The notes below the pieces were generated by a model. It ran no database searches and had not been told where the DNA came from. It worked only from the letters and a program-made list of their open reading frames with translations. The position numbers and the translations under genes are program-made. Positions 1 through 64,000 of a stretch of 64,000 nucleotides of DNA are shown here, piece after piece. How positions within the stretch are numbered: the stretch's first letter is position 1; every line of letters begins with the position of its first letter. This stretch comes from an uncultured bacterium (lineage in GTDB: Bacteria > Zhuqueibacterota > QNDG01 > CAYUAG01): contig CAZETW010000004.1 of the NCBI GenBank assembly GCA_964515295.1, forward strand, positions 4,994 through 68,993. The letters run 5' to 3'.

Positions 1-1
1 G

Positions 2-304
2 TTGGAAGGCTATGAAGTGTGTGATTATGTGGCAACCGGAAAAGAAGCTATCCAAAAATCTATCGAACAAAATCCCGATCTGATCTTGATGGATATAAAT
101 TTGCGGGGAGAGATGGACGGCATTACAGCCATGGAAAATATCCGCCGGCAGCAGAAAATTCCTGTCATTTTTATGACCGGATATTCAGGGTTGGAATATA
201 GTGTGAGAGCCGAAAAATTGCAACCACTGGCTTATTTCAAAAAACCGATCGAAGTGGAATTGATCACCCCTGTTATTCGGGAATATTTTAAGGATAATCT
301 TTGA
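2..304 (+). CDS. Response regulator receiver (CheY-like) domain protein, C-terminal part; truncated at window start
   Basis: REC-domain motifs (DLILMD acidic pocket with phospho-acceptor Asp, conserved T and K further on); ORF runs off the 5' edge. Confidence 0.6.
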   Translation: MEGYEVCDYVATGKEAIQKSIEQNPDLILMDINLRGEMDGITAMENIRRQQKIPVIFMTGYSGLEYSVRAEKLQPLAYFKKPIEVELITPVIREYFKDNL

Positions 305-473
305 GATTAGAAGTGAAATGGGAATGAGATATTCCCCAATAATCATAAGTTTGTTCTTTGCCTTGCGCTGTGTTAATTTTTTCAGTCAACCTCATAGAAA
401 AATAAATCTCACACAGAGAAACAAAGGTATAAAGAAAAAGATAAAGGATACAACAAAAATAGATAATATATTA

Positions 474-1856
474 TCATTTCCCTATACAAAACTCCGAGAA
501 AATATAATCCAAAATATCATCAGTTGTTTTTTTGCCAGAGATTTCGCCTAAGGAATCCAACGCCTGCCTGAGATCAAAGGCAATAAATTCCTGAGACATT
601 TTGTCATTCATTGCTTTCAGGGCATGATAAATATGCTCTCTGGTCCGGAAAACTGCCTGTTTATGACGTTCACGGGTTAAGAGCAGTTCGCCTTCCATGG
701 GTAAATCACCGGAAATAACGGTTTGTTTCAGATTGTTAATAAGCATATCAATACCCTTTTTCTTTAGAGCTGAAATAAGTAAAACTTCTTCTGTATTCAG
801 CAGTTTTTTTAATTCATCAGCTGAAATTTGTTGTTTGAGATCAGATTTGTTGATAACTCCCAGCAGTTTTTTTTGTTGTTTCTGGATTCTGCTTATTATT
901 TTTTTATCTTCACTGCTCAGTGTTTTACTCCCGTCAACCACTAATAAAACAATATCTGCCTCTTTTAGAGTCCTCTCTGCTCTTCTGACCCCTTCTTTTT
1001 CTATAGGATCCTGAACTTCTCTTAACCCCGCAGTATCGATAATAGTAAAAAGAACTCCTTCAATGTCCAGTACATCTTCAATGGTATCTCTGGTAGTGCC
1101 GGCAATTTCAGTAACAATTGCCCTTTCCTTTTCTACCAGGCAATTAAGAATACTTGATTTACCTACATTGGGGCTGCCGATAATAGCCATCCTCACCCCT
1201 TCCCTGCATAATCTGCCTCTTTCATAACTGTCCAGAAATTTTTTTAATTCAGCATCAATTTTTTTTAGCATTTTCTGCAGATCATTTAGGGAAGTAAAGT
1301 GAATGTCTTCTTCTGCAAAATCGAGTTCTAGTTCGAGAAAAGAACAGGCCTGAACCAGCTGTTGGGAAAAATCTGCTAATTTTTCAGACAGATTGCCTTC
1401 CAGCTGATACAGAGCAACTCTTCTGGAAGCTTCTGTTTTGGCATGAATAAGATCAGCAACTGCTTCAGCCTGAGAGAGGTCCATTTTCCCATTCAAAAAA
1501 CTTCTTTTGGTGAATTCACCCGGCTCTGCTAACCGGGCTTTATGTTTAATGATCAGATCCAGAATCCTTTTGGTCACAAACGGTGAACCGTGACAGCTTA
1601 TTTCTGCAATATCTTCACCTGTATATGAATGAGGAGAAAAAAAGAAGGTGATCATTACTCTATCGATTTTTTCTCCATTATCTGTAATCCATCCCTGATA
1701 TACTCTGCGATTCCGAAATGAAGATACTTTTTTATCAGTATAAAAAATTTTTTTAATTATGGGCTGAGATTCCTGACCGCTGATACGAATTACTGCAATT
1801 GCTCCTTCGCCCTGAGGAGTGGATACAGCTGTTATTGTATTGTTATTACTATTCAC
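474..1856 (-). CDS. mnmE: tRNA modification GTPase MnmE (TrmE)
   Basis: 460 aa; G1 motif GSPNVGKSS, DTAG, NKSD, C-terminal CIGK tetrapeptide; conserved context with yidC. Confidence 0.93.
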   Translation of the reverse strand: MNSNNNTITAVSTPQGEGAIAVIRISGQESQPIIKKIFYTDKKVSSFRNRRVYQGWITDNGEKIDRVMITFFFSPHSYTGEDIAEISCHGSPFVTKRILDLIIKHKARLAEPGEFTKRSFLNGKMDLSQAEAVADLIHAKTEASRRVALYQLEGNLSEKLADFSQQLVQACSFLELELDFAEEDIHFTSLNDLQKMLKKIDAELKKFLDSYERGRLCREGVRMAIIGSPNVGKSSILNCLVEKERAIVTEIAGTTRDTIEDVLDIEGVLFTIIDTAGLREVQDPIEKEGVRRAERTLKEADIVLLVVDGSKTLSSEDKKIISRIQKQQKKLLGVINKSDLKQQISADELKKLLNTEEVLLISALKKKGIDMLINNLKQTVISGDLPMEGELLLTRERHKQAVFRTREHIYHALKAMNDKMSQEFIAFDLRQALDSLGEISGKKTTDDILDYIFSEFCIGK

Positions 1857-1873
1857 CTGTTATTACCGTGTAT

Positions 1874-1909
1874 AAAAAAACCCCGCCAATTATTAATAGG
1901 TAGACGGGG
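1874..1909 (-). terminator. Candidate Rho-independent terminator between yidC and mnmE
   Basis: On minus strand CCCCGTC..GACGGGG imperfect stem followed by T7 run. Confidence 0.4.
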
Positions 1910-1945
1910 TAATACCTTGTACATAATACTTTGTTCATATCTTTT

Positions 1946-3673
1946 TTAGTTCTTGCCCTTATCCGGAGAAGTAACAGAAGTACCGGACGGTTTTTCTTTT
2001 TTGATTATGAGTTCCTGGGCAATAGTAAAGATGTTAAACATTAAATAGTAAAGATTCAGACCAGAAGAGAGATTAAAAAAGATAAATACCAGAAAAATGG
2101 GCATAAAATAAGCCATGGCCTTTTGTTTAGGATCCTGATTGCTCAGTCTTTGCTGTATGATCATGGTGACACCCATCAGTATAGGAAGCAGATTGAATCC
2201 GCCTAAAATCCCGTCCGGAGCTGAAAGGTCAGGAATGAGCCCGCCTAAAAAAGATGCCTGTCTGAGCATTATGGTAGTGCGGAATAGGTTAAATAATGCA
2301 AACAGGACCGGCATCTGCAAAAGCAGAGGAAGACATCCGCCCATAGGATTTACCCCTTCCTTCTTATACAGTTTCATAGTTTCCTGGTTTAATTTCTGGG
2401 GGTCATCTTTATATTTTTCTTTTAAAGCTGAAATTTTTGGCTGGAGAGACTGCATGGCCCGCATAGATTTATAGCTTTTTCTGGTCAGCGGAAAGAGAAC
2501 TATTTTTATGAGTATTGCCAGAACAATTATGGCCCATCCATAGTTGTGCACTACTTTATCATGTAAAAATTCCAGGGCATAGTAAAAGCCAATACTGATA
2601 GGTTCAATAATAACCCACCCGAAATTCATCAATTTTTCCATTTCACAATTTAAATTTTTTAACTCCTGATAATCCATGGGCCCCATATAGAGAGTTAATA
2701 TGTTCGACTTGCTTTGTGATCCTTTAAAGGGAATATAGAGTTCAGTCATGAATTTTTTCCATTCATAATACTCACTACCATAGTTGAATTGTTTTATCTC
2801 TTCCCCTTTCAGGCGTGCTCCTGCAGCCGGGTTTTCCTGAGTAATCAGAGACATCAGAAAATACTTATTGCGTACAGCTATCCATTTTGTTGAACCTTCT
2901 TTATAATCGGTATCATCCAGTTTGGTTTTAAGCAGCTCATCTCCCTGCAGAGCGTAGGCCATATAGTATCTGTCTTCTTTTTTCGGCTCTTGTTCTGTAG
3001 GCCGTAATCCGGAATTTAACTGAACAGCATAATCTCTGCCTATATCCTCAAAATTCATGGAATGAAATGTTAACTGCAGTTCTACCTGGTATGTATTAGG
3101 CCTCACTATAAATTCTTTCTCAAACTGCTTATTCTTATCGAGAGTACACATAAATCTGTATCTTTTAGTGGTTCCGGCTGTATCGTATACTACTGTGTAC
3201 TCTTGATTGATTAAATCAATTTTTCTGTTTTGTGGTATTACAAAAAGATTACCTCCAGCATCTTCAGGGATCAGTTCAACCAAAATACTATCCTGTTTTT
3301 TCCCCTTTTCTCCGGAATAGTAATCTTTAAGTTTCCAGCTGATTATTGTACCCCCTCCCCGGGTGGAGAGTACACCTCTGAAGAGTGAATTCTCAATCAC
3401 CACACTGTCAGCTTTTGTATCTGAGGATGCAGGTGGAGTAACGGGAATACTCTTTTTATTCTGAATATCTTCAGATTCAGTTTTATAGGAAAAGGGATCA
3501 CTCTCTTGTTTTATTTGTTCAACAGTCTCCGGTTCAGCCTGTTGTTCTGCAGTTGCCTTTTCTGACTGATCAGGTGTTTTCTCAGTATTATAGCCAATTT
3601 TTTTCATATACACCGGCCATAAAATAAATATGATTAGTATTAAAACAATTGCTAAAATTGATTTTTTATCCAT
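1946..3673 (-). CDS. yidC: Membrane protein insertase YidC
   Basis: 575 aa; N-terminal TM, large periplasmic domain, C-terminal 5-TM Oxa1/YidC core; rpmH-rnpA-yidD-yidC-mnmE synteny. Confidence 0.92.
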   Translation of the reverse strand: MDKKSILAIVLILIIFILWPVYMKKIGYNTEKTPDQSEKATAEQQAEPETVEQIKQESDPFSYKTESEDIQNKKSIPVTPPASSDTKADSVVIENSLFRGVLSTRGGGTIISWKLKDYYSGEKGKKQDSILVELIPEDAGGNLFVIPQNRKIDLINQEYTVVYDTAGTTKRYRFMCTLDKNKQFEKEFIVRPNTYQVELQLTFHSMNFEDIGRDYAVQLNSGLRPTEQEPKKEDRYYMAYALQGDELLKTKLDDTDYKEGSTKWIAVRNKYFLMSLITQENPAAGARLKGEEIKQFNYGSEYYEWKKFMTELYIPFKGSQSKSNILTLYMGPMDYQELKNLNCEMEKLMNFGWVIIEPISIGFYYALEFLHDKVVHNYGWAIIVLAILIKIVLFPLTRKSYKSMRAMQSLQPKISALKEKYKDDPQKLNQETMKLYKKEGVNPMGGCLPLLLQMPVLFALFNLFRTTIMLRQASFLGGLIPDLSAPDGILGGFNLLPILMGVTMIIQQRLSNQDPKQKAMAYFMPIFLVFIFFNLSSGLNLYYLMFNIFTIAQELIIKKEKPSGTSVTSPDKGKN

Positions 3674-3689
3674 AATGCATTATCCTTTT

Positions 3690-3905
3690 TTATTTTACTG
3701 GATCATATCCTCCCGGATTAAATGGATGGCATCTTATAATCCGTTTTAGTCCCAGAAATGAGCCTTTGAACAATCCGTATTTCTGCACTGACTGTACAGT
3801 ATATTCAGAACAGGTAGGAAAGAATCGGCAAGTTCGGGGAAATAATGGTGATATTATTTTTTGATATAATCTGATACTATGTATAATTATTTTTTTAATG
3901 ATCAT
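3690..3905 (-). CDS. yidD: Membrane protein insertion efficiency factor YidD
   Basis: 71 aa; conserved CRFxPTCSxY and HPxxxGGxDPV motifs. Confidence 0.9.
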
Positions 3906-4252
3906 TTCTGCTTTTTTAAAAAATTTTGAAAATCATTATAAATATGCTGATATCCTGCAGAGGATGTTAAATTTTTAGCATATAATACTACATGCAGATC
4001 TTTTATATTCTGCCGGTTTTTTCTGTATGTCTCTCTCATTAATCGTTTAATTCGATTTCTGGTCACAGCGTTACCCACTTTTTTGGGAACTAAAAATCCT
4101 GCTTTTTTTTCTTTTGCTTCTAAGATAAAAATATTTATATACTTTCCTTCCCATTGTCTGCCCTGGGTAAGAATTGTTTTAAATTCACTGTTTTTTTTAA
4201 TAATTTCATTTTTCGGCAAACGTTGATCAATATATGATGATTTCTTACCCAT
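3902..4252 (-). CDS. rnpA: Ribonuclease P protein component
   Basis: 116 aa basic protein, KKxGNAVxRNRIKR motif; overlaps yidD start by 4 nt. Confidence 0.9.
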
Positions 4253-4280
4253 ATCAGTGGGTCAGCAACATTATATACAA

Positions 4281-4427
4281 TTATTTCTCATCACTGACAG
4301 TAAGTTTGGCTCTCCCCTTTGCTCTGCGACGTTTCAGTATTGCGCGTCCGTTTTTCGTTTTCATTCTCTCGCGAAATCCGTGTTTATTCTTACGTTTTCT
4401 ATTACTTGGCTGATACGTTCTTTTCAT
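4281..4427 (-). CDS. rpmH: 50S ribosomal protein L34
   Basis: Manual translation of minus strand: [48 protein letters not shown] (48 aa); below ORF-track size cut-off; canonical position upstream of rnpA. Confidence 0.9.
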
Positions 4428-4492
4428 ATAATTAAACCTCCGTAAATTTTATAGAGACCATAAGATACATAACTTTTTATAATAAAATCAAG

Positions 4493-5572
4493 TTATTTTC
4501 TGATTTTTATTAAATTTAATATTCCGCCTGATCCCATAATCAGGTTACCCATCCAGGCTGCTATAAATGGATTTAGTTCTCCTTCTTCCCCCATAGTCTG
4601 CCCTATTCTCACCAGACCGAAATAAATAAAACAAATTGCCAGGCTGATACCAAAACCAACCACCAGGCTTTTTTTCCGTCTGTTGTAAACAAAAGGAATA
4701 CTGAATATAATAATTATAACATTACTCAGGGGGTAGGAAAATCGTATATGCAGCTGTGTATGCCATTTATGCACTTCTCCTCCGGATTTTTTAACTCTGT
4801 CTACAAACCAGAGGAGTTCATTAATACTCATTTGTTCCGGATCAATTTGGGACAGGTACAGTTGGTGGGGTGTGAAATTCAGTTTAATTATTCGTTTACT
4901 GGTGATTGGTTCTGCTTCTTCATGATTTTCTTCAAATTTTCGTTCATATCCATTATATATTATCCAGTTTTCTCCATCCCATTTCATCAGACGGGAATCA
5001 ATTTTTGATACCAGTGTACCTTTTAAATATTGTTCAATTTTTATATTATAGGCTATCTGTCTGTCAAAATTATAACTTTCAATAGAAACAATTTTATTGG
5101 GTGGATCCTGCATAATAACATCACGAATAATTTTTTTACTGCCGGATCCTCTTTTAGTTAGATAATCATTTTTGATATTATCAATTTGTCTGTTGGTGTG
5201 AACGGCAACTGTCTCTGCAAGTAAAAATGAACCGATACTCAGCAATAACCCAATGATTAACAGAATACACATGATACGGTAGAAGCTGTATCCAAGTGCT
5301 TTAAGGGCTACAATCTCATTATGTCTGGCCATGAGACCAATGGAAAAAACCGTGGTCATAAGGGTGGCTACAGGAAGAATAATTATTATAATATAAGGAA
5401 CGAAGTAGATATAATAAATAGTTGTAATATTCCAAGGTACATTATTATCAATGAAACTGTCCAGATTTTCTATCATATCCACTATAATAAATATGACGAT
5501 TATCCCCAGCAGACACAGGGAGAAAATTGACATAAATCTTTTAAATATATAACGCGGAAGAATCGGGATCAT
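4493..5572 (-). CDS. lptG: LPS export ABC transporter permease, LptF/LptG (YjgP/YjgQ) family
   Basis: 359 aa, 6-TM permease fold with periplasmic insert; paired with a second paralog immediately upstream. Confidence 0.8.
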   Translation of the reverse strand: MIPILPRYIFKRFMSIFSLCLLGIIVIFIIVDMIENLDSFIDNNVPWNITTIYYIYFVPYIIIIILPVATLMTTVFSIGLMARHNEIVALKALGYSFYRIMCILLIIGLLLSIGSFLLAETVAVHTNRQIDNIKNDYLTKRGSGSKKIIRDVIMQDPPNKIVSIESYNFDRQIAYNIKIEQYLKGTLVSKIDSRLMKWDGENWIIYNGYERKFEENHEEAEPITSKRIIKLNFTPHQLYLSQIDPEQMSINELLWFVDRVKKSGGEVHKWHTQLHIRFSYPLSNVIIIIFSIPFVYNRRKKSLVVGFGISLAICFIYFGLVRIGQTMGEEGELNPFIAAWMGNLIMGSGGILNLIKIRK

Positions 5573-6942
5573 TACTTGCTCCTGGTAAAAAAATATTTCA
5601 GTTTATCAGTAAGTACATTCCATCGGATAACGGTTACTTCCCGGACAGTATGTATTATTAAATAAACACCTCCCCCTCCAACTACAATATTGGGAAGCCA
5701 CATAGCTAACACAGGATCCATTAATCCTCTGTCAGCAAGTTGTTCTCCGCCGATTAAAAAAGACCAGTAAATGAGAAAAAATACCATGCTGATACCTCCC
5801 CCTACAGCCATTCCTCCCTGTCTGGCCATAATGCCCACCGGAGCTCCGATAAGCACAAATACAATACAGGCAATCGGTATGGAGTATTTTTTGTGTATTT
5901 CAACCAGAACAGCAGCAATGGAAGTATTTATTCCCTTGATTCCCTTGATTTGTGAATGAATGCTTTGTGTAATTTTTTCTAATTTTTTTAAGGTTACTGT
6001 ACGGGAAGTAGTATCACCTGCTGAGGAAAGTTCAGAATGCACCTCCTGCTCAGACCAAAATTGTTTCGGGAAAAATTCCTGAATCATCATCTGTGCCTGT
6101 TTGATGATTATATCTTGTTTTTTGTTAATAGAACTAACATGACGTTTAATATCTTCTTTTAGCATGGGGTTGGTTTTTTCTCTCAATCCTCTTCTCTTGG
6201 AACTGCTTCTCTTTAAAACCATATTGGAAACAGGAATATAAATTTTATGTTTATTAAATTTTAAACGTCTGTAATTTTCAAGATTTGTTTTTTGAACCTC
6301 ATGAACTTCTCCATTTTCAAGAGAAAATACCAAGGTGCTATATTCATCTGAATAATATAATTTTCCTGATTCGGCAAATATAGTTTTATTAAATCTCGGA
6401 TCACTGCTGTCGTTAATGATTATCCCATAAAGTACATCGGTTTCATTATCAATTGAATGCACTAACAGATTATAATTTTCAATATCATCAAAAAAAACAT
6501 TAGGTTCCAGAGTTAAAGTAGGTTTTTTTTTGGATATATCAGAATAAAGTGTACTTAAATGATGATTTGATTCGGGATAAACATAATTATTAAACTGTAT
6601 CATGCCGGCAGCTATTATAACCGATACAATTATTACAGGAGAAATAAGACTGTAAAGATGTACTCCGCTTGCTTTCAAAGCTGTGATTTCATTTTCAGAA
6701 GATAGTCTTCCGAATACCATGAGCGTTGCAATCAGTACAGCCATAGGTATAGCTAAGGCAATTATCCAGGCAAGTTGGTAGACGAAGAATTCGATAATAA
6801 CTTTTATGGGAAGCCCTTTACCGAGTAGTCTGCCCAGGTCTCTGAATAAAATGTTTAATATAAACAGAAATACAATGGTCCCTATACCAAAAATAAATGG
6901 ATTGATATGTTCTTTCAAAATATATTTTGTAATTATCCGCAT
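5572..6942 (-). CDS. lptF: LPS export ABC transporter permease, LptF/LptG (YjgP/YjgQ) family
   Basis: 456 aa, N-terminal 3 TM, large periplasmic domain, C-terminal 3 TM; 1-nt overlap with downstream paralog. Confidence 0.8.
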   Translation of the reverse strand: MRIITKYILKEHINPFIFGIGTIVFLFILNILFRDLGRLLGKGLPIKVIIEFFVYQLAWIIALAIPMAVLIATLMVFGRLSSENEITALKASGVHLYSLISPVIIVSVIIAAGMIQFNNYVYPESNHHLSTLYSDISKKKPTLTLEPNVFFDDIENYNLLVHSIDNETDVLYGIIINDSSDPRFNKTIFAESGKLYYSDEYSTLVFSLENGEVHEVQKTNLENYRRLKFNKHKIYIPVSNMVLKRSSSKRRGLREKTNPMLKEDIKRHVSSINKKQDIIIKQAQMMIQEFFPKQFWSEQEVHSELSSAGDTTSRTVTLKKLEKITQSIHSQIKGIKGINTSIAAVLVEIHKKYSIPIACIVFVLIGAPVGIMARQGGMAVGGGISMVFFLIYWSFLIGGEQLADRGLMDPVLAMWLPNIVVGGGGVYLIIHTVREVTVIRWNVLTDKLKYFFTRSK

Positions 6943-7089
6943 AGTTTACCTATATATATTTTAAGATTATAATATAACAAACTAAAAAGAATTTTGCAAA
7001 CTAAATTATCTAAAAATTTCTTGCTTAAACCGAATATTTTTCTTATATTAAAAAAAATAAAATTTTATGAAGGGAGGTATCAAGAATTT

Positions 7090-7290
7090 ATGCCTGCAGT
7101 GAAGGTCAGAAATAATGAATCATTTGAAAAAGCTTTAAAAAGATTTACCAAACAGTGTGAAAAAGCAGGGTTAATGTCTGATATCAGGAAACATCAGTAT
7201 TATGAAAAACCAAGTCAAAAAAGAAAGCGTAAAGAAGCAGCAGCACGAAGAAAGCAGAGAAAACTCCAAAAAATATTCGGTGAACAATAA
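7090..7290 (+). CDS. rpsU: 30S ribosomal protein S21
   Basis: [28 protein letters not shown]... typical S21; GGGAGG SD 8 nt upstream of this ATG; the longer ORF from 6994 is rejected. Confidence 0.9.
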
Positions 7291-7299
7291 TGTGCTATA

Positions 7300-7761
7300 A
7301 TGCAGAAGGATACAATCATGAGTTTATCTGATACTGTATCAGAAAAAATCAAACAGGCCATGAAGTCTAAAGACAGGGTTGCTGTAGAAGCATACAGGAG
7401 TATAAAGTCTCAATTACAGAATAAAGCAATCGAACAAGGTCGAGAGCTTACAGAACAAGATGAAATTATGGTTTTATCCAAAGAGGTAAAGAAAAGAAAA
7501 GAATCTCTGGAATATTTTAAGGAACAGAAGCGAGATGATCTGGTTGCCCAGGAAGAAAAAGAGTTAAAAATAATAGAATCTTTTTTACCTGAACCCCTTT
7601 CCCGGGAAGAACTTGGAAATATAGTTGATAAAGTGATCAATGAAACCGAAGCAGAATCCATGAGGGATATGGGTAAAGTCATGGGAGCTGTGATGCCTCA
7701 AGTGAAGGGCAGGATTGAGGGGAAAACGGTTCAAGATATTGTAAAAGAAAAGTTGAGCTGA
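7300..7761 (+). CDS. yqeY: GatB/YqeY domain protein
   Basis: 153 aa, YqeY-like helical domain; follows rpsU as in many bacteria; true start may be the ATG at 7318. Confidence 0.8.
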   Translation: MQKDTIMSLSDTVSEKIKQAMKSKDRVAVEAYRSIKSQLQNKAIEQGRELTEQDEIMVLSKEVKKRKESLEYFKEQKRDDLVAQEEKELKIIESFLPEPLSREELGNIVDKVINETEAESMRDMGKVMGAVMPQVKGRIEGKTVQDIVKEKLS

Positions 7762-7835
7762 TCATATTGATTATTTTATGGAAATATTATTCAATACCCT
7801 GTGTTTTATAAAACATGGGGTTTTTTTATATATTT

Positions 7836-8480
7836 ATGAATACTTTTGATATAATTATTCTATTGATACTGGGTTTTTTTTGTATTAAAGGATTATTCAA
7901 GGGGATGGTGCTGGAAGTCTTTACTTTTATAGGGCTTTTAGCAGGATATTTAATCTCATTACGAATTAAAAGTAATGTGGCAGTTTTTATACAGCAATGG
8001 ATACACTTGCCGGATATTATGATCAATACAGTCTCTTTTTTATTGATTTTTGTATTAATAATTATAATTTTCAGAATTATTGCCGTAAGAATCCGGGAGT
8101 TCTTTAAGTGGACATTTTTAGGATGGATCGATAGAGGCGGTGGATTTTTAATAGGACTGCTGAAAGGAGGCCTTATTGCCAGTCTGGTAGTTCTTCTGAT
8201 ATCCATTATTCCATTTTCTGAAAGGGTAAAAAAAGAACAGGAAACTTCTTTTTTGTTTCTGCCTGTCCGTGCTATTGCTCCTGCAGTTTTCAATCTTATA
8301 AAAAAAGCCTATCCCAAAACAGAAGATTTTTATATTGAAGTAAAGCAGGGGCTTACTGCTGAATCTCAAAAGGCTGTGGATAATATTGTGTCGGAAGGAG
8401 TTAAATCTTTAGAGAAAAAAGCTCAGAAAAAAATATCCCAGGAATTAGATAAACAGAAAGAAGAGAAAATTTTTGAATAA
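7836..8480 (+). CDS. cvpA: CvpA family membrane protein (colicin V production protein-like)
   Basis: N-terminus MNTFDIIILLILGFF typical of CvpA, 4 TM; the ORF is open from 7815, but the CvpA consensus starts at this ATG. Confidence 0.75.
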   Translation: MNTFDIIILLILGFFCIKGLFKGMVLEVFTFIGLLAGYLISLRIKSNVAVFIQQWIHLPDIMINTVSFLLIFVLIIIIFRIIAVRIREFFKWTFLGWIDRGGGFLIGLLKGGLIASLVVLLISIIPFSERVKKEQETSFLFLPVRAIAPAVFNLIKKAYPKTEDFYIEVKQGLTAESQKAVDNIVSEGVKSLEKKAQKKISQELDKQKEEKIFE

Positions 8481-10841
8481 ATGAATAAATCATTAGATCT
8501 TAAGACTCTTGAATTTAATATAATCGTGGATTATGTTGTTCAGAATACAGTATCCAGGGAAGGAAAAGAAAAAATCAAGTCTTTTTTTTCATATAAAAAA
8601 AAGAAACATCTGCAAATCGAACTGAATCGGATTACAGAAATGGTGAATGTGCTTAACTATGATGATCCTTTTCCTCTGGAGGGATATGGTGATTTAACCC
8701 TGCATTTAGAGAGAGCGGAAATTGAAGGAAGTTATATTAATCCTGAGGGATTGTTTATTCTATCTCAGTTTTTAAAGATAGTTGAGAAATTAAAAAAATA
8801 TATTACTCAAAGAAAGCAAAAATATCCCTTATTAAAAGAGATTACAAGTGATTTTAACTCTCTGGCATCACTTCAGAATGAGATAAAAAAGATTATAGAT
8901 CCGCATGGAAACATAAAGCCGAAAGCTTCGGATAAATTATATTCTCTTCATCAGACAATAGAAAAAAATAAGGTTACCATTCGTAAAAAACTGGAGTCTA
9001 CATTAAAAACGTATATTTCAAAAGGGTATGCACGGGACAGCAATCTGGTAATTCGTCAGGGACGGCTTGCTCTGCCGATAATTGATACGTACCGCAGCGC
9101 AGTCAAAGGTATTGTGTTAGATCAGTCAGCCAGCGGGTCTACAGTTTTTGTTGAACCTATTGATATAATAGAGCTGAATAATCAGGTACATAAACTGGAA
9201 TCAGAAAAGCAAAGAGAGATTGAAAGGATATTAAAGAAGATCACTGATGTGGTAAGAGAACATATAACATCTATACATGATAATATTGAGGATTTCGGAG
9301 AACTGGATAAAGTCTATGCCAAAGCACAGTTTTCCATAGAGCTTGATTGTTTACCAGCTGAAATAAACTCTCAGGGCAAACTTAAGCTAAAAAACAGCCG
9401 TCATCCTTTACTGCTGCTGCGTGATTCTGAAGAAGATGTTGTCCCTTTATCCATTACAATGGATGATACTGTCAGAACTGTGATTATTACCGGGCCAAAT
9501 GCGGGGGGTAAGACAGTAGCGTTAAAAACTGTAGGGCTGCTTTCTCTTATGCATAATTGCGGATTTCATATACCTGCAGAGGAAGGATCTGCAATTCCGC
9601 TTTTCTCAGGTATTTTTGCTGATATCGGAGACCGTCAGTCAATTCAGCATGATCTTTCTACTTTTTCCTCACATGTTGAACGGCTGAACAGTATACTGGG
9701 GAAAAGCAATGCTGATAGTCTGGTGCTGCTGGATGAAATCGGCGCTTCAACAGATCCTGCCGAAGGAGCTGCCCTGGCAGAGGTAATTTTAGAATACCTG
9801 ACAGCATTAAAGTGTATGACTATTGCAACCACTCATATGGGAGCTTTGAAAGTTTTTGCAAATCAGCATGAACATATTGAAAATGCATCTATGCTTTTTG
9901 ACAGTAACAAACTCTCTCCTTCTTATAAATTTCAAATGGGGCTGCCCGGCTCATCCTATGCTTTTGAGATTGCTGGAAAGTATGGAATGAATGCTAATAT
10001 ACTCAACAAAGCAAGAAAACGGGTAGGTAAACAAAGGGATAAGCTGGATACCCTGATATTACAGCTTGAAAATGAGATACAGAAGTCTTCCCGGTTGTCT
10101 AAAGAAGCTGAAATTAAACATTCCAAACTAAAAGGACTTATTCATTTGTATCAGGAACGGTTGAATAAAATAAAAAAAGAAGGGAAAGAAGAGAAAAAGA
10201 AGATAATTGAACAGGCAGAGTTTTTTTTAAAGAATGCTAATATTGAAATTGAAAATATTGTACGGGAGATAAAAGAAAAACAGGCTGCAAAATCATCGAT
10301 TAAAAAAGCTAAAAAAATCCTGGAGCAAAAAAAACAAAAGATCGGGGAATTACAGGATACACATACATCGGATAAAAAAAAGGCCTTGCAAAAAGGTGAC
10401 AGGGCTTACTGGCATGGGCATACAGGGAAAGGGGAGATAATATCAGATCCGGACACCACAGGAAGAGTTTTAGTTGACTGGAATGGAGTAAGACTCAGAG
10501 TTCCTCAAAATGAGCTGCAGTTATCACCGGAATTTGATCAGGAAGATACTGAAAAACCAGAGTTCTCTGTACACTTTGATGTTGATATTTCAGATACAAT
10601 CAGGGATGAAATTGATCTGAGGGGTATGCGGGCAGAAGATGCGGTTGCAGCAGTAGATAAATATTTAAGTGATGCAGTTATGTCTGGTTTGCATTTGGTT
10701 CGTATTATCCATGGAAAGGGAACAGGTGTGTTGCGGCAGGTGATAGGAAGGCATCTAAAAGATCATAATCTGGTAAAAGATTTTCGGCTGGGCCGCTGGA
10801 ATGAAGGCGATACAGGCGTAACTATTGTAGAGATAAAATGA
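8481..10841 (+). CDS. mutS2: Endonuclease MutS2 (MutS domain V + C-terminal Smr domain)
   Basis: 786 aa; Walker A GPNAGGKT, ABC signature, C-terminal Smr (LVRIIHGKGTG). Confidence 0.92.
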   Translation: MNKSLDLKTLEFNIIVDYVVQNTVSREGKEKIKSFFSYKKKKHLQIELNRITEMVNVLNYDDPFPLEGYGDLTLHLERAEIEGSYINPEGLFILSQFLKIVEKLKKYITQRKQKYPLLKEITSDFNSLASLQNEIKKIIDPHGNIKPKASDKLYSLHQTIEKNKVTIRKKLESTLKTYISKGYARDSNLVIRQGRLALPIIDTYRSAVKGIVLDQSASGSTVFVEPIDIIELNNQVHKLESEKQREIERILKKITDVVREHITSIHDNIEDFGELDKVYAKAQFSIELDCLPAEINSQGKLKLKNSRHPLLLLRDSEEDVVPLSITMDDTVRTVIITGPNAGGKTVALKTVGLLSLMHNCGFHIPAEEGSAIPLFSGIFADIGDRQSIQHDLSTFSSHVERLNSILGKSNADSLVLLDEIGASTDPAEGAALAEVILEYLTALKCMTIATTHMGALKVFANQHEHIENASMLFDSNKLSPSYKFQMGLPGSSYAFEIAGKYGMNANILNKARKRVGKQRDKLDTLILQLENEIQKSSRLSKEAEIKHSKLKGLIHLYQERLNKIKKEGKEEKKKIIEQAEFFLKNANIEIENIVREIKEKQAAKSSIKKAKKILEQKKQKIGELQDTHTSDKKKALQKGDRAYWHGHTGKGEIISDPDTTGRVLVDWNGVRLRVPQNELQLSPEFDQEDTEKPEFSVHFDVDISDTIRDEIDLRGMRAEDAVAAVDKYLSDAVMSGLHLVRIIHGKGTGVLRQVIGRHLKDHNLVKDFRLGRWNEGDTGVTIVEIK

Positions 10842-12643
10842 AAGTTTCTGAAGAAAAGATACAGCAGATCAGGGACAGTGCGGATATTGCTGAGATCGTC
10901 TCTGATTATGTAACTCTTAAGAAAAAAGGTAAATCCCTGATGGGACTTTGTCCTTTTCATCAGGAAAAGACACCCTCATTCAGCGTAGATTCGGGAAAAG
11001 GGTTGTATCATTGTTTTGGATGTGGAGTGGGGGGGGATGTTTTTAATTTTATCATGGAAATAGAGAATATCACCTTTCCGGAAGCAGTAAGAGTTCTGGC
11101 TGAAAAATACGGAATACCTTTACCTCAGTCTCAGATGGATGAAACCTCCTCTTATGAAACAGAGATCCTCTATTATACAAACAACACAGCTAAGGATTTT
11201 TTTATTTCCTGTCTTTTTCAAACCCAGGCCGGAGCAAAAGCCCTCAACTACATTAAACAAAGAGGATTTACCTCTGAAACCATAAAAAAGTTTAATATCG
11301 GATATGCACCAAACAGGTGGGATGGTCTCATCCTCATGGCCAAGAGATCTAATCTTCCTCTCCAGCATCTGGAAAAGGCTGGTTTAATTATTAAACGGAA
11401 AGATAGAGAAGGGTACTATGATCGGTTCAGAGGAAGAATAATTTTTCCCATTTCAAACAGGACCGGAAAGGTAATAGGTTTTGGGGGCAGGATAATAAAA
11501 GAGGGGAAACATCAACCTAAGTACATCAACTCACCGGAAACGTTGATTTATAAAAAAGGAGCTCAGTTGTACGGTCTGGATATTGCTAAGGACGGAATCA
11601 GAAAAAAAGACAAAATACTGCTGGTGGAAGGATACACTGATGTTATGCGCCTTCATCAGAATGAATTTGATAATGCTGTATCGACCCTGGGAACCGCTTT
11701 GACTGAAAAGCAGGCTCAGATACTGGCCCGGTATTCCAAGAATGTCACCTTACTTTTTGATGGTGATTCGGCCGGATTAAAGGCTGCCTTAAGAGGAGTG
11801 GATATATTGTTTAAAACCGGATTAAAAGTTACTATAGCGCTGCTTCCCAAGGGGATAGATCCTGATTCTTTTCTACTCGAAAAAAGTCAAAAATTAATGA
11901 ATGAATATATTGAATCCGCTAAATCATTTGTAGATTTCCATTTACAGCAGTTACAAATCAGGGACAGCCTAAATTCACCTCAGACAAAAGCAGAGACAGC
12001 CAAGAAACTTTTAGATACTGTCAGACATATCAGAGACCCTTTGGAAAGAAATTTTTATATAAAGGATATTTCTGAGAAGTTCGGAATTGATGAAAAATTT
12101 TTACATAATTTGCAGTTCAAAAAAAATGACAGAAACGATAAAAACAGTTATAATACGGGGAAACAACATCCTGAAAATGCTGAGGATATTCTGCTGATTT
12201 TTCTTCTGGAGAATTTTATCAAATGGTCGAAGGTAATATTTGATTTTATAGATGAAGAGGATATTACATCAAATTCTATTTTATTGACAATTTATAAAGA
12301 CTACTCTCAGCATAAAATAAGAGATGAAAATGATATCATGGACAGATTTACTGAAAGGCCTGAAATAAAATCTTATCTTACTGCTCTTGTGGCCAGGAGA
12401 AAGGATACTGTTACCAAAGATGAAGATTATAATAATTTATGCGCAGATTGTATAATTACAATAAAAAAAAGAAATATAAAAAATCGCATTAAAAGATGTC
12501 AGGAACAAATACGCAAGGATCAGAAGTACAATAAAGATGTCAGTCAGTTGCAAAATGAATATTTCAAGTTAAAAAAAGAACTGGTTGGTTTTACCAAAGA
12601 AATGAAAGAAGCAGCGTTAAAAAAAATTGAAAAAAACAGTTGA
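10838..12643 (+). CDS. dnaG: DNA primase DnaG
   Basis: 601 aa; CHC2 zinc finger (CPFHQEKTPSF...CFGCG), TOPRIM motifs (EGYTDV, DGDSAG). Confidence 0.93.
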   Translation: MKVSEEKIQQIRDSADIAEIVSDYVTLKKKGKSLMGLCPFHQEKTPSFSVDSGKGLYHCFGCGVGGDVFNFIMEIENITFPEAVRVLAEKYGIPLPQSQMDETSSYETEILYYTNNTAKDFFISCLFQTQAGAKALNYIKQRGFTSETIKKFNIGYAPNRWDGLILMAKRSNLPLQHLEKAGLIIKRKDREGYYDRFRGRIIFPISNRTGKVIGFGGRIIKEGKHQPKYINSPETLIYKKGAQLYGLDIAKDGIRKKDKILLVEGYTDVMRLHQNEFDNAVSTLGTALTEKQAQILARYSKNVTLLFDGDSAGLKAALRGVDILFKTGLKVTIALLPKGIDPDSFLLEKSQKLMNEYIESAKSFVDFHLQQLQIRDSLNSPQTKAETAKKLLDTVRHIRDPLERNFYIKDISEKFGIDEKFLHNLQFKKNDRNDKNSYNTGKQHPENAEDILLIFLLENFIKWSKVIFDFIDEEDITSNSILLTIYKDYSQHKIRDENDIMDRFTERPEIKSYLTALVARRKDTVTKDEDYNNLCADCIITIKKRNIKNRIKRCQEQIRKDQKYNKDVSQLQNEYFKLKKELVGFTKEMKEAALKKIEKNS

Positions 12644-12668
12644 AAAAGTAAAAAGATTTTATTATAAT
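12642..12668 (+). promoter_or_regulatory. Candidate sigma70-like promoter for tRNA-Met (TTGAAA-15 nt-TATAAT)
   Basis: Hexamers read directly; spacer slightly short, so weak call. Confidence 0.3.
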
Positions 12669-12687
12669 TATAGCTTGGGAAAAAAGA

Positions 12688-12761
12688 GGGCCCATAGCTC
12701 AGTTGGTTAGAGCAACGGACTCATAATCCGTCGGTCGAAGGTTCGAGTCCTTCTGGGCCCA
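12688..12761 (+). tRNA. tRNA with anticodon CAU (elongator Met or lysidine-modified Ile2; 1:72 is a G-C pair so not an initiator)
   Basis: Hand-folded cloverleaf: 7-bp acceptor GGGCCCA/TGGGCCC, anticodon loop CTCATAA, T-arm GGTTCGAGTCC; no encoded CCA. Confidence 0.85.
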
Positions 12762-12854
12762 CATGAGATAAGAATTTCGATAAGGAGGAATATACATTAA
12801 CGGGGTCGGAAAAAAAATACAAACAGAAATTGGTATAAAGCGCAACATATATAA

Positions 12855-12885
12855 AGTGCACCTTATAAGGGGGCACTTTTTTTTA
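12855..12885 (+). terminator. Rho-independent terminator after tRNA-Met
   Basis: AGTGCACC-TTATAA-GGGGGCACT stem-loop followed by T8 run. Confidence 0.6.
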
Positions 12886-12921
12886 TTTTAGAGCAAATAT
12901 AACACGATACAGGAGGCATTT

Positions 12922-13647
12922 TTGCAAGAATTAATAGAATATTTAAAAGAACTTCAGAGTATCGATTCAGAACTACAATTTATCGGGGATTTACGAGGTA
13001 ATCTTCCACATCAGGTTGATATGTTACATAATGAGCTTAACCAAGCAAAGGATATATATACCAATAAAAAAAAGCAATTGGAACAGACAAAAAAAGAAAT
13101 CAGATTAACGCAACTGACTATCGAAGATCTTAAAAAGAAGAAAGAAAAGTATCAGGCTCAATTGTTTGAAGTTACCAATAATAGAGAGTACGACGCAGTT
13201 ACTTCAGAAATTGACAGTGTTGATAATACTATTAGTGATAATGAAGACAAAGTGATTATGTTAATGGAACAGGAAGAACAACTTACTGCTGAACTTGATA
13301 AGGATAAGGAGCAGGTAGATAAATTGCAACAAAATTTAGAAAAAAAAGAAACCGAGTTAGAGAAAAAAAATGCAAAAACTGAAAAAGAGGAATTAACACT
13401 TAAAGATAAAAAGGATAAGCTGATTTCCAGGATTGATCAACGGTATTTATCCATGTATGAACGTATCAGAAAGGCTAAGAATGGATTGGCTGTAGTTCCT
13501 ATCCAGAATGGAGCATGTGGCGGTTGTTCCAAAAGGCTTCCGACTCAGAAGGTATTAGAAATTCGTTCTAAGAAAGGAATGTATGTTTGTGAAGTGTGCG
13601 GTCGAATAATTGTTTCGGATGGTGCTGCATCTTTGAGAAAGAAATGA
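12922..13647 (+). CDS. Zinc-ribbon domain protein (coiled-coil N-terminus, C-terminal C4 zinc ribbon; DUF164-like)
   Basis: 241 aa; TTG start 5 nt after AGGAGG; long K/E-rich coiled coil then CGGCSKRLP...CEVCGR zinc ribbon. Confidence 0.7.
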   Translation: MQELIEYLKELQSIDSELQFIGDLRGNLPHQVDMLHNELNQAKDIYTNKKKQLEQTKKEIRLTQLTIEDLKKKKEKYQAQLFEVTNNREYDAVTSEIDSVDNTISDNEDKVIMLMEQEEQLTAELDKDKEQVDKLQQNLEKKETELEKKNAKTEKEELTLKDKKDKLISRIDQRYLSMYERIRKAKNGLAVVPIQNGACGGCSKRLPTQKVLEIRSKKGMYVCEVCGRIIVSDGAASLRKK

Positions 13648-14066
13648 AACTTTTTTGCTATATTGATGGTTCCTGTATAGGGAACCCAGGTGATGCCGGA
13701 TTTGGGATTATTGTTAAAGATGAAACTGATACTATTCTTGAGATGTATGGAAATTATATCGGGGAGGCTACTAATAATATTGCTGAATATCAGGCATTAA
13801 TTTCCTGTTTAGAGTTGATTGAAAAATATAATATGGACACAGTGGTTATATATTCAGACAGTCAGCTGGTGGTTAATCAAATCAAGGGATTATATAAAGT
13901 AAAAAAAGAACATTTAAAGAAATTATTTGATAAAGTGCAGAATATTATGTATGATGTTTCTTATAAGATAGATATTATTCATATTCCGAGAGAAAAAAAC
14001 AAGGAAGCAGATAAACTGGCCAGAATGGCCATAAAATTAAAAACAAAAGTTACTGAATTTGAGTAA
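13644..14066 (+). CDS. rnhA: Ribonuclease HI
   Basis: MKLFCYIDGSCIGNPGDAGFG... catalytic DEDD residues (D..E..D..D) present; ATGA overlap with upstream stop. Confidence 0.85.
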   Translation: MKLFCYIDGSCIGNPGDAGFGIIVKDETDTILEMYGNYIGEATNNIAEYQALISCLELIEKYNMDTVVIYSDSQLVVNQIKGLYKVKKEHLKKLFDKVQNIMYDVSYKIDIIHIPREKNKEADKLARMAIKLKTKVTEFE

Positions 14067-14073
14067 TGAAACA

Positions 14074-14476
14074 GGGCAGAACAGGTGATCGCGGGGTTGT
14101 GATTTAATAAACTATAACCCTGAGGAAAGTCCGGACTCCACAGGACAGGATGCTCCATGAACAGGAGGCATTCCTCATAAGGAATGACGGAAAGTGCCAC
14201 AGAAAAAAAACCGCTCAATATTACTGTCTCAGTTGTATTGAGTAAGGGTGAAAAGGCGAGGTAAAAGCTCACCGGTTCTGCGGTGACGCAGAACGACATG
14301 GTAAACCCCATCCGGAGCAAGGCCAAATAGATGAGAAAATTTATTACGAAATGGTCCGTTTCGTCTGACTCATGGGTAGGCCGCAGCGAGGATGTCTGCT
14401 AACAGACATCTTCCATAAGATAAATGATCACCATTTCCTCTATGAGGAAAACAGAATCCGGCTTATCGTTCTGCCC
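14074..14476 (+). ncRNA. rnpB: RNase P RNA, bacterial type A (rnpB)
   Basis: Conserved blocks GAGGAAAGTCCGGACTCCACAGG, GAAAGTGCCACAG, GGTAAACCCCATCCGGAGCAAGGCCAAATAG, ACAGAATCCGGCTTA; P1 pairing GGGCAGAAC/GTTCTGCCC at the ends. Confidence 0.88.
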
Positions 14477-14501
14477 CAGTAATTTTGAGGTCTTTAATAA
14501 A

Positions 14502-16193
14502 ATGAAATGGAATATCAAAAAAGCAACCAACAGGAAAGAGGTAAGATATCTTGTCTCCGAATTTGGCATACCCTCTATTATAGCAAACATTTTATTCGAT
14601 CGTAACATTAATGATAAAGAAAAAATTAGATCATTTTTTAAAGGTCACTGGAGTGATTCCTATGATCCCTTTCTTTTAAAAGATATGGATAAAGCAGTTA
14701 CAAGAGTAATAAAAGCAATTAAGGAAAAAGAAAAGATTCTAATTTACGGAGATTATGATGTTGACGGGATTACTTCTGTAAGTTCATTGAAGTTATTTCT
14801 CGATCGATTAGGGGGGGATGTACATTATTATATACCTGACCGACTTAAGGATGGATATGGATTGTCTGATTCAGGAATCAGTAAAGTAGCAGAACAAAAT
14901 GCCACTTTACTTATTACAGTTGACTGCGGCGTTAAAGCTGTCCAGGAAATTAATAGAGCCAGGGATAAAGGCATTGACACCATCATATGCGATCATCATG
15001 AGCCAGGTGCTGTTCTTCCCCGGGCAACGGCAATTTTGAATCCAAAACAAAAAGAATGCAGGTATCCTTTTAAAGAACTGGCTGGTGTAGGGGTGGCTTT
15101 TAAACTCATACAGGGAGTGAATAAATATTTAAATCTGGAATACGAGAAAAGCAAACAATATCTGGATTTAGTGGCACTGGGGACAGCTGCGGATATTGTG
15201 CCTCTTGTTGATGAAAACAGACTTTTTGTTAAAGAGGGACTGAAGAGTATTACTCGGGCTGAAAGAGTTGGTGTCCGGTCTTTGATGGAAATTGCAGGAT
15301 TAACGGGGAGAAGGATCAGTACAGGACAGATTGTTTTTGTTCTAGCTCCGCGTTTAAATGCTGCAGGAAGAGTAGGAAGTGCAGAGAGAGGTGTGAGGTT
15401 ACTCACTACTGAAAATCAGCAGCAGGCGGCAGACCTGGCGCAGATCCTTGAATCGGAAAACAAATTAAGAAAAGATATTGATGAAAAAACTTTTAATGAA
15501 GCACTTGAAATGCTGGAATCAATATATGATGTCCAGGAAGACAGGATAGTAGTGCTGGCAAAAGAAGGATGGCATCCGGGGGTGATAGGTATTGTAGCAT
15601 CCCGTATATCTGAAGAAATAAACCGGCCTGTGGTAATGATCTCTGTTGAGGATTCCGTTGGTAAAGGTTCAGCAAGAAGCATTAGACAATTTGATATGTA
15701 CTCAGCTCTTAGCTTATGTAAGAAAAATTTAATTCAATTTGGCGGACATAAATATGCTGCTGGTTTGACAATAGATGAGTTAAAAATCGATGATTTTCGT
15801 GAACAATTAAAGACGATATCACTGGATATGATTTCAAAGGATGATTTGGTTAAAACCGTTAATATTGATATGGAAATATCGTTATCAGATATTGATGATA
15901 CATTGGTCAAGTATCTTAAACTTTTTGAACCTTACGGACCCAAAAATATGCGTCCTGTTTTTATGTCCCGGAATCTTCAGGTCATAGGAACTCCCCGTAT
16001 AGTCGGCAGGAATCATCTCAAATTTAAAGTACGAGATAAAAATAGAATATTTGATGCCATTGGTTTTAATCTGGGTGATTTGATTTACCGGCTCAGTCCC
16101 GGAGAAAATAATCTTGATATGGTATATATAATAGAAGAGAATCACTGGAATGGAAGGACGCAGACTCAACTCAGGGTTAAAGATATTAAATAA
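14502..16193 (+). CDS. recJ: Single-stranded-DNA-specific exonuclease RecJ
   Basis: DHH motifs (IYGDYDVDGITS, DHH), DHHA1, C-terminal OB fold; start moved to MKWNIKK to clear rnpB. Confidence 0.9.
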   Translation: MKWNIKKATNRKEVRYLVSEFGIPSIIANILFDRNINDKEKIRSFFKGHWSDSYDPFLLKDMDKAVTRVIKAIKEKEKILIYGDYDVDGITSVSSLKLFLDRLGGDVHYYIPDRLKDGYGLSDSGISKVAEQNATLLITVDCGVKAVQEINRARDKGIDTIICDHHEPGAVLPRATAILNPKQKECRYPFKELAGVGVAFKLIQGVNKYLNLEYEKSKQYLDLVALGTAADIVPLVDENRLFVKEGLKSITRAERVGVRSLMEIAGLTGRRISTGQIVFVLAPRLNAAGRVGSAERGVRLLTTENQQQAADLAQILESENKLRKDIDEKTFNEALEMLESIYDVQEDRIVVLAKEGWHPGVIGIVASRISEEINRPVVMISVEDSVGKGSARSIRQFDMYSALSLCKKNLIQFGGHKYAAGLTIDELKIDDFREQLKTISLDMISKDDLVKTVNIDMEISLSDIDDTLVKYLKLFEPYGPKNMRPVFMSRNLQVIGTPRIVGRNHLKFKVRDKNRIFDAIGFNLGDLIYRLSPGENNLDMVYIIEENHWNGRTQTQLRVKDIK

Positions 16194-16245
16194 AGAGCAT
16201 AGATATAAAACTTAAAAAATTGATTTCTTTTGGAGGTGTGCATTT

Positions 16246-17166
16246 ATGGTTTTTAATGAAGAAGCTAAAATATGGAAAAACGGGAAATTTATTAACTGGA
16301 AGGATGCAACTATCCATTTAGCATCACATGTTGTTCATTATGGAACCAGTGTATTCGAAGGGACACGTTGCTACAATACCAGAAATGGCCCTGCTATTTT
16401 CAGATTATCTGATCATAATCAACGGCTTTTAAATTCTGCAAAAATTTACCGAATGAAAATTCCATATACAGTTGAAGATCTTAATAAAGCCTGTAAGGAG
16501 CTGCTCAGGATAAATAAATTTTCTGCAGCCTATATAAGACCGCTTATCTATAGAGGATATAATTCCCTTGGAGTCGATCCGTCTGCATGCCCCATAGAGA
16601 CTGCAATATTGAGCTGGGAGTGGGGTAAATATCTGGGAGAAGATGCACTTGAAAAAGGAGTGGATGTAAGAATTTCTTCCTGGAACCGGCTCTCCCCCAA
16701 TACCATGCCTTCATTAAGCAAATGCGGTGCTAATTATATGAATGCGCAATTAATTAAAATGGAAGCTCTGGAAGACGGGTATATTGAAGGTATTGGCTTA
16801 AGTGCAAAAGGAACGCTTTCTGAAGGAAGCGGCGAAAATGTATTTGTATTGTATAAGAATAAATTATATACACCGCCTGTTGAAGATTCAATTTTACCGG
16901 GAATCACCAGGGATTCTGTGATCATTATCGCTCAGGAGCACGGTATTGAAGTATTAGAAAAGTCTATTCCAAGAGAGATGGTTTATATTGCAGAAGAAGT
17001 ATTTTTTACCGGTACTGCTGCAGAAATCACCCCTATTCGTTCAGTAGACAGAATAGAGATCGGTAAGGGCTCCCGGGGACCTGTCACTGAATCTATACAA
17101 AAAGAATTTTTTGGAATATTGAGCGGTGAACGTAAAGATACATATAACTGGCTTGATTATGTATAA
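16246..17166 (+). CDS. ilvE: Branched-chain amino acid aminotransferase (class IV)
   Basis: 306 aa; N-terminal WKNGKFINWKDATIHLASHVVHYGTSVFEG, PLP-lysine region; typical IlvE length. Confidence 0.9.
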   Translation: MVFNEEAKIWKNGKFINWKDATIHLASHVVHYGTSVFEGTRCYNTRNGPAIFRLSDHNQRLLNSAKIYRMKIPYTVEDLNKACKELLRINKFSAAYIRPLIYRGYNSLGVDPSACPIETAILSWEWGKYLGEDALEKGVDVRISSWNRLSPNTMPSLSKCGANYMNAQLIKMEALEDGYIEGIGLSAKGTLSEGSGENVFVLYKNKLYTPPVEDSILPGITRDSVIIIAQEHGIEVLEKSIPREMVYIAEEVFFTGTAAEITPIRSVDRIEIGKGSRGPVTESIQKEFFGILSGERKDTYNWLDYV

Positions 17167-17181
17167 AAATTTTGATAACAT

Positions 17182-17619
17182 ATGAAAAAAAGAAGACGGG
17201 CCAGAGAATTTGCTCTGCAGACATTGTATGCTCATGAGCTTACTGGAAATGATCTAAAAACACTTCTTGTACAATTAAAAAACAGAACAACTCAGGAAGA
17301 AGTCTATGAGTTTGCTTCCAGTCTGGTGAGAAAAGTGTTGGAAAAAAATGATTTTCTTGATAAACATGTAGCCCTGAGTGTTAAAAACTGGGAATACAAC
17401 CGAATTGCTATAATTGATAAAATTATTTTAAAGATGGCGTTATGTGAACTGCTTTTTTTCGAAGAAATTCCGCCCCGAGTTTCCATTAATGAGGCCATTG
17501 ACCTGGCTAAAATTTTCAGTACACAGAAAAGCGGGAAATTTGTTAATGGAATCATTGATAATCTTTATAAAAAGTTTACAGTGGAGGGGAAAATAAAAAA
17601 GAAAGCAAATGACTGGTGA
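17182..17619 (+). CDS. nusB: Transcription antitermination factor NusB
   Basis: 145 aa; RRxAREFALQxLYAHE N-terminus. Confidence 0.88.
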   Translation: MKKRRRAREFALQTLYAHELTGNDLKTLLVQLKNRTTQEEVYEFASSLVRKVLEKNDFLDKHVALSVKNWEYNRIAIIDKIILKMALCELLFFEEIPPRVSINEAIDLAKIFSTQKSGKFVNGIIDNLYKKFTVEGKIKKKANDW

Positions 17620-17723
17620 ACAAAACTCAATAATAAAAGTATAAAAAAAGAGAGTTTTATTTATAATGATATTATTTTAATTGTAAAGTATACTTTTTAG
17701 TATGAAATAGTACGGAGAAATAT

Positions 17724-20700
17724 ATGTTAAATTTATTAATGGAAAAAATTTTTGGTAATAAACATGAAAAGGAAATTAATAAAATTCAGCCTTTAGTTGA
17801 AGAAACCAACAGTATCTATGCTACACTTCATGAACTTTCCGATGAGGAATTACAAAGCAAGACTGAGGAATTTAAGGAAGTCATTCATAATAAAGTCAAA
17901 AATATTCAGAAACAAACAGATGATTTAAAACAGGAACTGAAGAGTTCTCATGATGATCAAGAGATTGATATCGAAGAAATACGAAAACAGATCTCAGACC
18001 TGGAAGAGGAAGAAAAAGAAATCACAGAAGGAGTACTCCTGGAAATTTTACCGGAAGCTTTTGCAGTGGTTAAAGAGACGTGCCGTCGTCTTGTGGGTAA
18101 GTCCTGGAAAGTAGTGGGAGTAGAAACCAGCTGGAATATGATTCCTTTTGATGTACAGCTTATAGGAGCTATTGTTTTACATCAGGGTAAAATTGCTGAA
18201 ATGGCCACCGGAGAGGGGAAGACACTGGTTGCGACCATGCCCCTGTATCTGAATGCTCTGGTCGGAAAAGGAGCTCATCTGGTAACAGTTAATGATTACC
18301 TGGCCCAGAGAGATTGTGAATGGATGGGGAGAATATTTGAATCTTTAGGACTCAGTGTTTCTTACATTAAAAACGATATGCCAACCAGCGAGCGTAAAAA
18401 GGCATATCAGGCAGATATTACTTATGGTACAAATAATGAATTTGGTTTTGACTATCTCCGGGATAACATGGCTCGTTCTACTGAAGATATGGTACAAAGG
18501 GGGCATCATTACGCTATTATTGATGAGGTTGATTCTGTATTAATTGATGAAGCCAGAACACCGCTCATTATCTCCGGACCGGTTCCCGAATCTCATAATC
18601 AGTTTAATGAGATGAAACCTTTGGTTTCCGAGTTGGTTCGTCAGCAGATTCATCTGATAAACAGACTTGTGAAAGAGGGAAAAGAACTCCTCGAAAATCA
18701 AGAAGATGAAGGAGCGGAATATGAAGCAGGGAAGAAACTACTGAAAGCTCGGCGGGGAGCACCTAAAAATAAAAGATTAACTAAACTGCTGGGTGAGAGT
18801 GGTATACAGAGACTCATTAGAGGAGTGGAAGCAGACTATATGCGGGATAAAAAACTTCACCTTCTTGATGAGGAACTCTATTATGTGATTGATGAAAAAA
18901 ATAATACTATAGATCTTACTGATAAAGGAAGGGAAGCAATTTCTCCCAATAATCCGGAGATGTTTGTTCTTCCGGATATTGCAACTGAATTGACAGAAAT
19001 CGATGAAGATGATTCTCTTTCTTCCCAGGATAAGCAGAAAAAAAGAGAAAAGGTACAGACTGAATTCAGTAATATAAGCGAAAAATTACACAATATAAGT
19101 CAGCTGCTTAAAGCTTTTTCTTTGTTTGAAAAGGATGTTGAATATGTGGTTACTGATGATGGGAAAGTTATGATAGTGGATGAATTTACCGGACGGCTGA
19201 TGCCGGGAAGAAGATTTTCTGATGGACTGCATCAGGCACTGGAGGCAAAAGAAAATGTAAAAGTAGAGAGAGAAACTCAGACTCATGCCACGATAACGCT
19301 GCAGAATTTTTTCCGCCTTTACACCAAACTTGCAGGCATGACAGGAACAGCTGAAACAGAAGCTGATGAATTTGAAGAAATCTACAAACTAAAGGTAGTG
19401 GTTATTCCTACTAATGAACCGGTGAGAAGAGAAGATCACGAAGATATGATATTCAAGAGCAAGCGGGAAAAATTTAAAGCTATTATTCAGGAAATAGAAG
19501 ATTATCATAATGCCGGTCTGCCTGTTCTGGTAGGAACTGTTTCTGTAGAAGTCTCTGAAACACTTTCCCGGATGTTAAAACGGAAAAATATCCGTCACTC
19601 GGTGTTAAATGCAAAGCATCATGCTAAAGAAGCAGAAATAGTGACCAAAGCAGGTGAACCGGGAATGGTAACCATTGCTACCAATATGGCAGGAAGAGGA
19701 ACGGATATAAAACTCGGAGCAGGGGTAATCCGCTATACTGAAGAAGGATATGATCTGTTTGCAGAAGATATTGAAGCATTACTAAACAGAAAAGCAAAAA
19801 TACTGGTTCATGAAATACCTGATTCTTTAATTGATACATTCACTACCATTATTTCGGAAAGGAACGGCAATTTTAAGGTAGTGGAATCTGAAGATCAAAA
19901 AAGAAGTCTGATTACCGATATCGACACCTGGGGTGATCATAATGTGATATGTATTCTAAAATCTAAAGGCAATCCCAGGGATAAGAAAATCAGCAGTGAA
20001 GGAATTACTCATGTTAAAGTAAGAGATTATGCAGAAGGGGGGCTTCATATTATCGGGACTGAACGCCATGATGCGCGCCGGATTGACAGGCAGCTCCGGG
20101 GAAGAAGCGGCCGACAGGGTGATCCCGGTTCTTCACGGTTTTACTTATCACTTGAAGATGATTTAATGAGACTTTTTGCTCCAGATAAAATTATAGGAGT
20201 AATGGACAGGCTCGGACTGGAGGAAGGTGAGGTGATCACTCATTCTATGATCACAAAATCCATAGAAAGAGCTCAGAAAAGAGTGGAAATGAGAAATTTT
20301 GAGATCAGAAGACATTTGCTTGAATATGATGATGTTATGAACAAGCAAAGAGAAATAATATATCAAAGACGTAAAAGAGCTCTGGAAGGAGAAAATCTCA
20401 GGGATAATATTTATATTTTTATTGAGGATTTTATTGATGAACAGGTGGAAATTTTTACAGATAAGGATTACAGTGAGAATTGGGACTGGCAGGGTTTGAG
20501 TAATGTTTTGCTTAAATCAATACTGCTTCCCCTGCCCCTTACACAGAAAGAAAAAGAGGAAATTTCCAAGGAAGAGCTCAAAGATCGTCTTATAGATGCA
20601 GCTATTGATAATTATAAGAGAAAATGTAACAATCTCGGAGATGAAGTAATGGGGCAATTGGAGAAAATTGCCACCCTCCATACGATTGATGAAAAATGGA

Positions 20701-21101
20701 AAGAGCATTTATATGAAATGGATCAGTTAAAAGAAGGTATTAATTGGAGGGCTTATGGTCAGAAAGATCCGTTGATAGAATATAAACATGAAGGATTCAG
20801 GGCATTTAAAGAAATGCTGGAATCAATAAATGATGAAATTCTCGAAATAGTTTTCAAGGCAAATATTGAAGTTGAACATGATCTCAGAGAACAGCAGCAG
20901 AGAGCTGCATCTATAGACATGTCAACCAGGCATGCAGAAACTGTCGGTATGGGATTTGCTGGTCAATCAGAAGAACAGCAGCAGGGCGGCAATGTACGTG
21001 CAGGTAAAAAACAGCCGGTAAACGTAGGGAAAAAAGTGGGTAGAAATGACCCATGTCCCTGCGGAAGCGGTAAAAAATATAAACATTGTTGTGGAAGATA
21101 G
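17724..21101 (+). CDS. secA: Preprotein translocase ATPase SecA (long form with insertion and C-terminal zinc-binding tail)
   Basis: 1125 aa; Walker A MATGEGKT, DEAD-like IIDEVDSVLIDEARTPLIISG, C-terminal CPCGSGKKYKHCCG. Confidence 0.95.
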   Translation: MLNLLMEKIFGNKHEKEINKIQPLVEETNSIYATLHELSDEELQSKTEEFKEVIHNKVKNIQKQTDDLKQELKSSHDDQEIDIEEIRKQISDLEEEEKEITEGVLLEILPEAFAVVKETCRRLVGKSWKVVGVETSWNMIPFDVQLIGAIVLHQGKIAEMATGEGKTLVATMPLYLNALVGKGAHLVTVNDYLAQRDCEWMGRIFESLGLSVSYIKNDMPTSERKKAYQADITYGTNNEFGFDYLRDNMARSTEDMVQRGHHYAIIDEVDSVLIDEARTPLIISGPVPESHNQFNEMKPLVSELVRQQIHLINRLVKEGKELLENQEDEGAEYEAGKKLLKARRGAPKNKRLTKLLGESGIQRLIRGVEADYMRDKKLHLLDEELYYVIDEKNNTIDLTDKGREAISPNNPEMFVLPDIATELTEIDEDDSLSSQDKQKKREKVQTEFSNISEKLHNISQLLKAFSLFEKDVEYVVTDDGKVMIVDEFTGRLMPGRRFSDGLHQALEAKENVKVERETQTHATITLQNFFRLYTKLAGMTGTAETEADEFEEIYKLKVVVIPTNEPVRREDHEDMIFKSKREKFKAIIQEIEDYHNAGLPVLVGTVSVEVSETLSRMLKRKNIRHSVLNAKHHAKEAEIVTKAGEPGMVTIATNMAGRGTDIKLGAGVIRYTEEGYDLFAEDIEALLNRKAKILVHEIPDSLIDTFTTIISERNGNFKVVESEDQKRSLITDIDTWGDHNVICILKSKGNPRDKKISSEGITHVKVRDYAEGGLHIIGTERHDARRIDRQLRGRSGRQGDPGSSRFYLSLEDDLMRLFAPDKIIGVMDRLGLEEGEVITHSMITKSIERAQKRVEMRNFEIRRHLLEYDDVMNKQREIIYQRRKRALEGENLRDNIYIFIEDFIDEQVEIFTDKDYSENWDWQGLSNVLLKSILLPLPLTQKEKEEISKEELKDRLIDAAIDNYKRKCNNLGDEVMGQLEKIATLHTIDEKWKEHLYEMDQLKEGINWRAYGQKDPLIEYKHEGFRAFKEMLESINDEILEIVFKANIEVEHDLREQQQRAASIDMSTRHAETVGMGFAGQSEEQQQGGNVRAGKKQPVNVGKKVGRNDPCPCGSGKKYKHCCGR

Positions 21102-21134
21102 TGTTGAATATATTAAAGTTTAGGAGCGTAACTG

Positions 21135-23345
21135 ATGTCAAAATCGCTGGTTATTGTTGAATCTGATGCAAAATCCAAGACCATAAATAAATTTCTTGGT
21201 AATGACTATAATGTCAAGGCCTCTGTAGGTCATATTAAAAATCTTCCCAAAAATCGTCTTGGGGTGGATATAGAGAACAATTTTTCACCGGAATGGATCA
21301 CTATAAGGGGTAAAGGTAAGATACTTAGCATGCTGAAAAAGGCGGCTTCATCTTCTGACAAAGTATATATTGCAACTGATCCTGACAGAGAAGGAGAAGC
21401 AATTGCTTATCATTTACTGAATGAAATAAAAAAATTCAATACTAATATATACCGGGTTCTTTTTTATGAGATAACAGATAAAGCTGTCAAGGAAGCAATA
21501 AAGAATCCTAAAACTGTAGATCAAAGCAAGGTTGAAGCACAAAAAGCAAGACGGGTACTGGATAGATTAGTCGGGTATAAGATCAGCCCCTTTCTGTGGA
21601 AAACCATTTTCCGGGGACTCTCTGCAGGCAGAGTGCAGTCCGCAGCTCTTCGAATTATCTGTCAGAGAGAAGAAGAAATTATCAGTTTCAGACCGGAAGA
21701 GTACTGGTCTATAGAAGCTGTTTTCAAAACAAAAAGAGATGATATATTCAGGTCCAAACTTATTAAGATTGATGATAAAGAGGTGAATATTCCGGATGAA
21801 AAAACTGCCCGAAAACATACGGATGAGATAAAAAATCAGGAATTTTTTATCACCAATATCAAGAAAACTCAGGTTACCAGAAAACCCTATCCTCCTTATA
21901 CTACCAGTACTTTTCAGCAGGATGCAGCTGTTCGCTGTAAAATGAGTACAAAAAAGATAATGAGAATAGCTCAGCAGCTTTATGAAGGGATTGATTTACC
22001 CGGGGGGAGAACAGGCTTGATTACCTATATGCGAACCGACTCTACCCGGCTATCCTCTGCAGCAGTAGGAGAAACCAGAGAATTTATTGCTAATAATTAT
22101 GGAACTGAATATGTCCCTGAAAAACCTGTCTATTACAAGACCAAAAAAAATGTTCAGGATGCACATGAGGCAATTCGTCCCACATCCATAAAAAGAACTC
22201 CTCAGAGTGTAGCGGCTCATTTAACTTCAGATCAGTTGCAAATCTATACCCTTATCTGGCAGCGTTTTATTGCCTGCCAGATGCGTCCGGCAAAACTATT
22301 ACGTACAATTATAGATATTAACGGAGGACCCTATCAGTTCAGAACCACTGGGTCAATTATTAAATTTAAGGGATTTATGCAGATTTATAATATAGCCAAA
22401 GAAAAAGATTCAGACATTCATCTTCCGGAAGGATTAAAAAAACAGGAATCCCTTTTTCTGGAAAAACTAGATCCTCAGCAGCATTTCACCAAACCGCCCC
22501 CGCGATATACAGAAAGCAGTCTGGTGAAAAAATTAGACAATCTGGGTATCGGACGGCCTTCTACCTATGCTATAACCATCTCAAATCTCCTGAGCAGAAA
22601 ATATGTTAACAAAGAGAGAAGAACTCTTTTTGCTACGGAGCTGGGAATGAATGTTAATCGTATACTGGTTTCTCAGTTTCCTGATATATTTGATATAAAT
22701 TTTACAGCCTATATGGAACAGGAACTTGATCAAATTGAATCAGGAAGTAAGAATCATATAAATGTTTTAAAAGATTTTTATCAGCCCTTTTCTCAATCAC
22801 TGGAAAGAGCGTTATCCAAACAGGAGGATATAAAACAATCACTGCAGGAAAAAATTGATGAGAAATGTCCGGAATGCGGCAGAGAGCTTATTGTAAAATG
22901 GGGCAGGAATGGTAAGTTTATCGGGTGTACTGGATATCCGGAATGTACCTACACACGGCCTCTGGAAGAAGAAGAAACTAAAACTGATGAAGTGTGTGAG
23001 AAATGCGGCGCACCTATGCAAATAAAAGTGGGTAAATTCGGCAGATTTTTAGCTTGTTCAAACTATCCGGAATGTAAGTTCACCAAACCTTATTCTCTGG
23101 GAATTCCCTGTCCGGAAAGAAATTGTGAAGGTGAGATTGTGGAGCGGAAAACCAGACGGGGCAAAGTGTTTTACGGCTGCTCCAGTTATCCCAAATGCAA
23201 ATTTGCCTTATGGAATAAACCGGTTGCACAGGAATGCCCGAAATGCGGATATCCTTTATTAGAGCTCAGACATACAAAATCAAAAGGATCATTCAAGCAA
23301 TGTCCCAACTGTAAACATAGTGTTAAAAAAGAGGATAAAAGCTAA
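21135..23345 (+). CDS. topA: DNA topoisomerase I
   Basis: 736 aa; TOPRIM N-terminus (VIVESDAKSKTI, DPDREGE), active-site Tyr region, four C-terminal C4 zinc ribbons. Confidence 0.93.
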   Translation: MSKSLVIVESDAKSKTINKFLGNDYNVKASVGHIKNLPKNRLGVDIENNFSPEWITIRGKGKILSMLKKAASSSDKVYIATDPDREGEAIAYHLLNEIKKFNTNIYRVLFYEITDKAVKEAIKNPKTVDQSKVEAQKARRVLDRLVGYKISPFLWKTIFRGLSAGRVQSAALRIICQREEEIISFRPEEYWSIEAVFKTKRDDIFRSKLIKIDDKEVNIPDEKTARKHTDEIKNQEFFITNIKKTQVTRKPYPPYTTSTFQQDAAVRCKMSTKKIMRIAQQLYEGIDLPGGRTGLITYMRTDSTRLSSAAVGETREFIANNYGTEYVPEKPVYYKTKKNVQDAHEAIRPTSIKRTPQSVAAHLTSDQLQIYTLIWQRFIACQMRPAKLLRTIIDINGGPYQFRTTGSIIKFKGFMQIYNIAKEKDSDIHLPEGLKKQESLFLEKLDPQQHFTKPPPRYTESSLVKKLDNLGIGRPSTYAITISNLLSRKYVNKERRTLFATELGMNVNRILVSQFPDIFDINFTAYMEQELDQIESGSKNHINVLKDFYQPFSQSLERALSKQEDIKQSLQEKIDEKCPECGRELIVKWGRNGKFIGCTGYPECTYTRPLEEEETKTDEVCEKCGAPMQIKVGKFGRFLACSNYPECKFTKPYSLGIPCPERNCEGEIVERKTRRGKVFYGCSSYPKCKFALWNKPVAQECPKCGYPLLELRHTKSKGSFKQCPNCKHSVKKEDKS

Positions 23346-23350
23346 GATCC

Positions 23351-24268
23351 ATGAGCAAAATATATCAGTACATCAATAATTTTTTACAATATCTTTCTTC
23401 ACATAAACAATATTCACAGCACACCATAGATGCATATAAGAGAGATGTGTTACAGTTTTTTGAATTTTTTAATCTGAATGAATCAGCCAAGCACAAAAAA
23501 ATCAATCAAATAACCAAACAGGATGTCAGAGATTTTATTAGCAGTTTAATTCGTTACGGCATGAGCAAAAAAAGTGCTGAAAGAAAGATTGCTGCTTTAA
23601 AAAGTTATTTTTCTTATTTAAATAAAGAAAATGTGATCCAGAAAAATCCTGTTTCAGGTATTCCTCTACCCAAAAAGGAAAAAGTACTGCCTCAGTTTTT
23701 GCAGGAACATGAAATAAGTAAGATCTTTAACAAAATTGATACAAAAACCCCTTCGGGATTACGGGACCGGGCGATTATTGAATTTTTTTACAGCACCGGT
23801 ATACGGCTTTCTGAACTTTCCGGATTGAATATACATGATATTGATTTACATGCCGGGACAGTTCGAGTATTGGGAAAAGGAGCCAAACAAAGAATAGTAC
23901 CGATCGGGAAATGTGCATCCCGGGCAATAAGAGAATATCTTTCAAAAAAAGAAGAACTTTTTAAGGTGAGAGATGAAAAGGCAGTATTCCTGAATCGATA
24001 TGGAAATCGATTGTCTAACCGGGGCATTCAGTTACGGGTCACCAAATGGCTTACCATGGTTTCTGAAAAAAAAGGATTAAGTCCCCATATTCTCCGTCAT
24101 TCTTTTGCAACTCATTTACTTGACAGAGGAGCGGATCTGCAAGCTGTCAAAGAACTTTTAGGACACAGTAGTTTGTCAACTACCCAGCTGTATACTCATT
24201 TATCAACTTTTAGGCTGAAGAAAATATATGAACAGGCTCATCCCAGAGCAGAGAAGATAGTTAAATAA
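23351..24268 (+). CDS. Tyrosine site-specific recombinase XerC/XerD family
   Basis: 305 aa; catalytic R...HxxR...Y residues (RHSFATHLL, LGHSSLSTTQLYTHL). Confidence 0.85.
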   Translation: MSKIYQYINNFLQYLSSHKQYSQHTIDAYKRDVLQFFEFFNLNESAKHKKINQITKQDVRDFISSLIRYGMSKKSAERKIAALKSYFSYLNKENVIQKNPVSGIPLPKKEKVLPQFLQEHEISKIFNKIDTKTPSGLRDRAIIEFFYSTGIRLSELSGLNIHDIDLHAGTVRVLGKGAKQRIVPIGKCASRAIREYLSKKEELFKVRDEKAVFLNRYGNRLSNRGIQLRVTKWLTMVSEKKGLSPHILRHSFATHLLDRGADLQAVKELLGHSSLSTTQLYTHLSTFRLKKIYEQAHPRAEKIVK

Positions 24269-24300
24269 TATATGTTTAACATCAAAAAAAGGAGGCCTAT

Positions 24301-24633
24301 ATGCAAGTTAAAGTGACTGCCAGACATTTTAAATTATCAGATGAACTGAAAGAATATGCTGAAAATGAGACACTGAAATTAAAAAAATATTATGATGGTA
24401 TAATTGATGGTGAAGTAATTTTAGATTGGGAAAATAAAGATCGTATCGCAGAGATAAATCTCTCTGTAAATAATAAGATTTTGTCAGTGCATAAAAGGTC
24501 AGATGATATGACGAAATCAATAAATGCTTGCATAAATAAATTAAAGAGAAGATTAAAAAAATACAAAGACAGACGTCATAATTTTGAACATGAAAAAGTA
24601 AACATTCATTTAGAAAATGAGGTGGATAAATAA
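24301..24633 (+). CDS. hpf: Ribosome hibernation promoting factor (HPF/RaiA, short form)
   Basis: 110 aa; MQVKVTARHFKLSDELKEYAE typical sigma54-modulation/YfiA fold. Confidence 0.85.
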   Translation: MQVKVTARHFKLSDELKEYAENETLKLKKYYDGIIDGEVILDWENKDRIAEINLSVNNKILSVHKRSDDMTKSINACINKLKRRLKKYKDRRHNFEHEKVNIHLENEVDK

Positions 24634-24683
24634 ATAAATCCAAACTGACAGTTAAAAAATTACTGGAAGAAACAAAACAATTA

Positions 24684-25607
24684 TTGCATTTTAAACTATT
24701 AACTCAGGATGCAGATCTGGAACGGATCATTACTGAAGAATATCTTCACCGGCCCGGAATTGCTTTAACAGGTTTTGTAGACATCTTCACCTATAAGCGA
24801 ATACAAATTTTTGGTAATACTGAACTGGCTTATCTGAAAAGCCTGGATATAAATCAAAGGAAGAAGATATTAAAAAAAATATTTTCTTTTGATATTCCCT
24901 GTGCTATAGTGACCAATGAAAAGAAAACTGTTCCGGAATTAATCCAGCTGGCAAACAGCAGGACAATACCTGTATTAAGTACGGCTCTATCTACTATTCA
25001 GATTTTTGATAACCTTGGATATTATCTGGAAGAAAAATTCGCTCCTGTCACTACTGTGCACGGATGTCTGGTTGATATATACGGAATTGGTATCTTGATA
25101 ACAGGAAGAAGCGGGATTGGAAAGAGTGAACTTGCTCTGGATCTGGTCACCAGGGGACATCGGTTTATATGTGATGATGTGGTGACTATTACCCGAATGT
25201 CAGGTAATATTTTATTAGGGAGAGGTAATGAGAAATTAAAGTACAATATGGAGATCAGGGGACTGGGCATAATCAATATACGATCGATATTTGGAATAAA
25301 AGCAATAAGAAGAAGCAAAAGAATTGAAGTAGAACTTAAACTGGTTGACTGGGAGAAATCTCAAAAATACGAACGTCTTGGAATTGATGAGGAATCCACT
25401 GAAATACTCGGATTAAAAATACCAATAATTCATCTTCCTATATTTCCAGGGAAAAGTATATCCACTATTGCAGAGGTGATCGCTTTAAATGAATTGTGCA
25501 GACTTGATGGACAGTATAATGCTCAGGAATTCAGTGATGAGATCACTCGCTATATGAAAAATGACATCGATTCTCTCAGAAAGTATATAGGCCCTGATTT
25601 TGAGTAA
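24684..25607 (+). CDS. hprK: HPr kinase/phosphorylase
   Basis: P-loop GRSGIGKSELALDLV, signature RGxGIINI; homology to HprK N-terminus continues upstream of the TTG at 24684, so the true start is probably earlier. Confidence 0.85.
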   Translation: MHFKLLTQDADLERIITEEYLHRPGIALTGFVDIFTYKRIQIFGNTELAYLKSLDINQRKKILKKIFSFDIPCAIVTNEKKTVPELIQLANSRTIPVLSTALSTIQIFDNLGYYLEEKFAPVTTVHGCLVDIYGIGILITGRSGIGKSELALDLVTRGHRFICDDVVTITRMSGNILLGRGNEKLKYNMEIRGLGIINIRSIFGIKAIRRSKRIEVELKLVDWEKSQKYERLGIDEESTEILGLKIPIIHLPIFPGKSISTIAEVIALNELCRLDGQYNAQEFSDEITRYMKNDIDSLRKYIGPDFE

Positions 25608-25622
25608 AATAAAGGAAAAAAT

Positions 25623-26483
25623 ATGTTTTCTGAAGGTAAAACAGAAATCTATATAGGTATTGTTGTATTTATAGCTATTCTTTTATTAACCTTTGGTATC
25701 ATATGGGGTAAAAGATTACCTATTTTTACTAAATATAAAGTATATAATGCTGTCTTTAATAATGCTCAGGGAGTGGAAAAAGGAGATCCGGTGATGGTTC
25801 ACGGGATCAAAAAAGGTGAGATTACAGATATAATACTTCTTAAAAATAAGGTAATGATTGAATTTCGCCTTAAAAAGGATGTGCTTGTATTTTCAGATGC
25901 TCAGGTATATTTAGAGATTGAAGAACTTATTGGAGGAAAACAGTTATCCCTTTACCCGGGCAAGAGTAATTTACCTTTAGAAGAGGATGAAACACTTATT
26001 GGTGAAAACAAGGGGGATATCAGAGTTTTCATGGCAAAAAGTATAGTGATTATGGAACAGGTTGATTCTTTATTGAGCAGAGTGAATAATATTGTCACAA
26101 AAAACAAACTCAAACATTTAATCGATAACCTGGAAGATGTTTCTTTACAGACTAAAGAATTACTGGTGGATAACAGAAAAAATATACATTCAGCTATATC
26201 AACACTTAATTTGCTGTCTAAAAAATTTCAAACTGATTCTACCCTAAATAATATAAACACTGCTCTTGATAATCTTACTAATACTGTTGTAGTATTGGAT
26301 ACAACCATTACATTATTACATCCTGTAATAGAGCGTTTAAAAAATGAAGAGAGCACCTTTGGAAAAATGACAGGTGAAAATAAACTTTATGAGCAGCTGG
26401 TGAATACTGCAAATAGTCTGGATTCACTGGTTAAGGATATTAAAAAGAATCCCCGAAAATATTTACACTTTTCCTTGTTTTAA
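25623..26483 (+). CDS. MCE/MlaD family protein
   Basis: 286 aa; N-terminal TM, MCE domain (VYNAVFNNAQGVEKGDPVMVHGIKKGEI), coiled-coil C-terminus. Confidence 0.75.
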   Translation: MFSEGKTEIYIGIVVFIAILLLTFGIIWGKRLPIFTKYKVYNAVFNNAQGVEKGDPVMVHGIKKGEITDIILLKNKVMIEFRLKKDVLVFSDAQVYLEIEELIGGKQLSLYPGKSNLPLEEDETLIGENKGDIRVFMAKSIVIMEQVDSLLSRVNNIVTKNKLKHLIDNLEDVSLQTKELLVDNRKNIHSAISTLNLLSKKFQTDSTLNNINTALDNLTNTVVVLDTTITLLHPVIERLKNEESTFGKMTGENKLYEQLVNTANSLDSLVKDIKKNPRKYLHFSLF

Positions 26484-26529
26484 TCCAGAAAATTATTGAT
26501 AATAAAAAATTATCTGGTTACATTGAATC

Positions 26530-26928
26530 ATGCTGAAAGAATTAACAGTAAAAACTTCTACAAGAACAGAACTTATTCTTGTAGACCGGAAAGTTACCGG
26601 AGCTGTAAAAGAAAGCGGAGTTTCAGAGGGTATTTGTGTTTTATGGGTGCCGCATACAACAGCTGCAGTTACCATAAATGAAAATGCAGATCCGGATGTG
26701 GTACGGGATATTCTCTATGAAACTGAGAAGATAGTCCCTTTTCAGAATGGGTATCACCACAGTGAAGGTAATTCTGCAGCTCATATTAAATCCAGTCTTT
26801 TCAATCCTTTTCTCAGTTTAATTATTAAAAATTCTGAACTTATTCTGGGAACCTGGCAGTCAATATATTTCTGTGAGTTTGACGGGCCGAGAACACGCAG
26901 GCTTCTGGTCAAGATAATGGGGGATTGA
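26530..26928 (+). CDS. yjbQ: YjbQ family protein (UPF0047; secondary thiamine-phosphate synthase-like)
   Basis: 132 aa; conserved LWVPHTTAAVTINENADPDV and HSEGNSAAHIKSSL blocks. Confidence 0.8.
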   Translation: MLKELTVKTSTRTELILVDRKVTGAVKESGVSEGICVLWVPHTTAAVTINENADPDVVRDILYETEKIVPFQNGYHHSEGNSAAHIKSSLFNPFLSLIIKNSELILGTWQSIYFCEFDGPRTRRLLVKIMGD

Positions 26929-27933
26929 GTGACTCTCTCCCGGCTTGGGGAATTTGGTATTATAGAACGTATTAAGAACGTTCAGATAAATCAGTCGTCC
27001 GATGTACACATCAGTATCGGAGATGATGCTGCGGTTTACAAAACCAATTCCCGAAAATGGTCAGTAATCACCACTGATGCCCTGGTTGAAGAAGTGCATT
27101 TTGATCTTTCCTATACTCCGGTTCATTCAATCGGATGGAAGTTAATGGCGATAAATATCAGTGATATTGCTGCCATGGGGGCAGTCCCCAGAAATGCAGT
27201 GGTATCTTTAGCCTTGACTAATAGCTGGTCCCCTGAACATGTTGATCAGTTAGTCCGGGGCATCACAGACTGCTGTAAACAGTACAGTTGTGATCTGATC
27301 GGAGGAGATACGGTCAGCTCTGTGAGTAAGGTTTTTCTTGCAGCCACAGTAACCGGAGAAGTAGAACCGACGTGTTGTATACAACGCAGCGGAGCTGAAA
27401 CCGGAGATCTTATATGTGTTACAGGAGTTCTGGGTAGAGCAAAAGCAGGGTTAGATATTCTTTCTTCATCCCGGGGGAAAAGCAGAGGTGAGGAAGCAGT
27501 TAATCATTTTTTATATCCTGAACCCAGAGTAAGAGAAGCTCGGATACTGGCAAAAGAGGTGGGTATTAATGCTATGATTGATATAAGTGATGGATTGGCT
27601 TCCGAGATACACCACATCTGTTCAAGCAGCGGAAAAGGATGTATACTATACGGAAATAAGATTCCTGCTGCAAAAGAGTTGGAGTTACTGTATAACAGAA
27701 AGAAAAAACTTTTGTTTTTCTATGCGTTGCAGAGCGGTGAGGAGTATGAACTGCTGTTTACCATATCTGAAAAAAATTTTGAAAAATTAAAGAAAAAGAA
27801 CATTTTTAAAAATAATTTTATCAGTGTAATCGGAAAAATAATTGATAAAGAGGATGGATTACAACTCCTCTACGATAATAAAAAAATATCTTTACCAACC
27901 AAGGGATGGGATCATTTTAAAGAAAATGATTAA
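26929..27933 (+). CDS. thiL: Thiamine-monophosphate kinase
   Basis: 334 aa; AIR-synthase-like fold with ISIGDDAAV and DISDGLASE motifs; GTG start abutting yjbQ stop. Confidence 0.85.
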   Translation: MTLSRLGEFGIIERIKNVQINQSSDVHISIGDDAAVYKTNSRKWSVITTDALVEEVHFDLSYTPVHSIGWKLMAINISDIAAMGAVPRNAVVSLALTNSWSPEHVDQLVRGITDCCKQYSCDLIGGDTVSSVSKVFLAATVTGEVEPTCCIQRSGAETGDLICVTGVLGRAKAGLDILSSSRGKSRGEEAVNHFLYPEPRVREARILAKEVGINAMIDISDGLASEIHHICSSSGKGCILYGNKIPAAKELELLYNRKKKLLFFYALQSGEEYELLFTISEKNFEKLKKKNIFKNNFISVIGKIIDKEDGLQLLYDNKKISLPTKGWDHFKEND

Positions 27934-28669
27934 GGTAAAAAATGTTCAGCCGTATAATGGTCTGGCACAGGTTTATGATACGGTTATGGATCATGTTGAT
28001 TATACTGGATGGGCTGATTATATATCCATGATATTCCAAAAATATGGCGATCCGGTTTGTGATGTAGTGGATTGCGGATGCGGGACGGGCAGTCTTATGC
28101 AAAAATTGGGAAAGCTGGGATATTTTGTAGCTGGTTTTGATTGTACTTTAAATATGGTAATAAGAGCAAAATTGAAATCCCATGGAATTCTGTGGCAGGG
28201 TGATCTGAAATCATTGGCATTAAAAAAGCAATGGGATGCAGTGCTCTGTATGTACGATACCATCCAGTATTTAAATGAATATGAGATAAAGACATACATA
28301 CATCAAGTACAGAATATCCTGCATGCTGGCGGATTATTTATTTTTGATATAGCCACTAAAAACAACATCAAAAAATACTGGTTCGATTTTTCCAATAAAG
28401 AAAAAATCAATGGATGGGAGATAAAAAGAAAAAGCTGGTTCGACGAACAAAAAGAACAGCTGCATACCAGCTTTCAATGCATAGATGAGTCTTTACATAT
28501 ACAAACCCGGGAAAATCATATACAATATATTTATGATAAGGAAAAATATAAAAATCTTGTAACCGGTGATGTATGGCAATACATTGGTTGTTTTAATGAG
28601 TTTACATTCAAACCTGCTCATCATGACTCGGAACGGGTGCATTTTGTTTTTATGAAGGAGGGATTGTGA
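27926..28669 (+). CDS. Class I SAM-dependent methyltransferase
   Basis: Motif I VVDCGCGTGSL; start placed at MIKVKNVQ, overlapping thiL stop by 8 nt; the ORF track's 27842 start is rejected. Confidence 0.7.
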   Translation: MIKVKNVQPYNGLAQVYDTVMDHVDYTGWADYISMIFQKYGDPVCDVVDCGCGTGSLMQKLGKLGYFVAGFDCTLNMVIRAKLKSHGILWQGDLKSLALKKQWDAVLCMYDTIQYLNEYEIKTYIHQVQNILHAGGLFIFDIATKNNIKKYWFDFSNKEKINGWEIKRKSWFDEQKEQLHTSFQCIDESLHIQTRENHIQYIYDKEKYKNLVTGDVWQYIGCFNEFTFKPAHHDSERVHFVFMKEGL

Positions 28670-29316
28670 TTGAGTTAAAAGAAGTATGTTATTCAGTAAA
28701 AGGTGAATTGATTTTAGAGGATATAAATTTAAGAGTGGAAGCTGGAGATTTTGTCAGTATTGTTGGCCCCAGCGGAGCCGGTAAAAGTACACTTCTTAAT
28801 CTTATACATATGAAAATTTTCCCGGTAAGCGGCCATCTCAGAGTCATAGATTGTAATGTCTCTACTTTACGTTCCAAAGAAATTCCTTTATTGAGAAGAA
28901 AAGTTGGTATGGTATATCAGGATTTCAAACTTCTTGATGACAGAGATGTTTATGAGAATATTGCCTTTGCATTGTGGGCTACAGGAGTGAAGAGAAATAC
29001 CATAAAAAGAAAGGCATTATATGTTTTGGCTGAAGTGGGATTAAGCCATAAACGATATTCAATGGTAACAGAACTGTCCGGTGGTGAACAGCAGAGAGTA
29101 TCAATTGCCCGAGCCCTGGTCAATGAGCCCTATATTCTTTTAGCTGATGAGCCTACCGGAAATCTTGATCCGGAAACCAGCAGTGAGATAATTGATCTTT
29201 TAAAGAGAATAAACCTGAAAGGAACTGCTGTAATTATGGCTACACATAAATCTGACATAGTAGAGGATCTGCCTGGCAGGATACACAGAATTGATCAGGG
29301 GAGGATTATTGAATGA
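28666..29316 (+). CDS. ftsE: Cell division ATP-binding protein FtsE
   Basis: 216 aa; Walker A GPSGAGKST, signature LSGGEQQRVSIARAL, Walker B LLADEPTGNLD. Confidence 0.9.
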   Translation: MIELKEVCYSVKGELILEDINLRVEAGDFVSIVGPSGAGKSTLLNLIHMKIFPVSGHLRVIDCNVSTLRSKEIPLLRRKVGMVYQDFKLLDDRDVYENIAFALWATGVKRNTIKRKALYVLAEVGLSHKRYSMVTELSGGEQQRVSIARALVNEPYILLADEPTGNLDPETSSEIIDLLKRINLKGTAVIMATHKSDIVEDLPGRIHRIDQGRIIE

Positions 29317-30173
29317 GTTTACATATTTTCTATACAATCAGGGAAGCATTCAAGGGACTGAGCAGGCACAGGTTTTCTTCAGTCATGACCTTGATATCCA
29401 TTACAATAAGCCTTACCATACTGGGCGGTTATCTGGTCATAACCTATAATCTTAAAAGAGGTGTTGAACTTTTTAAGGAAAGACTGGGAGTGGAGGTTTT
29501 TATTGATAACAGTTTACATTCAGAAGAAATCCGACAATTGCAGACACAAATAACCAGCCTCAGAGAAGTTGAAAGAGCGGTTTTTATATCCAAAGAACAG
29601 GCAATGCAGGAGTTTAAAGCAGAGTTTGATCAGGATGTAGTGGAGATCATCGGAGAGAATCCTTTACCGGCTTCAATACGGGTTGAATTGGCAGAACCCT
29701 ACAGAACTGCATCAGAGGTGGAAAAACTTGAGACCAGGATGTTGTCTTTTCGCGGAGTAACAGATGTTACTTACCATGGAGAGATATTTAAAATTGTACA
29801 TAGATACAGTCGGATCGGAATGATAATCTTTATTGGACTTTTTTTGGTTATCCTTTTTGCTTCAGTTTTGCTTATAACCAACACATTGCGTCTGACTATT
29901 CTGTCCCAAAAAAGATTAATATCTATAATGAAGCTGGTTGGAGCCACCAAAGGATTTATACGCCGGCCCTATCTTATACAGGGAGTATTCCATGGATTGA
30001 CAGCCGGGATTATAGCCTGTAGTATTATTCTGTTAATAATGAGACTGGCTAATACTTTTTACGGAGATATACTTGTCATTCCTTTATGGCTGCTTCTAAT
30101 TCCTGTTTTTGCAGGTTTTTTCCTGGGCATCCTGGGCAGTTATATTGGAGTAAAAAAATTTTTAAACACTTAA
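29313..30173 (+). CDS. ftsX: Cell division permease FtsX
   Basis: 286 aa, 4 TM with periplasmic loop; overlaps ftsE by 4 nt. Confidence 0.88.
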   Translation: MSLHIFYTIREAFKGLSRHRFSSVMTLISITISLTILGGYLVITYNLKRGVELFKERLGVEVFIDNSLHSEEIRQLQTQITSLREVERAVFISKEQAMQEFKAEFDQDVVEIIGENPLPASIRVELAEPYRTASEVEKLETRMLSFRGVTDVTYHGEIFKIVHRYSRIGMIIFIGLFLVILFASVLLITNTLRLTILSQKRLISIMKLVGATKGFIRRPYLIQGVFHGLTAGIIACSIILLIMRLANTFYGDILVIPLWLLLIPVFAGFFLGILGSYIGVKKFLNT

Positions 30174-30177
30174 TAGT

Positions 30178-32370
30178 ATGAAGTATCCACACTTAAATAA
30201 AGCGGTGAAAATGAAAAAATATAAAAAGAAGATAATTGATTTTTTTGATAAACATGCAAAAGAAATTTTCAAAAGAAGAACTTTGGCCAAACGTCTGCAT
30301 ATTCCTAATAAACATTATCAGGATTTTAAGCGATTGCTGGATGCATTAGTTGATCAGGGAATTATTCAGCGGCATAAAGGTCATCGGTACGGAAAAATGA
30401 GACGTGATAATATTGTCAGCGGCACTTTGGAGGTTAAAACTGAAGGGTTTGGATTTTTAAAGAGAGATGACGGGGGCGAAGATATATTCATCAGTCAGCG
30501 CAATATGGGGCCGGCTCTGCATAAGGACAGAGTACAGGTAAATTTATGGGCAGTACCCAAACATAAAGGAAAACTCTGTGAAGGAAGAGTACTTAAGGTA
30601 TTAGAACGATATCATAAACGAATTGTGGGCACCTTTACAGAAGGAGAAAAATTGCACTATGTTATTCCTGATGATTTAAAAATCAGTAATGATATTCTTA
30701 TAACTGAAGATAACAGGGCACAGGCCAAACCCGGACAGAAAGTTGTGGTGAAGCTTGAACCTAAAAAAGACACCAGAGAGCCCTTACAAGGCAGAATTGT
30801 TGCCATACTTGGCTATCCTGAAGATAAAGGCGTCGATATAGATTCTATCATATATGATATGGGGATCCGTTTCTCCTTTCCGGATTCGGTAAAAAAAGAA
30901 GCTGAGAAAATAACCGGAGAAATTTCAGAAGCAGAGTATGAGGAGCGTCTGGATTTACGGGGAAAACTGATATTTACCATAGATCCTGATGATGCCGAAG
31001 ATTTTGATGATGCAGTCTCTCTGGAGAGACTGGATAACGGCAATTTTTTATTAGGTGTTCACATAGCAGATGTAAGTCATTGGGTGCAGGTAAACTCCGA
31101 CATCGATCAGGAGGCTCTGGAAAGAGGGAACAGTGTATATCTGGTCGACAGGGTAATCCCCATGCTGCCGGAACAGATTTCCAATCATGTTTGCAGTTTA
31201 CGGCAGGGAGAAGACAGCCTTTGTTACAGTGTTTTAATGGAAGTAAATTCCAATGGAGAAGTGATTGATTATGATTTTAAAGAAAGTATAATAAACAGCA
31301 GATTCAGGTTTTCCTATAAAGAAGTGCAGAATATACTGGATGAACTCCATAAGAAGAATAACGAAACTGTTCAGAAAAACGGAACTGACTATTCAGATAT
31401 TTTAAAGAAAACTATTAATGATATGTATAACTTGAATATGACCTTAAAAGATAAATGGCGCCAGTATGGATTAATAGATTTTACCACCCTGGAACCTGAT
31501 GTGATGCTGGATGCTAATGGAAAACCGTATGATATAAAAGCCCGGGATTCTCTTGAAAGCAATGAAATTATTGAAAGTTTCATGCTTCTGGCCAACAGAA
31601 CTGTAGCTGAGCATATTAAAAAAATCAGAGAAACCCGGGAAGGTAAATTTCCTTTTGTGTATCGTATTCATGAGAAGCCGGACAGGGAAAAAATAACAGA
31701 ACTGAGAAGGTTTGTTGAGGTTTTGGGGTATGAATTTAATGTGGGTAATAGAGTGAAATCGAAAAATTTTCAGCGTCTTATCCAGCAGGTTAAAGGAACC
31801 GATCATGAATATCTGGTAGAAAACATTGCTCTCAGGAGTATGATGAGGGCCAAATATTCCAAAGCCAACCCGGGGCATTTTGGTCTGGGATTTACTCACT
31901 ATACTCATTTTACTTCCCCTATAAGGCGGTTTGCAGATCTTACTGTACACAGGCTGTTAAAATGTTACGGCAGTGATGTTGATGCTCCTCCTGCCCTTCC
32001 TGCTTCTCTTTCTGAAATTTGTAAAATTACCACAGAGTGCGAAATAACTGCGGAAGCTGCAGAAAGAGAATCCATCAAGGCCAAACAGGTGCAGTTCATG
32101 GCCAATAAAATAGGACAGGAGTTTTCCGGAATAATTTCCGGTATTGTTCCCTTTGGATTATTTGTAGAAATTCCGGAATATCTTATTGACGGGCTGATTG
32201 CCATCCGAGATCTGCATGATGATTACTATGTGCATGATGAGGAGCATTACTGTTTGATCGGAGAAAAACGGGGCAGAACTTTCCGTATCGGTGATCCGGT
32301 CAGGGTCAGACTGAAAAGAGTTTTGCTGCAGATGCGGAAGATTGATTTTGATATTGTGTATGAGGAGTGA
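30178..32370 (+). CDS. rnr: Ribonuclease R
   Basis: 730 aa; N-terminal HTH/cold-shock, RNB catalytic domain (DPDDAEDFDDAVS, VYLVDRVIPMLPE), C-terminal S1. Confidence 0.9.
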   Translation: MKYPHLNKAVKMKKYKKKIIDFFDKHAKEIFKRRTLAKRLHIPNKHYQDFKRLLDALVDQGIIQRHKGHRYGKMRRDNIVSGTLEVKTEGFGFLKRDDGGEDIFISQRNMGPALHKDRVQVNLWAVPKHKGKLCEGRVLKVLERYHKRIVGTFTEGEKLHYVIPDDLKISNDILITEDNRAQAKPGQKVVVKLEPKKDTREPLQGRIVAILGYPEDKGVDIDSIIYDMGIRFSFPDSVKKEAEKITGEISEAEYEERLDLRGKLIFTIDPDDAEDFDDAVSLERLDNGNFLLGVHIADVSHWVQVNSDIDQEALERGNSVYLVDRVIPMLPEQISNHVCSLRQGEDSLCYSVLMEVNSNGEVIDYDFKESIINSRFRFSYKEVQNILDELHKKNNETVQKNGTDYSDILKKTINDMYNLNMTLKDKWRQYGLIDFTTLEPDVMLDANGKPYDIKARDSLESNEIIESFMLLANRTVAEHIKKIRETREGKFPFVYRIHEKPDREKITELRRFVEVLGYEFNVGNRVKSKNFQRLIQQVKGTDHEYLVENIALRSMMRAKYSKANPGHFGLGFTHYTHFTSPIRRFADLTVHRLLKCYGSDVDAPPALPASLSEICKITTECEITAEAAERESIKAKQVQFMANKIGQEFSGIISGIVPFGLFVEIPEYLIDGLIAIRDLHDDYYVHDEEHYCLIGEKRGRTFRIGDPVRVRLKRVLLQMRKIDFDIVYEE

Positions 32371-32374
32371 GTAT

Positions 32375-32600
32375 CGTGTAATATGTGGGAAGGCTGGGAG
32401 GAGAAAAAAAGGAGGATGGATGAGACCCCAACAAGGTATGAAGCCACAAAGAGTAAATTAAATAACAAATTATTTAATATTGACCAGTGTATCGTGGTAT
32501 GGGAGTGTCGGAGAAAGAAAATGGAGATGGGTTGTTTTTAAATCCCAAATCCCAAGCATCAAACAAAAAATAATAACCAAATTCCAAATATCAATGGCCA
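32375..32600 (+). repeat. Interspersed/tandem non-coding repeat family, copy A (two sub-copies)
   Basis: GTATCGTG..TGGGAG..GGAGAAAGAAAA..GGAG occurs twice about 115 bp apart; core GGGTTGTTTTTAAATCCCAAATCCCAAGCATCAAAC matches copy B at 36208. Confidence 0.6.
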
Positions 32601-32923
32601 AACTGATCAGCTTACAAACCTGTTCAAAAATTTAAAGCCATGGATGCACCCCGTTGGATAAACGTGTTTCAAAATATAAAACTTGCAACTGCTTAAAACA
32701 TCCTACGGGGTGAACACGGATCAAACACGGAATAATATTATTGTTATCCGTGAGAATACGTGTTAATCCGTGACTGATAAATTTATCATTAATAATTGTT
32801 TATTGTTTTTGTTCTTTTGTCCGATTCCAATATCGTTACTTTTACATTAGTATTTCCTCGGACATCCGGGTGTGGCCATTTTTACATAGTCTCAATGGCT
32901 GGGAATAAAGTGATTACAAATCA

Positions 32924-32956
32924 CAAAAAAATGCCGAAGGTGGGGGCACCTTCGGC
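32924..32956 (-). terminator. Rho-independent terminator of the M16 peptidase gene
   Basis: 10-bp perfect stem GCCGAAGGTG/CACCTTCGGC with GGGG loop, followed on minus strand by T7 run. Confidence 0.8.
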
Positions 32957-33015
32957 ATTAACAGTTTCTTAGCAATGATCTTTTATCGTAATAAGAAAAT
33001 GTATCACATTACTGG

Positions 33016-36006
33016 CTACTTCTCCAGCTTAATGATTTCTCCGAACAGATCTTTTTGCGCTTTTATTATTTCTTCATTTCCATATACACAATAAATATTC
33101 TGTTTCAGTATGTCCTGAACAAAGGACTTCATATTCTGTATATCTTCAGGTGTGGTTTTTAGGACATTATCACGTTCTGTTTGAATATCTTTTCTGGTTA
33201 CGTTTTCCAGATACCAGGAAACAGCCTGATCTCCTTCTCCTGAAGGTGTTAATGGTCTGTCCATGTTGGAGATGGTGCCGATTATGAATCGTGTCATAAG
33301 GTCTTTTTCCGGTTTAAAATTCTGTAGAAATTCAGGTGTATTTTTAAAGTTTTCCAGAGTTTCCTTGAGATTCGGGTCACGATAAGAGCCGAAAAATACC
33401 TGACCGGTAGGAGCAAAGTTGCTGAAACCGCCATATGCTCCCCCTATAACCCTGATCTGTTTATGCAGCCATTCCCGGGAAAGAATTTGATTCAACACTC
33501 TGATTTTACCGTTCCAATCATATCCCAGATCTTTAAAATCATATCCCTGCAGAACATACTGAACTTTCGAGGCAGTTGCTATACCTTCATTGTTCTTTTT
33601 AAAAGAAAAATCCCAGCTGTATTTTTGCAGATCATCCTGAGATAAGGATTGTGCAAATGTTTCAGTTTCTTTTTTGAATGCAGAAAAATCATCTTTATCA
33701 CAGGTTACTGCCACAATGAGATTATTTTTATTAAACAAAGTGGTTGTGGCTTTTTCCATATTACTGATGATTTCATCTGCTTTCTGATCATAATTATCAA
33801 CTAAATCAGTGATAAACCAATAGTATTCCAGTCCTCTGGTGAGTTCATTGAACATTCCCTGATTGGAATAATAGGATGTAAGTCTGGTAAGAGCATATCC
33901 CATCCCGTTTCCTTTTACACTGGCATCCAGTCTGGATTGATGTCTGGTTAACACTGTTTTTAATCGATCCTTGTCATTAAACACAGAACGGTTCAGAATT
34001 TCATTGGTTAATTCAAAAAGTTTATTCACTTTAGCATTCATCGCTTTGGATGAAATTATAAGTGTGGATATCATTTGCTCATCACTTCTGTTTTTAAGAT
34101 AAGTATTCAGATAAGTGTTAAATCCGCCGGTATGGATATTCAGGGCGTTATCCAGATCGCCATAGGAATATTTTTCTGTATTCAGGCTTCCAAGCACTTC
34201 GGTTAATAGAGCAGCATAGGGTATCATTTCCTGGGAAAGCACCCGGGTATCAAAAAGAAATTTGATATAGACAATATCGTTGGTAAAGGCATCATAATAT
34301 AAAACAGGGGTATCTCCGAGCTTTTTTTCTGAAACCTTATACCAGGATGCCTTTGGGTTGATATCGTTTATTTCCAATCTGGGTATGGTAGCAAGTGCTT
34401 CAGGTGAATCTTCTCTTTCCTGAAATTCAATTAATTTCTGCGTATTTTTTATCAATTGTTCTTTTTCTTTCCGGGAAAGACTGTTCTTATACGCGGTTAG
34501 TTCGGTTTTAATTTGTTCATTTATCTTGCTCTCCAGTCCTGGTTTTGGTTTTAAGGTGAATAACAGGGAGTGAGAATTATTCAGCATATGTTCTTCAATA
34601 ATTGCTCCCAGCAGTCTTGTTTCCAGTGCAGTTTTTACTATTTCCAGTGGTTCTTCCCACTCAAGACTCAGGAACGGATCGCCGGTATAAAGCCATCCTT
34701 TACTTGCGTTAAAAAGATATACCAATCCTTTATGGGGAGTGTTGCCTTCCCGGAGGCGGAATTCCATTCTGTTGATAATACCTTCTATGGTTTCTTTATC
34801 CAGGCCTTTTTCTGCTGTCTCTTTCAGTGTTTTCATAACAGTTGATTTAAACTTATCTGTATCAGAAGGATCAGCATTCTGCACCCTGATCTGGAATACA
34901 TTCTGTTTCTGTTCACTGCTGTAGGCTCTGACTTCACGGCCTATTCCGGCTTTCTGCAGAGCCAGACGGACAGGAGCTGATTCATGATTTACCAGAGCTT
35001 CACTTAATATATCCAGAGCCATACATAAATCCCGGTCTCTGCCTTCTCCGATCACCCAGCTTAACGATAAATATGTCTGGTTATCGGTTCTGCTGCCTAC
35101 AGGTACAGGATAGTAACCAGATGCCTCTTTCATCTGTTTAAAAGGTTTCTGAAATGTTATAGAAGCAATATCATCTGACTTCTCATACTGGGACAGGTAT
35201 TTTTCATCAATAAAAGAAAGTTCCTTATCCAGATCAGCATTTCCGTAAAGAAATATATAACTGTTGGAAGGATGGTAGTATTTCCGGTGAAAATCAAGAA
35301 ATTGTTCATAGGTCAGTTCCGGAATAGCTGGCGGATAACCGCCGGAGGACTTACCATAACAGTTATCAGGAAACAGGATTTTATCTATCTGAAAGCCCAG
35401 CTCTCTGGTGGCGCTGGAAAAAGCACCTTTCATTTCATTGTATACCACTCCTCTGTATTCAACCGGTAGGTCCATATCTTTTAATTCATAATGCCAGCCT
35501 TCCTGTTTAAAAATGCGGGGGTCATCATAGATGCGCGGTTTTAATACAGCATCCAGATAAACGTGCATAAGATTGAAAAAGTCTTTATCATTCATGCTCG
35601 CCACCGGATACATGGTAAAATCACTCCCGGTCATAGCATTGAGAAATGTATTCAGTGATCCCTTGGTCAGTACATCAAAAGGGCTTTTGACCGGAAAATT
35701 TTCAGAACCGTTTAATACAGAATGTTCCATAATGTGAGGGGTTCCGCAGTCGGTTTCAGGTGTGGTTTTGAAAGCGATACAGAATGTTTTGTTGGGGTCG
35801 TCCGCTGCGATTTTGAGCAGCCGGGCTCCGCTTTTTACATGTTCGAAATAGTAACAGTCAGCATTCACTTCTTTTACAAAACGTTTTTCAATCAGTTTAA
35901 ATCCATGATAGGTCGAGTCTGTTTTGTACTTGTCGGTCTGACAGGAAAAAAATGAGAAAATAACAACAAGAATGAGCAGATGAGTAATGATTTTTTTGAT
36001 TTTCAT
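33016..36006 (-). CDS. M16 family zinc metallopeptidase (insulinase/pitrilysin-like), predicted lipoprotein
   Basis: 996 aa; lipobox signal (IFSFFSC), inverted zinc motif HIMEH, two M16 halves. Confidence 0.85.
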   Translation of the reverse strand: MKIKKIITHLLILVVIFSFFSCQTDKYKTDSTYHGFKLIEKRFVKEVNADCYYFEHVKSGARLLKIAADDPNKTFCIAFKTTPETDCGTPHIMEHSVLNGSENFPVKSPFDVLTKGSLNTFLNAMTGSDFTMYPVASMNDKDFFNLMHVYLDAVLKPRIYDDPRIFKQEGWHYELKDMDLPVEYRGVVYNEMKGAFSSATRELGFQIDKILFPDNCYGKSSGGYPPAIPELTYEQFLDFHRKYYHPSNSYIFLYGNADLDKELSFIDEKYLSQYEKSDDIASITFQKPFKQMKEASGYYPVPVGSRTDNQTYLSLSWVIGEGRDRDLCMALDILSEALVNHESAPVRLALQKAGIGREVRAYSSEQKQNVFQIRVQNADPSDTDKFKSTVMKTLKETAEKGLDKETIEGIINRMEFRLREGNTPHKGLVYLFNASKGWLYTGDPFLSLEWEEPLEIVKTALETRLLGAIIEEHMLNNSHSLLFTLKPKPGLESKINEQIKTELTAYKNSLSRKEKEQLIKNTQKLIEFQEREDSPEALATIPRLEINDINPKASWYKVSEKKLGDTPVLYYDAFTNDIVYIKFLFDTRVLSQEMIPYAALLTEVLGSLNTEKYSYGDLDNALNIHTGGFNTYLNTYLKNRSDEQMISTLIISSKAMNAKVNKLFELTNEILNRSVFNDKDRLKTVLTRHQSRLDASVKGNGMGYALTRLTSYYSNQGMFNELTRGLEYYWFITDLVDNYDQKADEIISNMEKATTTLFNKNNLIVAVTCDKDDFSAFKKETETFAQSLSQDDLQKYSWDFSFKKNNEGIATASKVQYVLQGYDFKDLGYDWNGKIRVLNQILSREWLHKQIRVIGGAYGGFSNFAPTGQVFFGSYRDPNLKETLENFKNTPEFLQNFKPEKDLMTRFIIGTISNMDRPLTPSGEGDQAVSWYLENVTRKDIQTERDNVLKTTPEDIQNMKSFVQDILKQNIYCVYGNEEIIKAQKDLFGEIIKLEK

Positions 36007-36195
36007 GATTACCTCCTTTAGTGATTGATTTTTTTACTAAAAATTTATATACAAACATATAAGATATATAATGTACGTAAATGAAATGTTTTTGTTGCAT
36101 TTTTATAAAACTTGATTTATAAATAAATTGTCAAGTAATCAGGACTAATTAACATTACGCTCATTCTCCTCTTGAGGGGGAACCATCGGCGTAAC

Positions 36196-36280
36196 CCGGG
36201 AAAGAAAAGGGGTGTCTTGAAACCCCGAATCCCAGGCACCAAATCTAACTAAACCCCAAATAAAAAATACCAAACAACAA
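36196..36280 (+). repeat. Interspersed non-coding repeat family, copy B
   Basis: GGGAAAGAAAAGGGGTGTCTTGAAACCCCGAATCCCAGGCACCAAAT is about 80% identical to copy A core, same orientation. Confidence 0.6.
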
Positions 36281-36551
36281 TTGTACAAAAATCTATATAT
36301 AAATATATTAAAAATCCTTTGGATACAGGATTATGGACTGCATTATTCGGATTTGCATTGTTTACCGGATCATTATATAATCTCATTATTGCAGCAGAAT
36401 TTGTTCTGGTAATGATACCTCATATATGGCTGGAAAACAGGCCAATTCAGCTATCAAAAAAGCAGTGAGCTCATTATGGCAGACTTTGCACATGAGTATG
36501 TGCATAGAACAATACAGATCAATTGAATTTCATAAAAAAATTAAAAAAATC

Positions 36552-36580
36552 TTGACTTTCTTAATTATTTTTGTAAATTA
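36552..36580 (+). promoter_or_regulatory. Candidate sigma70 promoter for tRNA-Asn (TTGACT-16 nt-TAAATT)
   Basis: Near-consensus -35 TTGACT read directly, about 40 nt upstream of tRNA. Confidence 0.4.
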
Positions 36581-36595
36581 TTATCTCTGTATAAA

Positions 36596-36667
36596 TCCGG
36601 AGTAGCTCAATGGTAGAGCGGGTGGCTGTTAACCACTAGGTTGGGGGTTCAAGTCCCTCCTCCGGAG
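36596..36667 (+). tRNA. tRNA-Asn (anticodon GUU)
   Basis: Hand-folded cloverleaf: acceptor TCCGGAG/CTCCGGA, anticodon loop CTGTTAA, T-arm GGGGGTTCAAGTCCCTC. Confidence 0.85.
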
Positions 36668-36671
36668 CTTT

Positions 36672-36700
36672 AAGGCTGGTATGAAATTACCAGCCTTTTT
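36672..36700 (+). terminator. Rho-independent terminator after tRNA-Asn
   Basis: AAGGCTGGTA-tgaaat-TACCAGCCTT perfect 10-bp stem followed by TTTTTG. Confidence 0.8.
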
Positions 36701-36790
36701 GCATTATCTCACATAAAAAAATTTTTTCTATAGATTTTTCATAGTGTTTTTTGTATTTTAATTAATGAAATAAATAATAAGGAACAATGT

Positions 36791-38611
36791 ATGGTACTAG
36801 AAAAGTCAGGTAAATCATTCGTATTATTAATAATTCTTTTTGCATGCATCCCATCATTCCTTGAGGCACAGTCATTGGATCAACAGTTAAATATAGCAAG
36901 AAAACTGGAAAATCAAGGACGTATTCAGAGTGCTCTGGAACTGATGGAAACACTATATAAGAATCATCCTGAAAATATAGCTGTTTTCTCACGATATGCC
37001 AGTGTGCTGATGAAATCCCGTCATTACACTAAGCTTCTTTCTCTTATAAATGAAAAAGAAGAAAGAGGAAGGATTGATTTTGATAACAGCATATTGAAAG
37101 CAAGAGTCTTTTATCGTCAGGGCAGATACGACCAGGCAATGCAAACCTGGAATTCTATTTTAAGGGGATATCCGCAAAACAGAATTATGTATTATAAAGT
37201 TGCCTCCAGTATGATCAATGAACGACTATTAGAAGAGGCATTACAGGTTTACCTGGAGGGGAGAAAAACGTTGAATGACAATGATCTTTTCAGTTTAAAT
37301 ATTGTAAATGTTTATGAGGCCTTGTTAGAATTTGAAAAAGCAACCAAAGAGCTGTTACAATATTTAGAACATAATCCCAAACGATATGCTGTTGTGGAAG
37401 CAAAATTACACCGGTTTAAAGGTTCCGATCAGATTGTATCCACAGTTTCTGCTCTCCTTAAAAAAGCAATAAAAAAAAAGTCTCACAATAAACAATTGAA
37501 AGAATTATTGGTGAAATATTATATTGGAGCAGAATACTTTCAGGAGGGATGGGATGCAGCCCGAAAATTTTTTCCTTCTGATGAACAGGATAATGAAAAT
37601 ATACTGTTTTTATTTGCTGAACATGCTTATAAAGCAGGTTCATCCAGGATGGCGGAAAAGGCGTACAGAAAAATTTTACAGACTGATTCAATTTTTATTC
37701 CGGTTGGAAAAGTTTATTTTGGTCTGGCTCAGACCCTGGAAGTTCAGAAAAAATATGAAAAATCAATTCATTATTATGATCTGGCCTATAAAAATTTGAA
37801 AAATTTTTCCGCTGTTTTACAGTCAAGGTTGCAAAAGGCTCGTATTTTAAAAGACGCACTGAATGAGTTTGAAAAGGCAGAAAAAATGTACAGGACACTG
37901 ATCAATCAGCCTCTTAATCCACAGCAGCTGTATAATTGTTATTTTTCTTTGGGAGAATGTCTGATTGCTCAGGGAAAAATTAGCGAAGCTGAAAAAATTT
38001 ATTTAAAAACAGCTGATGAATTTTCTGAAGAAAAGAATACATACTGGATAAAAGCAATTGTATCATTGGGCAGGATGTTTTATTTCAAAGGAGAATTTGA
38101 TACATCACTAACCTATCTCAATCAGCTTTCCAGTACTGATATTAATGAGGAATATCTCAATGAAGAATCCCTGAATGACGGATTGGAATTAAGAATGCTG
38201 ATCAAACAAAATCTCAGAAATTCAGAGAAACCGTTAAGGCTTCTGGCACGGGCTGAATATCATGAGGAAAGGAAAGGATATGAAAAGGCCGTTGCGGTTC
38301 TTGATACTCTTATTGAAGGCTGTTCTGACAGTACTATGATCCGATACGGTTTATTTAAAAAAGGAACAGTTCTTATACGGTTACAGCAATATAAAGCAAG
38401 TATAAATGTTTTTAACGAATTTATAGAAAAATATCCTGCGGATCAATTGACTGATCAAGCTCTGGAAAGAACGGGCTGGGCATACCAAAAAGTCGGGAAT
38501 CCTGAAATAGCAGCTGCATACTATGAAAATCTTCTTACCAATTTCCCCCACAGCTTACTAAAGGAGGAGGTAAGAATGAGAATACGCAGTATAGAAGAAG
38601 AGGAAAAGTAA
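36791..38611 (+). CDS. Tetratricopeptide-repeat protein with signal peptide
   Basis: 606 aa; N-terminal signal, multiple TPR-like helical repeats. Confidence 0.7.
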   Translation: MVLEKSGKSFVLLIILFACIPSFLEAQSLDQQLNIARKLENQGRIQSALELMETLYKNHPENIAVFSRYASVLMKSRHYTKLLSLINEKEERGRIDFDNSILKARVFYRQGRYDQAMQTWNSILRGYPQNRIMYYKVASSMINERLLEEALQVYLEGRKTLNDNDLFSLNIVNVYEALLEFEKATKELLQYLEHNPKRYAVVEAKLHRFKGSDQIVSTVSALLKKAIKKKSHNKQLKELLVKYYIGAEYFQEGWDAARKFFPSDEQDNENILFLFAEHAYKAGSSRMAEKAYRKILQTDSIFIPVGKVYFGLAQTLEVQKKYEKSIHYYDLAYKNLKNFSAVLQSRLQKARILKDALNEFEKAEKMYRTLINQPLNPQQLYNCYFSLGECLIAQGKISEAEKIYLKTADEFSEEKNTYWIKAIVSLGRMFYFKGEFDTSLTYLNQLSSTDINEEYLNEESLNDGLELRMLIKQNLRNSEKPLRLLARAEYHEERKGYEKAVAVLDTLIEGCSDSTMIRYGLFKKGTVLIRLQQYKASINVFNEFIEKYPADQLTDQALERTGWAYQKVGNPEIAAAYYENLLTNFPHSLLKEEVRMRIRSIEEEEK

Positions 38612-39873
38612 TGATAAAAAATAAAATTAGTGTTATCATTTTATTGATAATTTGTTCGTCTCTGCGGGCTGAAAGTATTCTTATTCCCATGGATCTGGAA
38701 CAGAATAATCACCTTAAAGCGTATGGAGCTGCTTACTGGACTCTAAAACAGGGTATAGATGTACGCTGGCTTCTGAATTACAGGGGCGGTTCTTTTCTCA
38801 TAGAGTCGGTAGAAACTGTAAAACGCAGATGCAGCATACTTGGCGTTTCATTTGAAATCATTTCCGGATCTGCAGTTACTTCTATCCTGCATACAATTGA
38901 AAATAACAATATGGAGGTAATTCTTCTGGAAAAGGCGCCCTCTATTGCTGTATATGTACCGCCCAATCATGTGCCCTGGGATGATGCTGTTACGTTATCT
39001 CTCACCTATGCTGAAATACCTTATGATAAAGTCTGGGATCAGGAAATTCTGGAGGGGAATCTATCACAGTATGACTGGCTTCATCTTCACCATGAAGATT
39101 TTACAGGTCAGTATGGTAAATTTTATGGATCATATCGGAATGCACCATGGTATATACAACAGCAGCAGCTGTATGAAAAAGAGGCCAAACGACTTGGATT
39201 TTCCAAAGTATCCGAACTAAAACTTTCTGTGGCTTTGAATATTAAAGAGTATATCCGTAAAGGAGGTTTTCTTTTTGCTATGTGTTCTGCAACAGATTCT
39301 TATGATATTGCTCTGGCAGCTCAGAATACGGATATCTGCGATGTGGTTTTTGACGGAGATCCTCTGGATCCTCATTATAAAGATAAACTGGATTTTACCC
39401 AGTGTCTTGCCTTTGAAAACTTTGAGCTTATCACTCAGCCGACAATCTATGAATATTCAAATGTTGATACAACCCCCCTGGACCAGACTGCAGTACAGAC
39501 CGGAAAAGATGATTATTTTACTCTTTTTGAATTTTCTGCCAAATATGATCCTGTACCGACAATGTTAACTCAGAATCATGTTTCAGTTATTCATAATTTT
39601 ATGGGACAGACTACTGCCTATAATAAAAATGTTATTAAAAAAGAGGTGGTGATAATAGCAGAAAAAAAAGGGGCTAATGAAGTTAAATATATCCATGGAA
39701 ATCATGGAAAAGGTACTTTTACTTTTCTGGGAGGACATGATCCGGAGGATTACAGACACTTTGTAGGTGATCCGCCTACTGATCTTAATCTTCATAAAAA
39801 TTCTCCGGGATATAGATTGATCTTAAATAATATATTATTTCCGGCAGCGAAAAAGAAAAAACTGAAAACATAA
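38611..39873 (+). CDS. Secreted hypothetical protein (possible class I glutamine-amidotransferase-like/ThuA-like fold)
   Basis: 420 aa; signal peptide; GGFLFAMCSATDSYD motif resembles a nucleophile-elbow Cys; translationally coupled to upstream TPR gene (stop/start overlap). Confidence 0.45.
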   Translation: MIKNKISVIILLIICSSLRAESILIPMDLEQNNHLKAYGAAYWTLKQGIDVRWLLNYRGGSFLIESVETVKRRCSILGVSFEIISGSAVTSILHTIENNNMEVILLEKAPSIAVYVPPNHVPWDDAVTLSLTYAEIPYDKVWDQEILEGNLSQYDWLHLHHEDFTGQYGKFYGSYRNAPWYIQQQQLYEKEAKRLGFSKVSELKLSVALNIKEYIRKGGFLFAMCSATDSYDIALAAQNTDICDVVFDGDPLDPHYKDKLDFTQCLAFENFELITQPTIYEYSNVDTTPLDQTAVQTGKDDYFTLFEFSAKYDPVPTMLTQNHVSVIHNFMGQTTAYNKNVIKKEVVIIAEKKGANEVKYIHGNHGKGTFTFLGGHDPEDYRHFVGDPPTDLNLHKNSPGYRLILNNILFPAAKKKKLKT

Positions 39874-39911
39874 TTAGGAACATTTTAGATAAATGCTGGT
39901 GATGTGATTTT

Positions 39912-41294
39912 ATGTCAGATAAAAAATTAGATGAAATATATAAGCGGCTTTTCCGTATTGGGGCTGCAATTGAGAAAACAGGAGGAAACACACTGCACAG
40001 CGGGAACCTTTCTCTGCGCGATCCTGATGATCCGGATATATTTTATATTACGGCCAGTGGTTCACAATGCGGAGCTTTGAACCCTGCTGATATTGTTCAG
40101 CTTAGATTTTCCCGGAGGAGCAGCAATGATAACCGTGCGTCTACTGAAACTCCAACTCACAGAAAGGTACTTAATATAAAAGGAGTCAAGGCAGTAGTAC
40201 ACGCACATTGTTTTAACAGTACACTTATATCTTTTGATACTGGAGAGCAGCAGCTTTTTCTGCAGTATCTGGGTAAAGACCGAAAAGGAAGAGATGAATT
40301 TCTGTTCCTGCCTGTAGATCTTTATGGTTCTTTTTGCATTGGGAAAGTGCCAGTGAACAGTTACATTGAACCGGTAGGATCTGCAGAAATGGAGGAGAGA
40401 ATCCCTCACTATCTGGCTGAGAATACATGTACCATTGTTCAGACACATGGTCCCTTTATTAGGGAAGATTCGCCTGAGAAGGCATTTCATTTTCTCTCAA
40501 TACTGGACATTAGTGCAGAGATGGTACTCTGTCTCAGGCGCCGGGGTATAGATGTAATTAAGATCCAAAAAATATTAAAGTTTAAAGGCAGGGCAACATT
40601 TTTCCCCGTACAGCCTCATCGATTTCAGGATATTGACTTTACCTGCTGTGATATTAAAGAAAAGCCAGTTATTCAGGATTTCAAGCAAAGACTTATATAT
40701 AATTTTAATCATCGACTGAGCGGTTTTGCAACCGGGTCCATGAGTCTGAAAGTATCGGATACTGACATGATATACTGTCCTCTGTCTGCTCTTCCTGAAG
40801 GATTCAGTATTCCTTTGCTTAAAAAATCCATAAAGTCTGATTCAGAAGAAAATTTTGATCTAAGGATACATAAAATGATCTATCAGAATACTGATCAGAC
40901 CAGCTGCATGATTACAATCAGTCCCCGGGCAGTAGCTGAAGGAATGGCAGTTCTAGCTGAAAAATATGGTATAGAGGTCCTGTGCGGTAATGGAGCTATG
41001 ATCTCTTACACGAACAGAGGACATCCTGTAATTACTGCTGTTGATGCAGAAGCCAGGTACTGCAGTCCTGAACTGGGAGTGGTTGATATAACGCAGCTTT
41101 CTGATCTGAGGTCTGATAATCCTATTCTGGACATGCTGAGAGAGTATAAGGGGTGTTGTGTAGTGGCAAACTATGGTGTTATTTCTACCAGCCGGAACGG
41201 TCTGGAACAGGCTGCCTGTAAAGCTTTTTTGGCGGAGCGTATAGCTGGTTTCAGACAGGAAGCAGGGATCACAATCAGATCAATACAGCTGTAA
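39912..41294 (+). CDS. Tandem class II aldolase/adducin-fold protein (N-terminal domain intact, C-terminal domain degenerate)
   Basis: 460 aa; domain 1 has SGNLSLR, Glu-His (STETPTHR), VVHAHC and VQTHG metal-ligand motifs; domain 2 keeps the fold signature (GSMSLKV, ANYGVI) but lacks the His ligands. Confidence 0.6.
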   Translation: MSDKKLDEIYKRLFRIGAAIEKTGGNTLHSGNLSLRDPDDPDIFYITASGSQCGALNPADIVQLRFSRRSSNDNRASTETPTHRKVLNIKGVKAVVHAHCFNSTLISFDTGEQQLFLQYLGKDRKGRDEFLFLPVDLYGSFCIGKVPVNSYIEPVGSAEMEERIPHYLAENTCTIVQTHGPFIREDSPEKAFHFLSILDISAEMVLCLRRRGIDVIKIQKILKFKGRATFFPVQPHRFQDIDFTCCDIKEKPVIQDFKQRLIYNFNHRLSGFATGSMSLKVSDTDMIYCPLSALPEGFSIPLLKKSIKSDSEENFDLRIHKMIYQNTDQTSCMITISPRAVAEGMAVLAEKYGIEVLCGNGAMISYTNRGHPVITAVDAEARYCSPELGVVDITQLSDLRSDNPILDMLREYKGCCVVANYGVISTSRNGLEQAACKAFLAERIAGFRQEAGITIRSIQL

Positions 41295-41351
41295 ATTTAC
41301 ATTCATGTATTGATGTTATGTAATTCAAAGAACTTAAAGGAGGTAACAGAT

Positions 41352-41909
41352 ATGACTGATTTTAAGAAAATTCCAATCGACTCTGCTCACAGATTAATAA
41401 ATCATGGCCCCACTGTTCTAATTTCTACCAGGGATCAAGAAGGGAATTACAACCTTGCCCCCATAGCCTGGAACACACCGGCAGGAAAGAATCCCCCTAC
41501 ATTTCTGACAGTCATAGGGAAAAGCCATAAAACCAATGAAAACATAATAGAAACCAATGAATTTATAGTTTGTATACCTCATAAAAAGCAGACAGAAATG
41601 CTTCTCAAAACAGGTAAAATTTCCGGTTATGAAGTGAATAAATTTAATGAATTTAATATTGATACAATCAGGGCTGATAGGGTAGGAGCTCTGGTACCGG
41701 TTGACTGCATAGGCTACAGTGAATGTACGGTGCGAAAGGTGGTGAAGTTAGAAAAAGTAAATATATTTATTGCTTCAGTTATACAAGCCTGGGCACAAAA
41801 GGATGTTTTTACCGACAGATTATTAGTTGAAAAAGAGGCGGCAAAAACAATACATCATTTGGGTGGGCATCTATTTTCTGTTCCGGATTCAGATATTGTT
41901 AATCTGTAA
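41352..41909 (+). CDS. Flavin reductase-like (FMN-binding split-barrel) protein
   Basis: AGGAGG SD 9 nt upstream of this ATG; LINHGPTVLISTRDQEGNYNLAPIAW typical flavin reductase domain. Confidence 0.7.
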   Translation: MTDFKKIPIDSAHRLINHGPTVLISTRDQEGNYNLAPIAWNTPAGKNPPTFLTVIGKSHKTNENIIETNEFIVCIPHKKQTEMLLKTGKISGYEVNKFNEFNIDTIRADRVGALVPVDCIGYSECTVRKVVKLEKVNIFIASVIQAWAQKDVFTDRLLVEKEAAKTIHHLGGHLFSVPDSDIVNL

Positions 41910-41924
41910 ATGTAGTGACTTATA

Positions 41925-42332
41925 TTAAAATTGAAGGTCCATAGCCCAGGTGGGGCAGGCAGTAATACATAATTCACAGGCCAGACATTGCGTGTCATCA
42001 AATTCAATTTTTCTGTTTACAGGATTTACTTTTAAGGCATCAGTAGGGCATACTCCCACACATAAACCGCAATGGGTGCACCTTTTTTTATCACGTACAA
42101 CATCTTTTTGAAGCGGCTTAATACTGAGTCCCAGTTTTTTCAGATAATCAAGACCGGATTTATAATCATTATTATTACCTTTTATCTCAAGAACAAGCAC
42201 TCCTTCTTCCTTTGGAGTTATAGCTGCTTTTAAAATATTAAATTCCAGATTATAATCTTTTACCAGCTGACATGCTATGGGCTGATCAACTAATGTTGGC
42301 GGAAATTTTACAACTATGCGTTTTGTAATCAT
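41925..42332 (-). CDS. NIL-domain ferredoxin with two [4Fe-4S] clusters
   Basis: 135 aa; N-terminal NIL domain, C-terminal CTHCGLCVGVCP and CLACELCITACP cluster motifs. Confidence 0.8.
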   Translation of the reverse strand: MITKRIVVKFPPTLVDQPIACQLVKDYNLEFNILKAAITPKEEGVLVLEIKGNNNDYKSGLDYLKKLGLSIKPLQKDVVRDKKRCTHCGLCVGVCPTDALKVNPVNRKIEFDDTQCLACELCITACPTWAMDLQF

Positions 42333-42381
42333 TAAGAACCCTTTTATATTTTTATAAATAAATCTGTAAATATAATTTCAT

Positions 42382-43551
42382 TTACTCTTTTTCTGAACCA
42401 GGAATGTAAGCAACCGGATTGGTTAACAAAAACTCTCCCTTTTTTATCCATTCTTTTAAGGATTCGGCGATTTCCACTGCTTTAGGATAGCTTGATAACG
42501 ATGCTGTTTTTATTCTTTTTTTATTTATTGTTATTTCTCCTGATTTTAGTTCTGCGTATGATACTGTTCCCAAAATTTTGTTTTTCCCCTGTGGATAATC
42601 ACTCCCGTAGTCCACAACCGGTGCGTAGATATCTTCATCTCTGACTGCTGTATACCTGGCCATTTGTTCGTTAATTATTGGTATGGGAATACCGATGCTC
42701 ACCATTAAGGTTGCTCCGTATCCTGACATGGACAGTCCCACAAGCCAGGAAGGTTTCATTTTCTTTAAATTACCGATGACTGCCAAAGTACCTGCCGGAA
42801 CCCGTGGGACCTGGCTTTTTGTCCTGGGTACATCGGGTTTATGCTGGGTCCCGGGCCATGCAATGTAACCTCGGTCACCTCCCAGGAAAATTTTGGTTCC
42901 GATCCCTATAGTCTGATATAGGGGATCATTCAGCAGGGGAGAGAGCTGTCCTGCTGAACAATAGGTAGCATTATTCATATTCGGTTTCAGCATACCCATA
43001 TATGTATAAATATTCTTGTCTGTACGGTTTACTGCCACGTTATAATTCTGATATGCATTCCTGGGATTAAATAACACAGCATCATTGACATTTTTAATAT
43101 TAATAATTGTTTCATATTTTCTCCCGGGATAGCAGTCAGTTCCATAAGAGTATGCACGGAGTTCTATATCTTTACCTGAAACAAAATCTTCAATAACATG
43201 TCCGCCGCCATATCTGAACTCACCGGGATGTATTTTATTTTTCGGATCATCTTCAGTAAGCTGAGAACAGCCGAGTAAAATGTCTGCTGCAGCAAATCCG
43301 GTATAAGCAGGAACATTATTCAGATAGCAAATTCCTCCGCCCAGTTTAATTTTTGGTTTTGACTGTGCAATGTTAAAATAAGCTCCACTGGAACACATGG
43401 GTCCGAATGTACCTGTAGTAACAACATCCACCTCCTCTGCTGCTGCCTTTGTACCGTTTTCCTTTACAATAGAAATCATTTCCTCAGCAGTAACAACAAC
43501 AGCTTCTTTTTTTTTGATTTTCTGGTTGATTTCTGCAATAGTCTTTGCCAT
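42382..43551 (-). CDS. DUF39 family protein (L-aspartate-semialdehyde sulfurtransferase-like; homocysteine biosynthesis), lacking CBS domains
   Basis: 389 aa; DUF39 family recalled from sequence features; paired with NIL-ferredoxin as in methanogen MA1821/MA1822. Confidence 0.6.
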   Translation of the reverse strand: MAKTIAEINQKIKKKEAVVVTAEEMISIVKENGTKAAAEEVDVVTTGTFGPMCSSGAYFNIAQSKPKIKLGGGICYLNNVPAYTGFAAADILLGCSQLTEDDPKNKIHPGEFRYGGGHVIEDFVSGKDIELRAYSYGTDCYPGRKYETIINIKNVNDAVLFNPRNAYQNYNVAVNRTDKNIYTYMGMLKPNMNNATYCSAGQLSPLLNDPLYQTIGIGTKIFLGGDRGYIAWPGTQHKPDVPRTKSQVPRVPAGTLAVIGNLKKMKPSWLVGLSMSGYGATLMVSIGIPIPIINEQMARYTAVRDEDIYAPVVDYGSDYPQGKNKILGTVSYAELKSGEITINKKRIKTASLSSYPKAVEIAESLKEWIKKGEFLLTNPVAYIPGSEKE

Positions 43552-43725
43552 GTGTTTTTCCTTTTTTAATTATACAGTCTTTGTTTCATGTATACTTGAG
43601 ATTAGTAAATTGCATAAAAATTAACTAATTAAAAATTAATTGTCAAGTGTTTAATCTTTTTGTAAATTAAAAATTCTGATAATAATAAAAAAAGAGGTTG
43701 TTTCAGTTAATTATTTATGATCCGA

Positions 43726-46700
43726 CTATAGAACCTGTTTACGCAGAGTCTGCTGCATTCTTTTAATTCTTTCAAACAGGTCTCTTCTTTCCGGTGTTCG
43801 TTTTAATACTTCATTCCATTGAAAAACAGCCTTTTTATATTCCCCCCTGTTTGCATAAATTACTCCCAGATTTTCAGCAACTGTAAGATTATCAGGCTGT
43901 ACACGACGGACTTTATCATAGTAATATTCTGATTTATCTAAATTACCGATCTTGAAATAAGCATCTCCAAGATAATGCAGGGCATTTAAATTTGTGGGAT
44001 CTTCATTCAGAACTTTTTTAATCGCAATGATAGCTTTTTCATATGATCCCTGTTTATAAAACCATTTTCCGGATTTTAAAAAGCGCTGAATCCTTTTTTC
44101 TCTGATCCTTTTTTCTTCTTCCGGGTTTGGTTTTTTTTCTTCAGGTACTCTTTTTCTTTTTTGGACATCCAGGCCTTCTGACATCTTAAGAAAACTGGTT
44201 TCTTCCTCCTCTTGTTTATCTTTACCATATTCAATGTCTTCATGTTGTTCTTCATCCAGCAATTCATCTGCTGTAAAAGAAGCTATCTCTTCTTCTACAT
44301 CCTGTTCGTCAAAGACATCAGAGTAATATATATCTTTATGATCAAGTGTTTCTTCAATTTCCTCAAGTTCATCAATTTCTTCTTCACTTTCTTGCGGAAT
44401 TTCTTTTACAATATCCTGTTTTTGTTCTTCTTTTTCTTCAAGAGATTCAGCCGGCGCTTCCTCTTCTGATTCAGGAGTGATAATGTCTTCATCTTCAGAA
44501 CTGCCTATAAAATCATTTAAAATATGATCGGTTTTTTCGTGTATTTCACTTTCATGTTCAGAAATAACTTCTTCAGGTTCTTCAGAGATAACCTCTTCGA
44601 AATCTTTTTCTTCTTCTTTGATTACTTTTCTGTCTTCATCCTCAACGTCAACAGACTGCTCAACGATTGTAGGTTTATTAACAATTTTTCCGTCCAAGGT
44701 AACAAAAGGAGTACCTGGTTTCTTTAGAGCTTTGCGTCCGCCTTTTTCAATAAAAGCCAAACGTAATTCTTTGGTATTTAATTTGCTTTTTACTAATTCA
44801 TCGTAAATTCTTTTTTCATCAATTTCTACATTATCATATTTATCACTCTTTAATTCCTCACTAATTCTTTTTGCTCCATAATCAGGATTATTTTTAATAA
44901 TGTCGATAATTTTGGCTCTGTCTTCAATGCTTATATGTTTATCTTCAATTTTTGTAATTTTCCTTCCGTCATATAATCCTTCTTTTCCCTTTTTATTGTA
45001 TTTCTTTCTGTATTTATAATATGTTGAGGTAGAAACATTTTCCCTTTTACATGCTTCTTTAACACTTAATCCTTTTTTATCAACTAATTTCATCAACCGT
45101 AATCTGTGATTAAATAATACATCCTCAGCTTTCAATTTTTCTCTTATAGCCACCAGGGTAATATCATCAGTTTGCGCAAAACCTTCGGAAAAGATGATTA
45201 TTTCATCTCTGATCTTATTTACAAATGGTTCTACATTTAAGTCTCCATATTCTCTTATGACCGAAAGAAACCGTTCATCACCAAAGCGTTCTCTGTTGTG
45301 ATTCATGGCTTCGGTAATACCATCAGTATAGACGATCAGCGAATCTTCGGGTCTTAAATGCAGAGTGTCAGATTCAATTGTTTTATTAAACAGAGAATCA
45401 TCGGGCAGTTTAATTCCTATGGGAAATCCTTTCGGATTCAGGTAGTAACTTTTTTTGGTAGATCCTCTATAGAGAATCATGGGATTATGTCCGGCACTGG
45501 CGTAATTTATAGATCTTTTCTTGGAATCAAGAATTACATAAAATATAGTAACAAACATTCCGCGTTTCATATCTTTCATGACAAAACTGTTTACTTTAGC
45601 CAGTACATCAGCAGCATTTTTATTGCCGCGCGCTTCAGTACGAAGTGCTGTTCGGATCATGGTCATTACCAGGGAACCAGGAACTCCTTTACCTGAAACG
45701 TCTGCAACCACAATACCCAGAGTATCATTATCTACCTCCACAAAATCAAAGTAATCTCCGCCCACTTCTTTTGCTGCTTCATAGTATGTAGATATCTCAT
45801 ATCCTTCAATATCCGGAAAAGAAGCCGGGAGCAGTGTTTGCTGTATATCCTGGGCAACCTGTACTTCTTTTTGCAGTCTTTCCTGTTCTGCTAAATGTTC
45901 CTGAGTTTCACGAAATTTTTCTGTAATATCATTAAAAGCTTGAGCTATTTCGCCCACTTCATCTGAATTATCGAATTCCATCACATCTTCTGCTTCTCCC
46001 CGTCCCAAAGCTTTAACCCAGTGAGATAATTTTTTAAAAGGACTCATAGTAGTATATACAAGTACAAAAACTCCTATGCAGCCGCTTACTAATATAACCA
46101 AAGATCTCCAGAAAATACTTTTTCTCTTTTGTGCAACGTTACCGTCAACAAAGCTTTTATTCAACATGATATGGACTGAGCCTAAAATATACCTGTTATC
46201 ATCAATTTCAAATTCAGCGGGTTTATTTATGTCATATACACTGCCCACACCAGCATAGTCATATACATATAAACTATCAGATTTTTTTCTGTATTTTCGT
46301 GGGAGTGAAAATGGTTTTAACAGGTTCTCCATATTCACTGCACCCTGAATACTGCCAGTGCTGTCTACAATAATTATTTCTGAAACCAGTGGAGTATGAT
46401 TATGCTGTAATTCAGCTGAAATTCTTGCTAATTCCCAGGTTTCTTCATTAGCAAGAAATTCGGCGGAATTCTGCACTACAGTTGAAGCCAGTTTTTGTCC
46501 TTCTTCAAGATAGGTGTTAAATACTTTTTTCCCTTGATAAATATAATTCCAGATCGAGAATATTAGTATTAAAAAGGTTAATATACCAGAGGCAATCAAC
46601 GAATATCGGGTTTTCATGGAAAAGCTCAACTCTGGTATGGAAAATTTTTTGGAAACATCTAATTCACGAATTTTTGTCAGACGTAATTCATTTCCCTCTA

Positions 46701-47082
46701 CTGTTTTTCTATAGTCGATCTCATCAATGACCTTGCGCATTATAAATATTCCCAAACCGCCTTTTTTTCCGATATTCACATATCTGTCAAGGTCAGGATT
46801 TTTTACTTTTCTGGGATCAAAAGTTTTCCCCTGATCAATGAGAGAAACAGTAACATTCTGTTCTCTTATTATCATCCTGACTGTTATAAAACCTTCCCAG
46901 TCACGATAAGCATGACGGATTATATTTGTACCTGCTTCATCTATGGCCATTTTAAAGGCATTGATGATGTTTTCACTGACACCATATTTTCTGCCTACTT
47001 TGGTGATAAAATCACGCATTTCGCCCAGATTTCCAATATCAGCGGGTACTTTTAATTCTTTTTTCTTTACTTTTTTAAACAT
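43726..47082 (-). CDS. Multidomain signalling protein: RsbW-like GHKL serine kinase + 2 TM with extracytoplasmic sensor + HAMP + PP2C (RsbU/SpoIIE) phosphatase + transposase-type HTH + acidic tract + C-terminal TPRs
   Basis: 1118 aa; DEAGTNIIRHAY and GGLGIFIMRKVIDEI (HATPase_c_2); two TM helices; GDYFDF...TDGITEA...DDITLVAIR (PP2C-SIG); LSVKEACKRENVSTSTYYKYRKKY and PDYGAKRISEEL (IS481/IS3 OrfA-like HTH); E/D-rich region; 3 TPRs. Confidence 0.8.
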   Translation of the reverse strand: MFKKVKKKELKVPADIGNLGEMRDFITKVGRKYGVSENIINAFKMAIDEAGTNIIRHAYRDWEGFITVRMIIREQNVTVSLIDQGKTFDPRKVKNPDLDRYVNIGKKGGLGIFIMRKVIDEIDYRKTVEGNELRLTKIRELDVSKKFSIPELSFSMKTRYSLIASGILTFLILIFSIWNYIYQGKKVFNTYLEEGQKLASTVVQNSAEFLANEETWELARISAELQHNHTPLVSEIIIVDSTGSIQGAVNMENLLKPFSLPRKYRKKSDSLYVYDYAGVGSVYDINKPAEFEIDDNRYILGSVHIMLNKSFVDGNVAQKRKSIFWRSLVILVSGCIGVFVLVYTTMSPFKKLSHWVKALGRGEAEDVMEFDNSDEVGEIAQAFNDITEKFRETQEHLAEQERLQKEVQVAQDIQQTLLPASFPDIEGYEISTYYEAAKEVGGDYFDFVEVDNDTLGIVVADVSGKGVPGSLVMTMIRTALRTEARGNKNAADVLAKVNSFVMKDMKRGMFVTIFYVILDSKKRSINYASAGHNPMILYRGSTKKSYYLNPKGFPIGIKLPDDSLFNKTIESDTLHLRPEDSLIVYTDGITEAMNHNRERFGDERFLSVIREYGDLNVEPFVNKIRDEIIIFSEGFAQTDDITLVAIREKLKAEDVLFNHRLRLMKLVDKKGLSVKEACKRENVSTSTYYKYRKKYNKKGKEGLYDGRKITKIEDKHISIEDRAKIIDIIKNNPDYGAKRISEELKSDKYDNVEIDEKRIYDELVKSKLNTKELRLAFIEKGGRKALKKPGTPFVTLDGKIVNKPTIVEQSVDVEDEDRKVIKEEEKDFEEVISEEPEEVISEHESEIHEKTDHILNDFIGSSEDEDIITPESEEEAPAESLEEKEEQKQDIVKEIPQESEEEIDELEEIEETLDHKDIYYSDVFDEQDVEEEIASFTADELLDEEQHEDIEYGKDKQEEEETSFLKMSEGLDVQKRKRVPEEKKPNPEEEKRIREKRIQRFLKSGKWFYKQGSYEKAIIAIKKVLNEDPTNLNALHYLGDAYFKIGNLDKSEYYYDKVRRVQPDNLTVAENLGVIYANRGEYKKAVFQWNEVLKRTPERRDLFERIKRMQQTLRKQVL

Positions 47083-47097
47083 AAAATTTATTTATAA

Positions 47098-49008
47098 TTA
47101 TTTATTTTTACGGAATGATTTAATTTTGTTTTTCGCTCCTTCAATTGCCTTTAATAATTTAATATTATATGGATCCAATTGCAAGGCTTCTTCCCATCGC
47201 TCTAAAGCTTTTTTATAATGACCCTGTCTGTAAAGAATAATACCCTGATTAAACATTGTTCGTACTTCTTCTGTCATTTCCTGAGTTGCACCTTTAGCAT
47301 GGGCAAGAGCAGTTCTGTAGTAATTTTTTGCCTCACCGTGATCGGGCTGAATGTCCAGGGCTTTCCTGAAATATTGTACAGCAGAAGTGTAATTTTCTTC
47401 ATCAAAATATTCTTTACCTTTCTGGAAATTAGTGGCGAAATCTATACTCTTATTAAGACTATTAATCTGGTTTACGACTCTTCTATAAATTCTTTCATTA
47501 TCCCGGGATTGTTGCTTGGCCTGATTCAGTATATCATATGCTCTGGATACTTCTCCCTGGTTTATTAATTTTTGTGCTCTAGTAAGTGATATATTGATCT
47601 GGTTTACTAAATTATCCTCAGCATTTTTTATGTATTTTTTCAGTTTGGTATTCTGGGGATCTCTTTCCAGGCCTTCTTCCCATTTTTCTATTGCTTCACG
47701 ATAATTTCTATTTTCCAGCGCTTCAATACCTTCAGTTAATTTTTTATGAACAAATGTGCTGTCTTTTCTGTTACTTACTTTTACTCTCTCCTTTTCAAGA
47801 AGCTGATTTTGCTCTCTTTCTTCGGCTAAACGCTGTCTTTCTATTGCTTCCTGTAATAATTCTTGTGCTTTTTTGTTGTCTTCATCTATTTTAAGTATTT
47901 TTGAAAATTCAACTCTGGCATTATAGAAATCACCTTTTTCAAGATAAGATCTACCGTTTTGAAGACTTTCATTGATTTCTCTTAATCTTTCAGCCTGTAC
48001 TCTCTCATTAAACCTTCTTTGTATCTCTAAACGTCGTTTTTCTTCTAAAAGTTCCTTTTGTTCCTCAATAGTCTTTCCAAAATATAATTTCAAGGAAAAC
48101 AGATTACTAACAGGGAAATATTTTGCATCTCCTATAGATTTAATACCATAATCAATTTGCAGATTTTTAAAAAGCAGCCCCACACCTGCGGTTAACTGTT
48201 CTTTCTCATATCCTCCTCGTATAAAGACCATGTTGCCTAATCCCACCTCCATTCCGAAATGATATTCATTTTCTTTGAATTCAGAATGATCAATATCAGC
48301 CATTAGTAATAAATAGTATTTATTGCTGAAAGTGAATATTTTTGCCATTCCGGCTTTAATTTTATAGGGAAGTATATCCTGCTCAGTGTCCATTTTTAAA
48401 CTCGGTTGTAAGAGATTATACATAGTACATCCGAAATGAAGATCATTTAATATGTTTCTGCTGGTTATCCCATAGTGAATTCCGGCATCCAGACCAAATC
48501 CGTTAGCAGAATACTCTCCTAACTCATCTCTGTAAGCATTACCGTTTATACCTACTGAAAACCCTTTAAAGAGTGTAAGGGCATATGATAGGGTTAATTT
48601 AGCTTTCCAGAAGTTAAATGTTCCTCTGTCAACGGGAATATTATTTACATCGTCATAAAAATTTATATCATCAACCCCAAATCGTGCTATTCCAAAACCG
48701 AATGTTCCAATATTTAAAGTCGGATGAATATATCCGATTTGATGATACTGTACTCCTTCAAATAAAGTAAAGAGAGAGAACCCAAGCTGTTTTTGCTGTA
48801 CTACATTCATGCCAGCCGGATTCCAGGCAAAGGCATAGGCATCATTTGGATATGCTGCTGCAGCGTTCCCCATACTTAATTGCTTTGCTCCGGAACCAAT
48901 TCGCAAAAACAAAGATTCTGCTCCTGCATTACCTTGTTTCTGTTGAGCAAAACATGTACCGGCTATTATAAAAATTATTAGAAAAAATTTTATAATTTTA
49001 CTGTTCAT
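47098..49008 (-). CDS. Outer-membrane FadL/PorV-like beta-barrel fused to C-terminal TPR/coiled-coil domain
   Basis: 636 aa; signal peptide; N-terminal motif GSGAKQLSMGNAAAAYPNDAYAFAWNPAGM characteristic of FadL/PorV superfamily; alternating-hydrophobic beta strands; C-terminal half helical TPR-like. Confidence 0.6.
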   Translation of the reverse strand: MNSKIIKFFLIIFIIAGTCFAQQKQGNAGAESLFLRIGSGAKQLSMGNAAAAYPNDAYAFAWNPAGMNVVQQKQLGFSLFTLFEGVQYHQIGYIHPTLNIGTFGFGIARFGVDDINFYDDVNNIPVDRGTFNFWKAKLTLSYALTLFKGFSVGINGNAYRDELGEYSANGFGLDAGIHYGITSRNILNDLHFGCTMYNLLQPSLKMDTEQDILPYKIKAGMAKIFTFSNKYYLLLMADIDHSEFKENEYHFGMEVGLGNMVFIRGGYEKEQLTAGVGLLFKNLQIDYGIKSIGDAKYFPVSNLFSLKLYFGKTIEEQKELLEEKRRLEIQRRFNERVQAERLREINESLQNGRSYLEKGDFYNARVEFSKILKIDEDNKKAQELLQEAIERQRLAEEREQNQLLEKERVKVSNRKDSTFVHKKLTEGIEALENRNYREAIEKWEEGLERDPQNTKLKKYIKNAEDNLVNQINISLTRAQKLINQGEVSRAYDILNQAKQQSRDNERIYRRVVNQINSLNKSIDFATNFQKGKEYFDEENYTSAVQYFRKALDIQPDHGEAKNYYRTALAHAKGATQEMTEEVRTMFNQGIILYRQGHYKKALERWEEALQLDPYNIKLLKAIEGAKNKIKSFRKNK

Positions 49009-52000
49009 CTATTTTACCACAGCAATTTTTGTTTTTACTATATTGTCGTCTGTATCCATAACCAATATATATACACCGTTAAGTACTGTGTTTCCATTAT
49101 CATTGGTGCCGTTCCATTCAACCTGATTACTCCCCCTTGAATGAAGTCCTTTTCTTCCTTCCGGATCAGTACTGCTGAAAGATTCTGACCAGACTAATTC
49201 TCCGATTAAATTATAAATGCTGAAATTTACATTTGTATCCTTGTCTAAATAGTAAACAATGGTTGTAGTTTTTTTACCCGGTGAACCGAATGGATTGGGA
49301 AAATTCAGTAGATATGCTTTATCGTCTGTTCCCACATCTTCACTTGATATCACCTGTTTTTGCCAGTTGCTCTTTAACTCAAATCTATCTCCTGAAGGAG
49401 ATAACACCGGCAGTGAAACATAAGGGACATACTCATCAACAGCTGTAATATAGGTGCTGTCAGGCATTTCCAGCATAAAATTCACTGTCTTTTCTGTTGT
49501 ATGCATGTCTGCAAGGAGAGCGATTTTCAGTGTATCCTGAGTCTTAATCGGGTTCATATGATCAATTAAAATGTTAACCGGATTTTCGGCAGGTATTTGT
49601 GATGAAGACAGTGTAGCCAGACAGCTGTCTTTATTATAATAATATCTTCCATTCTTCTTTATTAATTTGCATAGTTTGATTTTCTTATAAATAGAAGAAG
49701 GATTTAATGGCTGGTGAGAAAAGTCTAGAAGATTAAATTTTATTTTTGTCAGTAATACTCCATTCGCACCTGCTTCACCTCTGTTGATCATTTCAAATCC
49801 TGTTAGCCAGACATTATTTTGCCCGCTTATTACTTGACTTGAAATAGAATCCGGCTGGTCTAATTCTGTAACGGAAAGCCAGGTTCCCACTGTTGTTACC
49901 CCGATATCTGCACTTACTTTACTTGCATATGCTTCTTCAGATGTATTCTGATCCCAGGGAATTTTTGAAATATAAGCTGAGATAGTGGCAGTTTCGCCTG
50001 TGGAGTAGGGAGGTGCTTTAATCATCCAGTTTGTTTTTTCCTGTGTCGCATAATGAACCGGAGATTCTTTTGTTGTATATCCTTCAGGTAATTGTTCCAG
50101 AGTAATCATAGCAGTACCAAGAGTATCAGCTTCTCCTTTGTTTTCTATCTCTGCATACAGGATAAATTCCTGAGAGGGAGAAACAGATTTGTCATCAATG
50201 TTAAGGTTCAATGCCAGATCAGCTTTTTTTACAGTTTGTATCTCAATACCTTTCTGTTCTGCAGATATTATTACATCCTCTTGCTGAAGTGCATCGTAGC
50301 CGGATGCATTTACATAAATAGTTCTTTTATCTGTTGCTCCTTTGGGCGCTCTGATTTGCCAGGTTACTTCATTTGATATCACTTTTTTATCCAGGTTATC
50401 CGAGGTGGTATATCCGGTTGGCAATGTTATGGAGGCAGTGATATCCCTTACATAATTCCAGGTCAGACTTGCTCTTACTACAAAATACTGATCGGATGAT
50501 ACTTTTTGATTAACTGCTCCGGGCGGTGAGGCTATACCCAATGAACTGGTAAGAAAACTTTTATGAGTTATTACAGATATTTTTTCTGTCTTTTTTTCAA
50601 TTTTTGCAACTTGTCCGGTGTTTCTGGCTAAAGGAGGTTTATACAGAGTAACATTTATTGTTTGCCAGTCTGTGGCAATATTGGGCGATTTGATTTCCCA
50701 GGTTGCAGGTGAATTAAGAGTAATGGAATTATTAACTGATCCGCTGAGTGTATAGGGAGAAGGAAGAGTTATTCTTATTTTTCCGGTAGTATCAATAGCA
50801 CCAGATCCATGATTTTCCAGATGTGCGGTGAGGATAAAAACCTGGTTGGTTGTAAATTCTCCTATGGGATTGCTTAATTTCAGTTTTATTGAGAGGTCTG
50901 CCGGTTTCTGAATATAAGCAAAAGCTACAGGATCTAAAGCCGGACCAACAGGTACCTCTGAATCATCCTTTTTGGCACTTGTTATAGAAGCAGTAAATTG
51001 TTCTCCGGAAATATTTTCCACTGCTGATGCGGTAAGGTAAAATATTACAGAATCTCTTTGGGATGGTGACAGAGAAAGTATGGTTAAATCTGAATTTTCT
51101 ATATTTGATATTTCGCTTTCCAAATGAACATTAATATTCTTGACTGCATGACCTAATCCGTTTTCTACTGATACAATAACTTTAAATTCCTGGTTTGTAT
51201 CCAAATACGCATTGCCTCCCTCGGTTGTATTATAAGCATCGATCACAGTTGATACAATTCTAAAGGCCGGATTGGACTGCACTGATATTAAGGCTGATGC
51301 ATTATTCTGTTTTATGTTTCCGGTGTTTTTTTCAACTCCCTGGATATTGGTTTTAACTTCTACCTCTCCGCCGTATAGTCCGGTTAGTTTAACTTTGTAT
51401 ACTAATGTATCCCTTGTTCCGCTTTTCAGGCTGATATTTTTGGTGGTACATTCTGTAATATAATCTGTGAGTTTTAGATCTTCATGCCAGAAACTGATAT
51501 TTGATTTCAGGGTATCTATCTGAATTTCTGCATAATAATCTATAGGGGCCTGACTTTGCCCGTTAGCAAGTACAACTTTAACAAACCAGGGTTCAGTCTG
51601 ACCTCCCATTACTTTATTTGTGGAAGTGATAATTTTTTCAATGGACAGAGTTCCTGGCTGTTGTACATGTACTTTGGTTGTGTCATCAACAGGATTTTTA
51701 CTTGTCAGAGAATCATTCTTATTATCAGTCCATCCGCCGCCGCTTACTGTAAAGATTTCATTGTACAGATAGGTTTGAAAGGCATTACCTGTTACTGTGA
51801 TAACAGAAGTTTCACCGCCCTCAAGAGGATCAACAGGGATACGGGTAGGGAAATTAAACCAGGGATGTTCTGAAGTTAAATGTAATCCGATGTCATGTAA
51901 TCCATCTCCGCCTGTATTGGCTATTTTAATGTTCATGTCAAATTCCTGATTGATATTAACATAGGGTGCATTGGGAGCCATATTTGTAAGTTCGAGAATT

Positions 52001-55000
52001 TTTAATTCCGCTTCTTCTTCAATAATTACTGTTCCCCATCCTGCATTATCAGTGTTGTCAGAAACCTGTAATTCTGTATTTATTTCAGTACCTGAAACAG
52101 AGGCGTTTATTTTACATTCTCCAGTGCTGTTTTCTCCTGTATGAATAACCTGATAGTTCAGACTGTCGATAGTTTCACCTTCAAGAATCCATCCTCCTTT
52201 AGCAAGAGAATCCGGTCGTATTACTGCCCAATTATCTCCAATACTGAAAGAAAGAGAAGTGTTTACAGCAGCCGAAACAGAATCAATCAACACACTGCTT
52301 TCACCCCGGTTACTCAGTACTACTGCTATTGACCAGTTTGTGTCCTGAGCAACTGTTACTTCATTCTGGGAGGTGATGATTTCATTGACAATCAAATCAG
52401 CCGGCGTCTGTACATTAACTGAAGTCCAGGCTTGATCAGTTAATTGTTCACCAGCGATAGTGGAAGTATATAAAAATCCCTGTATGAGTGCTGAGCCTTT
52501 ATCCGCACCGGTACTGTCTATGGTTACAACTAATGTATCTGTAGAATAACCGGATAATATTTTTGTACCACTATTCTTAAATGTATCAGGAATTGATATT
52601 TGATAATCATTTTTCAGTATCCCGTCAGTTTTTATATTTAACCCGATACTGTCAAGAGTAACATTGTTGCTGCTCAGGTTTTCCACAGTCATAATAAGGA
52701 ACCAGTCTTTGTTTTGATTTGCAGTTATATGCTGTACAAGAGTAGAGTAATCATTTTTTACCGGTTTAAAATCCAAAATTCTCAGCCCCGGTGCATTTAT
52801 AACATTAAAACTATTAGAAACTCCACTGGGTGCAGGTTCCTCTGCACCTGTTTCTGTAACTGTAATAACATTACCTGAGTATTGGGTGTTCACTGTAACG
52901 CTTCCATTCCATATACCGTTAACAAAATTCGAACTTTTTTGCGGTTGTATAGTAGCGGAAGAATCAGTGATATCAACAGTACCGGTAAAATTGGATTTGA
53001 CATTATCATTTTCATCATAGGTAGTGATATTTAACGGAAACGGCTGACCTGTTACCTGAGTATTGATCAAGCCTATTTCAAAATAAGACACTTGTCCGGG
53101 AATAACTATAATGGAACCGGTATGAGCTGATATATCAGTTTGTGGTTTATGTGTCTTTATATTGCCGCTTCCCGGTTTACTGGGGATATAGGTGATGTCA
53201 GATTTATTTGAGATGTTAACTGCAGGAGTTAATCCCTGGGAACTCCAATCTACAATTTCAGTTCCTCTGAAGTTTCCATAGCCGTCATATCCTACAGAAT
53301 AAAGATCCAGACTTTCTCCTACACTTAAGGTGTCGTTAATTATTTCTTCTCCTTCATGAATAGGAACATTTTTTATCTTAAGCTGAGACAGAGTTCCTGG
53401 ATTTACTAAAATATCACTCACAACAGAAGAAATATCGTTTACCTGGCCTTTCAGCGCAACTCCGCTTTCTGCTTTTACTAATATCTGATTAGCCTGCCCT
53501 GAACCGTTTATCACCTGAATATCATTGAAAATCGGAGACGACCCATTGGGAGAATTCCCTCCCAGATTATTACAGGTTACAGTAACCATACCTGACCAAT
53601 TATTCTGATATTTATCCTGTGCATCAGTTAGTGTTAAGGGAAATGGTATTCCTGCCGTTTGAATTGAGCCGCAATTCAAGGCAAATGTGTCTATGGAAGC
53701 ATACGTGACCGTAATACTGCTGCTGGTCTTACTTATTTCTCCATCAGTAACAGTTACGGTTTGTTGGGGGGAATTATATAAAATAAAAGATGAACCGAAG
53801 AATACTTTTTGTCCGTTATTCCATCCGGTTCCGTTATCAACCGGCAGTGTTGCCGGATATGGTTCTTTATCTGAAGAACTCCAGATAATAATTCCTTCAT
53901 AATCGGTTTTTTTATTTTTATAGCTGTCAAATGCAGTTACCGTAACCCCGTAGGAGAAAGGCTGTCCGGCACGCCTGGTTTCAGGTAATCCTTCTATAGT
54001 AAAATCACCAAGTTCGCCAGGGAGGACCAGGATTGAATGACTGGTTCTGCTTACTGTCCCGTCAATTACTTTGATTGTCTGGGAGGGTGCATTAAATAAA
54101 AGAAAAGAAGAACCACTAAACGTTTTGCTTCCATTTACCCAGCCTGTTCTGTCATCTGTAGGTAATGCTGCAGGGTAAGGAGTGCCGTCAGAAGAATTCC
54201 AGATAACAATTCCGGAATAATTAGTTTTTAAATTATTATATTCATCAAAAGCAGAGACGGTAACATTACTATTGAATTGCTGACCTGCAATAGTACTGGA
54301 TGGAACTCCGCTTAACTCAAATCTGTCAAGATCTGTTGCATATACAGTAATCGGATCTGATGTTTCGATGACGCTCCCGTCCTGAACTGTAACAGTTTGT
54401 TCAGTGGTATTGTAGAGTTTAAATGAAGTTCCCGGAAAAGTCTTTTTTCCCCCACTCCATCCGGTTCCGTCATCTTCCGGAAGATCAGCAGGATATGGAA
54501 TACCGTCACTGGATACCCAGTCCACTGTACCCTGGTAGTCATTTTTGACATTTCCATAAAAATCATAAGCAGTAATTTCAATATCATTGTTAAAAACAGA
54601 ACCTGCTTCAACGCTGCCGGGGATTCCGCTTATCTTAAAACTATCAAGCGCTGCCGGTTCAACTGTTACATTATATGTAGTACTGGTTATAGAGCCATCT
54701 GATACAGAAAGCCATTGAGTACCTGCTGTACATAATTTGAATAGGGCACCACTGAATTTTTTTGATCCGTTATTCCATTCACTGCCGTCATCAGTGGGAA
54801 GTAAGACTTTTTCGTTAGTATCAGATGTATGCCAGGTGACAGTACCGTTATATGTATCTTCAATTTGCCCGTATTGATTATAGGCAGTCACTTCAATACT
54901 GTCAGGGAACTGCTGGCCTGCTTGAACAGTAGCTGGTACATTTGTTAGCTCCAATCTGGCTAAAGTCCCGGCATTTGTTTCAGGTGCTTTTAAAGGGTGA

Positions 55001-55098
55001 TTAACTTGTGCCCCCAACGTTTTATTGACATAAAAATTAAGTGTCACCCCCGAAAGGAATACTGCGGTCAAAAAGATTTTTTTCAAGGATATATTCAT
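49009..55098 (-). CDS. Giant secreted repeat protein with T9SS (Por) C-terminal sorting domain
   Basis: 2029 aa; signal peptide; at least 4.5 tandem ~105-aa repeats near N-terminus; C-terminal ~90 aa NFPNPFGSPG...IYNLIGELV...GVYILVM...KIAVVK matches T9SS CTD. Confidence 0.85.
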   Translation of the reverse strand: MNISLKKIFLTAVFLSGVTLNFYVNKTLGAQVNHPLKAPETNAGTLARLELTNVPATVQAGQQFPDSIEVTAYNQYGQIEDTYNGTVTWHTSDTNEKVLLPTDDGSEWNNGSKKFSGALFKLCTAGTQWLSVSDGSITSTTYNVTVEPAALDSFKISGIPGSVEAGSVFNNDIEITAYDFYGNVKNDYQGTVDWVSSDGIPYPADLPEDDGTGWSGGKKTFPGTSFKLYNTTEQTVTVQDGSVIETSDPITVYATDLDRFELSGVPSSTIAGQQFNSNVTVSAFDEYNNLKTNYSGIVIWNSSDGTPYPAALPTDDRTGWVNGSKTFSGSSFLLFNAPSQTIKVIDGTVSRTSHSILVLPGELGDFTIEGLPETRRAGQPFSYGVTVTAFDSYKNKKTDYEGIIIWSSSDKEPYPATLPVDNGTGWNNGQKVFFGSSFILYNSPQQTVTVTDGEISKTSSSITVTYASIDTFALNCGSIQTAGIPFPLTLTDAQDKYQNNWSGMVTVTCNNLGGNSPNGSSPIFNDIQVINGSGQANQILVKAESGVALKGQVNDISSVVSDILVNPGTLSQLKIKNVPIHEGEEIINDTLSVGESLDLYSVGYDGYGNFRGTEIVDWSSQGLTPAVNISNKSDITYIPSKPGSGNIKTHKPQTDISAHTGSIIVIPGQVSYFEIGLINTQVTGQPFPLNITTYDENDNVKSNFTGTVDITDSSATIQPQKSSNFVNGIWNGSVTVNTQYSGNVITVTETGAEEPAPSGVSNSFNVINAPGLRILDFKPVKNDYSTLVQHITANQNKDWFLIMTVENLSSNNVTLDSIGLNIKTDGILKNDYQISIPDTFKNSGTKILSGYSTDTLVVTIDSTGADKGSALIQGFLYTSTIAGEQLTDQAWTSVNVQTPADLIVNEIITSQNEVTVAQDTNWSIAVVLSNRGESSVLIDSVSAAVNTSLSFSIGDNWAVIRPDSLAKGGWILEGETIDSLNYQVIHTGENSTGECKINASVSGTEINTELQVSDNTDNAGWGTVIIEEEAELKILELTNMAPNAPYVNINQEFDMNIKIANTGGDGLHDIGLHLTSEHPWFNFPTRIPVDPLEGGETSVITVTGNAFQTYLYNEIFTVSGGGWTDNKNDSLTSKNPVDDTTKVHVQQPGTLSIEKIITSTNKVMGGQTEPWFVKVVLANGQSQAPIDYYAEIQIDTLKSNISFWHEDLKLTDYITECTTKNISLKSGTRDTLVYKVKLTGLYGGEVEVKTNIQGVEKNTGNIKQNNASALISVQSNPAFRIVSTVIDAYNTTEGGNAYLDTNQEFKVIVSVENGLGHAVKNINVHLESEISNIENSDLTILSLSPSQRDSVIFYLTASAVENISGEQFTASITSAKKDDSEVPVGPALDPVAFAYIQKPADLSIKLKLSNPIGEFTTNQVFILTAHLENHGSGAIDTTGKIRITLPSPYTLSGSVNNSITLNSPATWEIKSPNIATDWQTINVTLYKPPLARNTGQVAKIEKKTEKISVITHKSFLTSSLGIASPPGAVNQKVSSDQYFVVRASLTWNYVRDITASITLPTGYTTSDNLDKKVISNEVTWQIRAPKGATDKRTIYVNASGYDALQQEDVIISAEQKGIEIQTVKKADLALNLNIDDKSVSPSQEFILYAEIENKGEADTLGTAMITLEQLPEGYTTKESPVHYATQEKTNWMIKAPPYSTGETATISAYISKIPWDQNTSEEAYASKVSADIGVTTVGTWLSVTELDQPDSISSQVISGQNNVWLTGFEMINRGEAGANGVLLTKIKFNLLDFSHQPLNPSSIYKKIKLCKLIKKNGRYYYNKDSCLATLSSSQIPAENPVNILIDHMNPIKTQDTLKIALLADMHTTEKTVNFMLEMPDSTYITAVDEYVPYVSLPVLSPSGDRFELKSNWQKQVISSEDVGTDDKAYLLNFPNPFGSPGKKTTTIVYYLDKDTNVNFSIYNLIGELVWSESFSSTDPEGRKGLHSRGSNQVEWNGTNDNGNTVLNGVYILVMDTDDNIVKTKIAVVK
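53570..54966 (-). repeat. Tandem ~310-bp coding repeats (~105-aa units) inside the giant T9SS cargo gene
   Basis: Protein-level repeats LxxFxIxGxPxxxxAGQxF...VTAxDxYGNxKxxYxGxVxWxSSD...LPxDxGTGWxxGxKxFxGxSFxLxNxxxQTVTVxDG...TSxxITV observed four to five times. Confidence 0.7.
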
Positions 55099-55414
55099 AA
55101 ACTATTTTTTTTCATAGACCTATACTTTACATATTACTCCGTATTATATTTGGCTTTTTTAATACGGGCAAATAATATACCATAATTACAAAATTAATTT
55201 ATAATCTTATAATTCCATAAAAAACAAAAGTTTGTAAAAATGGTGATTTTTAAGTTAATAAAAATATTATTTAAATGGTATTATACTGGATGATTTTCAA
55301 CCACTTACTGAAAAAGGGGAATAGTTAATTTGTTCAGTGAAGTCAGACTTTATTTATATACTATATAAAGAGGGGGATTTTATATAGTGTATTGTTTAAA
55401 AAAATTTATTTTTA

Positions 55415-56401
55415 TTACTTCTCATCAGCAAGTAATGATGTAATAGCTGCAGTGTGTACAATATCGTCTGTACTGCACCCCCGGGATAAATCATTAATCG
55501 GTTTTCTTAATCCCTGAACAACAGGTCCGACAGCCTCGGCTTTTGCAAATCGTTGAACAAGTTTGTATCCGATATTTCCTGCATTCAGGTCAGGGAAAAT
55601 GAGAACATTTGCATTTCCTGCAACCACACTCCCGGGTGCCTTCTTTTTAGCAATCTCAGGTATAACAGCTGTATCAACCTGCAGTTCTCCATCAATTTTT
55701 AATATAGGATTTCGTGATTTTGCAATCTTGGTTGCCTCAACAACTTTATCTGTCAGTTCATGTTTTGAACTTCCATAGGTAGAAAATGACAGCATTGCTA
55801 TAATAGGTTCTGTATCAGTGAGTTTTTCATAGGTTTTCGCGGAAGAAATTGCTATACTTGCCAGTCCTTCAGCATCAGGATCAGGAACTACTGCACTGTC
55901 AGCAAAAATTATCATTCTATTCCATCCGGGAATGATCATAAGAAATGCCCCTGAAACTATAGATACCCCTTCGGCAATACCAACACAATGAAGTGCAGAA
56001 CGTATGACATCCCCGGTAGTATTATTTGATCCGGCAACGCTTCCATGGACCTCATCATTCCGGACCATCATTGCTCCGAAAAAAAGAGGATTGGAAACAA
56101 TATTCTCAGCTTCTTTTTCTGATATTCCTTTATGTTTTCTTAATTCATAATATTCTGAAATATATTTATCCAGATGCGGGGAATTTTGGGGATTTATTAT
56201 TTTTATATCATCAAGATCAATGTTTTCTTTTGATATTTTTTTCGAAATATCATCTTCATTACCGAGAATAGTTACTCTGCAGACTTCTTTTTTCCTGAGT
56301 AGTGCAGCTGCTTTTATAATCCGCTCGTCAAATCCTTCAGGTAACACTATATGATTATTTTTTTGGGAAGCTTTATAAAGAATATCCCTTAAGAATTCCA
56401 T
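55415..56401 (-). CDS. pta: Phosphate acetyltransferase / phosphate butyryltransferase (short Pta/Ptb type)
   Basis: Start at MEFLRD with AAGGAG SD 8 nt upstream (the ORF track's earlier ATG would overlap coaD); 328 aa phosphotransacylase fold. Confidence 0.8.
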   Translation of the reverse strand: MEFLRDILYKASQKNNHIVLPEGFDERIIKAAALLRKKEVCRVTILGNEDDISKKISKENIDLDDIKIINPQNSPHLDKYISEYYELRKHKGISEKEAENIVSNPLFFGAMMVRNDEVHGSVAGSNNTTGDVIRSALHCVGIAEGVSIVSGAFLMIIPGWNRMIIFADSAVVPDPDAEGLASIAISSAKTYEKLTDTEPIIAMLSFSTYGSSKHELTDKVVEATKIAKSRNPILKIDGELQVDTAVIPEIAKKKAPGSVVAGNANVLIFPDLNAGNIGYKLVQRFAKAEAVGPVVQGLRKPINDLSRGCSTDDIVHTAAITSLLADEK

Positions 56402-56420
56402 GAATATCGTCTCCTTTCGG

Positions 56421-56900
56421 TTAATAATCAAATTTATTTTTTATAGCCTCAGTAACATTTGGTGGTAAAAAAAGATGTACATCCCCTTTCATTGCCGCTA
56501 CTTCTTTGGCAATAGAGGAATTTATATAAATATATTCTTCATTTGGCATTAAATATACGGTTTCAAGTGAAGGTTTAAGTTTTCTGTTCATTAAAGCCAT
56601 TTGAAATTCATATTCAAAATCCGATACTGCTCTTAATCCTCTGATAATTGCATGTGCACCTTTGTCTTCAGCATATTCCACTAATAGGCCACTGAATGAT
56701 TCAACAGTTACGTTATCAATATTCTTGATTGCTCCGGTAATTAAATCCTTACGTTCTTGCAGGGAAAAGAGGGGTGTTTTCTTTATATTAGTGGAAACAG
56801 CAATAATAACATGATCAAAAAGTTGACCGGCGCGTTTAATAATGTCTAAATGCCCTTTGGTGATAGGATCAAATGTGCCGGGATAAATTGCGGTTTTCAT
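56421..56900 (-). CDS. coaD: Phosphopantetheine adenylyltransferase
   Basis: 159 aa; MKTAIYPGTFDPITKGHLDII (T/HxGH nucleotidyltransferase motif). Confidence 0.92.
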   Translation of the reverse strand: MKTAIYPGTFDPITKGHLDIIKRAGQLFDHVIIAVSTNIKKTPLFSLQERKDLITGAIKNIDNVTVESFSGLLVEYAEDKGAHAIIRGLRAVSDFEYEFQMALMNRKLKPSLETVYLMPNEEYIYINSSIAKEVAAMKGDVHLFLPPNVTEAIKNKFDY

Positions 56901-56902
56901 GG

Positions 56903-57472
56903 TTAAATTCCTTCATTATCTATGATTGGACTGTAAATTGATATGACATTAATTCCAAAAGTTCTTTGCTTAATCATTTTTATTGTATGACTATCTTTAT
57001 CATTATCTTTTTTACCATGTTTTAGTATAAGTAATCCATTATCCTTTAACAGTTTGTATCTATCTATATAATTTACAATTTTTTCTCTTAGATTGTGTTT
57101 AAAAGGAGGATCGGCAAATATTATATCAAAATCATATCTCTTTTCCCCCAGTCTGATTAATTGGGTAAAGACATTTCCCTTTATTATCAATCCCTTACGG
57201 CTAAAATTACATAATTGTATGTTTTTTTTTATTATATTTATACTATATTGTGATCTGTCAATAAAATTTGCTCTAAAAGCACCGCGGCTAAGTGCTTCAA
57301 TACCCAGAGCTCCGCTTCCGGCAAAAAGATCAAGAACAACGGCATTTTCAATTTTATATTGTAGATAAGAGAAGATAAATTCTTTGACTATTCCTGTAGT
57401 AGGTCTGAATTTATGTCCAGAAGGACCATATAATTTTCTTCCCTTAGCTTGACCTCCTATAATTCTAATCAC
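56903..57472 (-). CDS. rsmD: 16S rRNA (guanine966-N2)-methyltransferase RsmD
   Basis: 189 aa; DLFAGSGALGIEALSRGA and FADPPF motifs. Confidence 0.88.
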   Translation of the reverse strand: MIRIIGGQAKGRKLYGPSGHKFRPTTGIVKEFIFSYLQYKIENAVVLDLFAGSGALGIEALSRGAFRANFIDRSQYSINIIKKNIQLCNFSRKGLIIKGNVFTQLIRLGEKRYDFDIIFADPPFKHNLREKIVNYIDRYKLLKDNGLLILKHGKKDNDKDSHTIKMIKQRTFGINVISIYSPIIDNEGI

Positions 57473-57499
57473 TACAATGTACCGTATATAAAATTTATA

Positions 57500-58777
57500 T
57501 TAAGATCTTAAGGTTAAATCTATCACAAACTTAATAGTTTCACCTTTGAAGTCTTTAACATTTACAGGGGTAATAATCATTTTGTCTACACTATATTTAC
57601 CACTGTTTCTCAATAATATGGTTAGATATGTTATTAAGTTATTACTATTCCCTTCAACATTAATACGTACCGGAATGGTAGTTTCACCGGATTGTGTATT
57701 TGCTGGAAAGGTCTTACTATCTTTAAATACTAAAGAATTATTTTGTGCTGTTCTTTGCAACCATTGTTGTAATAATTGAGCTGAATTAAAATTTTTAGCT
57801 GAAACGGGCTGACTTATTACCGAACCAGGTAATTCTCCGGAAATTACTCCCCAGTATCGCATCTCTCCATTAGTCCTAAAGCCATCTTCCGGAGATGTCT
57901 CATATTTTCCGGTATTGAAAATTGTTTTAATTTTCTCTGCCATTTCACCAGAAACATTAGGCTGTAATGAGGCATATCCGGCTCTGAAGTATTTATCTTT
58001 AATATCGATAATGATAGTACCAAGACAGTTGTTCTGAGAAAAATAGTTGATCAGAGAACCTGTGTTTTTTGCTAATTCAGTAGTTTGTATTGCTGTGCCA
58101 GGAGCACTTACTTTTTCTGTTGTTTCACCTGGTTTGACGGGTTGTTTTTCTGAATCAGGAGCAGTTACTCCGGTACTGGATGTAGTGTCTTTTTTCCCTG
58201 CAGCTAATTGCTTACGTTGCTGTTCAATCAATTCCTCAATATCAGGTTTTTCCGGAATATTATTTTGTATATCCCTGAGAGCTTCAACTTTTGGTTTATA
58301 CACAAATTGATATCCCAGCGCAACTATCACTACAATCCCCAATAGTATTAACAGAAATGGAGAGACACCTTTTTTCTTTACTTCACCATAGGTATAATCT
58401 TCATCTTTACTATCTTTAGCAGGTCCTTCCAAGTCAGGAATTTCTTCTTCGTTGTCTAACTCGTCATCTAAAAATTCTTCATCATCTAAAGAAGATACAT
58501 CGTCCAATTCACTGTCAATATCTTTATCAATATCAGATCCGGTGTCTTCGTCTAATCCGTCTTCAAATTCATCGTCTAAATCCAAATCCATATTTTGATT
58601 TTTATTGAAATCTCCACCAAGTTTTTCCTCATCGTTAAAACTTAATTTCTCATCAAAATCACCACCTAAATCCTCTTTGTCTTCTTGAGAATCATCCCTT
58701 GCATTTTTTTCTTTTTTTCCTTTTTCCTCTTCCTTTTCCTCTTCATCATCATCTTTAAAAAGATTAATGTCTACCAT
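57500..58777 (-). CDS. PilN-like inner-membrane protein with long acidic cytoplasmic insertion
   Basis: 425 aa; N-terminal MVDINLF resembles the PilN INLLP PilM-binding motif; ~130-aa D/E-rich tract; single TM; ~270-aa periplasmic domain. Confidence 0.45.
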   Translation of the reverse strand: MVDINLFKDDDEEEKEEEKGKKEKNARDDSQEDKEDLGGDFDEKLSFNDEEKLGGDFNKNQNMDLDLDDEFEDGLDEDTGSDIDKDIDSELDDVSSLDDEEFLDDELDNEEEIPDLEGPAKDSKDEDYTYGEVKKKGVSPFLLILLGIVVIVALGYQFVYKPKVEALRDIQNNIPEKPDIEELIEQQRKQLAAGKKDTTSSTGVTAPDSEKQPVKPGETTEKVSAPGTAIQTTELAKNTGSLINYFSQNNCLGTIIIDIKDKYFRAGYASLQPNVSGEMAEKIKTIFNTGKYETSPEDGFRTNGEMRYWGVISGELPGSVISQPVSAKNFNSAQLLQQWLQRTAQNNSLVFKDSKTFPANTQSGETTIPVRINVEGNSNNLITYLTILLRNSGKYSVDKMIITPVNVKDFKGETIKFVIDLTLRS

Positions 58778-58837
58778 GATATAATTCCTCCCTTAAATTC
58801 TCAATAATGTAACCCCTCTTCCTCATTCCTAAAAATT

Positions 58838-59788
58838 TTATTTGAATTGTTTTAATGCTACCCCGATAGATGATGTAAATTTTTCAGGATTTTCTCTGAA
58901 TTTTTCATTATTTGAAATTGATTGTGAAATTGCAATTTTAGAAAATGGATTCAGTATTTCAATGGGCACTTGTATATTTTTAGTCAGTTGATTCTGGAAA
59001 TCATAAATTAAATCACGTCCGGTTAAATAAATTTTTTCAAAATCTTCAATTTTATTGACTATTTTATGACCAAAAATTAATCTTTTTAATTCTTTTAATA
59101 ATAAATCGCTTATTTCTGAAACACTTACTATGGTTGAATTATCTTTATTTTTTAATGAAATATTATATGATAAATAGAATTCTTCATCCTTAATAAAAAT
59201 AATACAAATATATTCTCTTTGTAAATCAATTAAAATATTGATCCCTTCACTTAGTTGGTAATTTTCAACTAATGAGCGGATATTTGAAAAAACATCAACG
59301 TCTATATCCTTTAAAATCATGCCGGTCTTATGTATGAGTTTTCTGATCATAGACAAAAATTTTTTTCTAAGTAAGACAACAACATATAAAGGATTACCAG
59401 AAAATGTCTGGAACGGCAACCGCTGATAATCAACAATATAGTCATCTAAAGAAGAAATAACAAACTGTTGTGATTCCCAATAGAGTTGCTGTTGTATAAA
59501 ATTTTTATCAAGACCAAGGGCAATAGGGATTCGTTTGATCAAAACACAACCGCTATATATTGAAACACCTACTTCTTTACCAGCTCCTAAATCTTTATAC
59601 AGATCTTTTAAAATAACACTCTGCGTGTCCAGAAAATTATTTTGAGACATCATTGTTTCCATATCAAAAGATTGTAATAGATGTTTGGAAACAAGATTCT
59701 GGACACTCTTATTTTTCATCAAAACAAGGCACATTTGATCTGGGTATATAGATAACCCAATATAAGGATTTTCAGAGTGCTTTTTCAC
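58838..59788 (-). CDS. PilM-like actin-fold protein (type IV pilus/competence assembly)
   Basis: 316 aa; N-terminal IGLSIYPDQMCLVLM and C-terminal NPF...SSIGVALKQF resemble PilM termini. Confidence 0.5.
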   Translation of the reverse strand: MKKHSENPYIGLSIYPDQMCLVLMKNKSVQNLVSKHLLQSFDMETMMSQNNFLDTQSVILKDLYKDLGAGKEVGVSIYSGCVLIKRIPIALGLDKNFIQQQLYWESQQFVISSLDDYIVDYQRLPFQTFSGNPLYVVVLLRKKFLSMIRKLIHKTGMILKDIDVDVFSNIRSLVENYQLSEGINILIDLQREYICIIFIKDEEFYLSYNISLKNKDNSTIVSVSEISDLLLKELKRLIFGHKIVNKIEDFEKIYLTGRDLIYDFQNQLTKNIQVPIEILNPFSKIAISQSISNNEKFRENPEKFTSSIGVALKQFK

Positions 59789-59809
59789 TTAAATATTTTT
59801 TTATGACCT

Positions 59810-61558
59810 CTATTCGTCCCAACTTTTTGAGCCAACATCTGCTTTACCGTGATTTCTTATTTTACGTCCACCGAATACTTTTTCTATAAAAGGAACAGTA
59901 ATTTTTTTATATGTGGTGTCGTTATTTACCGGATCAATAATCATAATTTTTTTAACTTCTTCAGTGTCGACTATGGGACATTTGATCTCGAATTCCGGTG
60001 GAGAAACAGTATCATTATAGCTTACTAAATATTTTTCTTTAGCTACAGGGCAAATATCGACTGATTTTAACAGAGTTCCACTGAATAAAGGAACAATCCC
60101 TAAATCGTATAATATGGAATTTGTTTTTGATTCAGTATTAACTATGATATTCCACAGCTCTTTGTTATTAGGAAGATCAAGGTTATTTACAATTTCAGCA
60201 GTTTTGTCTTTTCCTAATATTTTCATCCATTTAACAGAGGCATCAAGTTTTTTCAGAGCAGTATTTTTCTGCTCTAATTTTTCTTTTTCTTTTTCCCACA
60301 ATACATCTTGTTCCTGTCTCCACATCAGATCTTTAATTTCATACCAAAATTCTTCTTCATTCTTTTCTTGTTCAGTAATCCATTCCTGATAGGCTTCATC
60401 TTCCCAGGTTAATCTTCTGTCACTGAGAAACAGATCCTTTTTAACATCCTGAACATAATTTTTATTATGATCCAACCATTTCTCATATTCTTTTTCTTTC
60501 AGGCTGTCGACAATGGTGTTCCAAAGAGAATCTTTCTGGGCTTCAAAAGTTTCCTGTAAAGAATCCGGAACAGTTGCAAGTTTGTTCTCCAGCCATTCTT
60601 TTTTTCTTTCCAATGTCCACCTTTTGTCCAGAATTCTCTTCCACACTTCAGAATTTTCTTCTAACCATTGTTGACCTTCTTTTTTCCAGAGTTTATCGCG
60701 GACTTCTTTCCATTTTAATTCTTTCCTGTTACTCCACAATACCCTTTTTTGCTCATCAATAATGGAATCTTTTTTTGCCTGGGAGAGTGTGTCAAGCTTT
60801 TCTGACCATTGAGGTCTCTTAACTGTTTCCCAGGTATCACGATCTCTACCTTCTTCCCCGCCCCAGATATCTTTGCTTAATGCAAAGTTTACAGAATTTG
60901 CCAGTTCTTCATAAAAATATGGTCTATAGTGATCCCAATAGCGTGTATCTTCCAGATCTGTGTTTCTTCTGAATTCCCGTACGGTATATCTTCGCATATA
61001 GGTTGAGGTAGCCTGATCTTCAAGGATATCCTGTACGTTTTTTCTGGGTAATAAAGTGTTCCATGCCACTGCATTATCAATCACTTCTTTACTTTTTACA
61101 GAATCAGGGCTGGTTATATATTGTTTTAAGCCTTCAACAAGTTTATATCGTAATGAATCCCAATGAGAAAGATTTGATACCGGCTCTCCATTTTCTAACT
61201 TCGTTAATATCAGATTACTCAGGTCCTCCGGAAGATTTTTCTGCATTACAAGAGTTTTCAGTTTATCTTTTTGTATCACTTTATCCCAATATAATACAGA
61301 ATCCAATCTTGCCAGAGCAGTACTATCTTCCACAACATTATTAATTAATTTGGGGATGCTGTCAGAATAAGTACGATAATTATTATAATACTGATATTGG
61401 TAATTCTGAAGTGCATCCATGCGCGCCCTGCATATCTGCTGTAAATTTTCCTGCTTTTCCCAAATATTTTTTGGATAAAGAATTGCCCAAAGAAGAACGA
61501 TTATTAATACTACAATGATCACTTCTAAAATAAAACTCCCCTTTGAATTTTTAATCAT
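59810..61558 (-). CDS. Prepilin-like protein with tryptophan-periodic K/E-rich repeats
   Basis: 582 aa; class III signal MIKNSKG|SFILEVIIVVLIIVLL with Glu at +5; body contains ~10-residue-period W repeats (WEKQE..., LWSNRKELKWKEVRDKLWKKEGQQWLEENSEVWKRILDKRW...). Confidence 0.55.
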   Translation of the reverse strand: MIKNSKGSFILEVIIVVLIIVLLWAILYPKNIWEKQENLQQICRARMDALQNYQYQYYNNYRTYSDSIPKLINNVVEDSTALARLDSVLYWDKVIQKDKLKTLVMQKNLPEDLSNLILTKLENGEPVSNLSHWDSLRYKLVEGLKQYITSPDSVKSKEVIDNAVAWNTLLPRKNVQDILEDQATSTYMRRYTVREFRRNTDLEDTRYWDHYRPYFYEELANSVNFALSKDIWGGEEGRDRDTWETVKRPQWSEKLDTLSQAKKDSIIDEQKRVLWSNRKELKWKEVRDKLWKKEGQQWLEENSEVWKRILDKRWTLERKKEWLENKLATVPDSLQETFEAQKDSLWNTIVDSLKEKEYEKWLDHNKNYVQDVKKDLFLSDRRLTWEDEAYQEWITEQEKNEEEFWYEIKDLMWRQEQDVLWEKEKEKLEQKNTALKKLDASVKWMKILGKDKTAEIVNNLDLPNNKELWNIIVNTESKTNSILYDLGIVPLFSGTLLKSVDICPVAKEKYLVSYNDTVSPPEFEIKCPIVDTEEVKKIMIIDPVNNDTTYKKITVPFIEKVFGGRKIRNHGKADVGSKSWDE

Positions 61559-61968
61559 CTGTTTTCCTCCATAGTTATATTTGTGTTAATTAGATTTATT
61601 TTTAAAAAAGGTTTTAATTGTTCAATTGTTTTCTCCCCAATTCCTTTAACATTTTTCAGTTCATTTATGGAAGTAAAATATCCTTTTGTTTTTCTGTATT
61701 GTACAATTCTTTCTGCTTTTACAGGACCAATTCCTGGTAATGTTTTAAAATCATCCAGGTTTGCTTTATTTATGTTAACACATGTAACTTGATTATCTTT
61801 TTCTGTGACTGTTTCATCATTAACGGTGACATCATTATTCATTACCAGGGATGGAGTTTCCGGTAATGATTTCCATTTAATTTGAAAAATACGGATACAC
61901 AGTCCAGCTAAAAAAGTTAATAGCAGGAATATGATAAATTTACTTTCTTTAGGAGTAAAACCCAGCAT
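61555..61968 (-). CDS. comEA: ComEA family DNA-binding protein (helix-hairpin-helix)
   Basis: 137 aa; N-terminal TM; INKANLDDFKTLPGIGPVKAERIV and LKNVKGIGEKTIEQL HhH motifs. Confidence 0.85.
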   Translation of the reverse strand: MLGFTPKESKFIIFLLLTFLAGLCIRIFQIKWKSLPETPSLVMNNDVTVNDETVTEKDNQVTCVNINKANLDDFKTLPGIGPVKAERIVQYRKTKGYFTSINELKNVKGIGEKTIEQLKPFLKINLINTNITMEENR

Positions 61969-63068
61969 TACTGCACCTTTGGATATATTTCTTTCATATG
62001 GGAAAGATCCTTAAAAAGTTTTTTTGTCGTTTTGGAAATTTTCTCCGGTGTCCATATAATCACCCTTACCAATTGATCACCTTTGCGTTTTGAATGCAAA
62101 TGTGGAATCCCCTTATTTCGCATCCGTAATATTTTACCTGATTGAGTTCCGGGATCAATATACAGTTTTGCTTTACCATCTAACGTTGGAATTTCCACTT
62201 CATCACCTAAAACAGCCTGAGTTATACTTATATACAGTATATATAGTATATCCTCTCCATGTCTTTCAAAATTTTCATCTTTTTTTTCTTCAAACACTAC
62301 ATGAACATCGCCGGGTGGTCCGCCTTTGGGCCCGACATCACCTTTGCCTCTTATAGTCAAATAATTACCTGGTGAAACCCCTGGTGGAATTTTTACATTT
62401 ATTTTTGTTGTTCCTTTTTTTCTTCCTTCACCTCTGCAGTCAGGACATGGATCGGTAATTATGTTCCCTTCACCTCCACATCGGGGACAGGTTTTAATAT
62501 TGACAAACTGCCCCAGTAAAGATTGACTTACCTGACGTATTTGTCCTGAACCCTTACATTCAGGACAGGTAGAAATTGAATTTTTATCTTTTGCACCTGC
62601 TCCATTACATGTTTCACAGGTTACTTTTCTTTTTATATTTAATTGTTTCTCAGCTCCTTTTGCGATTTCCTGTAAAGAAAGCTGTAGTTTTAACTGTAAA
62701 TCATTGCCTCGTAAAGAGCCTCCTCTTTTTCTCTCTCTTCCAAAGAAATCACCGAATCCTCCCAGTCCGCCGAATCCTTCCATAAAGGTACGTAATGCAT
62801 CAGAAAGATCAAAATCAAAACCGCCGAATCCTGCTCCTGCACCCTTAACACCTGCATGTCCGAATCGGTCATATCTTTCCTTTTTCTGGGGATTACTGAG
62901 AATTTCGTATGCTTCTGCAGCTTCTTTAAATTTTTCTTCAGCATCCTTATTATCCGGATTTTTGTCAGGATGATATTTTATTGCTAATTTACGATAAGCC
63001 TTTTTTATTTCTTCTGTATTTGCATTTCTGCTGACTTCTAAGACTTTGTAATAATCGCGTTTCGTCAT
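61968..63068 (-). CDS. dnaJ: Molecular chaperone DnaJ
   Basis: 366 aa; J domain with HPD, G/F region, four CxxCxGxG repeats. Confidence 0.95.
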
Positions 63069-63088
63069 GTCAATTTCCCCTTAAAGCA

Positions 63089-63619
63089 TTATTTACTCAC
63101 TACGACTTTGGCATGACGTAATACAGTTCCATCTAAGAAATATCCTTTCTGATGTTCTTCCAACACAATATCTGGTTCTACACCCTCCTTTTTTACCTGC
63201 ATTATTGCATCATGAAAATCGACCTCAAAAGGCTCACCCTTAGCATGCATAGGTTCCAGGCCTTGTTCTTCAAGCGTACTTAATAAATTTTTAAAAATCA
63301 ATTCTATTCCTTTGTATAACTCTGCATCCTTGTTTTTTGTGTGTTCGGGATCCAGAGATCTTTCCAAATCATCAATGATCGGCAGTAATTTTTTGATCAG
63401 ATCAGCATTTGCATTCTTAATAATCCGGGTAACCTCTCTTTCAGTGCGTTTTTTATAATTATCGAGATCTGCTCTGGCTCTCAATAGTGTATCTTTTAAA
63501 AATTCATTTTCTTTTTTCAGCTTTTGTAATTCCTCTCTCAGTTCTTTATTCGTCTTAGTTTTACTGCTTTTTGTATCTTTTGTTTTTTCTGTTGTTGTAT
63601 TATTTTTCTTTTTGGCCAT
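63089..63619 (-). CDS. grpE: Nucleotide exchange factor GrpE
   Basis: 176 aa; coiled-coil N-terminus, C-terminal GrpE beta domain. Confidence 0.9.
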   Translation of the reverse strand: MAKKKNNTTTEKTKDTKSSKTKTNKELREELQKLKKENEFLKDTLLRARADLDNYKKRTEREVTRIIKNANADLIKKLLPIIDDLERSLDPEHTKNKDAELYKGIELIFKNLLSTLEEQGLEPMHAKGEPFEVDFHDAIMQVKKEGVEPDIVLEEHQKGYFLDGTVLRHAKVVVSK

Positions 63620-63652
63620 TATGAGTAATCTTTATTTTAAAAATAATTATAT

Positions 63653-64000
63653 CAGCTTAGATAATAATTAATGGTTTCTGTAACACAATCTACTAACGGC
63701 AGAATGGTATCATATCGTAATCTGGTCGGCCCGATTACTCCCAGTGTCCCATAATCTTTACCCCGTTGATAGTTACTCTTAATCACTGTAAAATTTTTTA
63801 ATTTTTCGTTCTCATTTTCAGTTCCGATTGTAATTTCTGTTTTTTCTATTTTTCTGTTAAACAGGGTAATTAATTTTTTCTTATCATCAATTAGATAAAA
63901 GAATTGCCCCAGTAAGTTTGTATCTGAAAATTCCGGTTGATTAATAATATTATATGTACCCCAGGTATGGATATCCAGAGGTTCAGAAAAATTAAATAGA
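63653..64000 (-). CDS. hrcA: Heat-inducible transcription repressor HrcA, C-terminal part (truncated by window end)
   Basis: Manual translation ends ...YQRGKDYGTLGVIGPTRLRYDTILPLVDCVTETINYYLS*, matching HrcA C-terminus (GVIGPTRM.Y); position upstream of grpE. Confidence 0.6.

What the first reader, a model, noticed from the sequence alone, without database searches (positions are those of the whole stretch)
32375..36290. About 100-bp non-coding repeat family in direct orientation on both sides of the M16 lipoprotein peptidase gene
A sequence block at 32503-32600 (core GGGTTGTTTTTAAATCCCAAATCCCAAGCATCAAAC ... AAAAAATAATAACCAAA) recurs at 36196-36280 (GGGGTGTCTTGAAACCCCGAATCCCAGGCACCAAAT ... 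AAAAAATACCAAACAA) with about 80% identity in the same orientation. Copy A is itself internally duplicated: GTATCGTG-TGGGA-GGAGAAA-GGAG at 32375 and again at 32490. The two copies bracket the 3-kb peptidase gene with its strong terminator. This is compatible with a recombination or insertion footprint, a MITE-like element, or a family of small RNA or regulatory elements.
Basis: seen in the sequence. Interest (0 to 1): 0.5.

Follow-up and report, generated by a model that had tools for sequence, protein, structure and literature searches.

The report
Orphan arms of heptad hairpin repeats
The two similar non-coding blocks on either side of the peptidase gene are real, but they are most likely leftover half-copies of a hairpin-forming repeat built from 7-base words, a repeat found in many bacterial and archaeal genomes, and not the ends of a mobile peptidase cassette.

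Summary
Window 32509-32595 and 36197-36281 align far above chance (score 41 against 24.7±2.9 in shuffles, 0/500). Both lie on the + strand. The claimed internal duplication of copy A is only marginal (23/500 shuffles).

The shared core (AAAYCCCRAATCCCARGCAYCAA) is not specific to this genome. It matches at least 119 stretches in MAGs labelled as more than 10 phyla, from 34 to 73% GC, including Planctomycetota, Desulfobacterota, CPR and ANME-1 archaea. There it is usually one arm of a long inverted repeat built from 7-nt words (lag-7 self-match 0.53).

Arms of the same frame bracket PF05635 genes ('23S rRNA intervening-sequence protein', Avd-like) wedged between co-directional neighbouring genes. 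That is the layout of rRNA intervening sequences.

Neither window copy has a partner arm, a significant fold, an Rfam match or a PF05635 remnant. Copy A belongs to a repeat mosaic that also follows rnr in relatives. Copy B ends exactly where a PEMT gene is cut at codon 116. The M16-PEMT block was moved as a unit, and its edges are not at the repeats.

Verdict: orphan, probably inert arms in a spacer prone to rearrangement. The wider repeat family seems undescribed and is the more interesting result.

The parts
30178..32370 (+). rnr (RNase R) gene. This is the last gene of a block that keeps its order in relatives. Copy A lies in the spacer after it.
   Evidence: Pfam RNB, CSD2, OB_RNB and S1. 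The gene order upstream of rnr is conserved in L124-L127.
32372..32420 (+). Purine-rich module 1 (GTATCGTG...GGGAGGAGAAAAAAAGGAGGATGG).
   Evidence: Read in the sequence. Similar GGAG/GGAA runs precede the CA arm in L002, L124, L126 and L058. The pairwise duplication statistic is marginal.
32490..32536 (+). Purine-rich module 2 (GTATCGTGG...GGAGAAAGAAAATGGAGATGGG). Its 3' part is shared with copy B.
   Evidence: The alignment with 36197-36216 is part of the significant A/B alignment.
32537..32606 (+). Copy A2: a C/A-rich array of 7-nt words (AAATCCC AAATCCC AAGCATC ... CCAAATTCCAAATATCAATGGCCAAAC). It is an orphan arm with no partner.
   Evidence: nhmmer profile of 126 arms from other genomes hits 32540-32601 (E 9.4e-7). 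A profile of the inner arm only, which excludes the search pattern, has its best window hit at 32577-32602 (E 0.055). TRF finds period 7. Lag-7 self-match is 0.56. No inverted partner above chance.
32704..32772 (+). Complete hairpin built from the word CACGGA/TCCGTG. It is a different word flavour in the same mosaic.
   Evidence: Inverted repeats. RNA fold -28.3 kcal/mol, z -3.84, 1/200 shuffles. 77% identical to L002 8097-8162. AATCCGTG words recur in L126, L002 and L172.
32791..32819 (+). G/T-rich 7-nt array (ATTGTTT x2.9). It is a possible decayed partner of A2, but the pairing is not above chance.
   Evidence: TRF. The inverted match to A2 scores 21 against 18.0±2.6, reached by 84/500 shuffles.
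32930..32959 (-). Intrinsic terminator of the M16 gene.
   Evidence: 13-bp stem with 7 GC pairs, followed by a T run. Conserved in L002.
33016..36006 (-). M16C/PreP-type peptidase gene (996 aa), lying between the two copies.
   Evidence: Pfam M16C_assoc, PreP_C and Peptidase_M16_C. Orthologues of 91%, 77% and 69% identity lie in other genomic contexts.
36197..36282 (+). Copy B: a short purine run, a small GGGGT..ACCCC stem, and a C/A-rich 7-nt-word array (AAACCCCGAATCCCAGGCACCAAAT...ATACCAAACAACAATT). It is an orphan arm.
   Evidence: A/B alignment. nhmmer hit 36220-36246 (E 0.0012). No partner arm. Folds are not significant.
36283..36468 (+). 3' remnant of a PEMT-family gene (codons 116-171 of 171). 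It starts exactly where copy B ends.
   Evidence: tblastn: 87% identity to the L127 PEMT and 78% to the L002 PEMT, residues 116-170. About 80% nucleotide identity to L002 and L003.
36596..36668 (+). tRNA-Asn (GTT), on the right-hand side of the rearranged segment.
   Evidence: ARAGORN and Rfam.

Best explanation
The two blocks are orphan, partly decayed C/A-strand arms of an inverted-repeat family built from 7-nt words. The frame is AAATnnn AAATnnn AAnnnnn AAATnnn AAACAAAT.

In intact members, a C/A-rich arm and its G/T-rich complement lie 10-400 nt apart and can pair into a stem of about 30-60 bp. The stem encloses either a short variable loop or a PF05635 gene ('23S rRNA intervening-sequence protein', Avd-like four-helix bundle). 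These units sit in spacers between neighbouring genes that run in the same direction. That is the layout of rRNA intervening sequences, whose stem is cut by RNase III. By inference, the stem lets the insert be looped out or cut out at the RNA level, so the host transcript tolerates it.

In this window neither copy has a partner arm, so no stem can form. The copies are most likely inert relics.
- Copy A belongs to a mosaic of such word modules that already followed rnr before this lineage split from its relatives.
- Copy B marks the junction at which the first 115 codons of the PEMT gene next to M16 were lost.

That the two copies lie on either side of the peptidase gene is a by-product of rearrangement in a repeat-rich spacer. 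They are not the ends of a mobile unit.

Shown: the repeat, its family, the missing partners, the PEMT truncation and the differences in gene order. Inferred: the RNA-level role of the stem, that the window copies are inert, and how the family spreads.
For: The repeat is real.

Family:
My own composition-blind estimate of the chance expectation is about 2.
- The matching genomes span 34-73% GC.
- In the 119 loci nhmmer finds 171 arms, of which 34 form convergent pairs.
- Lag-7 self-match is 0.53 in the family, 0.56 in A2 and 0.42 in B.
- Non-circular link: a profile of the inner arm only, built from other phyla, has its best hit in the whole window at 32577-32602, directly next to the core.
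- The window's own lineage has an intact hairpin (L002 9690-9796) and further arms (L058, L124).

Cassette link:
- The ORF enclosed by the arms in L062 is PF05635 (E 4.9e-14).
- Inverted arms flank PF05635 genes in 5 of 6 loci tested.
- These genes lie between co-directional neighbours: a VWA gene and moxR, a PSD gene and an HXXSHH gene, a PSD1 gene and a DUF1501 gene.
- N-terminal extensions of some called PF05635 proteins look like translated C/A-rich word arrays (my reading of the protein sequences).
- Between cassettes the words differ, but each cassette keeps its own pairing: 6/10, 4/9 and 8/13 differing positions are compensated.
- rRNA intervening sequences have a stem of terminal inverted repeats plus an S23p ORF and are excised by RNase III (PMC4990558). 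PF05635 resembles the DGR protein Avd (PMC10053308).

Orphan status: no partner arm, no significant fold, no PF05635 remnant, no Rfam family.

History:
- A mosaic with the same order of modules follows rnr in L124 and L126.
- The PEMT remnant starts at 36283, directly after copy B.
- M16 and PEMT are adjacent in L002 and L003.
Against: - The search pattern was derived from the window copies, so their match to the family core is partly circular. The non-circular inner-arm hit is weak (10.5 bits, E 0.055), and copy B has none.
- No PF05635 gene was seen in about 150 kb of this lineage.
- Most exact-core hits elsewhere carry no such gene either: 5 of 119 loci do.
- The core of copy A is kept at about 80% (my reading of the alignment) at the same place after rnr in L124, while the rest of the spacer cannot be aligned. 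This could mean that a solo arm has a function of its own.
- 'Inert' is an inference from missing features, not from expression data.
- Taxon labels are the MAG record titles and were not verified.
Confidence: 0.6

Rival explanations
1. Recombination or insertion footprint. The peptidase segment entered (or can leave) by recombination between two copies of the repeat, so the direct repeats are the ends of the moved unit.
For: The copies are in direct orientation on both sides of M16. The context of M16 differs in every relative, and M16 is absent between PEMT and Exo_endo_phos in L127. L124 has a single arm after rnr and no M16 there. Copy B sits exactly at a breakpoint.
Against: M16 and PEMT are ancestral neighbours (L002, L003). 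Copy B lies between them, so it is inside the moved block; the right edge of the block must lie beyond the PEMT remnant. The right flank in L124 (a TPR gene on the - strand) does not match the window either. 31/40 identity with nearby gaps is a poor substrate for homologous recombination (established knowledge of the length and identity needs of RecA).
Confidence: 0.12
2. Functional cis element or small RNA of this lineage, for example a C/A-rich 3'-UTR or leader element bound by a protein, or a purine-rich GGA module acting as a protein sponge.
For: The core is retained at the same position after rnr in L124 although the rest of the spacer has diverged. Heptamer repeats elsewhere have been proposed as binding sites of post-transcriptional regulators (PMC4679880). 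The - strand of copy B has a terminator-like hairpin followed by a T run.
Against: No Rfam match. Folds are not better than shuffles. Promoter-like and terminator-like sites are not above expectation (18 against 15.4, and 4 against 3.1). The two copies lie in unrelated contexts (after rnr; inside a broken gene). The sequences look degenerate: 5 of the 9 core mismatches are transitions, and there are many gaps.
Confidence: 0.12
3. Classical MITE: a non-autonomous DNA transposon with terminal inverted repeats, moved by a transposase encoded elsewhere. The window copies would be broken ends.
For: The family has inverted arms, many copies per genome, no ORF in most copies, and nested insertions.
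Against: No target-site duplication is visible at the junctions I read. The arms come in different word flavours that change together on both sides. This fits a need for a stem better than recognition of one fixed end sequence. No transposase was seen nearby; the only recurrent cargo is PF05635, which is not a known transposase.
Confidence: 0.1
4. Independent slippage products: unrelated low-complexity C/A-rich 7-mer runs that resemble each other by chance or by a shared mutational bias.
For: Heptanucleotide repeats are the commonest class of long simple repeats in bacteria, and polymerase slippage has been proposed as the cause (PMC4679880, citing Mrazek 2007). The A1/A2 similarity is marginal.
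Against: The order AAATCCC-AAATCCC-AAGCACC is not a simple tandem array, yet it is exact in at least 119 stretches, including genomes of 70% GC. The A/B alignment beats all 500 shuffles. The inner-arm match falls at the correct offset.
Confidence: 0.06

Closest known systems
23S rRNA intervening sequences (IVS) carrying an S23p/PF05635 ORF (Leptospira, Coxiella)
   Same: Complementary terminal arms form a long stem around a PF05635 ORF or around no ORF. The GC content is lower than that of the host. The distribution across taxa is patchy, which suggests horizontal transfer (PMC4990558). [quoted passage not shown]
   Different: The elements found here lie in spacers between protein-coding genes, not in rRNA helices. 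Their arms are arrays of 7-nt words. RNase III cleavage was not tested. The window copies have neither a stem nor an ORF.
Intergenic heptanucleotide repeats: cyanobacterial STRR, TAACTGA repeats of Beggiatoaceae, Cyanobacteria and Bacteroidetes, and Geobacter heptanucleotide multicopy elements
   Same: A 7-nt word unit, intergenic location, mixing of several word types in one spacer, presence in distant phyla with no known means of transfer (PMC4679880), and multicopy families of four or five heptamers (PMC2700814).
   Different: Those repeats are mostly direct tandem arrays of a single word. Here the array is a fixed order of different words (ATCCCAA, ATCCCAA, GCACCAA ...), used as one arm of an inverted repeat and linked to PF05635 cassettes.
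REP/BIME elements of enterobacteria
   Same: Extragenic palindromic units combined with other short motifs into mosaics, and located in co-directional or convergent spacers (rough count here: 42 co-directional, 13 convergent, 6 divergent).
   Different: REP units are 20-40 nt, GC-rich and linked to RAYT transposases (my knowledge). No RAYT was looked for or seen here. The stems here are longer and AT-rich whatever the host GC content.
MITEs (for example Correia, Nezha)
   Same: Short ORF-less copies with inverted ends, many per genome, some nested in one another.
   Different: No target-site duplications and no cognate transposase were seen. The end sequences vary by compensated changes.

Membership tests
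Heptad-word inverted-repeat family (the CCCAAAT flavour defined here) | Core AAAYCCCRAATCCCARGCAYCAA followed by a C/A-rich extension with 7-nt periodicity | tested here: met
   Both copies match the core. Lag-7 self-match is 0.56 and 0.42. The profile hits have E 9.4e-7 and 1.2e-3. This is partly circular, because the pattern came from these copies.
Heptad-word inverted-repeat family (the CCCAAAT flavour defined here) | Inner arm end of the form ..AAATTCCAAT..CAATGACCAAAAC at the right offset from the core | tested here: inconclusive
   A2: the best hit in the window is at 32577-32602, but it scores only 10.5 bits (E 0.055). B: no hit.
Heptad-word inverted-repeat family (the CCCAAAT flavour defined here) | A complementary G/T-rich partner arm within about 400 nt, forming a stem | tested here: not met
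   There is no reverse-strand profile hit in the window. Inverted alignments are at chance level. Hence the copies are 'orphan arms', not complete members.
IVS-type PF05635 cassette | A PF05635 ORF between the arms | tested here: not met
   No PF05635-like ORF or remnant was found in the spacers, the window or the lineage loci. The feature is met elsewhere in the family (L062, L173, L177, L185, L109).
IVS-type PF05635 cassette | Excision of the stem by RNase III at the RNA level | not testable with these tools
   [quoted passage not shown] It is known for the Coxiella IVS (PMC4990558).
IVS-type PF05635 cassette | Location inside an rRNA helix | tested here: not met
   The window copies lie after rnr and upstream of M16. 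No rRNA match was found in the window or in L062.
MITE | Terminal inverted repeats flanked by a target-site duplication | tested here: not met
   The window copies have no inverted partner. No duplications are visible at the intact hairpins I read. This was inspected by eye only, not in a systematic survey.
MITE | A cognate transposase encoded in the same genomes | not tested
REP/BIME | Short extragenic palindromes in mosaic combination with other motifs | tested here: met
   Mosaics of purine-rich, GTGCCTAA, CCCAAAT and ATCCGTG modules occur in the window and in L002, L124 and L126. This is a resemblance in architecture only.
REP/BIME | Association with a RAYT (tyrosine transposase) and a GTAG-type REP consensus | not tested
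   No genome-wide search was possible.
Structured small RNA or riboswitch (Rfam) | A match to a curated covariance model, or a fold better than shuffles | tested here: not met
   Nothing reached a gathering score, and E-value scans gave only chance-level matches. Fold z-scores are -1.4, -0.8 and -0.4.
Intrinsic terminator | A GC-rich stem followed by a T run, downstream of a gene on the same strand | tested here: inconclusive
   The - strand of copy B (36226-36209) fits the consensus, but only 4 such sites were found against 3.1 expected. No - strand gene lies upstream of it.

The most novel reading that the evidence does not exclude
PF05635 (Avd-like four-helix-bundle) genes with arms of 7-nt words, together with their ORF-less hairpin derivatives, form one class of selfish 'intervening-sequence-like' cassettes found across bacteria and archaea. 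They settle in transcribed spacers (between genes of an operon, after tRNA genes, inside rRNA). They are tolerated because the arm stem is removed or looped out at the RNA level. The arms are kept identical across species while the loop content turns over (L075 against L080). The window's two blocks would be fossils of such cassettes.
Probability: 0.3. Interest if true: 0.75.

Novelty: new variant of a known kind. Interest (0 to 1): 0.5.

Why it matters
For this window the result is modest. The repeats are relics. They explain a truncated PEMT gene and a local break in gene order, and they show that the peptidase gene is not a repeat-bounded cassette.

The wider result is more useful. One exact 22-nt core, in a fixed order of 7-nt words, recurs in genomes labelled from Planctomycetota to ANME-1 archaea. 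It forms long stems whose arms stay identical between species while the loops are replaced. It has the same frame as the arms around PF05635 genes inserted between co-directional neighbouring genes.

This gives a concrete, testable handle on two old loose ends:
- why heptanucleotide repeats appear in unrelated phyla.

It also matters for annotation. These arms produce spurious ORFs (peptides such as MGFGIWDLGF and NPKSQ). They may also contribute to contig breaks: the L126 contig ends inside such a mosaic.

Tried and rejected
- Phage vector: the core pattern hit 44 IMG/VR contigs, but all are one conserved coding gene of low-GC phages (peptide ..IDAWDLGF..), unrelated to the hairpins. Rejected.
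- Lineage census by metagenome scan: the inner-arm pattern found a single hit (L172, a hairpin in the spacer after an ORF ending at 2815 and before one starting at 2946; my reading of the translations is argG and leuS). Too few for a census.
- Partner arm for A2 at 32791-32819: at chance level.
- PF05635 remnant in the spacers: none by blastx or profile search.
- Other mosaic sites in the window (AATCCGTG and purine-rich pattern hits at about 4.4 kb and 58.7 kb): on reading, these look like coding sequence and are not part of such a mosaic.
- Gene-context classification with naive ORFs: unreliable in high-GC genomes, where 54 of 133 elements were scored 'inside an ORF'. I use only the rough ratio of 42 co-directional, 13 convergent and 6 divergent.
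- Strictly anchored hairpin extraction for a formal covariation count: only 11 elements, all of one flavour. I replaced it with a hand comparison of three cassettes.
- Literature search for the exact sequence: 0 papers.
- CsrA-type sponge reading of the GGA-rich modules: considered from memory only, with no supporting test. Not pursued.

Full report
**1. What is in the window.**
- The finding spans two non-coding spacers around a peptidase gene.
- rnr (RNase R, 30178-32370, +) is followed by a 645-nt spacer (IGR_A, 32371-33015).
- Next come an M16C/PreP-type peptidase gene on the - strand (33016-36006) and a 589-nt spacer (IGR_B, 36007-36595).
- tRNA-Asn (36596-36668, +) and a TPR gene follow.
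- The peptidase has a strong terminator on the - strand at 32959-32930.

**2. Is the repeat real?**
- Yes. The best local alignment between the two spacers is 32509-32595 against 36197-36281. It scores 41, against 24.7±2.9 in 500 dinucleotide shuffles, and none of the shuffles reaches it.
- The ungapped core has 31/40 identical bases.
- Both copies are on the + strand. A degenerate 24-mer of the core occurs twice in the window and never in shuffles.
- The proposed internal duplication of copy A rests on a purine-rich run and is marginal (23 of 500 shuffles score as well).

**3. The core is not specific to this genome.**
My own composition-blind estimate of the chance expectation is about 2.
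- All the records are MAGs. Their titles name Planctomycetota (several Fimbriiglobus and Gemmataceae bins, many copies each), Desulfobacterota, Verrucomicrobiota, Chloroflexota, Acidobacteriota/Aminicenantes, CPR groups, Omnitrophota, WOR-3, Bacteroidota and Methanophagales (ANME-1) archaea. I did not verify these labels.
- Locus GC content ranges from 0.34 to 0.73, while the element stays AT-rich.
- The matches extend well beyond the pattern. The consensus is AAATCCCAAATCCCAAGCACCAAAT(T/C)CCAAACAAATTCCAA...CAATGACCAAAAC.
- In many loci the reverse complement follows 10-100 nt later, giving a long hairpin. nhmmer found 171 arms in the 119 loci, including 34 convergent pairs.
- The arms have a 7-nt period: lag-7 self-match is 0.53, against about 0.2-0.28 at lags 3-5 and 9-12.
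- No Rfam family matches. Only sub-threshold miRNA-like hairpin hits appear.
- A literature search for the sequence found nothing.
- The 44 hits in viral contigs are all one coding gene and are unrelated.

**4. What intact members look like.**
- In two Fimbriiglobus MAGs with orthologous flanks (87.6% identical over 4.2 kb), the hairpin sits in the spacer between two co-directional genes. On my reading of the translations these are an acrA-like and an acrB-like gene.
- Both 33-nt arms are identical between the two species, but the loops (53 and 60 nt) cannot be aligned in either orientation.
- In Desulfobacterota the element is a conserved unit of about 230 nt. It occurs in several families and sometimes carries a nested GC-rich mini-hairpin.
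- A rough context count gives 42 co-directional, 13 convergent and 6 divergent spacers. The ORF calling behind this count is crude.

**5. Link to PF05635 cassettes.**
- In L062 the two arms lie 394 nt apart and enclose a 120-aa ORF. [quoted passage not shown]
- Five of the 119 loci hold such a gene or a fragment of one, in every case within about 800 nt of an arm.
- Going the other way, I looked up three PF05635 homologues. Each lies between co-directional neighbours: a VWA gene and moxR, a PSD gene and an HXXSHH gene, a PSD1 gene and a DUF1501 gene.
- Five of six PF05635 genes tested are flanked by inverted arms far above chance. For example, 36 nt scores 57 against 17.1±2.6.
- The arms share one frame, with flavour-specific triplets:
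  - AAATCCC AAATCCC AAGCATC AAATTCC AAACAAAT
  - AAATACG AAATCCG AATATCG AAATACG AAACAAAT
  - AAATGAC AAATTAC AAAAGAC AAATTAC AAACAAAT
- Where two cassettes differ, each tends to keep its own pairing: 6/10, 4/9 and 8/13 positions are compensated. This argues that the stem matters, and not one fixed recognition sequence.
- The arms in L109 use TGCCTAAAATGTCTAAA. The same word makes up the GTGCCTAA module in the window's relatives.
- Some called PF05635 proteins have N-terminal extensions that look like translated C/A-rich word arrays (for example KFQIRSTKPQTNSKSKEPMTET; my reading).
- Published work describes rRNA intervening sequences as a stem of terminal inverted repeats around an S23p ORF. 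They are excised by RNase III, have lower GC than the host, and are suspected of horizontal transfer (PMC4990558).
- PF05635 resembles the DGR accessory protein Avd (PMC10053308). Such genes have been noted between cmr3 and cmr2 (PMC3936711) and in rRNA inserts of CPR bacteria (bioRxiv 10.1101/2024.02.27.582315).
- Intergenic heptamer repeats shared by distant phyla with no known means of transfer have been described for TAACTGA (PMC4679880). Heptanucleotide multicopy elements have been described in Geobacter (PMC2700814).

**6. Where the window copies fit.**
- A profile built from 126 arms of other genomes hits the window only at 32540-32601 (E 9.4e-7) and 36220-36246 (E 1.2e-3). Both hits are on the + strand, and there is no reverse-strand arm.
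- Because the pattern came from these copies, I also built a profile from the inner arm part only, using other phyla. Its best hit in the whole window is 32577-32602 (CCAAATTCCAAATATCAATGGCCAAA). That is exactly adjacent to the core, but the hit is weak (E 0.055). Copy B has no such hit.
- Inverted-repeat searches around both copies are at chance level.
- The folds are not better than shuffles (z -1.4, -0.8, -0.4).
- No PF05635 remnant or gene exists in the spacers, in the window or in about 150 kb of related loci.
- The lineage does have an intact hairpin (L002 9690-9796) and further arms (L058, L124).
- IGR_A also contains a complete hairpin of another word flavour (CACGGA/TCCGTG, 32704-32772, z -3.84).
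- The window copies are therefore orphan arms inside a mosaic of word modules.

**7. History of the locus.**
- The gene order upstream of rnr is conserved in relatives with 88%, 85% and 78% identical RNase R. The order downstream is different in each.
- The spacer after rnr in L124 and L126 has the same order of modules: a purine-rich run, a GTGCCTAA hairpin, a C/A-rich arm, then other words. Copy A is therefore inherited at this position.
- The peptidase gene has orthologues of 91% and 77% identity that lie divergently next to an intact 171-codon PEMT gene (L002, L003).
- In L127, PEMT and the next gene are adjacent with no M16 gene between them.
- In the window, 36283-36447 encodes PEMT residues 116-170 (87% identical to L127). 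Copy B ends at 36282.
- Copy B therefore marks the loss of the 5' two-thirds of PEMT, and it lies inside the M16-PEMT block. The repeats do not delimit the segment that moved.
- An independent Logan assembly of SRR7048218 has both spacers at 100% identity. It may rest on the same reads.

**8. Interpretation.**
- Best explanation (confidence 0.6): the blocks are orphan, decaying arms of a heptad-word inverted-repeat family whose intact members form long stems around a variable loop or a PF05635 gene.
- By analogy with rRNA intervening sequences, the stem probably lets the insert be looped out or cut out of the host transcript. This step is an inference.
- In the window no stem can form. The copies are most likely inert, and they mark a repeat-rich spacer that is prone to rearrangement.
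- Rivals:
  - a recombination footprint bounding the peptidase (0.12);
  - a functional cis element or small RNA (0.12);
  - a classical MITE (0.10);
  - convergent slippage products (0.06).

**9. Novelty and score.**
- The window feature itself is ordinary: fossil repeats.
- The family it belongs to combines known themes: heptanucleotide intergenic repeats, IVS-type stems, and REP/BIME-like mosaics.
- I could not find a description of this combination in Rfam 15 or in the searchable literature. I therefore rate it a new variant of a known kind, with interest 0.5.

Noticed in passing
window 36283-36468 (+): Truncated PEMT-family gene. Only codons 116-171 remain (87% aa identity to the intact gene in L127). 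The frame stays open upstream into the repeat, and no start codon lies at the original position.
   Followed up: yes
window 32704-32772 (+): A complete hairpin made of CACGGA/TCCGTG words (z -3.84), 77% identical to a segment downstream of the M16 gene in relative L002. AATCCGTG words recur next to the C/A-rich arms in L126, L002, L058 and L172.
   Followed up: partly
L075 1866-1980 and L080 5167-5288: Orthologous hairpins in two Fimbriiglobus MAGs. The arms are 100% identical, the loops are unrelated, and the flanking genes are 87.6% identical. No mechanism is known to me.
   Followed up: partly
L173, L177, L185 (PF05635 genes at 1501-1875, 1501-1863 and 1501-1869): PF05635 genes inserted in the same orientation between co-directional neighbouring genes (a VWA gene and moxR; a PSD gene and an HXXSHH gene; a PSD1 gene and a DUF1501 gene). 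Each is flanked by inverted arms of 7-nt words in a different word flavour.
   Followed up: partly
L127 14303-15860 compared with L002 4387-9405: The M16 gene is present between PEMT and Exo_endo_phos in one relative and absent in another. In L127 the TerB-S9-PEMT block lies only 2-5 kb downstream of rnr.
   Followed up: partly
L128-L171 (viral contigs): The 22-nt core also occurs, by coding conservation, in one gene family of low-GC phages (peptide ..IDAWDLGF..). It is unrelated to the hairpins and is a trap for pattern searches.
   Followed up: yes
L006, L029, L057, L084 (Desulfobacterota copies): A GC-rich mini-hairpin of about 40 nt (CCCTTCGAC..GGCTCAGGGTGGTGAGCTTGTCGAACC) is nested inside the G/T-rich arm in some copies and absent from others. 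It looks like a second small repeat family that inserts into the first.
   Followed up: no
L034 5009-5066 (-): Two tandem copies of the core lie inside the predicted N-terminus of an ORF (MKNPKSQASNYKEIPNPKHQIIKW...), just before a stretch that looks like a signal peptide. Either the start codon is miscalled or the repeat is tolerated in coding sequence.
   Followed up: no
window 32383-32541 (+): A 52-aa ORF called by a public gene caller on the Logan contig lies on the purine-rich modules and has no Pfam match. It is probably spurious.
   Followed up: partly
L126 9176-9944: The contig ends 770 nt after rnr, inside a mosaic of word hairpins (CACGAAG, ATCCGTG and purine-rich runs). Such mosaics may contribute to assembly breaks.
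   Followed up: no
L044, about 40 nt upstream of the core at 636-657 (-): In a Methanophagales MAG the arm starts a few bases after a sequence that looks like a tRNA 3' end (GGTTCGAATCCTGCCTCCCGCA).
   Followed up: no

What the first reader, a model, noticed from the sequence alone, without database searches (positions are those of the whole stretch)
39912..41909. Tandem class II aldolase-fold protein with one catalytically degenerate domain, co-transcribed with a flavin reductase
The 460-aa protein contains two class II aldolase/adducin-like domains. The first retains the Glu/His metal-binding set (TETPTHR, VVHAHC, QTHG). The second keeps the fold signatures but has lost the His ligands (ITISPRAV in place of HxH), the pseudoenzyme-partner arrangement seen in adducins. 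A flavin reductase-like gene with a strong SD follows 57 nt downstream. The pair converges on the DUF39/ferredoxin pair. The substrate is unknown. Class II aldolase-fold enzymes include MtnB of methionine salvage, so a link to sulfur amino-acid metabolism is conceivable but speculative.
Basis: partly seen in the sequence, partly recalled or inferred. Interest (0 to 1): 0.5.

Follow-up and report, generated by a model that had tools for sequence, protein, structure and literature searches.

The report
Two-domain sugar-phosphate aldolase, half-dead duplicate
The gene encodes a fused pair of class II aldolase domains, one catalytically intact and one without its metal site; it belongs to an unstudied family that in other uncultured bacteria sits directly after a tungsten-type aldehyde oxidoreductase in fucose/rhamnose-breakdown clusters, and the flavin reductase and homocysteine genes beside it here are only positional neighbours.

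Summary

The tandem form defines a conserved, uncharacterised family found only in MAGs of many phyla. In 65 of 69 genome loci an aldehyde:ferredoxin oxidoreductase (AOR) gene lies directly upstream (median gap about 9 nt). FGGY kinase, RhaA or FucI isomerase, LutABC and rhamnosidase or fucosidase genes are often nearby.

The best reading is a DHAP-dependent fuculose/rhamnulose-1-phosphate aldolase that yields lactaldehyde for AOR and then LutABC. This is inferred from context, not assayed.

The window's clade has lost the adjacent AOR. Relatives carry TPR-421aa-FlavRed with no aldolase, or ALD-LutABC-FlavRed. The aldolase is therefore a cassette inserted ahead of the flavin reductase, not its partner. 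The DUF39/ferredoxin pair is absent in one of the two 63%-identical relatives. No link to methionine salvage was found.

Both halves are under purifying selection (dN/dS about 0.2). This is a new variant of a known enzyme kind, of moderate interest.

The parts
39912..41294 (+). Gene for the 460-aa tandem class II aldolase (stop codon included)
   Evidence: ORF. 359 homologues. Full-length AF2 model has pLDDT 91.8 and pTM 0.92. dN/dS is 0.16-0.21 within the clade.
39912..40607 (+). N-terminal catalytic-type Aldolase_II domain (res 1-232). It carries a family-specific beta-hairpin insertion at about res 110-132.
   Evidence: PF00596 E 9.8e-24. Sequence matches to FucA-type PDB chains. Foldseek matches to 6vop and 2fk5, E about 3e-10; that table does not say which half of the query aligned. 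The insertion shows as an alignment gap against 6vop/6voq and as strands 118-122 and 128-132 in the model.
40146..40148 (+). Codon GAA for Glu79, the predicted general acid/base and fourth metal ligand
   Evidence: Invariant in A1. Aligns with the conserved Glu of 2fk5 and 2irp. Codon read.
40200..40208 (+). Codons CAC GCA CAT for His97-Ala-His99, two of the three metal-binding His
   Evidence: Invariant H97 and H99. Aligns with VHAH/VHTH of solved structures. Codons read.
40446..40448 (+). Codon CAT for His179, the third metal-binding His
   Evidence: Invariant H179-G180. Aligns with the GHG motif of 2fk5. Codon read.
40608..41291 (+). C-terminal degenerate Aldolase_II-fold domain (res 233-460). 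The His ligand positions are occupied by about T335, S337 and Y421. It has its own invariant set: K280, H320, C332, D378, E380, K413, C415, C416, E432, Q433, E442, R443.
41352..41909 (+). Flavin reductase-like gene (185 aa) with SD AAGGAGG at 41337-41343. It is a positional neighbour, not part of the aldolase system.
   Evidence: PF01613 E 1.7e-22. Closest PDB chain is 1eje, an FMN-binding protein. Relatives lie next to the 421-aa gene without any aldolase.
36791..39873 (+). TPR protein (606 aa) plus a secreted 420-aa protein with no Pfam family. With the flavin reductase they form the lineage's syntenic backbone, into which the aldolase is inserted.

Best explanation
The 460-aa protein belongs to a conserved but uncharacterised family of tandem class II (metal-dependent, DHAP-forming) aldolases.

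Inferred mechanism: the N-terminal domain is the catalyst. It has a Glu79/His97/His99/His179 metal site and a G31-N32/G50 phosphate site. It most likely cleaves a 6-deoxy-ketohexose 1-phosphate (L-fuculose-1-P and/or L-rhamnulose-1-P) into DHAP plus L-lactaldehyde.

The C-terminal domain is a diverged duplicate of the same fold without a metal site. It is equally conserved. Inferred role: it takes the place of the neighbouring subunit that completes the active site in homotetrameric FucA/RhaD, and in most members it may also contact the partner enzyme.

In nearly all other members the gene lies immediately downstream of, on the same strand as and nearly abutting, a tungsten-type aldehyde:ferredoxin oxidoreductase gene. 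That enzyme would oxidise the lactaldehyde to lactate. LutABC would then take lactate to pyruvate.

In the window's lineage the AOR gene is no longer adjacent. The aldolase, with or without LutABC, sits as a cassette between a 421-aa secreted-protein gene and a flavin reductase-like gene. The flavin reductase and the convergent DUF39/NIL-ferredoxin homocysteine genes are bystanders.
For: Architecture and catalytic residues.

Family context:
- 69 genome loci from Ignavibacteriota, Bacteroidota, KSB1, Spirochaetes, Planctomycetota, Desulfobacterales, SAR324, Acidobacteriota, Eubacteriales and others.
- AOR (AFOR_N+AFOR_C; closest solved structures are the AOR entries 9g7j and 1aor, E 3e-96 and 2e-94) lies directly upstream on the same strand in 62 loci by clustering, plus L018, L057 and L077 by tblastn. 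The median gap is about 9 nt. The same holds in four metagenome places.
- Other neighbours: FGGY kinase in 23 loci, LutA in 12, LutB in 12, LutC in 8, RhaA in 8, FucI in 6, GH106 rhamnosidase in 4, and an alpha-L-fucosidase in L003.
- The tandem gene is the only Aldolase_II gene within 8 kb in all loci but one.

Window clade:
- It nests inside the AOR-linked diversity, sister to loci L040/L032/L015, two of which (L040, L015) carry AOR-ALD-FucI-LutABC-FGGY.
- L050 carries ALD-LutA-LutB-LutC-FlavRed.
- L079-L081 carry 421aa-FlavRed with no aldolase.
- dN/dS is about 0.2 in both halves.

Precedent: RhaEW fuses a class II rhamnulose-1-P aldolase to a lactaldehyde dehydrogenase, and lldEFG occurs in rha regulons (PMC3870299).
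Against: No enzyme assay exists for any member, and every member comes from a MAG.

All NCBIfam equivalog models score below their cut-offs (best PRK08660, 108 vs 203 bits; FucA models 20-26 bits). Substrate assignment therefore rests on gene context only.

The family occurs with both FucI and RhaA, whose products differ in C4 configuration, so specificity is unresolved.

The 64-kb window holds no AOR, FGGY, FucI, RhaA or Lut gene (Pfam survey).

The window clade has replaced 16 positions that are at least 90% conserved elsewhere, several next to E79 and H179: W71, G72, S80, I82, G178. Its substrate may have shifted.

Confidence: 0.6

Rival explanations
1. The window-clade protein has been re-purposed. 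After losing its AOR partner it acts on a different substrate (another ketose-1-phosphate or aldehyde). Alternatively it performs another reaction of the fold: epimerase, dehydratase, decarboxylase or Fe(II) oxygenase.
For: 16 positions conserved in the AOR-linked clade are replaced in every window-clade sequence. These include W71, G72, S80 and I82 next to E79, and G178 next to H179. No sugar-catabolic gene lies in the window. The fold supports many chemistries: OtnC, MtnB, AraD, POD, TqaM and NovR all appear among the structural matches.
Against: All four metal/acid residues and the phosphate-site G-N/G are retained. One clade member still carries LutABC directly after the aldolase, which points to lactaldehyde/lactate chemistry. 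The clade's closest outgroups lie in fucose clusters.
Confidence: 0.2
2. One reading: the aldolase-fold protein and the flavin reductase form a functional two-gene unit, possibly tied to sulfur amino-acid metabolism through MtnB-like chemistry and the neighbouring DUF39/ferredoxin pair.
For: Same strand, 57-nt gap, strong SD, and no terminator-like site between the genes. The ALD-FlavRed adjacency is kept in four relatives at 63-85% identity. A real HcyBio/NIL-Fer4 pair lies next door.
Against: The reductase lies directly after the 421-aa gene, without any aldolase, in L079-L081. It is separated from the aldolase by LutABC in L050. It sits in unrelated contexts at about 50% identity. No PF01613 gene appears in the 60-plus AOR-linked loci (blastp). 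DUF39 is absent from L008/L010. MtnB models score below their cut-offs.
Confidence: 0.05
3. The gene is a decaying remnant of a lost AOR-ALD-LutABC cassette and has no current function.
For: AOR and LutABC are missing next to it. The cassette is variably present in the lineage.
Against: The reading frame is intact, every family-invariant residue is kept, and dN/dS is 0.16-0.23 across four clade members in both halves.
Confidence: 0.05

Closest known systems
L-fuculose-1-phosphate aldolase FucA (class II, PF00596; e.g. PDB 1fua, 2fk5)
   Different: FucA is a single domain of about 215 aa that forms a homotetramer (general knowledge). Here two domains are fused and one lacks the metal site. Sequence identity is about 24% or less. 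FucA equivalog models score only 20-26 bits against cut-offs of 250-264. The N domain carries a family-specific hairpin insertion.
RhaEW (YuxG): rhamnulose-1-P aldolase fused to lactaldehyde dehydrogenase (Rodionova et al. 2013, PMC3870299)
   Same: A class II aldolase physically coupled to the enzyme that removes lactaldehyde, located in rha loci, with lactate oxidation genes in the same regulon.
   Different: In RhaEW the fused partner is an NAD-dependent dehydrogenase domain. Here the fused partner is a dead aldolase domain. The aldehyde oxidiser is a separate ferredoxin-dependent tungsten-type AOR, encoded just upstream in most members and not in this window.
Adducin head domain and other non-catalytic Aldolase_II folds
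   Same: An Aldolase_II fold that has lost its metal ligands.
   Different: From general knowledge, adducin has one non-catalytic domain and no fused catalytic twin. The analogy is loose.
MtnB (methylthioribulose-1-P dehydratase) and DHAP-shunt aldolases
   Same: Same superfamily. The N half gives weak matches (TIGR03328, 50.6 bits).
   Different: The score is far below the cut-off of 137. No mtnA/mtnK-type genes are enriched in any of the 69 neighbourhoods. AOR, FGGY, RhaA, FucI and Lut are enriched instead.

Membership tests
Class II aldolase/adducin domain (PF00596), N half | Profile match above the Pfam gathering score | tested here: met
   84.7 bits vs 22.2, res 12-205.
Class II aldolase/adducin domain (PF00596), N half | Metal site (three His) plus catalytic Glu, and the G-N / G phosphate motif | tested here: met
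   E79, H97, H99, H179, G31, N32 and G50 are invariant and align with the same motifs in 2fk5, 2irp and 6vop. Metal binding itself was not measured.
Class II aldolase/adducin domain (PF00596), C half | Profile match above the gathering score | tested here: not met
   The window C half scores 19.3 bits, below 22.2. Homologous C halves reach E 1.3e-7.
Class II aldolase/adducin domain (PF00596), C half | Aldolase_II three-dimensional fold | tested here: met
Class II aldolase/adducin domain (PF00596), C half | Three His metal ligands | tested here: not met
   No His in res 331-339 or 415-427. Register taken from Pfam coordinates and model secondary structure.
FucA / RhaD / MtnB / OtnC / AraD equivalogs (NCBIfam) | Score above the curated equivalog cut-off | tested here: not met
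   Best hit PRK08660, 108 vs 203 bits. OtnC 56 vs 250. MtnB 50.6 vs 137. FucA 20-26 vs 250-264. No RhaD model matched.
AOR-linked tandem class II aldolase family (unnamed; defined here) | Protein of about 460-490 aa with a catalytic N domain, a degenerate C domain and the family-invariant residues | tested here: met
   52-85% identity over 95-100% of the length to 120 listed homologues. 74 invariant columns.
AOR-linked tandem class II aldolase family (unnamed; defined here) | AFOR_N+AFOR_C gene immediately upstream on the same strand | tested here: not met
   Present in 65 of 69 genome loci. Absent from the window, L005-L010 and L050.
DHAP-dependent aldolase activity on fuculose/rhamnulose-1-P | Measured cleavage to DHAP + lactaldehyde | not testable with these tools
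   Inferred only from gene context.
Intramolecular pseudo-dimer mimicking adjacent FucA subunits | The N-C interface superposes on the subunit interface of the FucA tetramer | not testable with these tools
   pTM 0.92 indicates a fixed domain arrangement. Coordinates could not be superposed.
Flavin reductase-like (PF01613), neighbour gene | Profile match above the gathering score | tested here: met
   80.6 bits vs 27. Closest PDB chains are 1eje, 3e4v and flavoredoxin 3bnk.

The most novel reading that the evidence does not exclude
The tandem aldolase and the tungsten-type AOR form a dedicated two-enzyme module, possibly a physical complex in which the degenerate C domain docks AOR and passes on toxic lactaldehyde. 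This module would define an undescribed ferredoxin-reducing route for fucose/rhamnose breakdown: aldolase, then AOR, then LutABC. The route would be widespread in uncultured anaerobes of at least ten phyla. The window's lineage would be a natural 'AOR-less' variant whose active-site-proximal substitutions mark a change of partner or substrate.
Probability: 0.3. Interest if true: 0.65.

Novelty: new variant of a known kind. Interest (0 to 1): 0.45.

Why it matters
Deoxy-sugars (fucose, rhamnose) from algal and plant polysaccharides are major carbon sources in anoxic sediments. The known routes dispose of lactaldehyde by NAD-linked oxidation or by reduction to propanediol.

A tightly coupled aldolase-AOR-LutABC route would send those electrons to ferredoxin instead. 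That changes the predicted energy yield and H2 production for many uncultured lineages. These genes are currently auto-annotated as 'L-fuculose-phosphate aldolase' or 'class II aldolase/adducin family protein', with no note of the duplication.

The fused active/dead domain pair is also a clean natural case of a homo-oligomeric enzyme turned into a pseudo-hetero-oligomer.

For this window specifically, the practical result is a correction: neither the flavin reductase nor the homocysteine genes should be used to infer the aldolase's function.

Tried and rejected
- BLASTP and hhalign of the N half against the C half found no similarity. The duplication is visible only through the Pfam profile and the fold.
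- A PDB sequence search with a C-half profile found nothing.
- phmmer of the C half against 1.84 billion representatives gave 36 hits. The full-length ones match in their C-terminal half like the tandem family, and most others are short fragments. No free-standing relatives were evident. Two long multi-stretch hits, P0133 and P0135, were not examined.
- tblastn of AOR, FGGY, FucI, LutA/B and fucosidase against the window gave no hits.
- Literature searches combining AOR or tungsten with lactaldehyde, fucose or rhamnose returned 0 papers. One search returned only unrelated genome descriptions. One search was rejected for syntax.
- The idea that invariant C332/C415/C416 form a metal or Fe-S site was considered. 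It was set aside because these residues occupy the strand-core positions that hold small residues in the N half (A94, C173/T174). It was not tested structurally.
- The organism's taxonomy was not resolved. Cluster look-ups carry no names, and the closest genome records are titled only 'bacterium'.

Full report
**1. Observation**

The ORF at 39912..41294 (+) encodes 460 aa.

N half:
- Pfam places Aldolase_II (PF00596) on residues 12-205, E 9.8e-24.
- E79, H97, H99 and H179, plus G31-N32 and G50, are invariant in an alignment of 26 homologues.
- They align with the Glu / His-x-His / Gly-His-Gly and Gly-Asn motifs of the solved FucA-type proteins 2fk5, 2irp and 6vop.

C half (233-460):
- It matches PF00596 only weakly: E 1.1e-3, 19.3 bits, below the 22.2 cut-off.
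- BLASTP and hhalign detect no similarity to the N half.
- All 16 C halves of homologues hit PF00596, best E 1.3e-7.
- The full-length model is confident: pLDDT 91.8, pTM 0.92.
- By Pfam coordinates and model secondary structure, the positions equivalent to the three His ligands fall in SCMITISPR (331-339) and CCVVANYGVISTS (415-427). Neither stretch contains a His. The Glu position is probably D316.

Neighbours:
- The flavin reductase-like gene (PF01613) starts at ATG 41352, 57 nt after the aldolase stop, behind AAGGAGG.
- A NIL+4Fe-4S ferredoxin gene and an HcyBio/DUF39 gene converge on it.

**2. The family**

- A search of 5.8 billion proteins gave 359 hits. The 120 best listed are about 454-488 aa and cover at least 95% of the query.
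- A C-half-only search of 1.84 billion cluster representatives found just 36 proteins. Most are tandem-length proteins matching in their C-terminal half, or short fragments.
- The degenerate domain is thus specific to this tandem family and is not a free-standing protein.
- No member has a solved structure.
- All 69 genome loci come from MAGs: Ignavibacteriota, Bacteroidota, KSB1, Spirochaetes, Planctomycetota, Desulfobacterales, SAR324, Acidobacteriota, Eubacteriales, Hyphomicrobiales and others.

**3. Gene neighbourhood**

I clustered all ORFs within 8 kb of the gene in 70 loci and annotated cluster representatives with Pfam. One partner dominates: an aldehyde:ferredoxin oxidoreductase (AFOR_N+AFOR_C, about 670 aa). 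Its closest solved structures are the AOR entries 9g7j and 1aor (E 3e-96 and 2e-94).
- It lies immediately upstream on the same strand in 62 loci by clustering.
- tblastn adds L018, L057 and L077.
- The median AOR-to-aldolase gap is about 9 nt.
- Four independent metagenome places show the same pair.

Further recurrent neighbours:
- FGGY kinase: 23 loci
- LutA: 12, LutB: 12, LutC: 8
- L-rhamnose isomerase RhaA: 8
- L-fucose isomerase: 6
- GH106 alpha-L-rhamnosidase: 4
- a xylose-isomerase-like TIM barrel in Ignavibacteria
- an alpha-L-fucosidase in L003

Only one locus has another Aldolase_II gene within 8 kb. In these clusters the tandem protein therefore fills the aldolase step of the phosphorylated fucose/rhamnose pathways.

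Established chemistry of FucA/RhaD yields DHAP plus L-lactaldehyde. An AOR would oxidise the aldehyde to lactate, and LutABC would take lactate to pyruvate.

The closest published analogue is RhaEW, in which a class II aldolase is fused to an NAD-dependent lactaldehyde dehydrogenase and lldEFG joins the regulon (PMC3870299). Searches for any paper linking AOR or tungsten enzymes with lactaldehyde, fucose or rhamnose returned nothing.

**4. The window's own clade**

The window protein and its relatives at 62-85% identity (P0002-P0006, L010, L050) lack the upstream AOR. The 64-kb window contains only housekeeping genes besides this locus, among them MnmE, YidC, LptFG, MutS2, DnaG, RecJ, SecA, TopA, RNase R, Pta, DnaJ and GrpE. 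It has no AOR, FGGY, FucI or Lut gene.

Three observations settle the status of the flavin reductase:
- In L079-L081, its 72%-identical orthologue directly follows the 421-aa gene with a 38-nt gap and no aldolase.
- In L050, LutA-LutB-LutC lie between the aldolase and the reductase.
- Its relatives at about 50% identity sit in unrelated contexts.

The lineage's backbone is therefore TPR-421aa-FlavRed. The aldolase, with or without LutABC, is a cassette inserted into it.

The DUF39/NIL-ferredoxin pair is replaced by MacB/FtsX genes in L008/L010.

A midpoint-rooted NJ tree nests the window clade inside the AOR-linked diversity. It is sister to L040/L032/L015; L040 and L015 carry AOR-ALD-FucI-LutABC-FGGY. 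The adjacent AOR was therefore lost.

The gene is not decaying. dN/dS is 0.16-0.23 in both halves, and all family invariants are kept.

The clade has, however, replaced 16 positions that are at least 90% conserved elsewhere. Eleven are in the N half, and several flank E79 and H179. This leaves room for a changed substrate or partner.

**5. Mechanism**

Shown:
- two aldolase folds
- an intact metal/phosphate motif set in the first domain only
- purifying selection on both halves
- family-wide coupling to AOR and deoxy-sugar/lactate genes
- no conserved coupling to the flavin reductase or to DUF39

Inferred:
- DHAP-dependent cleavage of fuculose/rhamnulose-1-P
- the C domain replacing the neighbouring subunit that completes FucA-type active sites
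- AOR oxidising the lactaldehyde

Not testable here: the geometry of the N-C interface, any AOR contact, and the substrate of the AOR-less window clade.

**6. Verdict**

The protein is a new variant of a known enzyme kind. The interesting biology, an aldolase-AOR module in uncultured anaerobes, lies mostly outside this window. The window itself holds a derived member without that partner. Interest is moderate (0.45).

Noticed in passing
window 41925-43551 (-): A NIL+2x[4Fe-4S] ferredoxin gene and an HcyBio/DUF39 gene (PF01837, E 9e-151). From general knowledge, this is the MA1822/MA1821-type pair implicated in homocysteine synthesis in anaerobes. The pair is conserved in L005, L007 and L050 but absent from L008/L010.
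   Followed up: partly
window 38611-39873 (+): A 420-aa protein with a signal-peptide-like N terminus and no Pfam or NCBIfam match. Its start overlaps the stop of the upstream 606-aa TPR gene (ATGA at 38611). It is 84% identical to its L010/L050 orthologues, which is more conserved than either neighbour (63-72%).
   Followed up: no
related loci L011-L078 (e.g. L040 7959-11359): The AOR and tandem-aldolase genes are nearly abutting (median gap about 9 nt, several overlaps). This suggests translational coupling or a complex. The AORs are about 60-75 aa longer than the solved AOR 1aor (605 aa).
   Followed up: partly
window res 110-132 of the aldolase (nt ~40239-40307): A family-specific, highly conserved beta-hairpin insertion (FDTxExQLFLQYLGxDxKGREEFLF) in the catalytic domain. 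It is absent from YgbL/FucA structures in the alignments.
   Followed up: no
window 49009-55098 (-): A 2029-aa ORF with no Pfam domain, conserved in L005-L007, downstream of a 636-aa TPR protein and a 1118-aa HATPase/HAMP/SpoIIE-type protein with a long acidic tail (43726-47082).
   Followed up: no
window 57500-58777 and 59810-61558 (-): Two ORFs of 425 and 582 aa without Pfam matches flank a weak PilM-like gene (58838-59788).
   Followed up: no
L014, L039, L041, L044, L045 (Spirochaetes/SAR324 loci): An enoyl-CoA hydratase (ECH_1) gene recurs next to the AOR-aldolase pair. Its role in a deoxy-sugar pathway is unexplained.
   Followed up: no
L068 (Hyphomicrobiales MAG): The only genome locus outside the window clade with a full upstream flank but no AOR next to the tandem aldolase.
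   Followed up: no
P0133 (836 aa) and P0135 (2665 aa): Long proteins with 8-10 separate matches to res 107-171 of the C half. They may be repeat proteins or low-complexity artefacts.
   Followed up: no

What the first reader, a model, noticed from the sequence alone, without database searches (positions are those of the whole stretch)
41925..43551. Methanogen-type homocysteine biosynthesis pair (DUF39 sulfurtransferase-like + NIL-ferredoxin) in a bacterium, with DUF39 lacking CBS domains
In Methanosarcina the DUF39-CBS protein (MA1821) with the NIL-domain 2x[4Fe-4S] ferredoxin (MA1822) converts aspartate semialdehyde plus sulfide to homocysteine, an O-acetyl/succinyl-homoserine-independent route. 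Here a 389-aa protein, which I recognise as DUF39-like without the C-terminal CBS pair, lies immediately upstream on the same strand of a NIL-ferredoxin with two canonical CxxCxxCxxxCP motifs. This suggests an anaerobic, sulfide-dependent methionine pathway in this organism. DUF39 assignment is from memory of the family and needs a profile search.
Basis: partly seen in the sequence, partly recalled or inferred. Interest (0 to 1): 0.6.

Follow-up and report, generated by a model that had tools for sequence, protein, structure and literature searches.

The report
Ordinary bacterial homocysteine synthesis gene pair
The two genes are a standard bacterial copy of the known DUF39 plus NIL-ferredoxin enzyme that makes the methionine precursor homocysteine from aspartate semialdehyde and sulfide. 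The annotation is correct, but it is not a new discovery.

Summary

- **DUF39 gene:** ORF 42382..43551 (-) encodes 389 aa and matches Pfam PF01837 (HcyBio/DUF39) over its full length at 502 bits. It has no CBS domain.
- **NIL-ferredoxin gene:** 49 bp downstream on the same strand, ORF 41925..42332 (-) encodes 135 aa. It has a NIL domain and two CxxCxxCxxxCP motifs.
- **Subfamily:** The DUF39 protein carries two invariant cysteines, Cys53 (GPMCSSG) and Cys140 (GTDCYP). [quoted passage not shown] It scores far below the cut-off for the coenzyme-M synthase (MMP16) branch.

The functional reading is therefore well supported, but the implied novelty is not.

- CBS-less proteins of about 400 aa are the normal bacterial form. 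At least 8000 sequence clusters exist across many phyla, and some are already named "homocysteine biosynthesis protein".
- A NIL-ferredoxin gene follows directly in 26 of 53 related genomic loci.
- Published genetics showed a CBS-less DUF39 (Dde_3007) is required for homocysteine synthesis in Desulfovibrio alaskensis, and that DUF39, NIL/ferredoxin and COG2122 are required in D. vulgaris.

Two questions stay open. No COG2122 gene lies in the 64-kb window, and the rest of the genome could not be checked for canonical met genes. Verdict: already known, low interest.

The parts
42382..43551 (-). Catalytic subunit of L-aspartate-semialdehyde sulfurtransferase (DUF39 / COG1900a / PF01837 HcyBio). 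389 aa, CBS-less bacterial form. Conserved Cys53 and Cys140.
   Evidence: Pfam PF01837 at 502 bits over the full profile. Cys53 and Cys140 are invariant in 30 of 30 homologues from several phyla. 50% identity over residues 3-383 to P0245, a 504-aa DUF39 protein with a CBS pair. MMP16 model below its cut-off. AF2 model with pLDDT 93.7.
41925..42332 (-). NIL-domain 2x[4Fe-4S] ferredoxin subunit (MA1822 / DvMF_0262 type). Presumed electron donor and possible methionine sensor.
   Evidence: Pfam NIL at 55.5 bits plus Fer4 families. Eight Cys and N32/I33 are invariant in 28 of 28 orthologues. The N-terminal part matches the solved C-terminal domain of MetN (2qrr, E 6.9e-4) and the C-terminal part matches polyferredoxins. 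The gene lies directly downstream of DUF39 in 26 of 53 related loci.
42333..42381 (-). 49-bp spacer between the two genes. It suggests co-transcription.
   Evidence: Read from the sequence. No terminator-like site in the spacer. An AAGGG Shine-Dalgarno-like sequence lies before the second ATG.
43639..43647 (-). Conserved CTTGACAAT box, a putative -35 element of the pair's own promoter, about 90 nt upstream of the DUF39 start. The -10 element is not clearly identified.
   Evidence: This is the only long conserved block in the alignment of upstream regions from the window, L002 and L003. The consensus scan found no partner hexamer that met its threshold, so this part is tentative.
43552..43638 (-). 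5' leader with no recognisable riboswitch or attenuator.
   Evidence: No Rfam hit at gathering or E<=1 thresholds on this strand. The fold is no more stable than shuffled sequence, z = -1.48.

Best explanation

The proposed mechanism is taken from the archaeal and Desulfovibrio literature. The DUF39 subunit takes sulfide-derived sulfur onto a conserved cysteine as a persulfide; here that would be Cys53, with Cys140 as an auxiliary. It transfers the sulfur to the aldehyde carbon of aspartate semialdehyde. The NIL-ferredoxin subunit then supplies two electrons through its two [4Fe-4S] clusters to reduce the intermediate to homocysteine. A methionine synthase encoded elsewhere methylates homocysteine to methionine. 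Homoserine and its activated esters are bypassed.

The enzyme lacks the CBS pair, so SAM sensing as proposed for the archaeal enzyme is absent. The NIL domain, which is related to the methionine-binding regulatory domain of MetN, is the only candidate allosteric module.

Shown here: domain identities, subfamily motifs, conserved gene pairing, and an intact, strongly conserved sequence. Inferred: substrate, chemistry, electron flow and feedback regulation.
For: - **Family match:** full-length PF01837 at 502 bits, and NIL plus Fer4.
- **Conserved cysteines:** Cys53 (GPMCSSG) and Cys140 (GTDCYP) are invariant in 30 of 30 homologues from Chloroflexota, Planctomycetia, Omnitrophota, Latescibacterota, Thermodesulfobacteriota, Bacillota, Actinomycetota and a Thermoplasmata archaeon.
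- **Match to the archaeal type:** the same motifs occur in P0245, which has the archaeal-type CBS pair and is 50% identical. Its two cysteines are 77 residues apart, the same spacing as Cys54 and Cys131 in MA1821 (PMC12068725). MMP16-like and other distant DUF39 subfamilies lack both motifs.
- **Not the coenzyme-M branch:** the MMP16 model TIGR03287 scores 139 bits against a cut-off of 364.
- **Gene pairing:** NIL-Fd lies directly downstream in 26 of 53 loci from several phyla.
- **Existing annotation:** close homologues are named 'homocysteine biosynthesis protein' or 'L-aspartate semialdehyde sulfurtransferase' by NCBI and JGI.
- **Genetics in bacteria:** CBS-less Dde_3007 is required for homocysteine synthesis (PMC4045070). 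DUF39, NIL/ferredoxin and COG2122 are required in D. vulgaris, and homoserine is not an intermediate (PMC5764234).
- **Role of the cysteines and domains:** Cys54 is essential and Cys131 is auxiliary, with proposed roles for NIL and CBS (PMC12068725).
- **NIL domain:** it matches MetN structure 2qrr.
Against: - No direct sequence comparison with MA1821, MJ0100, Dde_3007 or DvMF_1464 was possible, because those sequences could not be retrieved. The link rests on the Pfam family, motifs, cysteine spacing and architecture.
- No COG2122/UPF0280 gene is in the window (tblastn E>3). That gene follows NIL-Fd in about 19 related loci and is required in D. vulgaris.
- No asd, metE/metH or other methionine genes are nearby.
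- No methionine- or SAM-responsive RNA leader is present.
- The biochemistry of the family has not been reconstituted with purified components in any paper I could read.
- Kuehl et al. 2014 stated that the family has no conserved cysteines, which conflicts with my alignments and with later work.
Confidence: 0.85

Rival explanations
1. The pair is a genuine L-ASST but is redundant in this organism. A canonical homoserine-based route (MetX/MetA with MetY/MetB/MetC) encoded elsewhere would be the main source of homocysteine. The pair would then serve only under high-sulfide anoxic conditions or as a backup.
For: Only 64 kb of the genome was visible. M. acetivorans itself has redundant routes, and D. 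vulgaris may have a minor alternative route (PMC5764234). No methionine genes of any kind are in the window, so nothing ties the pair to being the sole route.
Against: In the organisms studied so far, DUF39 and NIL-Fd typically occur where canonical genes are missing (PMC4045070, PMC5764234). The pair is under strong conservation, at 83% identity to the nearest genomes and 69 invariant residues across phyla.
Confidence: 0.2
2. The DUF39 protein is an aldehyde sulfurtransferase for a different thiol. An example would be sulfoacetaldehyde to coenzyme M, as MMP16/ComF does, or an unknown thiol cofactor rather than homocysteine.
For: The COG1900 family includes paralogues with other substrates, and L-ASST may partly substitute for MMP16 (PMC12068725). 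Substrate specificity cannot be read from sequence.
Against: TIGR03287 scores far below its cut-off (139 against 364). There is no ferredoxin insertion in the domain. MMP16-like representatives lack both conserved Cys motifs that this protein has. The NIL-ferredoxin partner is the hallmark of the homocysteine enzyme, and no coenzyme-M genes are nearby.
Confidence: 0.04
3. The adjacency is incidental. The NIL-ferredoxin would serve another redox or regulatory role unrelated to the DUF39 protein.
For: In Thermodesulfobacteriota and Latescibacterota loci the two genes are not adjacent.
Against: NIL-Fd lies directly downstream in 26 of 53 loci from at least five phyla, with gaps of about 50-250 bp. 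Both genes give the same methionine-rescued phenotype in D. vulgaris even though they are unlinked there (PMC5764234).
Confidence: 0.02

Closest known systems
Desulfovibrio DUF39 proteins Dde_3007 (D. alaskensis G20), DvMF_1464 and DVU2938 (D. vulgaris), with NIL/ferredoxin DvMF_0262
   Same: Bacterial, with a DUF39 domain only and no CBS pair (stated for Dde_3007 in PMC4045070). They work with a separate small NIL and 2x[4Fe-4S] protein. Genetics shows they are required for homocysteine and methionine synthesis (PMC4045070, PMC5764234). Thermodesulfobacteriota homologues fetched here are 57-60% identical to the window protein and share Cys53 and Cys140.
   Different: In D. vulgaris the two genes are unlinked, whereas here they are adjacent. 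In D. vulgaris a COG2122 protein is also required, and none is visible in this window. The Desulfovibrio sequences themselves were not compared directly.
Dehalococcoides DET0921-DET0919 cluster (DUF39, NIL-Fd, COG2122)
   Same: Same gene order, DUF39 then NIL-Fd, on one strand. Dehalococcoidia and Chloroflexota homologues are 66-69% identical for DUF39 and 48-52% identical for NIL-Fd. The DUF39 protein is CBS-less and about 401 aa.
   Different: In those loci a third gene follows immediately. It is a UPF0280/COG2122 gene matching NCBIfam NF003323 at 322 bits. Here a convergent flavin-reductase gene follows instead.
Archaeal L-ASST: Methanosarcina acetivorans MA1821/MA1822 and Methanocaldococcus jannaschii MJ0100
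   Same: Same DUF39 catalytic domain with the two conserved cysteines, and the same NIL-ferredoxin partner. P0245, a representative of the CBS-bearing form, is 50% identical across the whole domain.
   Different: The archaeal subunit carries a C-terminal CBS pair and is about 500 aa; the CBS pair is proposed to sense SAM. The window protein stops right after the DUF39 domain. It also has two short bacterial-type insertions, at about residues 100-108 and 240-253.
MMP16 / ComF coenzyme M synthase (COG1900d, TIGR03287)
   Same: Same Pfam family, PF01837. The proposed chemistry, aldehyde to thiol, is analogous (PMC12068725).
   Different: MMP16 has a ferredoxin domain inserted in the DUF39 domain and different conserved cysteines. 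The window protein has no insertion, scores 139 bits against a cut-off of 364, and has the L-ASST cysteine motifs that MMP16-like representatives lack.

Membership tests
L-ASST catalytic subunit (COG1900a / PF01837 HcyBio) | Full-length DUF39/HcyBio domain above Pfam's gathering score | tested here: met
   502.1 bits against a cut-off of 26.2, profile positions 1-349 of 349
L-ASST catalytic subunit (COG1900a / PF01837 HcyBio) | Conserved cysteine equivalent to MA1821 Cys54, which is essential in vivo | tested here: met
   Cys53 in GPMCSSG is invariant in 30 of 30 and 29 of 29 sequences. It aligns to Cys58 of the CBS-bearing P0245. The mapping to MA1821 is by position and by the 77-residue spacing reported in PMC12068725, not by direct alignment.
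L-ASST catalytic subunit (COG1900a / PF01837 HcyBio) | Second conserved cysteine, equivalent to MA1821 Cys131 | tested here: met
   Cys140 in GTDCYP is invariant in 30 of 30 sequences. It aligns to Cys135 of P0245, and 135-58 = 77 = 131-54.
L-ASST catalytic subunit (COG1900a / PF01837 HcyBio) | Partner NIL-ferredoxin gene | tested here: met
   Present 49 bp downstream. The same arrangement occurs in 26 of 53 related loci.
L-ASST catalytic subunit (COG1900a / PF01837 HcyBio) | C-terminal CBS pair. This is a feature of the archaeal form only and does not define the family. | tested here: not met
   No CBS hit. All complete bacterial homologues are 387-424 aa. Dde_3007, which is functional, also lacks it (PMC4045070).
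L-ASST catalytic subunit (COG1900a / PF01837 HcyBio) | Accompanying COG2122/UPF0280 protein, which is required in D. vulgaris | tested here: inconclusive
   No homologue in the 64-kb window (tblastn E>3; no ApbE-like Pfam hit). The rest of the genome was not available.
L-ASST catalytic subunit (COG1900a / PF01837 HcyBio) | Enzymatic conversion of aspartate semialdehyde plus sulfide to homocysteine | not testable with these tools
   Requires genetics or biochemistry.
L-ASST catalytic subunit (COG1900a / PF01837 HcyBio) | Genome lacks canonical homoserine-activation and sulfhydrylation genes. This is typical context, not a strict criterion. | not testable with these tools
   The window holds none, but the whole MAG could not be fetched.
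NIL-ferredoxin subunit (MA1822 / DvMF_0262 type) | N-terminal NIL domain followed by two CxxCxxCxxxCP [4Fe-4S] motifs in a protein of about 135 aa | tested here: met
   NIL at 55.5 bits, residues 5-71. Fer4 at residues 79-101 and a second stretch. Eight Cys are invariant in 28 of 28 orthologues.
MMP16 / ComF coenzyme M synthase (TIGR03287) | Score above the TIGR03287 cut-off, with a ferredoxin domain inserted in the DUF39 domain | tested here: not met
   139.4 bits against a cut-off of 363.95, with only profile positions 1-275 of 391 matched. No Fer4 hit in the 389-aa protein.

The most novel reading that the evidence does not exclude
This uncultured lineage may run a minimal, two-component L-ASST. 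Its nearest named relatives are candidate division KSB1. The enzyme would work without a COG2122/UPF0280 helper and without a CBS sensor, so the NIL domain would be the only feedback sensor (for methionine). The window and its two closest relatives show no COG2122 gene next to the pair. In Dehalococcoidia, Bacillota and Thermoplasmata loci that gene follows directly.
Probability: 0.15. Interest if true: 0.25.

Novelty: already known. Interest (0 to 1): 0.1.

Why it matters
The value is practical rather than conceptual. Recognising the pair stops automated metabolic reconstruction from calling this uncultured bacterium a methionine auxotroph. It also points to an anoxic, sulfide-containing habitat.

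The result shows that the bacterial, CBS-less, NIL-Fd-linked form is by far the most common version of the enzyme in sequence databases. Such pairs should therefore not be flagged as unusual in future scans.

One gap applies to the whole family and not to this locus in particular. No solved structure resembles the DUF39 fold.

Tried and rejected
1. **Riboswitch or leader RNA upstream of the pair:** No Rfam hit at gathering or E<=1 thresholds. The only hit, SNORA5 at E 0.008, lies inside the CDS on the opposite strand and is taken as chance. The leader fold has z = -1.48. Rejected.
2. **Functional link to the convergent flavin reductase (41310..41909) or to the class II aldolase-like gene:** These neighbours recur only in the same-species contig L001 and the 83% relative L002, and in no other locus. 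This is lineage synteny, not a functional link.
3. **First AlphaFold run:** With 29 close homologues it gave pLDDT 47 and was discarded. A second run with diverse representatives gave pLDDT 93.7.
4. **Fold searches:**
   - The afdb50 library was unavailable, so no structural link to named UniProt entries could be made.
   - Foldseek against the PDB found nothing with E<=0.001.
   - The fold searches therefore gave no mechanistic lead.
5. **Sequence search of the PDB with the DUF39 protein:** No hits.
6. **Literature:**
   - A search for 'MA1821' returned only DOI-string artefacts.
   - Rauch 2014 and Rauch & Perona 2016 are not held, so their claims are cited only through PMC5764234 and PMC12068725.
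7. **Source organism:**
   - The TopA look-up by exact sequence found no record.
   - The nearest genomes are labelled only 'uncultured bacterium'.
   - The nearest named TopA relative is a candidate division KSB1 bacterium at 59% identity.
   - The phylum therefore remains uncertain.

Full report
**Observation.** ORF 42382..43551 on the minus strand encodes 389 aa. After a 49-bp spacer, ORF 41925..42332 on the same strand encodes 135 aa.

The 389-aa protein matches Pfam PF01837 (HcyBio, formerly DUF39) with E 8.9e-151 and 502 bits, covering all 349 profile positions. It matches nothing else, so it has no CBS pair.

The 135-aa protein matches the NIL domain (55.5 bits, residues 5-71) and several 4Fe-4S families. 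Its two CxxCxxCxxxCP motifs are at C85/88/91/95 and C116/119/122/126. They are visible in the translation and invariant in 28 of 28 orthologues.

No terminator-like site lies between the genes. Upstream is a 174-bp intergenic region after a 1118-aa gene encoding HATPase_c_2, HAMP, SpoIIE, HTH and TPR domains. Downstream is a convergent flavin-reductase gene. The pair is therefore a self-contained two-gene unit.

**Setting.** The window is ordinary bacterial chromosome. It carries MnmE, YidC, RnpA, LptF/LptG, S21, MutS2, DnaG, RNase P RNA class A, RecJ, IlvE, NusB, SecA, TopA, XerC-like, HprK, MlaD, ThiL, FtsE/X, RNase R, Pta, CoaD, DnaJ and GrpE.

GC content is uniform at about 36% and does not change across the pair. 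No metA/metX/metB/metY, asd, metE/metH or ApbE/COG2122-like gene is present in the 64 kb.

The organism is uncultured and unclassified. The same proteins occur on an NCBI contig of 73 kb and on a Logan contig from SRR7048220. The nearest genomes (83% and 82% for DUF39) are labelled only 'uncultured bacterium'. The nearest named TopA relative is a candidate division KSB1 bacterium at 59% identity.

**Subfamily.** PF01837 contains several functionally distinct branches (PMC12068725). I aligned the window protein with 29 complete homologues from genomes of:
- Chloroflexota/Dehalococcoidia
- Planctomycetia
- Omnitrophota
- Aerophobetes
- Latescibacterota
- Thermodesulfobacteriota
- Bacillota
- Actinomycetota
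- a Thermoplasmata archaeon

Sixty-nine residues are invariant. Exactly two of them are cysteines: Cys53 in GPMCSSG and Cys140 in GTDCYP.

A scan of 1.84 billion 50%-identity representatives found 952 related clusters, 145 of them at E<=1e-30. The entire CBS-less bacterial group collapses into essentially one representative, P0244 (406 aa, 62% identity).

The next representative, P0245, is 504 aa and has DUF39 plus two CBS domains, which is the archaeal architecture. It is 50% identical to the window protein over residues 3-383 and carries the same two motifs, at Cys58 and Cys135. That spacing of 77 equals the spacing between Cys54 and Cys131 of M. acetivorans MA1821. Those are the two near-universally conserved cysteines of the L-ASST (COG1900a) subfamily, and Cys54 is essential in vivo (PMC12068725).

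Representatives with a ferredoxin inserted in the domain (MMP16-like, P0319 and P0348) and other distant branches lack both motifs. The NCBIfam MMP16 model scores only 139 bits against a cut-off of 364. The protein is therefore an L-ASST-type DUF39, not a coenzyme-M synthase type.

Compared with P0245, it has two short insertions, at about residues 100-108 and 240-253. The bacterial group shares these.

**Is the arrangement unusual? No.**
- A search of 5.8 billion clustered proteins hit the ceiling of 8000 scored candidates, and all of them matched at E<=1e-10.
- The best 120 are all 388-417 aa, carry PF01837 as their only domain, and are 67-95% identical.
- Those with a named source organism come from Neomarinimicrobiota, KSB1, Chloroflexota, Latescibacterota, Deltaproteobacteria, Nitrospirota and NPL-UPA2.
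- Several are already named 'homocysteine biosynthesis protein' or 'L-aspartate semialdehyde sulfurtransferase'.
- All complete orthologues in 53 GTDB genome loci are 387-424 aa, so none has a CBS pair.
- A NIL-ferredoxin gene lies directly downstream in 26 of those 53 loci, from Chloroflexota, Planctomycetia, Bacillota and Actinomycetota.
- It lies elsewhere in most Thermodesulfobacteriota and Latescibacterota loci. This matches the unlinked DvMF_1464 and DvMF_0262 of D. vulgaris (PMC5764234).

**Published knowledge.**
- **Kuehl et al. 2014 (PMC4045070):** The DUF39 protein Dde_3007 is required for homocysteine synthesis in Desulfovibrio alaskensis. The paper names DET0921 and MJ0100 as orthologues. 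It states explicitly that the CBS domain of MJ0100 is absent from Dde_3007.
- **Price et al. [quoted passage not shown] Methionine rescues the mutants, and homoserine is not an intermediate. Dehalococcoides appears to use the same pathway, encoded by DET0921:DET0919. The paper also summarises the archaeal work: MA1821/MA1822 genetics, aspartate semialdehyde plus sulfide as substrates, and a persulfide on a conserved cysteine.
- **The 2025 PLoS Genetics paper (PMC12068725):** It uses the name L-ASST. It reports that Cys54 is essential and Cys131 is dispensable. It proposes that the NIL domain senses methionine and the CBS pair senses SAM.

A bacterial, CBS-less DUF39 paired with a NIL-ferredoxin is thus the published, genetically validated bacterial form of the pathway.

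**Mechanism.** My best explanation follows that literature. Sulfur is loaded as a persulfide on the DUF39 subunit, on Cys53 with Cys140 as an auxiliary. It attacks the aldehyde of aspartate semialdehyde. The two [4Fe-4S] clusters of the NIL-ferredoxin deliver the two electrons needed to give homocysteine.

The N-terminal domain of the small subunit matches the solved C-terminal regulatory domain of the methionine importer MetN (2qrr, E 6.9e-4). This fits a role in methionine feedback. With no CBS pair, SAM sensing is not expected.

These steps are inferred, not shown. What is shown is family and subfamily membership, conserved motifs, conserved pairing and strong purifying conservation.

**Regulation.** Regulation appears simple.
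- A CTTGACAAT box about 90 nt upstream of the start is the only long conserved block among the window, L002 and L003 upstream regions.
- There is no riboswitch or attenuator.

**Structure.** With a diverse alignment, AlphaFold2 gives a confident model, with pLDDT 93.7 and pTM 0.92.
- No solved structure shares the fold.
- The sequence search of the PDB finds nothing.
- Foldseek finds nothing at E<=0.001.

This gap applies to the whole family and is not a peculiarity of this locus.

**Open points.**
1. **COG2122.** In about 19 related loci a 240-aa UPF0280/COG2122 gene (NF003323, 322 bits) follows NIL-Fd. These loci are from Dehalococcoidia, Bacillota, Thermoplasmata and others. The window has no homologue, and neither do the flanks of the two nearest relatives. 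Whether the genome has one elsewhere is unknown.
2. **Canonical pathways.** Their presence or absence in the rest of the genome could not be tested, so the pair may be the sole route or a redundant one.
3. **Reference sequences.** The named experimental proteins could not be retrieved for direct alignment.

**Verdict.** The feature is an ordinary, already-known bacterial homocysteine-biosynthesis gene pair. Interest is low.

Noticed in passing
window 49009..55098 (-): A 2029-aa ORF with no Pfam hit at all. It heads a same-strand run with a 636-aa TPR protein (47098..49008) and the 1118-aa HATPase_c_2/HAMP/SpoIIE/HTH/TPR protein (43726..47082). The run is also present on L001, and part of it on L002.
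   Followed up: no
window 43726..47082 (-): An unusual multidomain regulator. In one 1118-aa protein it combines an RsbW-like anti-sigma kinase domain, HAMP, a PP2C/SpoIIE phosphatase, a transposase-like HTH, a long acidic low-complexity linker and C-terminal TPR repeats. It is 84% identical in L002.
   Followed up: partly
window 39912..41294 (+): A 460-aa protein with a class II aldolase/adducin domain at residues 12-205 and a second weaker stretch. This looks like a duplicated or extended aldolase-II fold with weak MtnB-like scores. It is conserved at 64% in L002 but is not linked to the DUF39 pair in other lineages.
   Followed up: partly
window 38611..39873 (+): A 420-aa protein with a hydrophobic, signal-like N-terminus. 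It has no Pfam or NCBIfam hit and no homologue in any fetched locus.
   Followed up: no
window 17724..21101 (+): SecA is unusually long at 1125 aa. The SecA_DEAD match spans residues 6-551 for a 290-position profile, with the preprotein-binding domain at 376-507. This suggests an extra insertion of roughly 150 aa or more in NBD1.
   Followed up: no
window 57500..58777 (-) and 59810..61558 (-): Two proteins of 425 and 582 aa have no Pfam hit. They flank a weak PilM-like gene (58838..59788).
   Followed up: no
window 14073..14481 (+): Bacterial RNase P RNA class A at 259 bits. The longest RecJ ORF (starting at 14424) overlaps its 3' end, so the true RecJ start is probably further downstream. There are tRNAs at 12688..12761 and 36596..36667.
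   Followed up: no
L010 5203..8358, and similar Dehalococcoidia loci: In Chloroflexota, a Thi4 thiazole synthase gene sits directly upstream of DUF39, NIL-Fd and COG2122. This forms a four-gene sulfur-chemistry cluster. A 2026 preprint (10.1101/2025.09.23.678117) also lists HcyBio among genes clustered with Thi4.
   Followed up: partly
P0246 and P0252 (protein representatives): Some DUF39 proteins of the L-ASST motif type carry a C-terminally fused 2x[4Fe-4S] domain without a NIL domain. This is a fused architecture distinct from both the archaeal CBS form and the two-gene bacterial form.
   Followed up: no
PMC4045070 compared: Kuehl et al. 2014 state that Dde_3007 and its relatives have no conserved cysteines. 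In my alignments two cysteines are invariant across all L-ASST-type homologues, which agrees with later archaeal work.
   Followed up: yes
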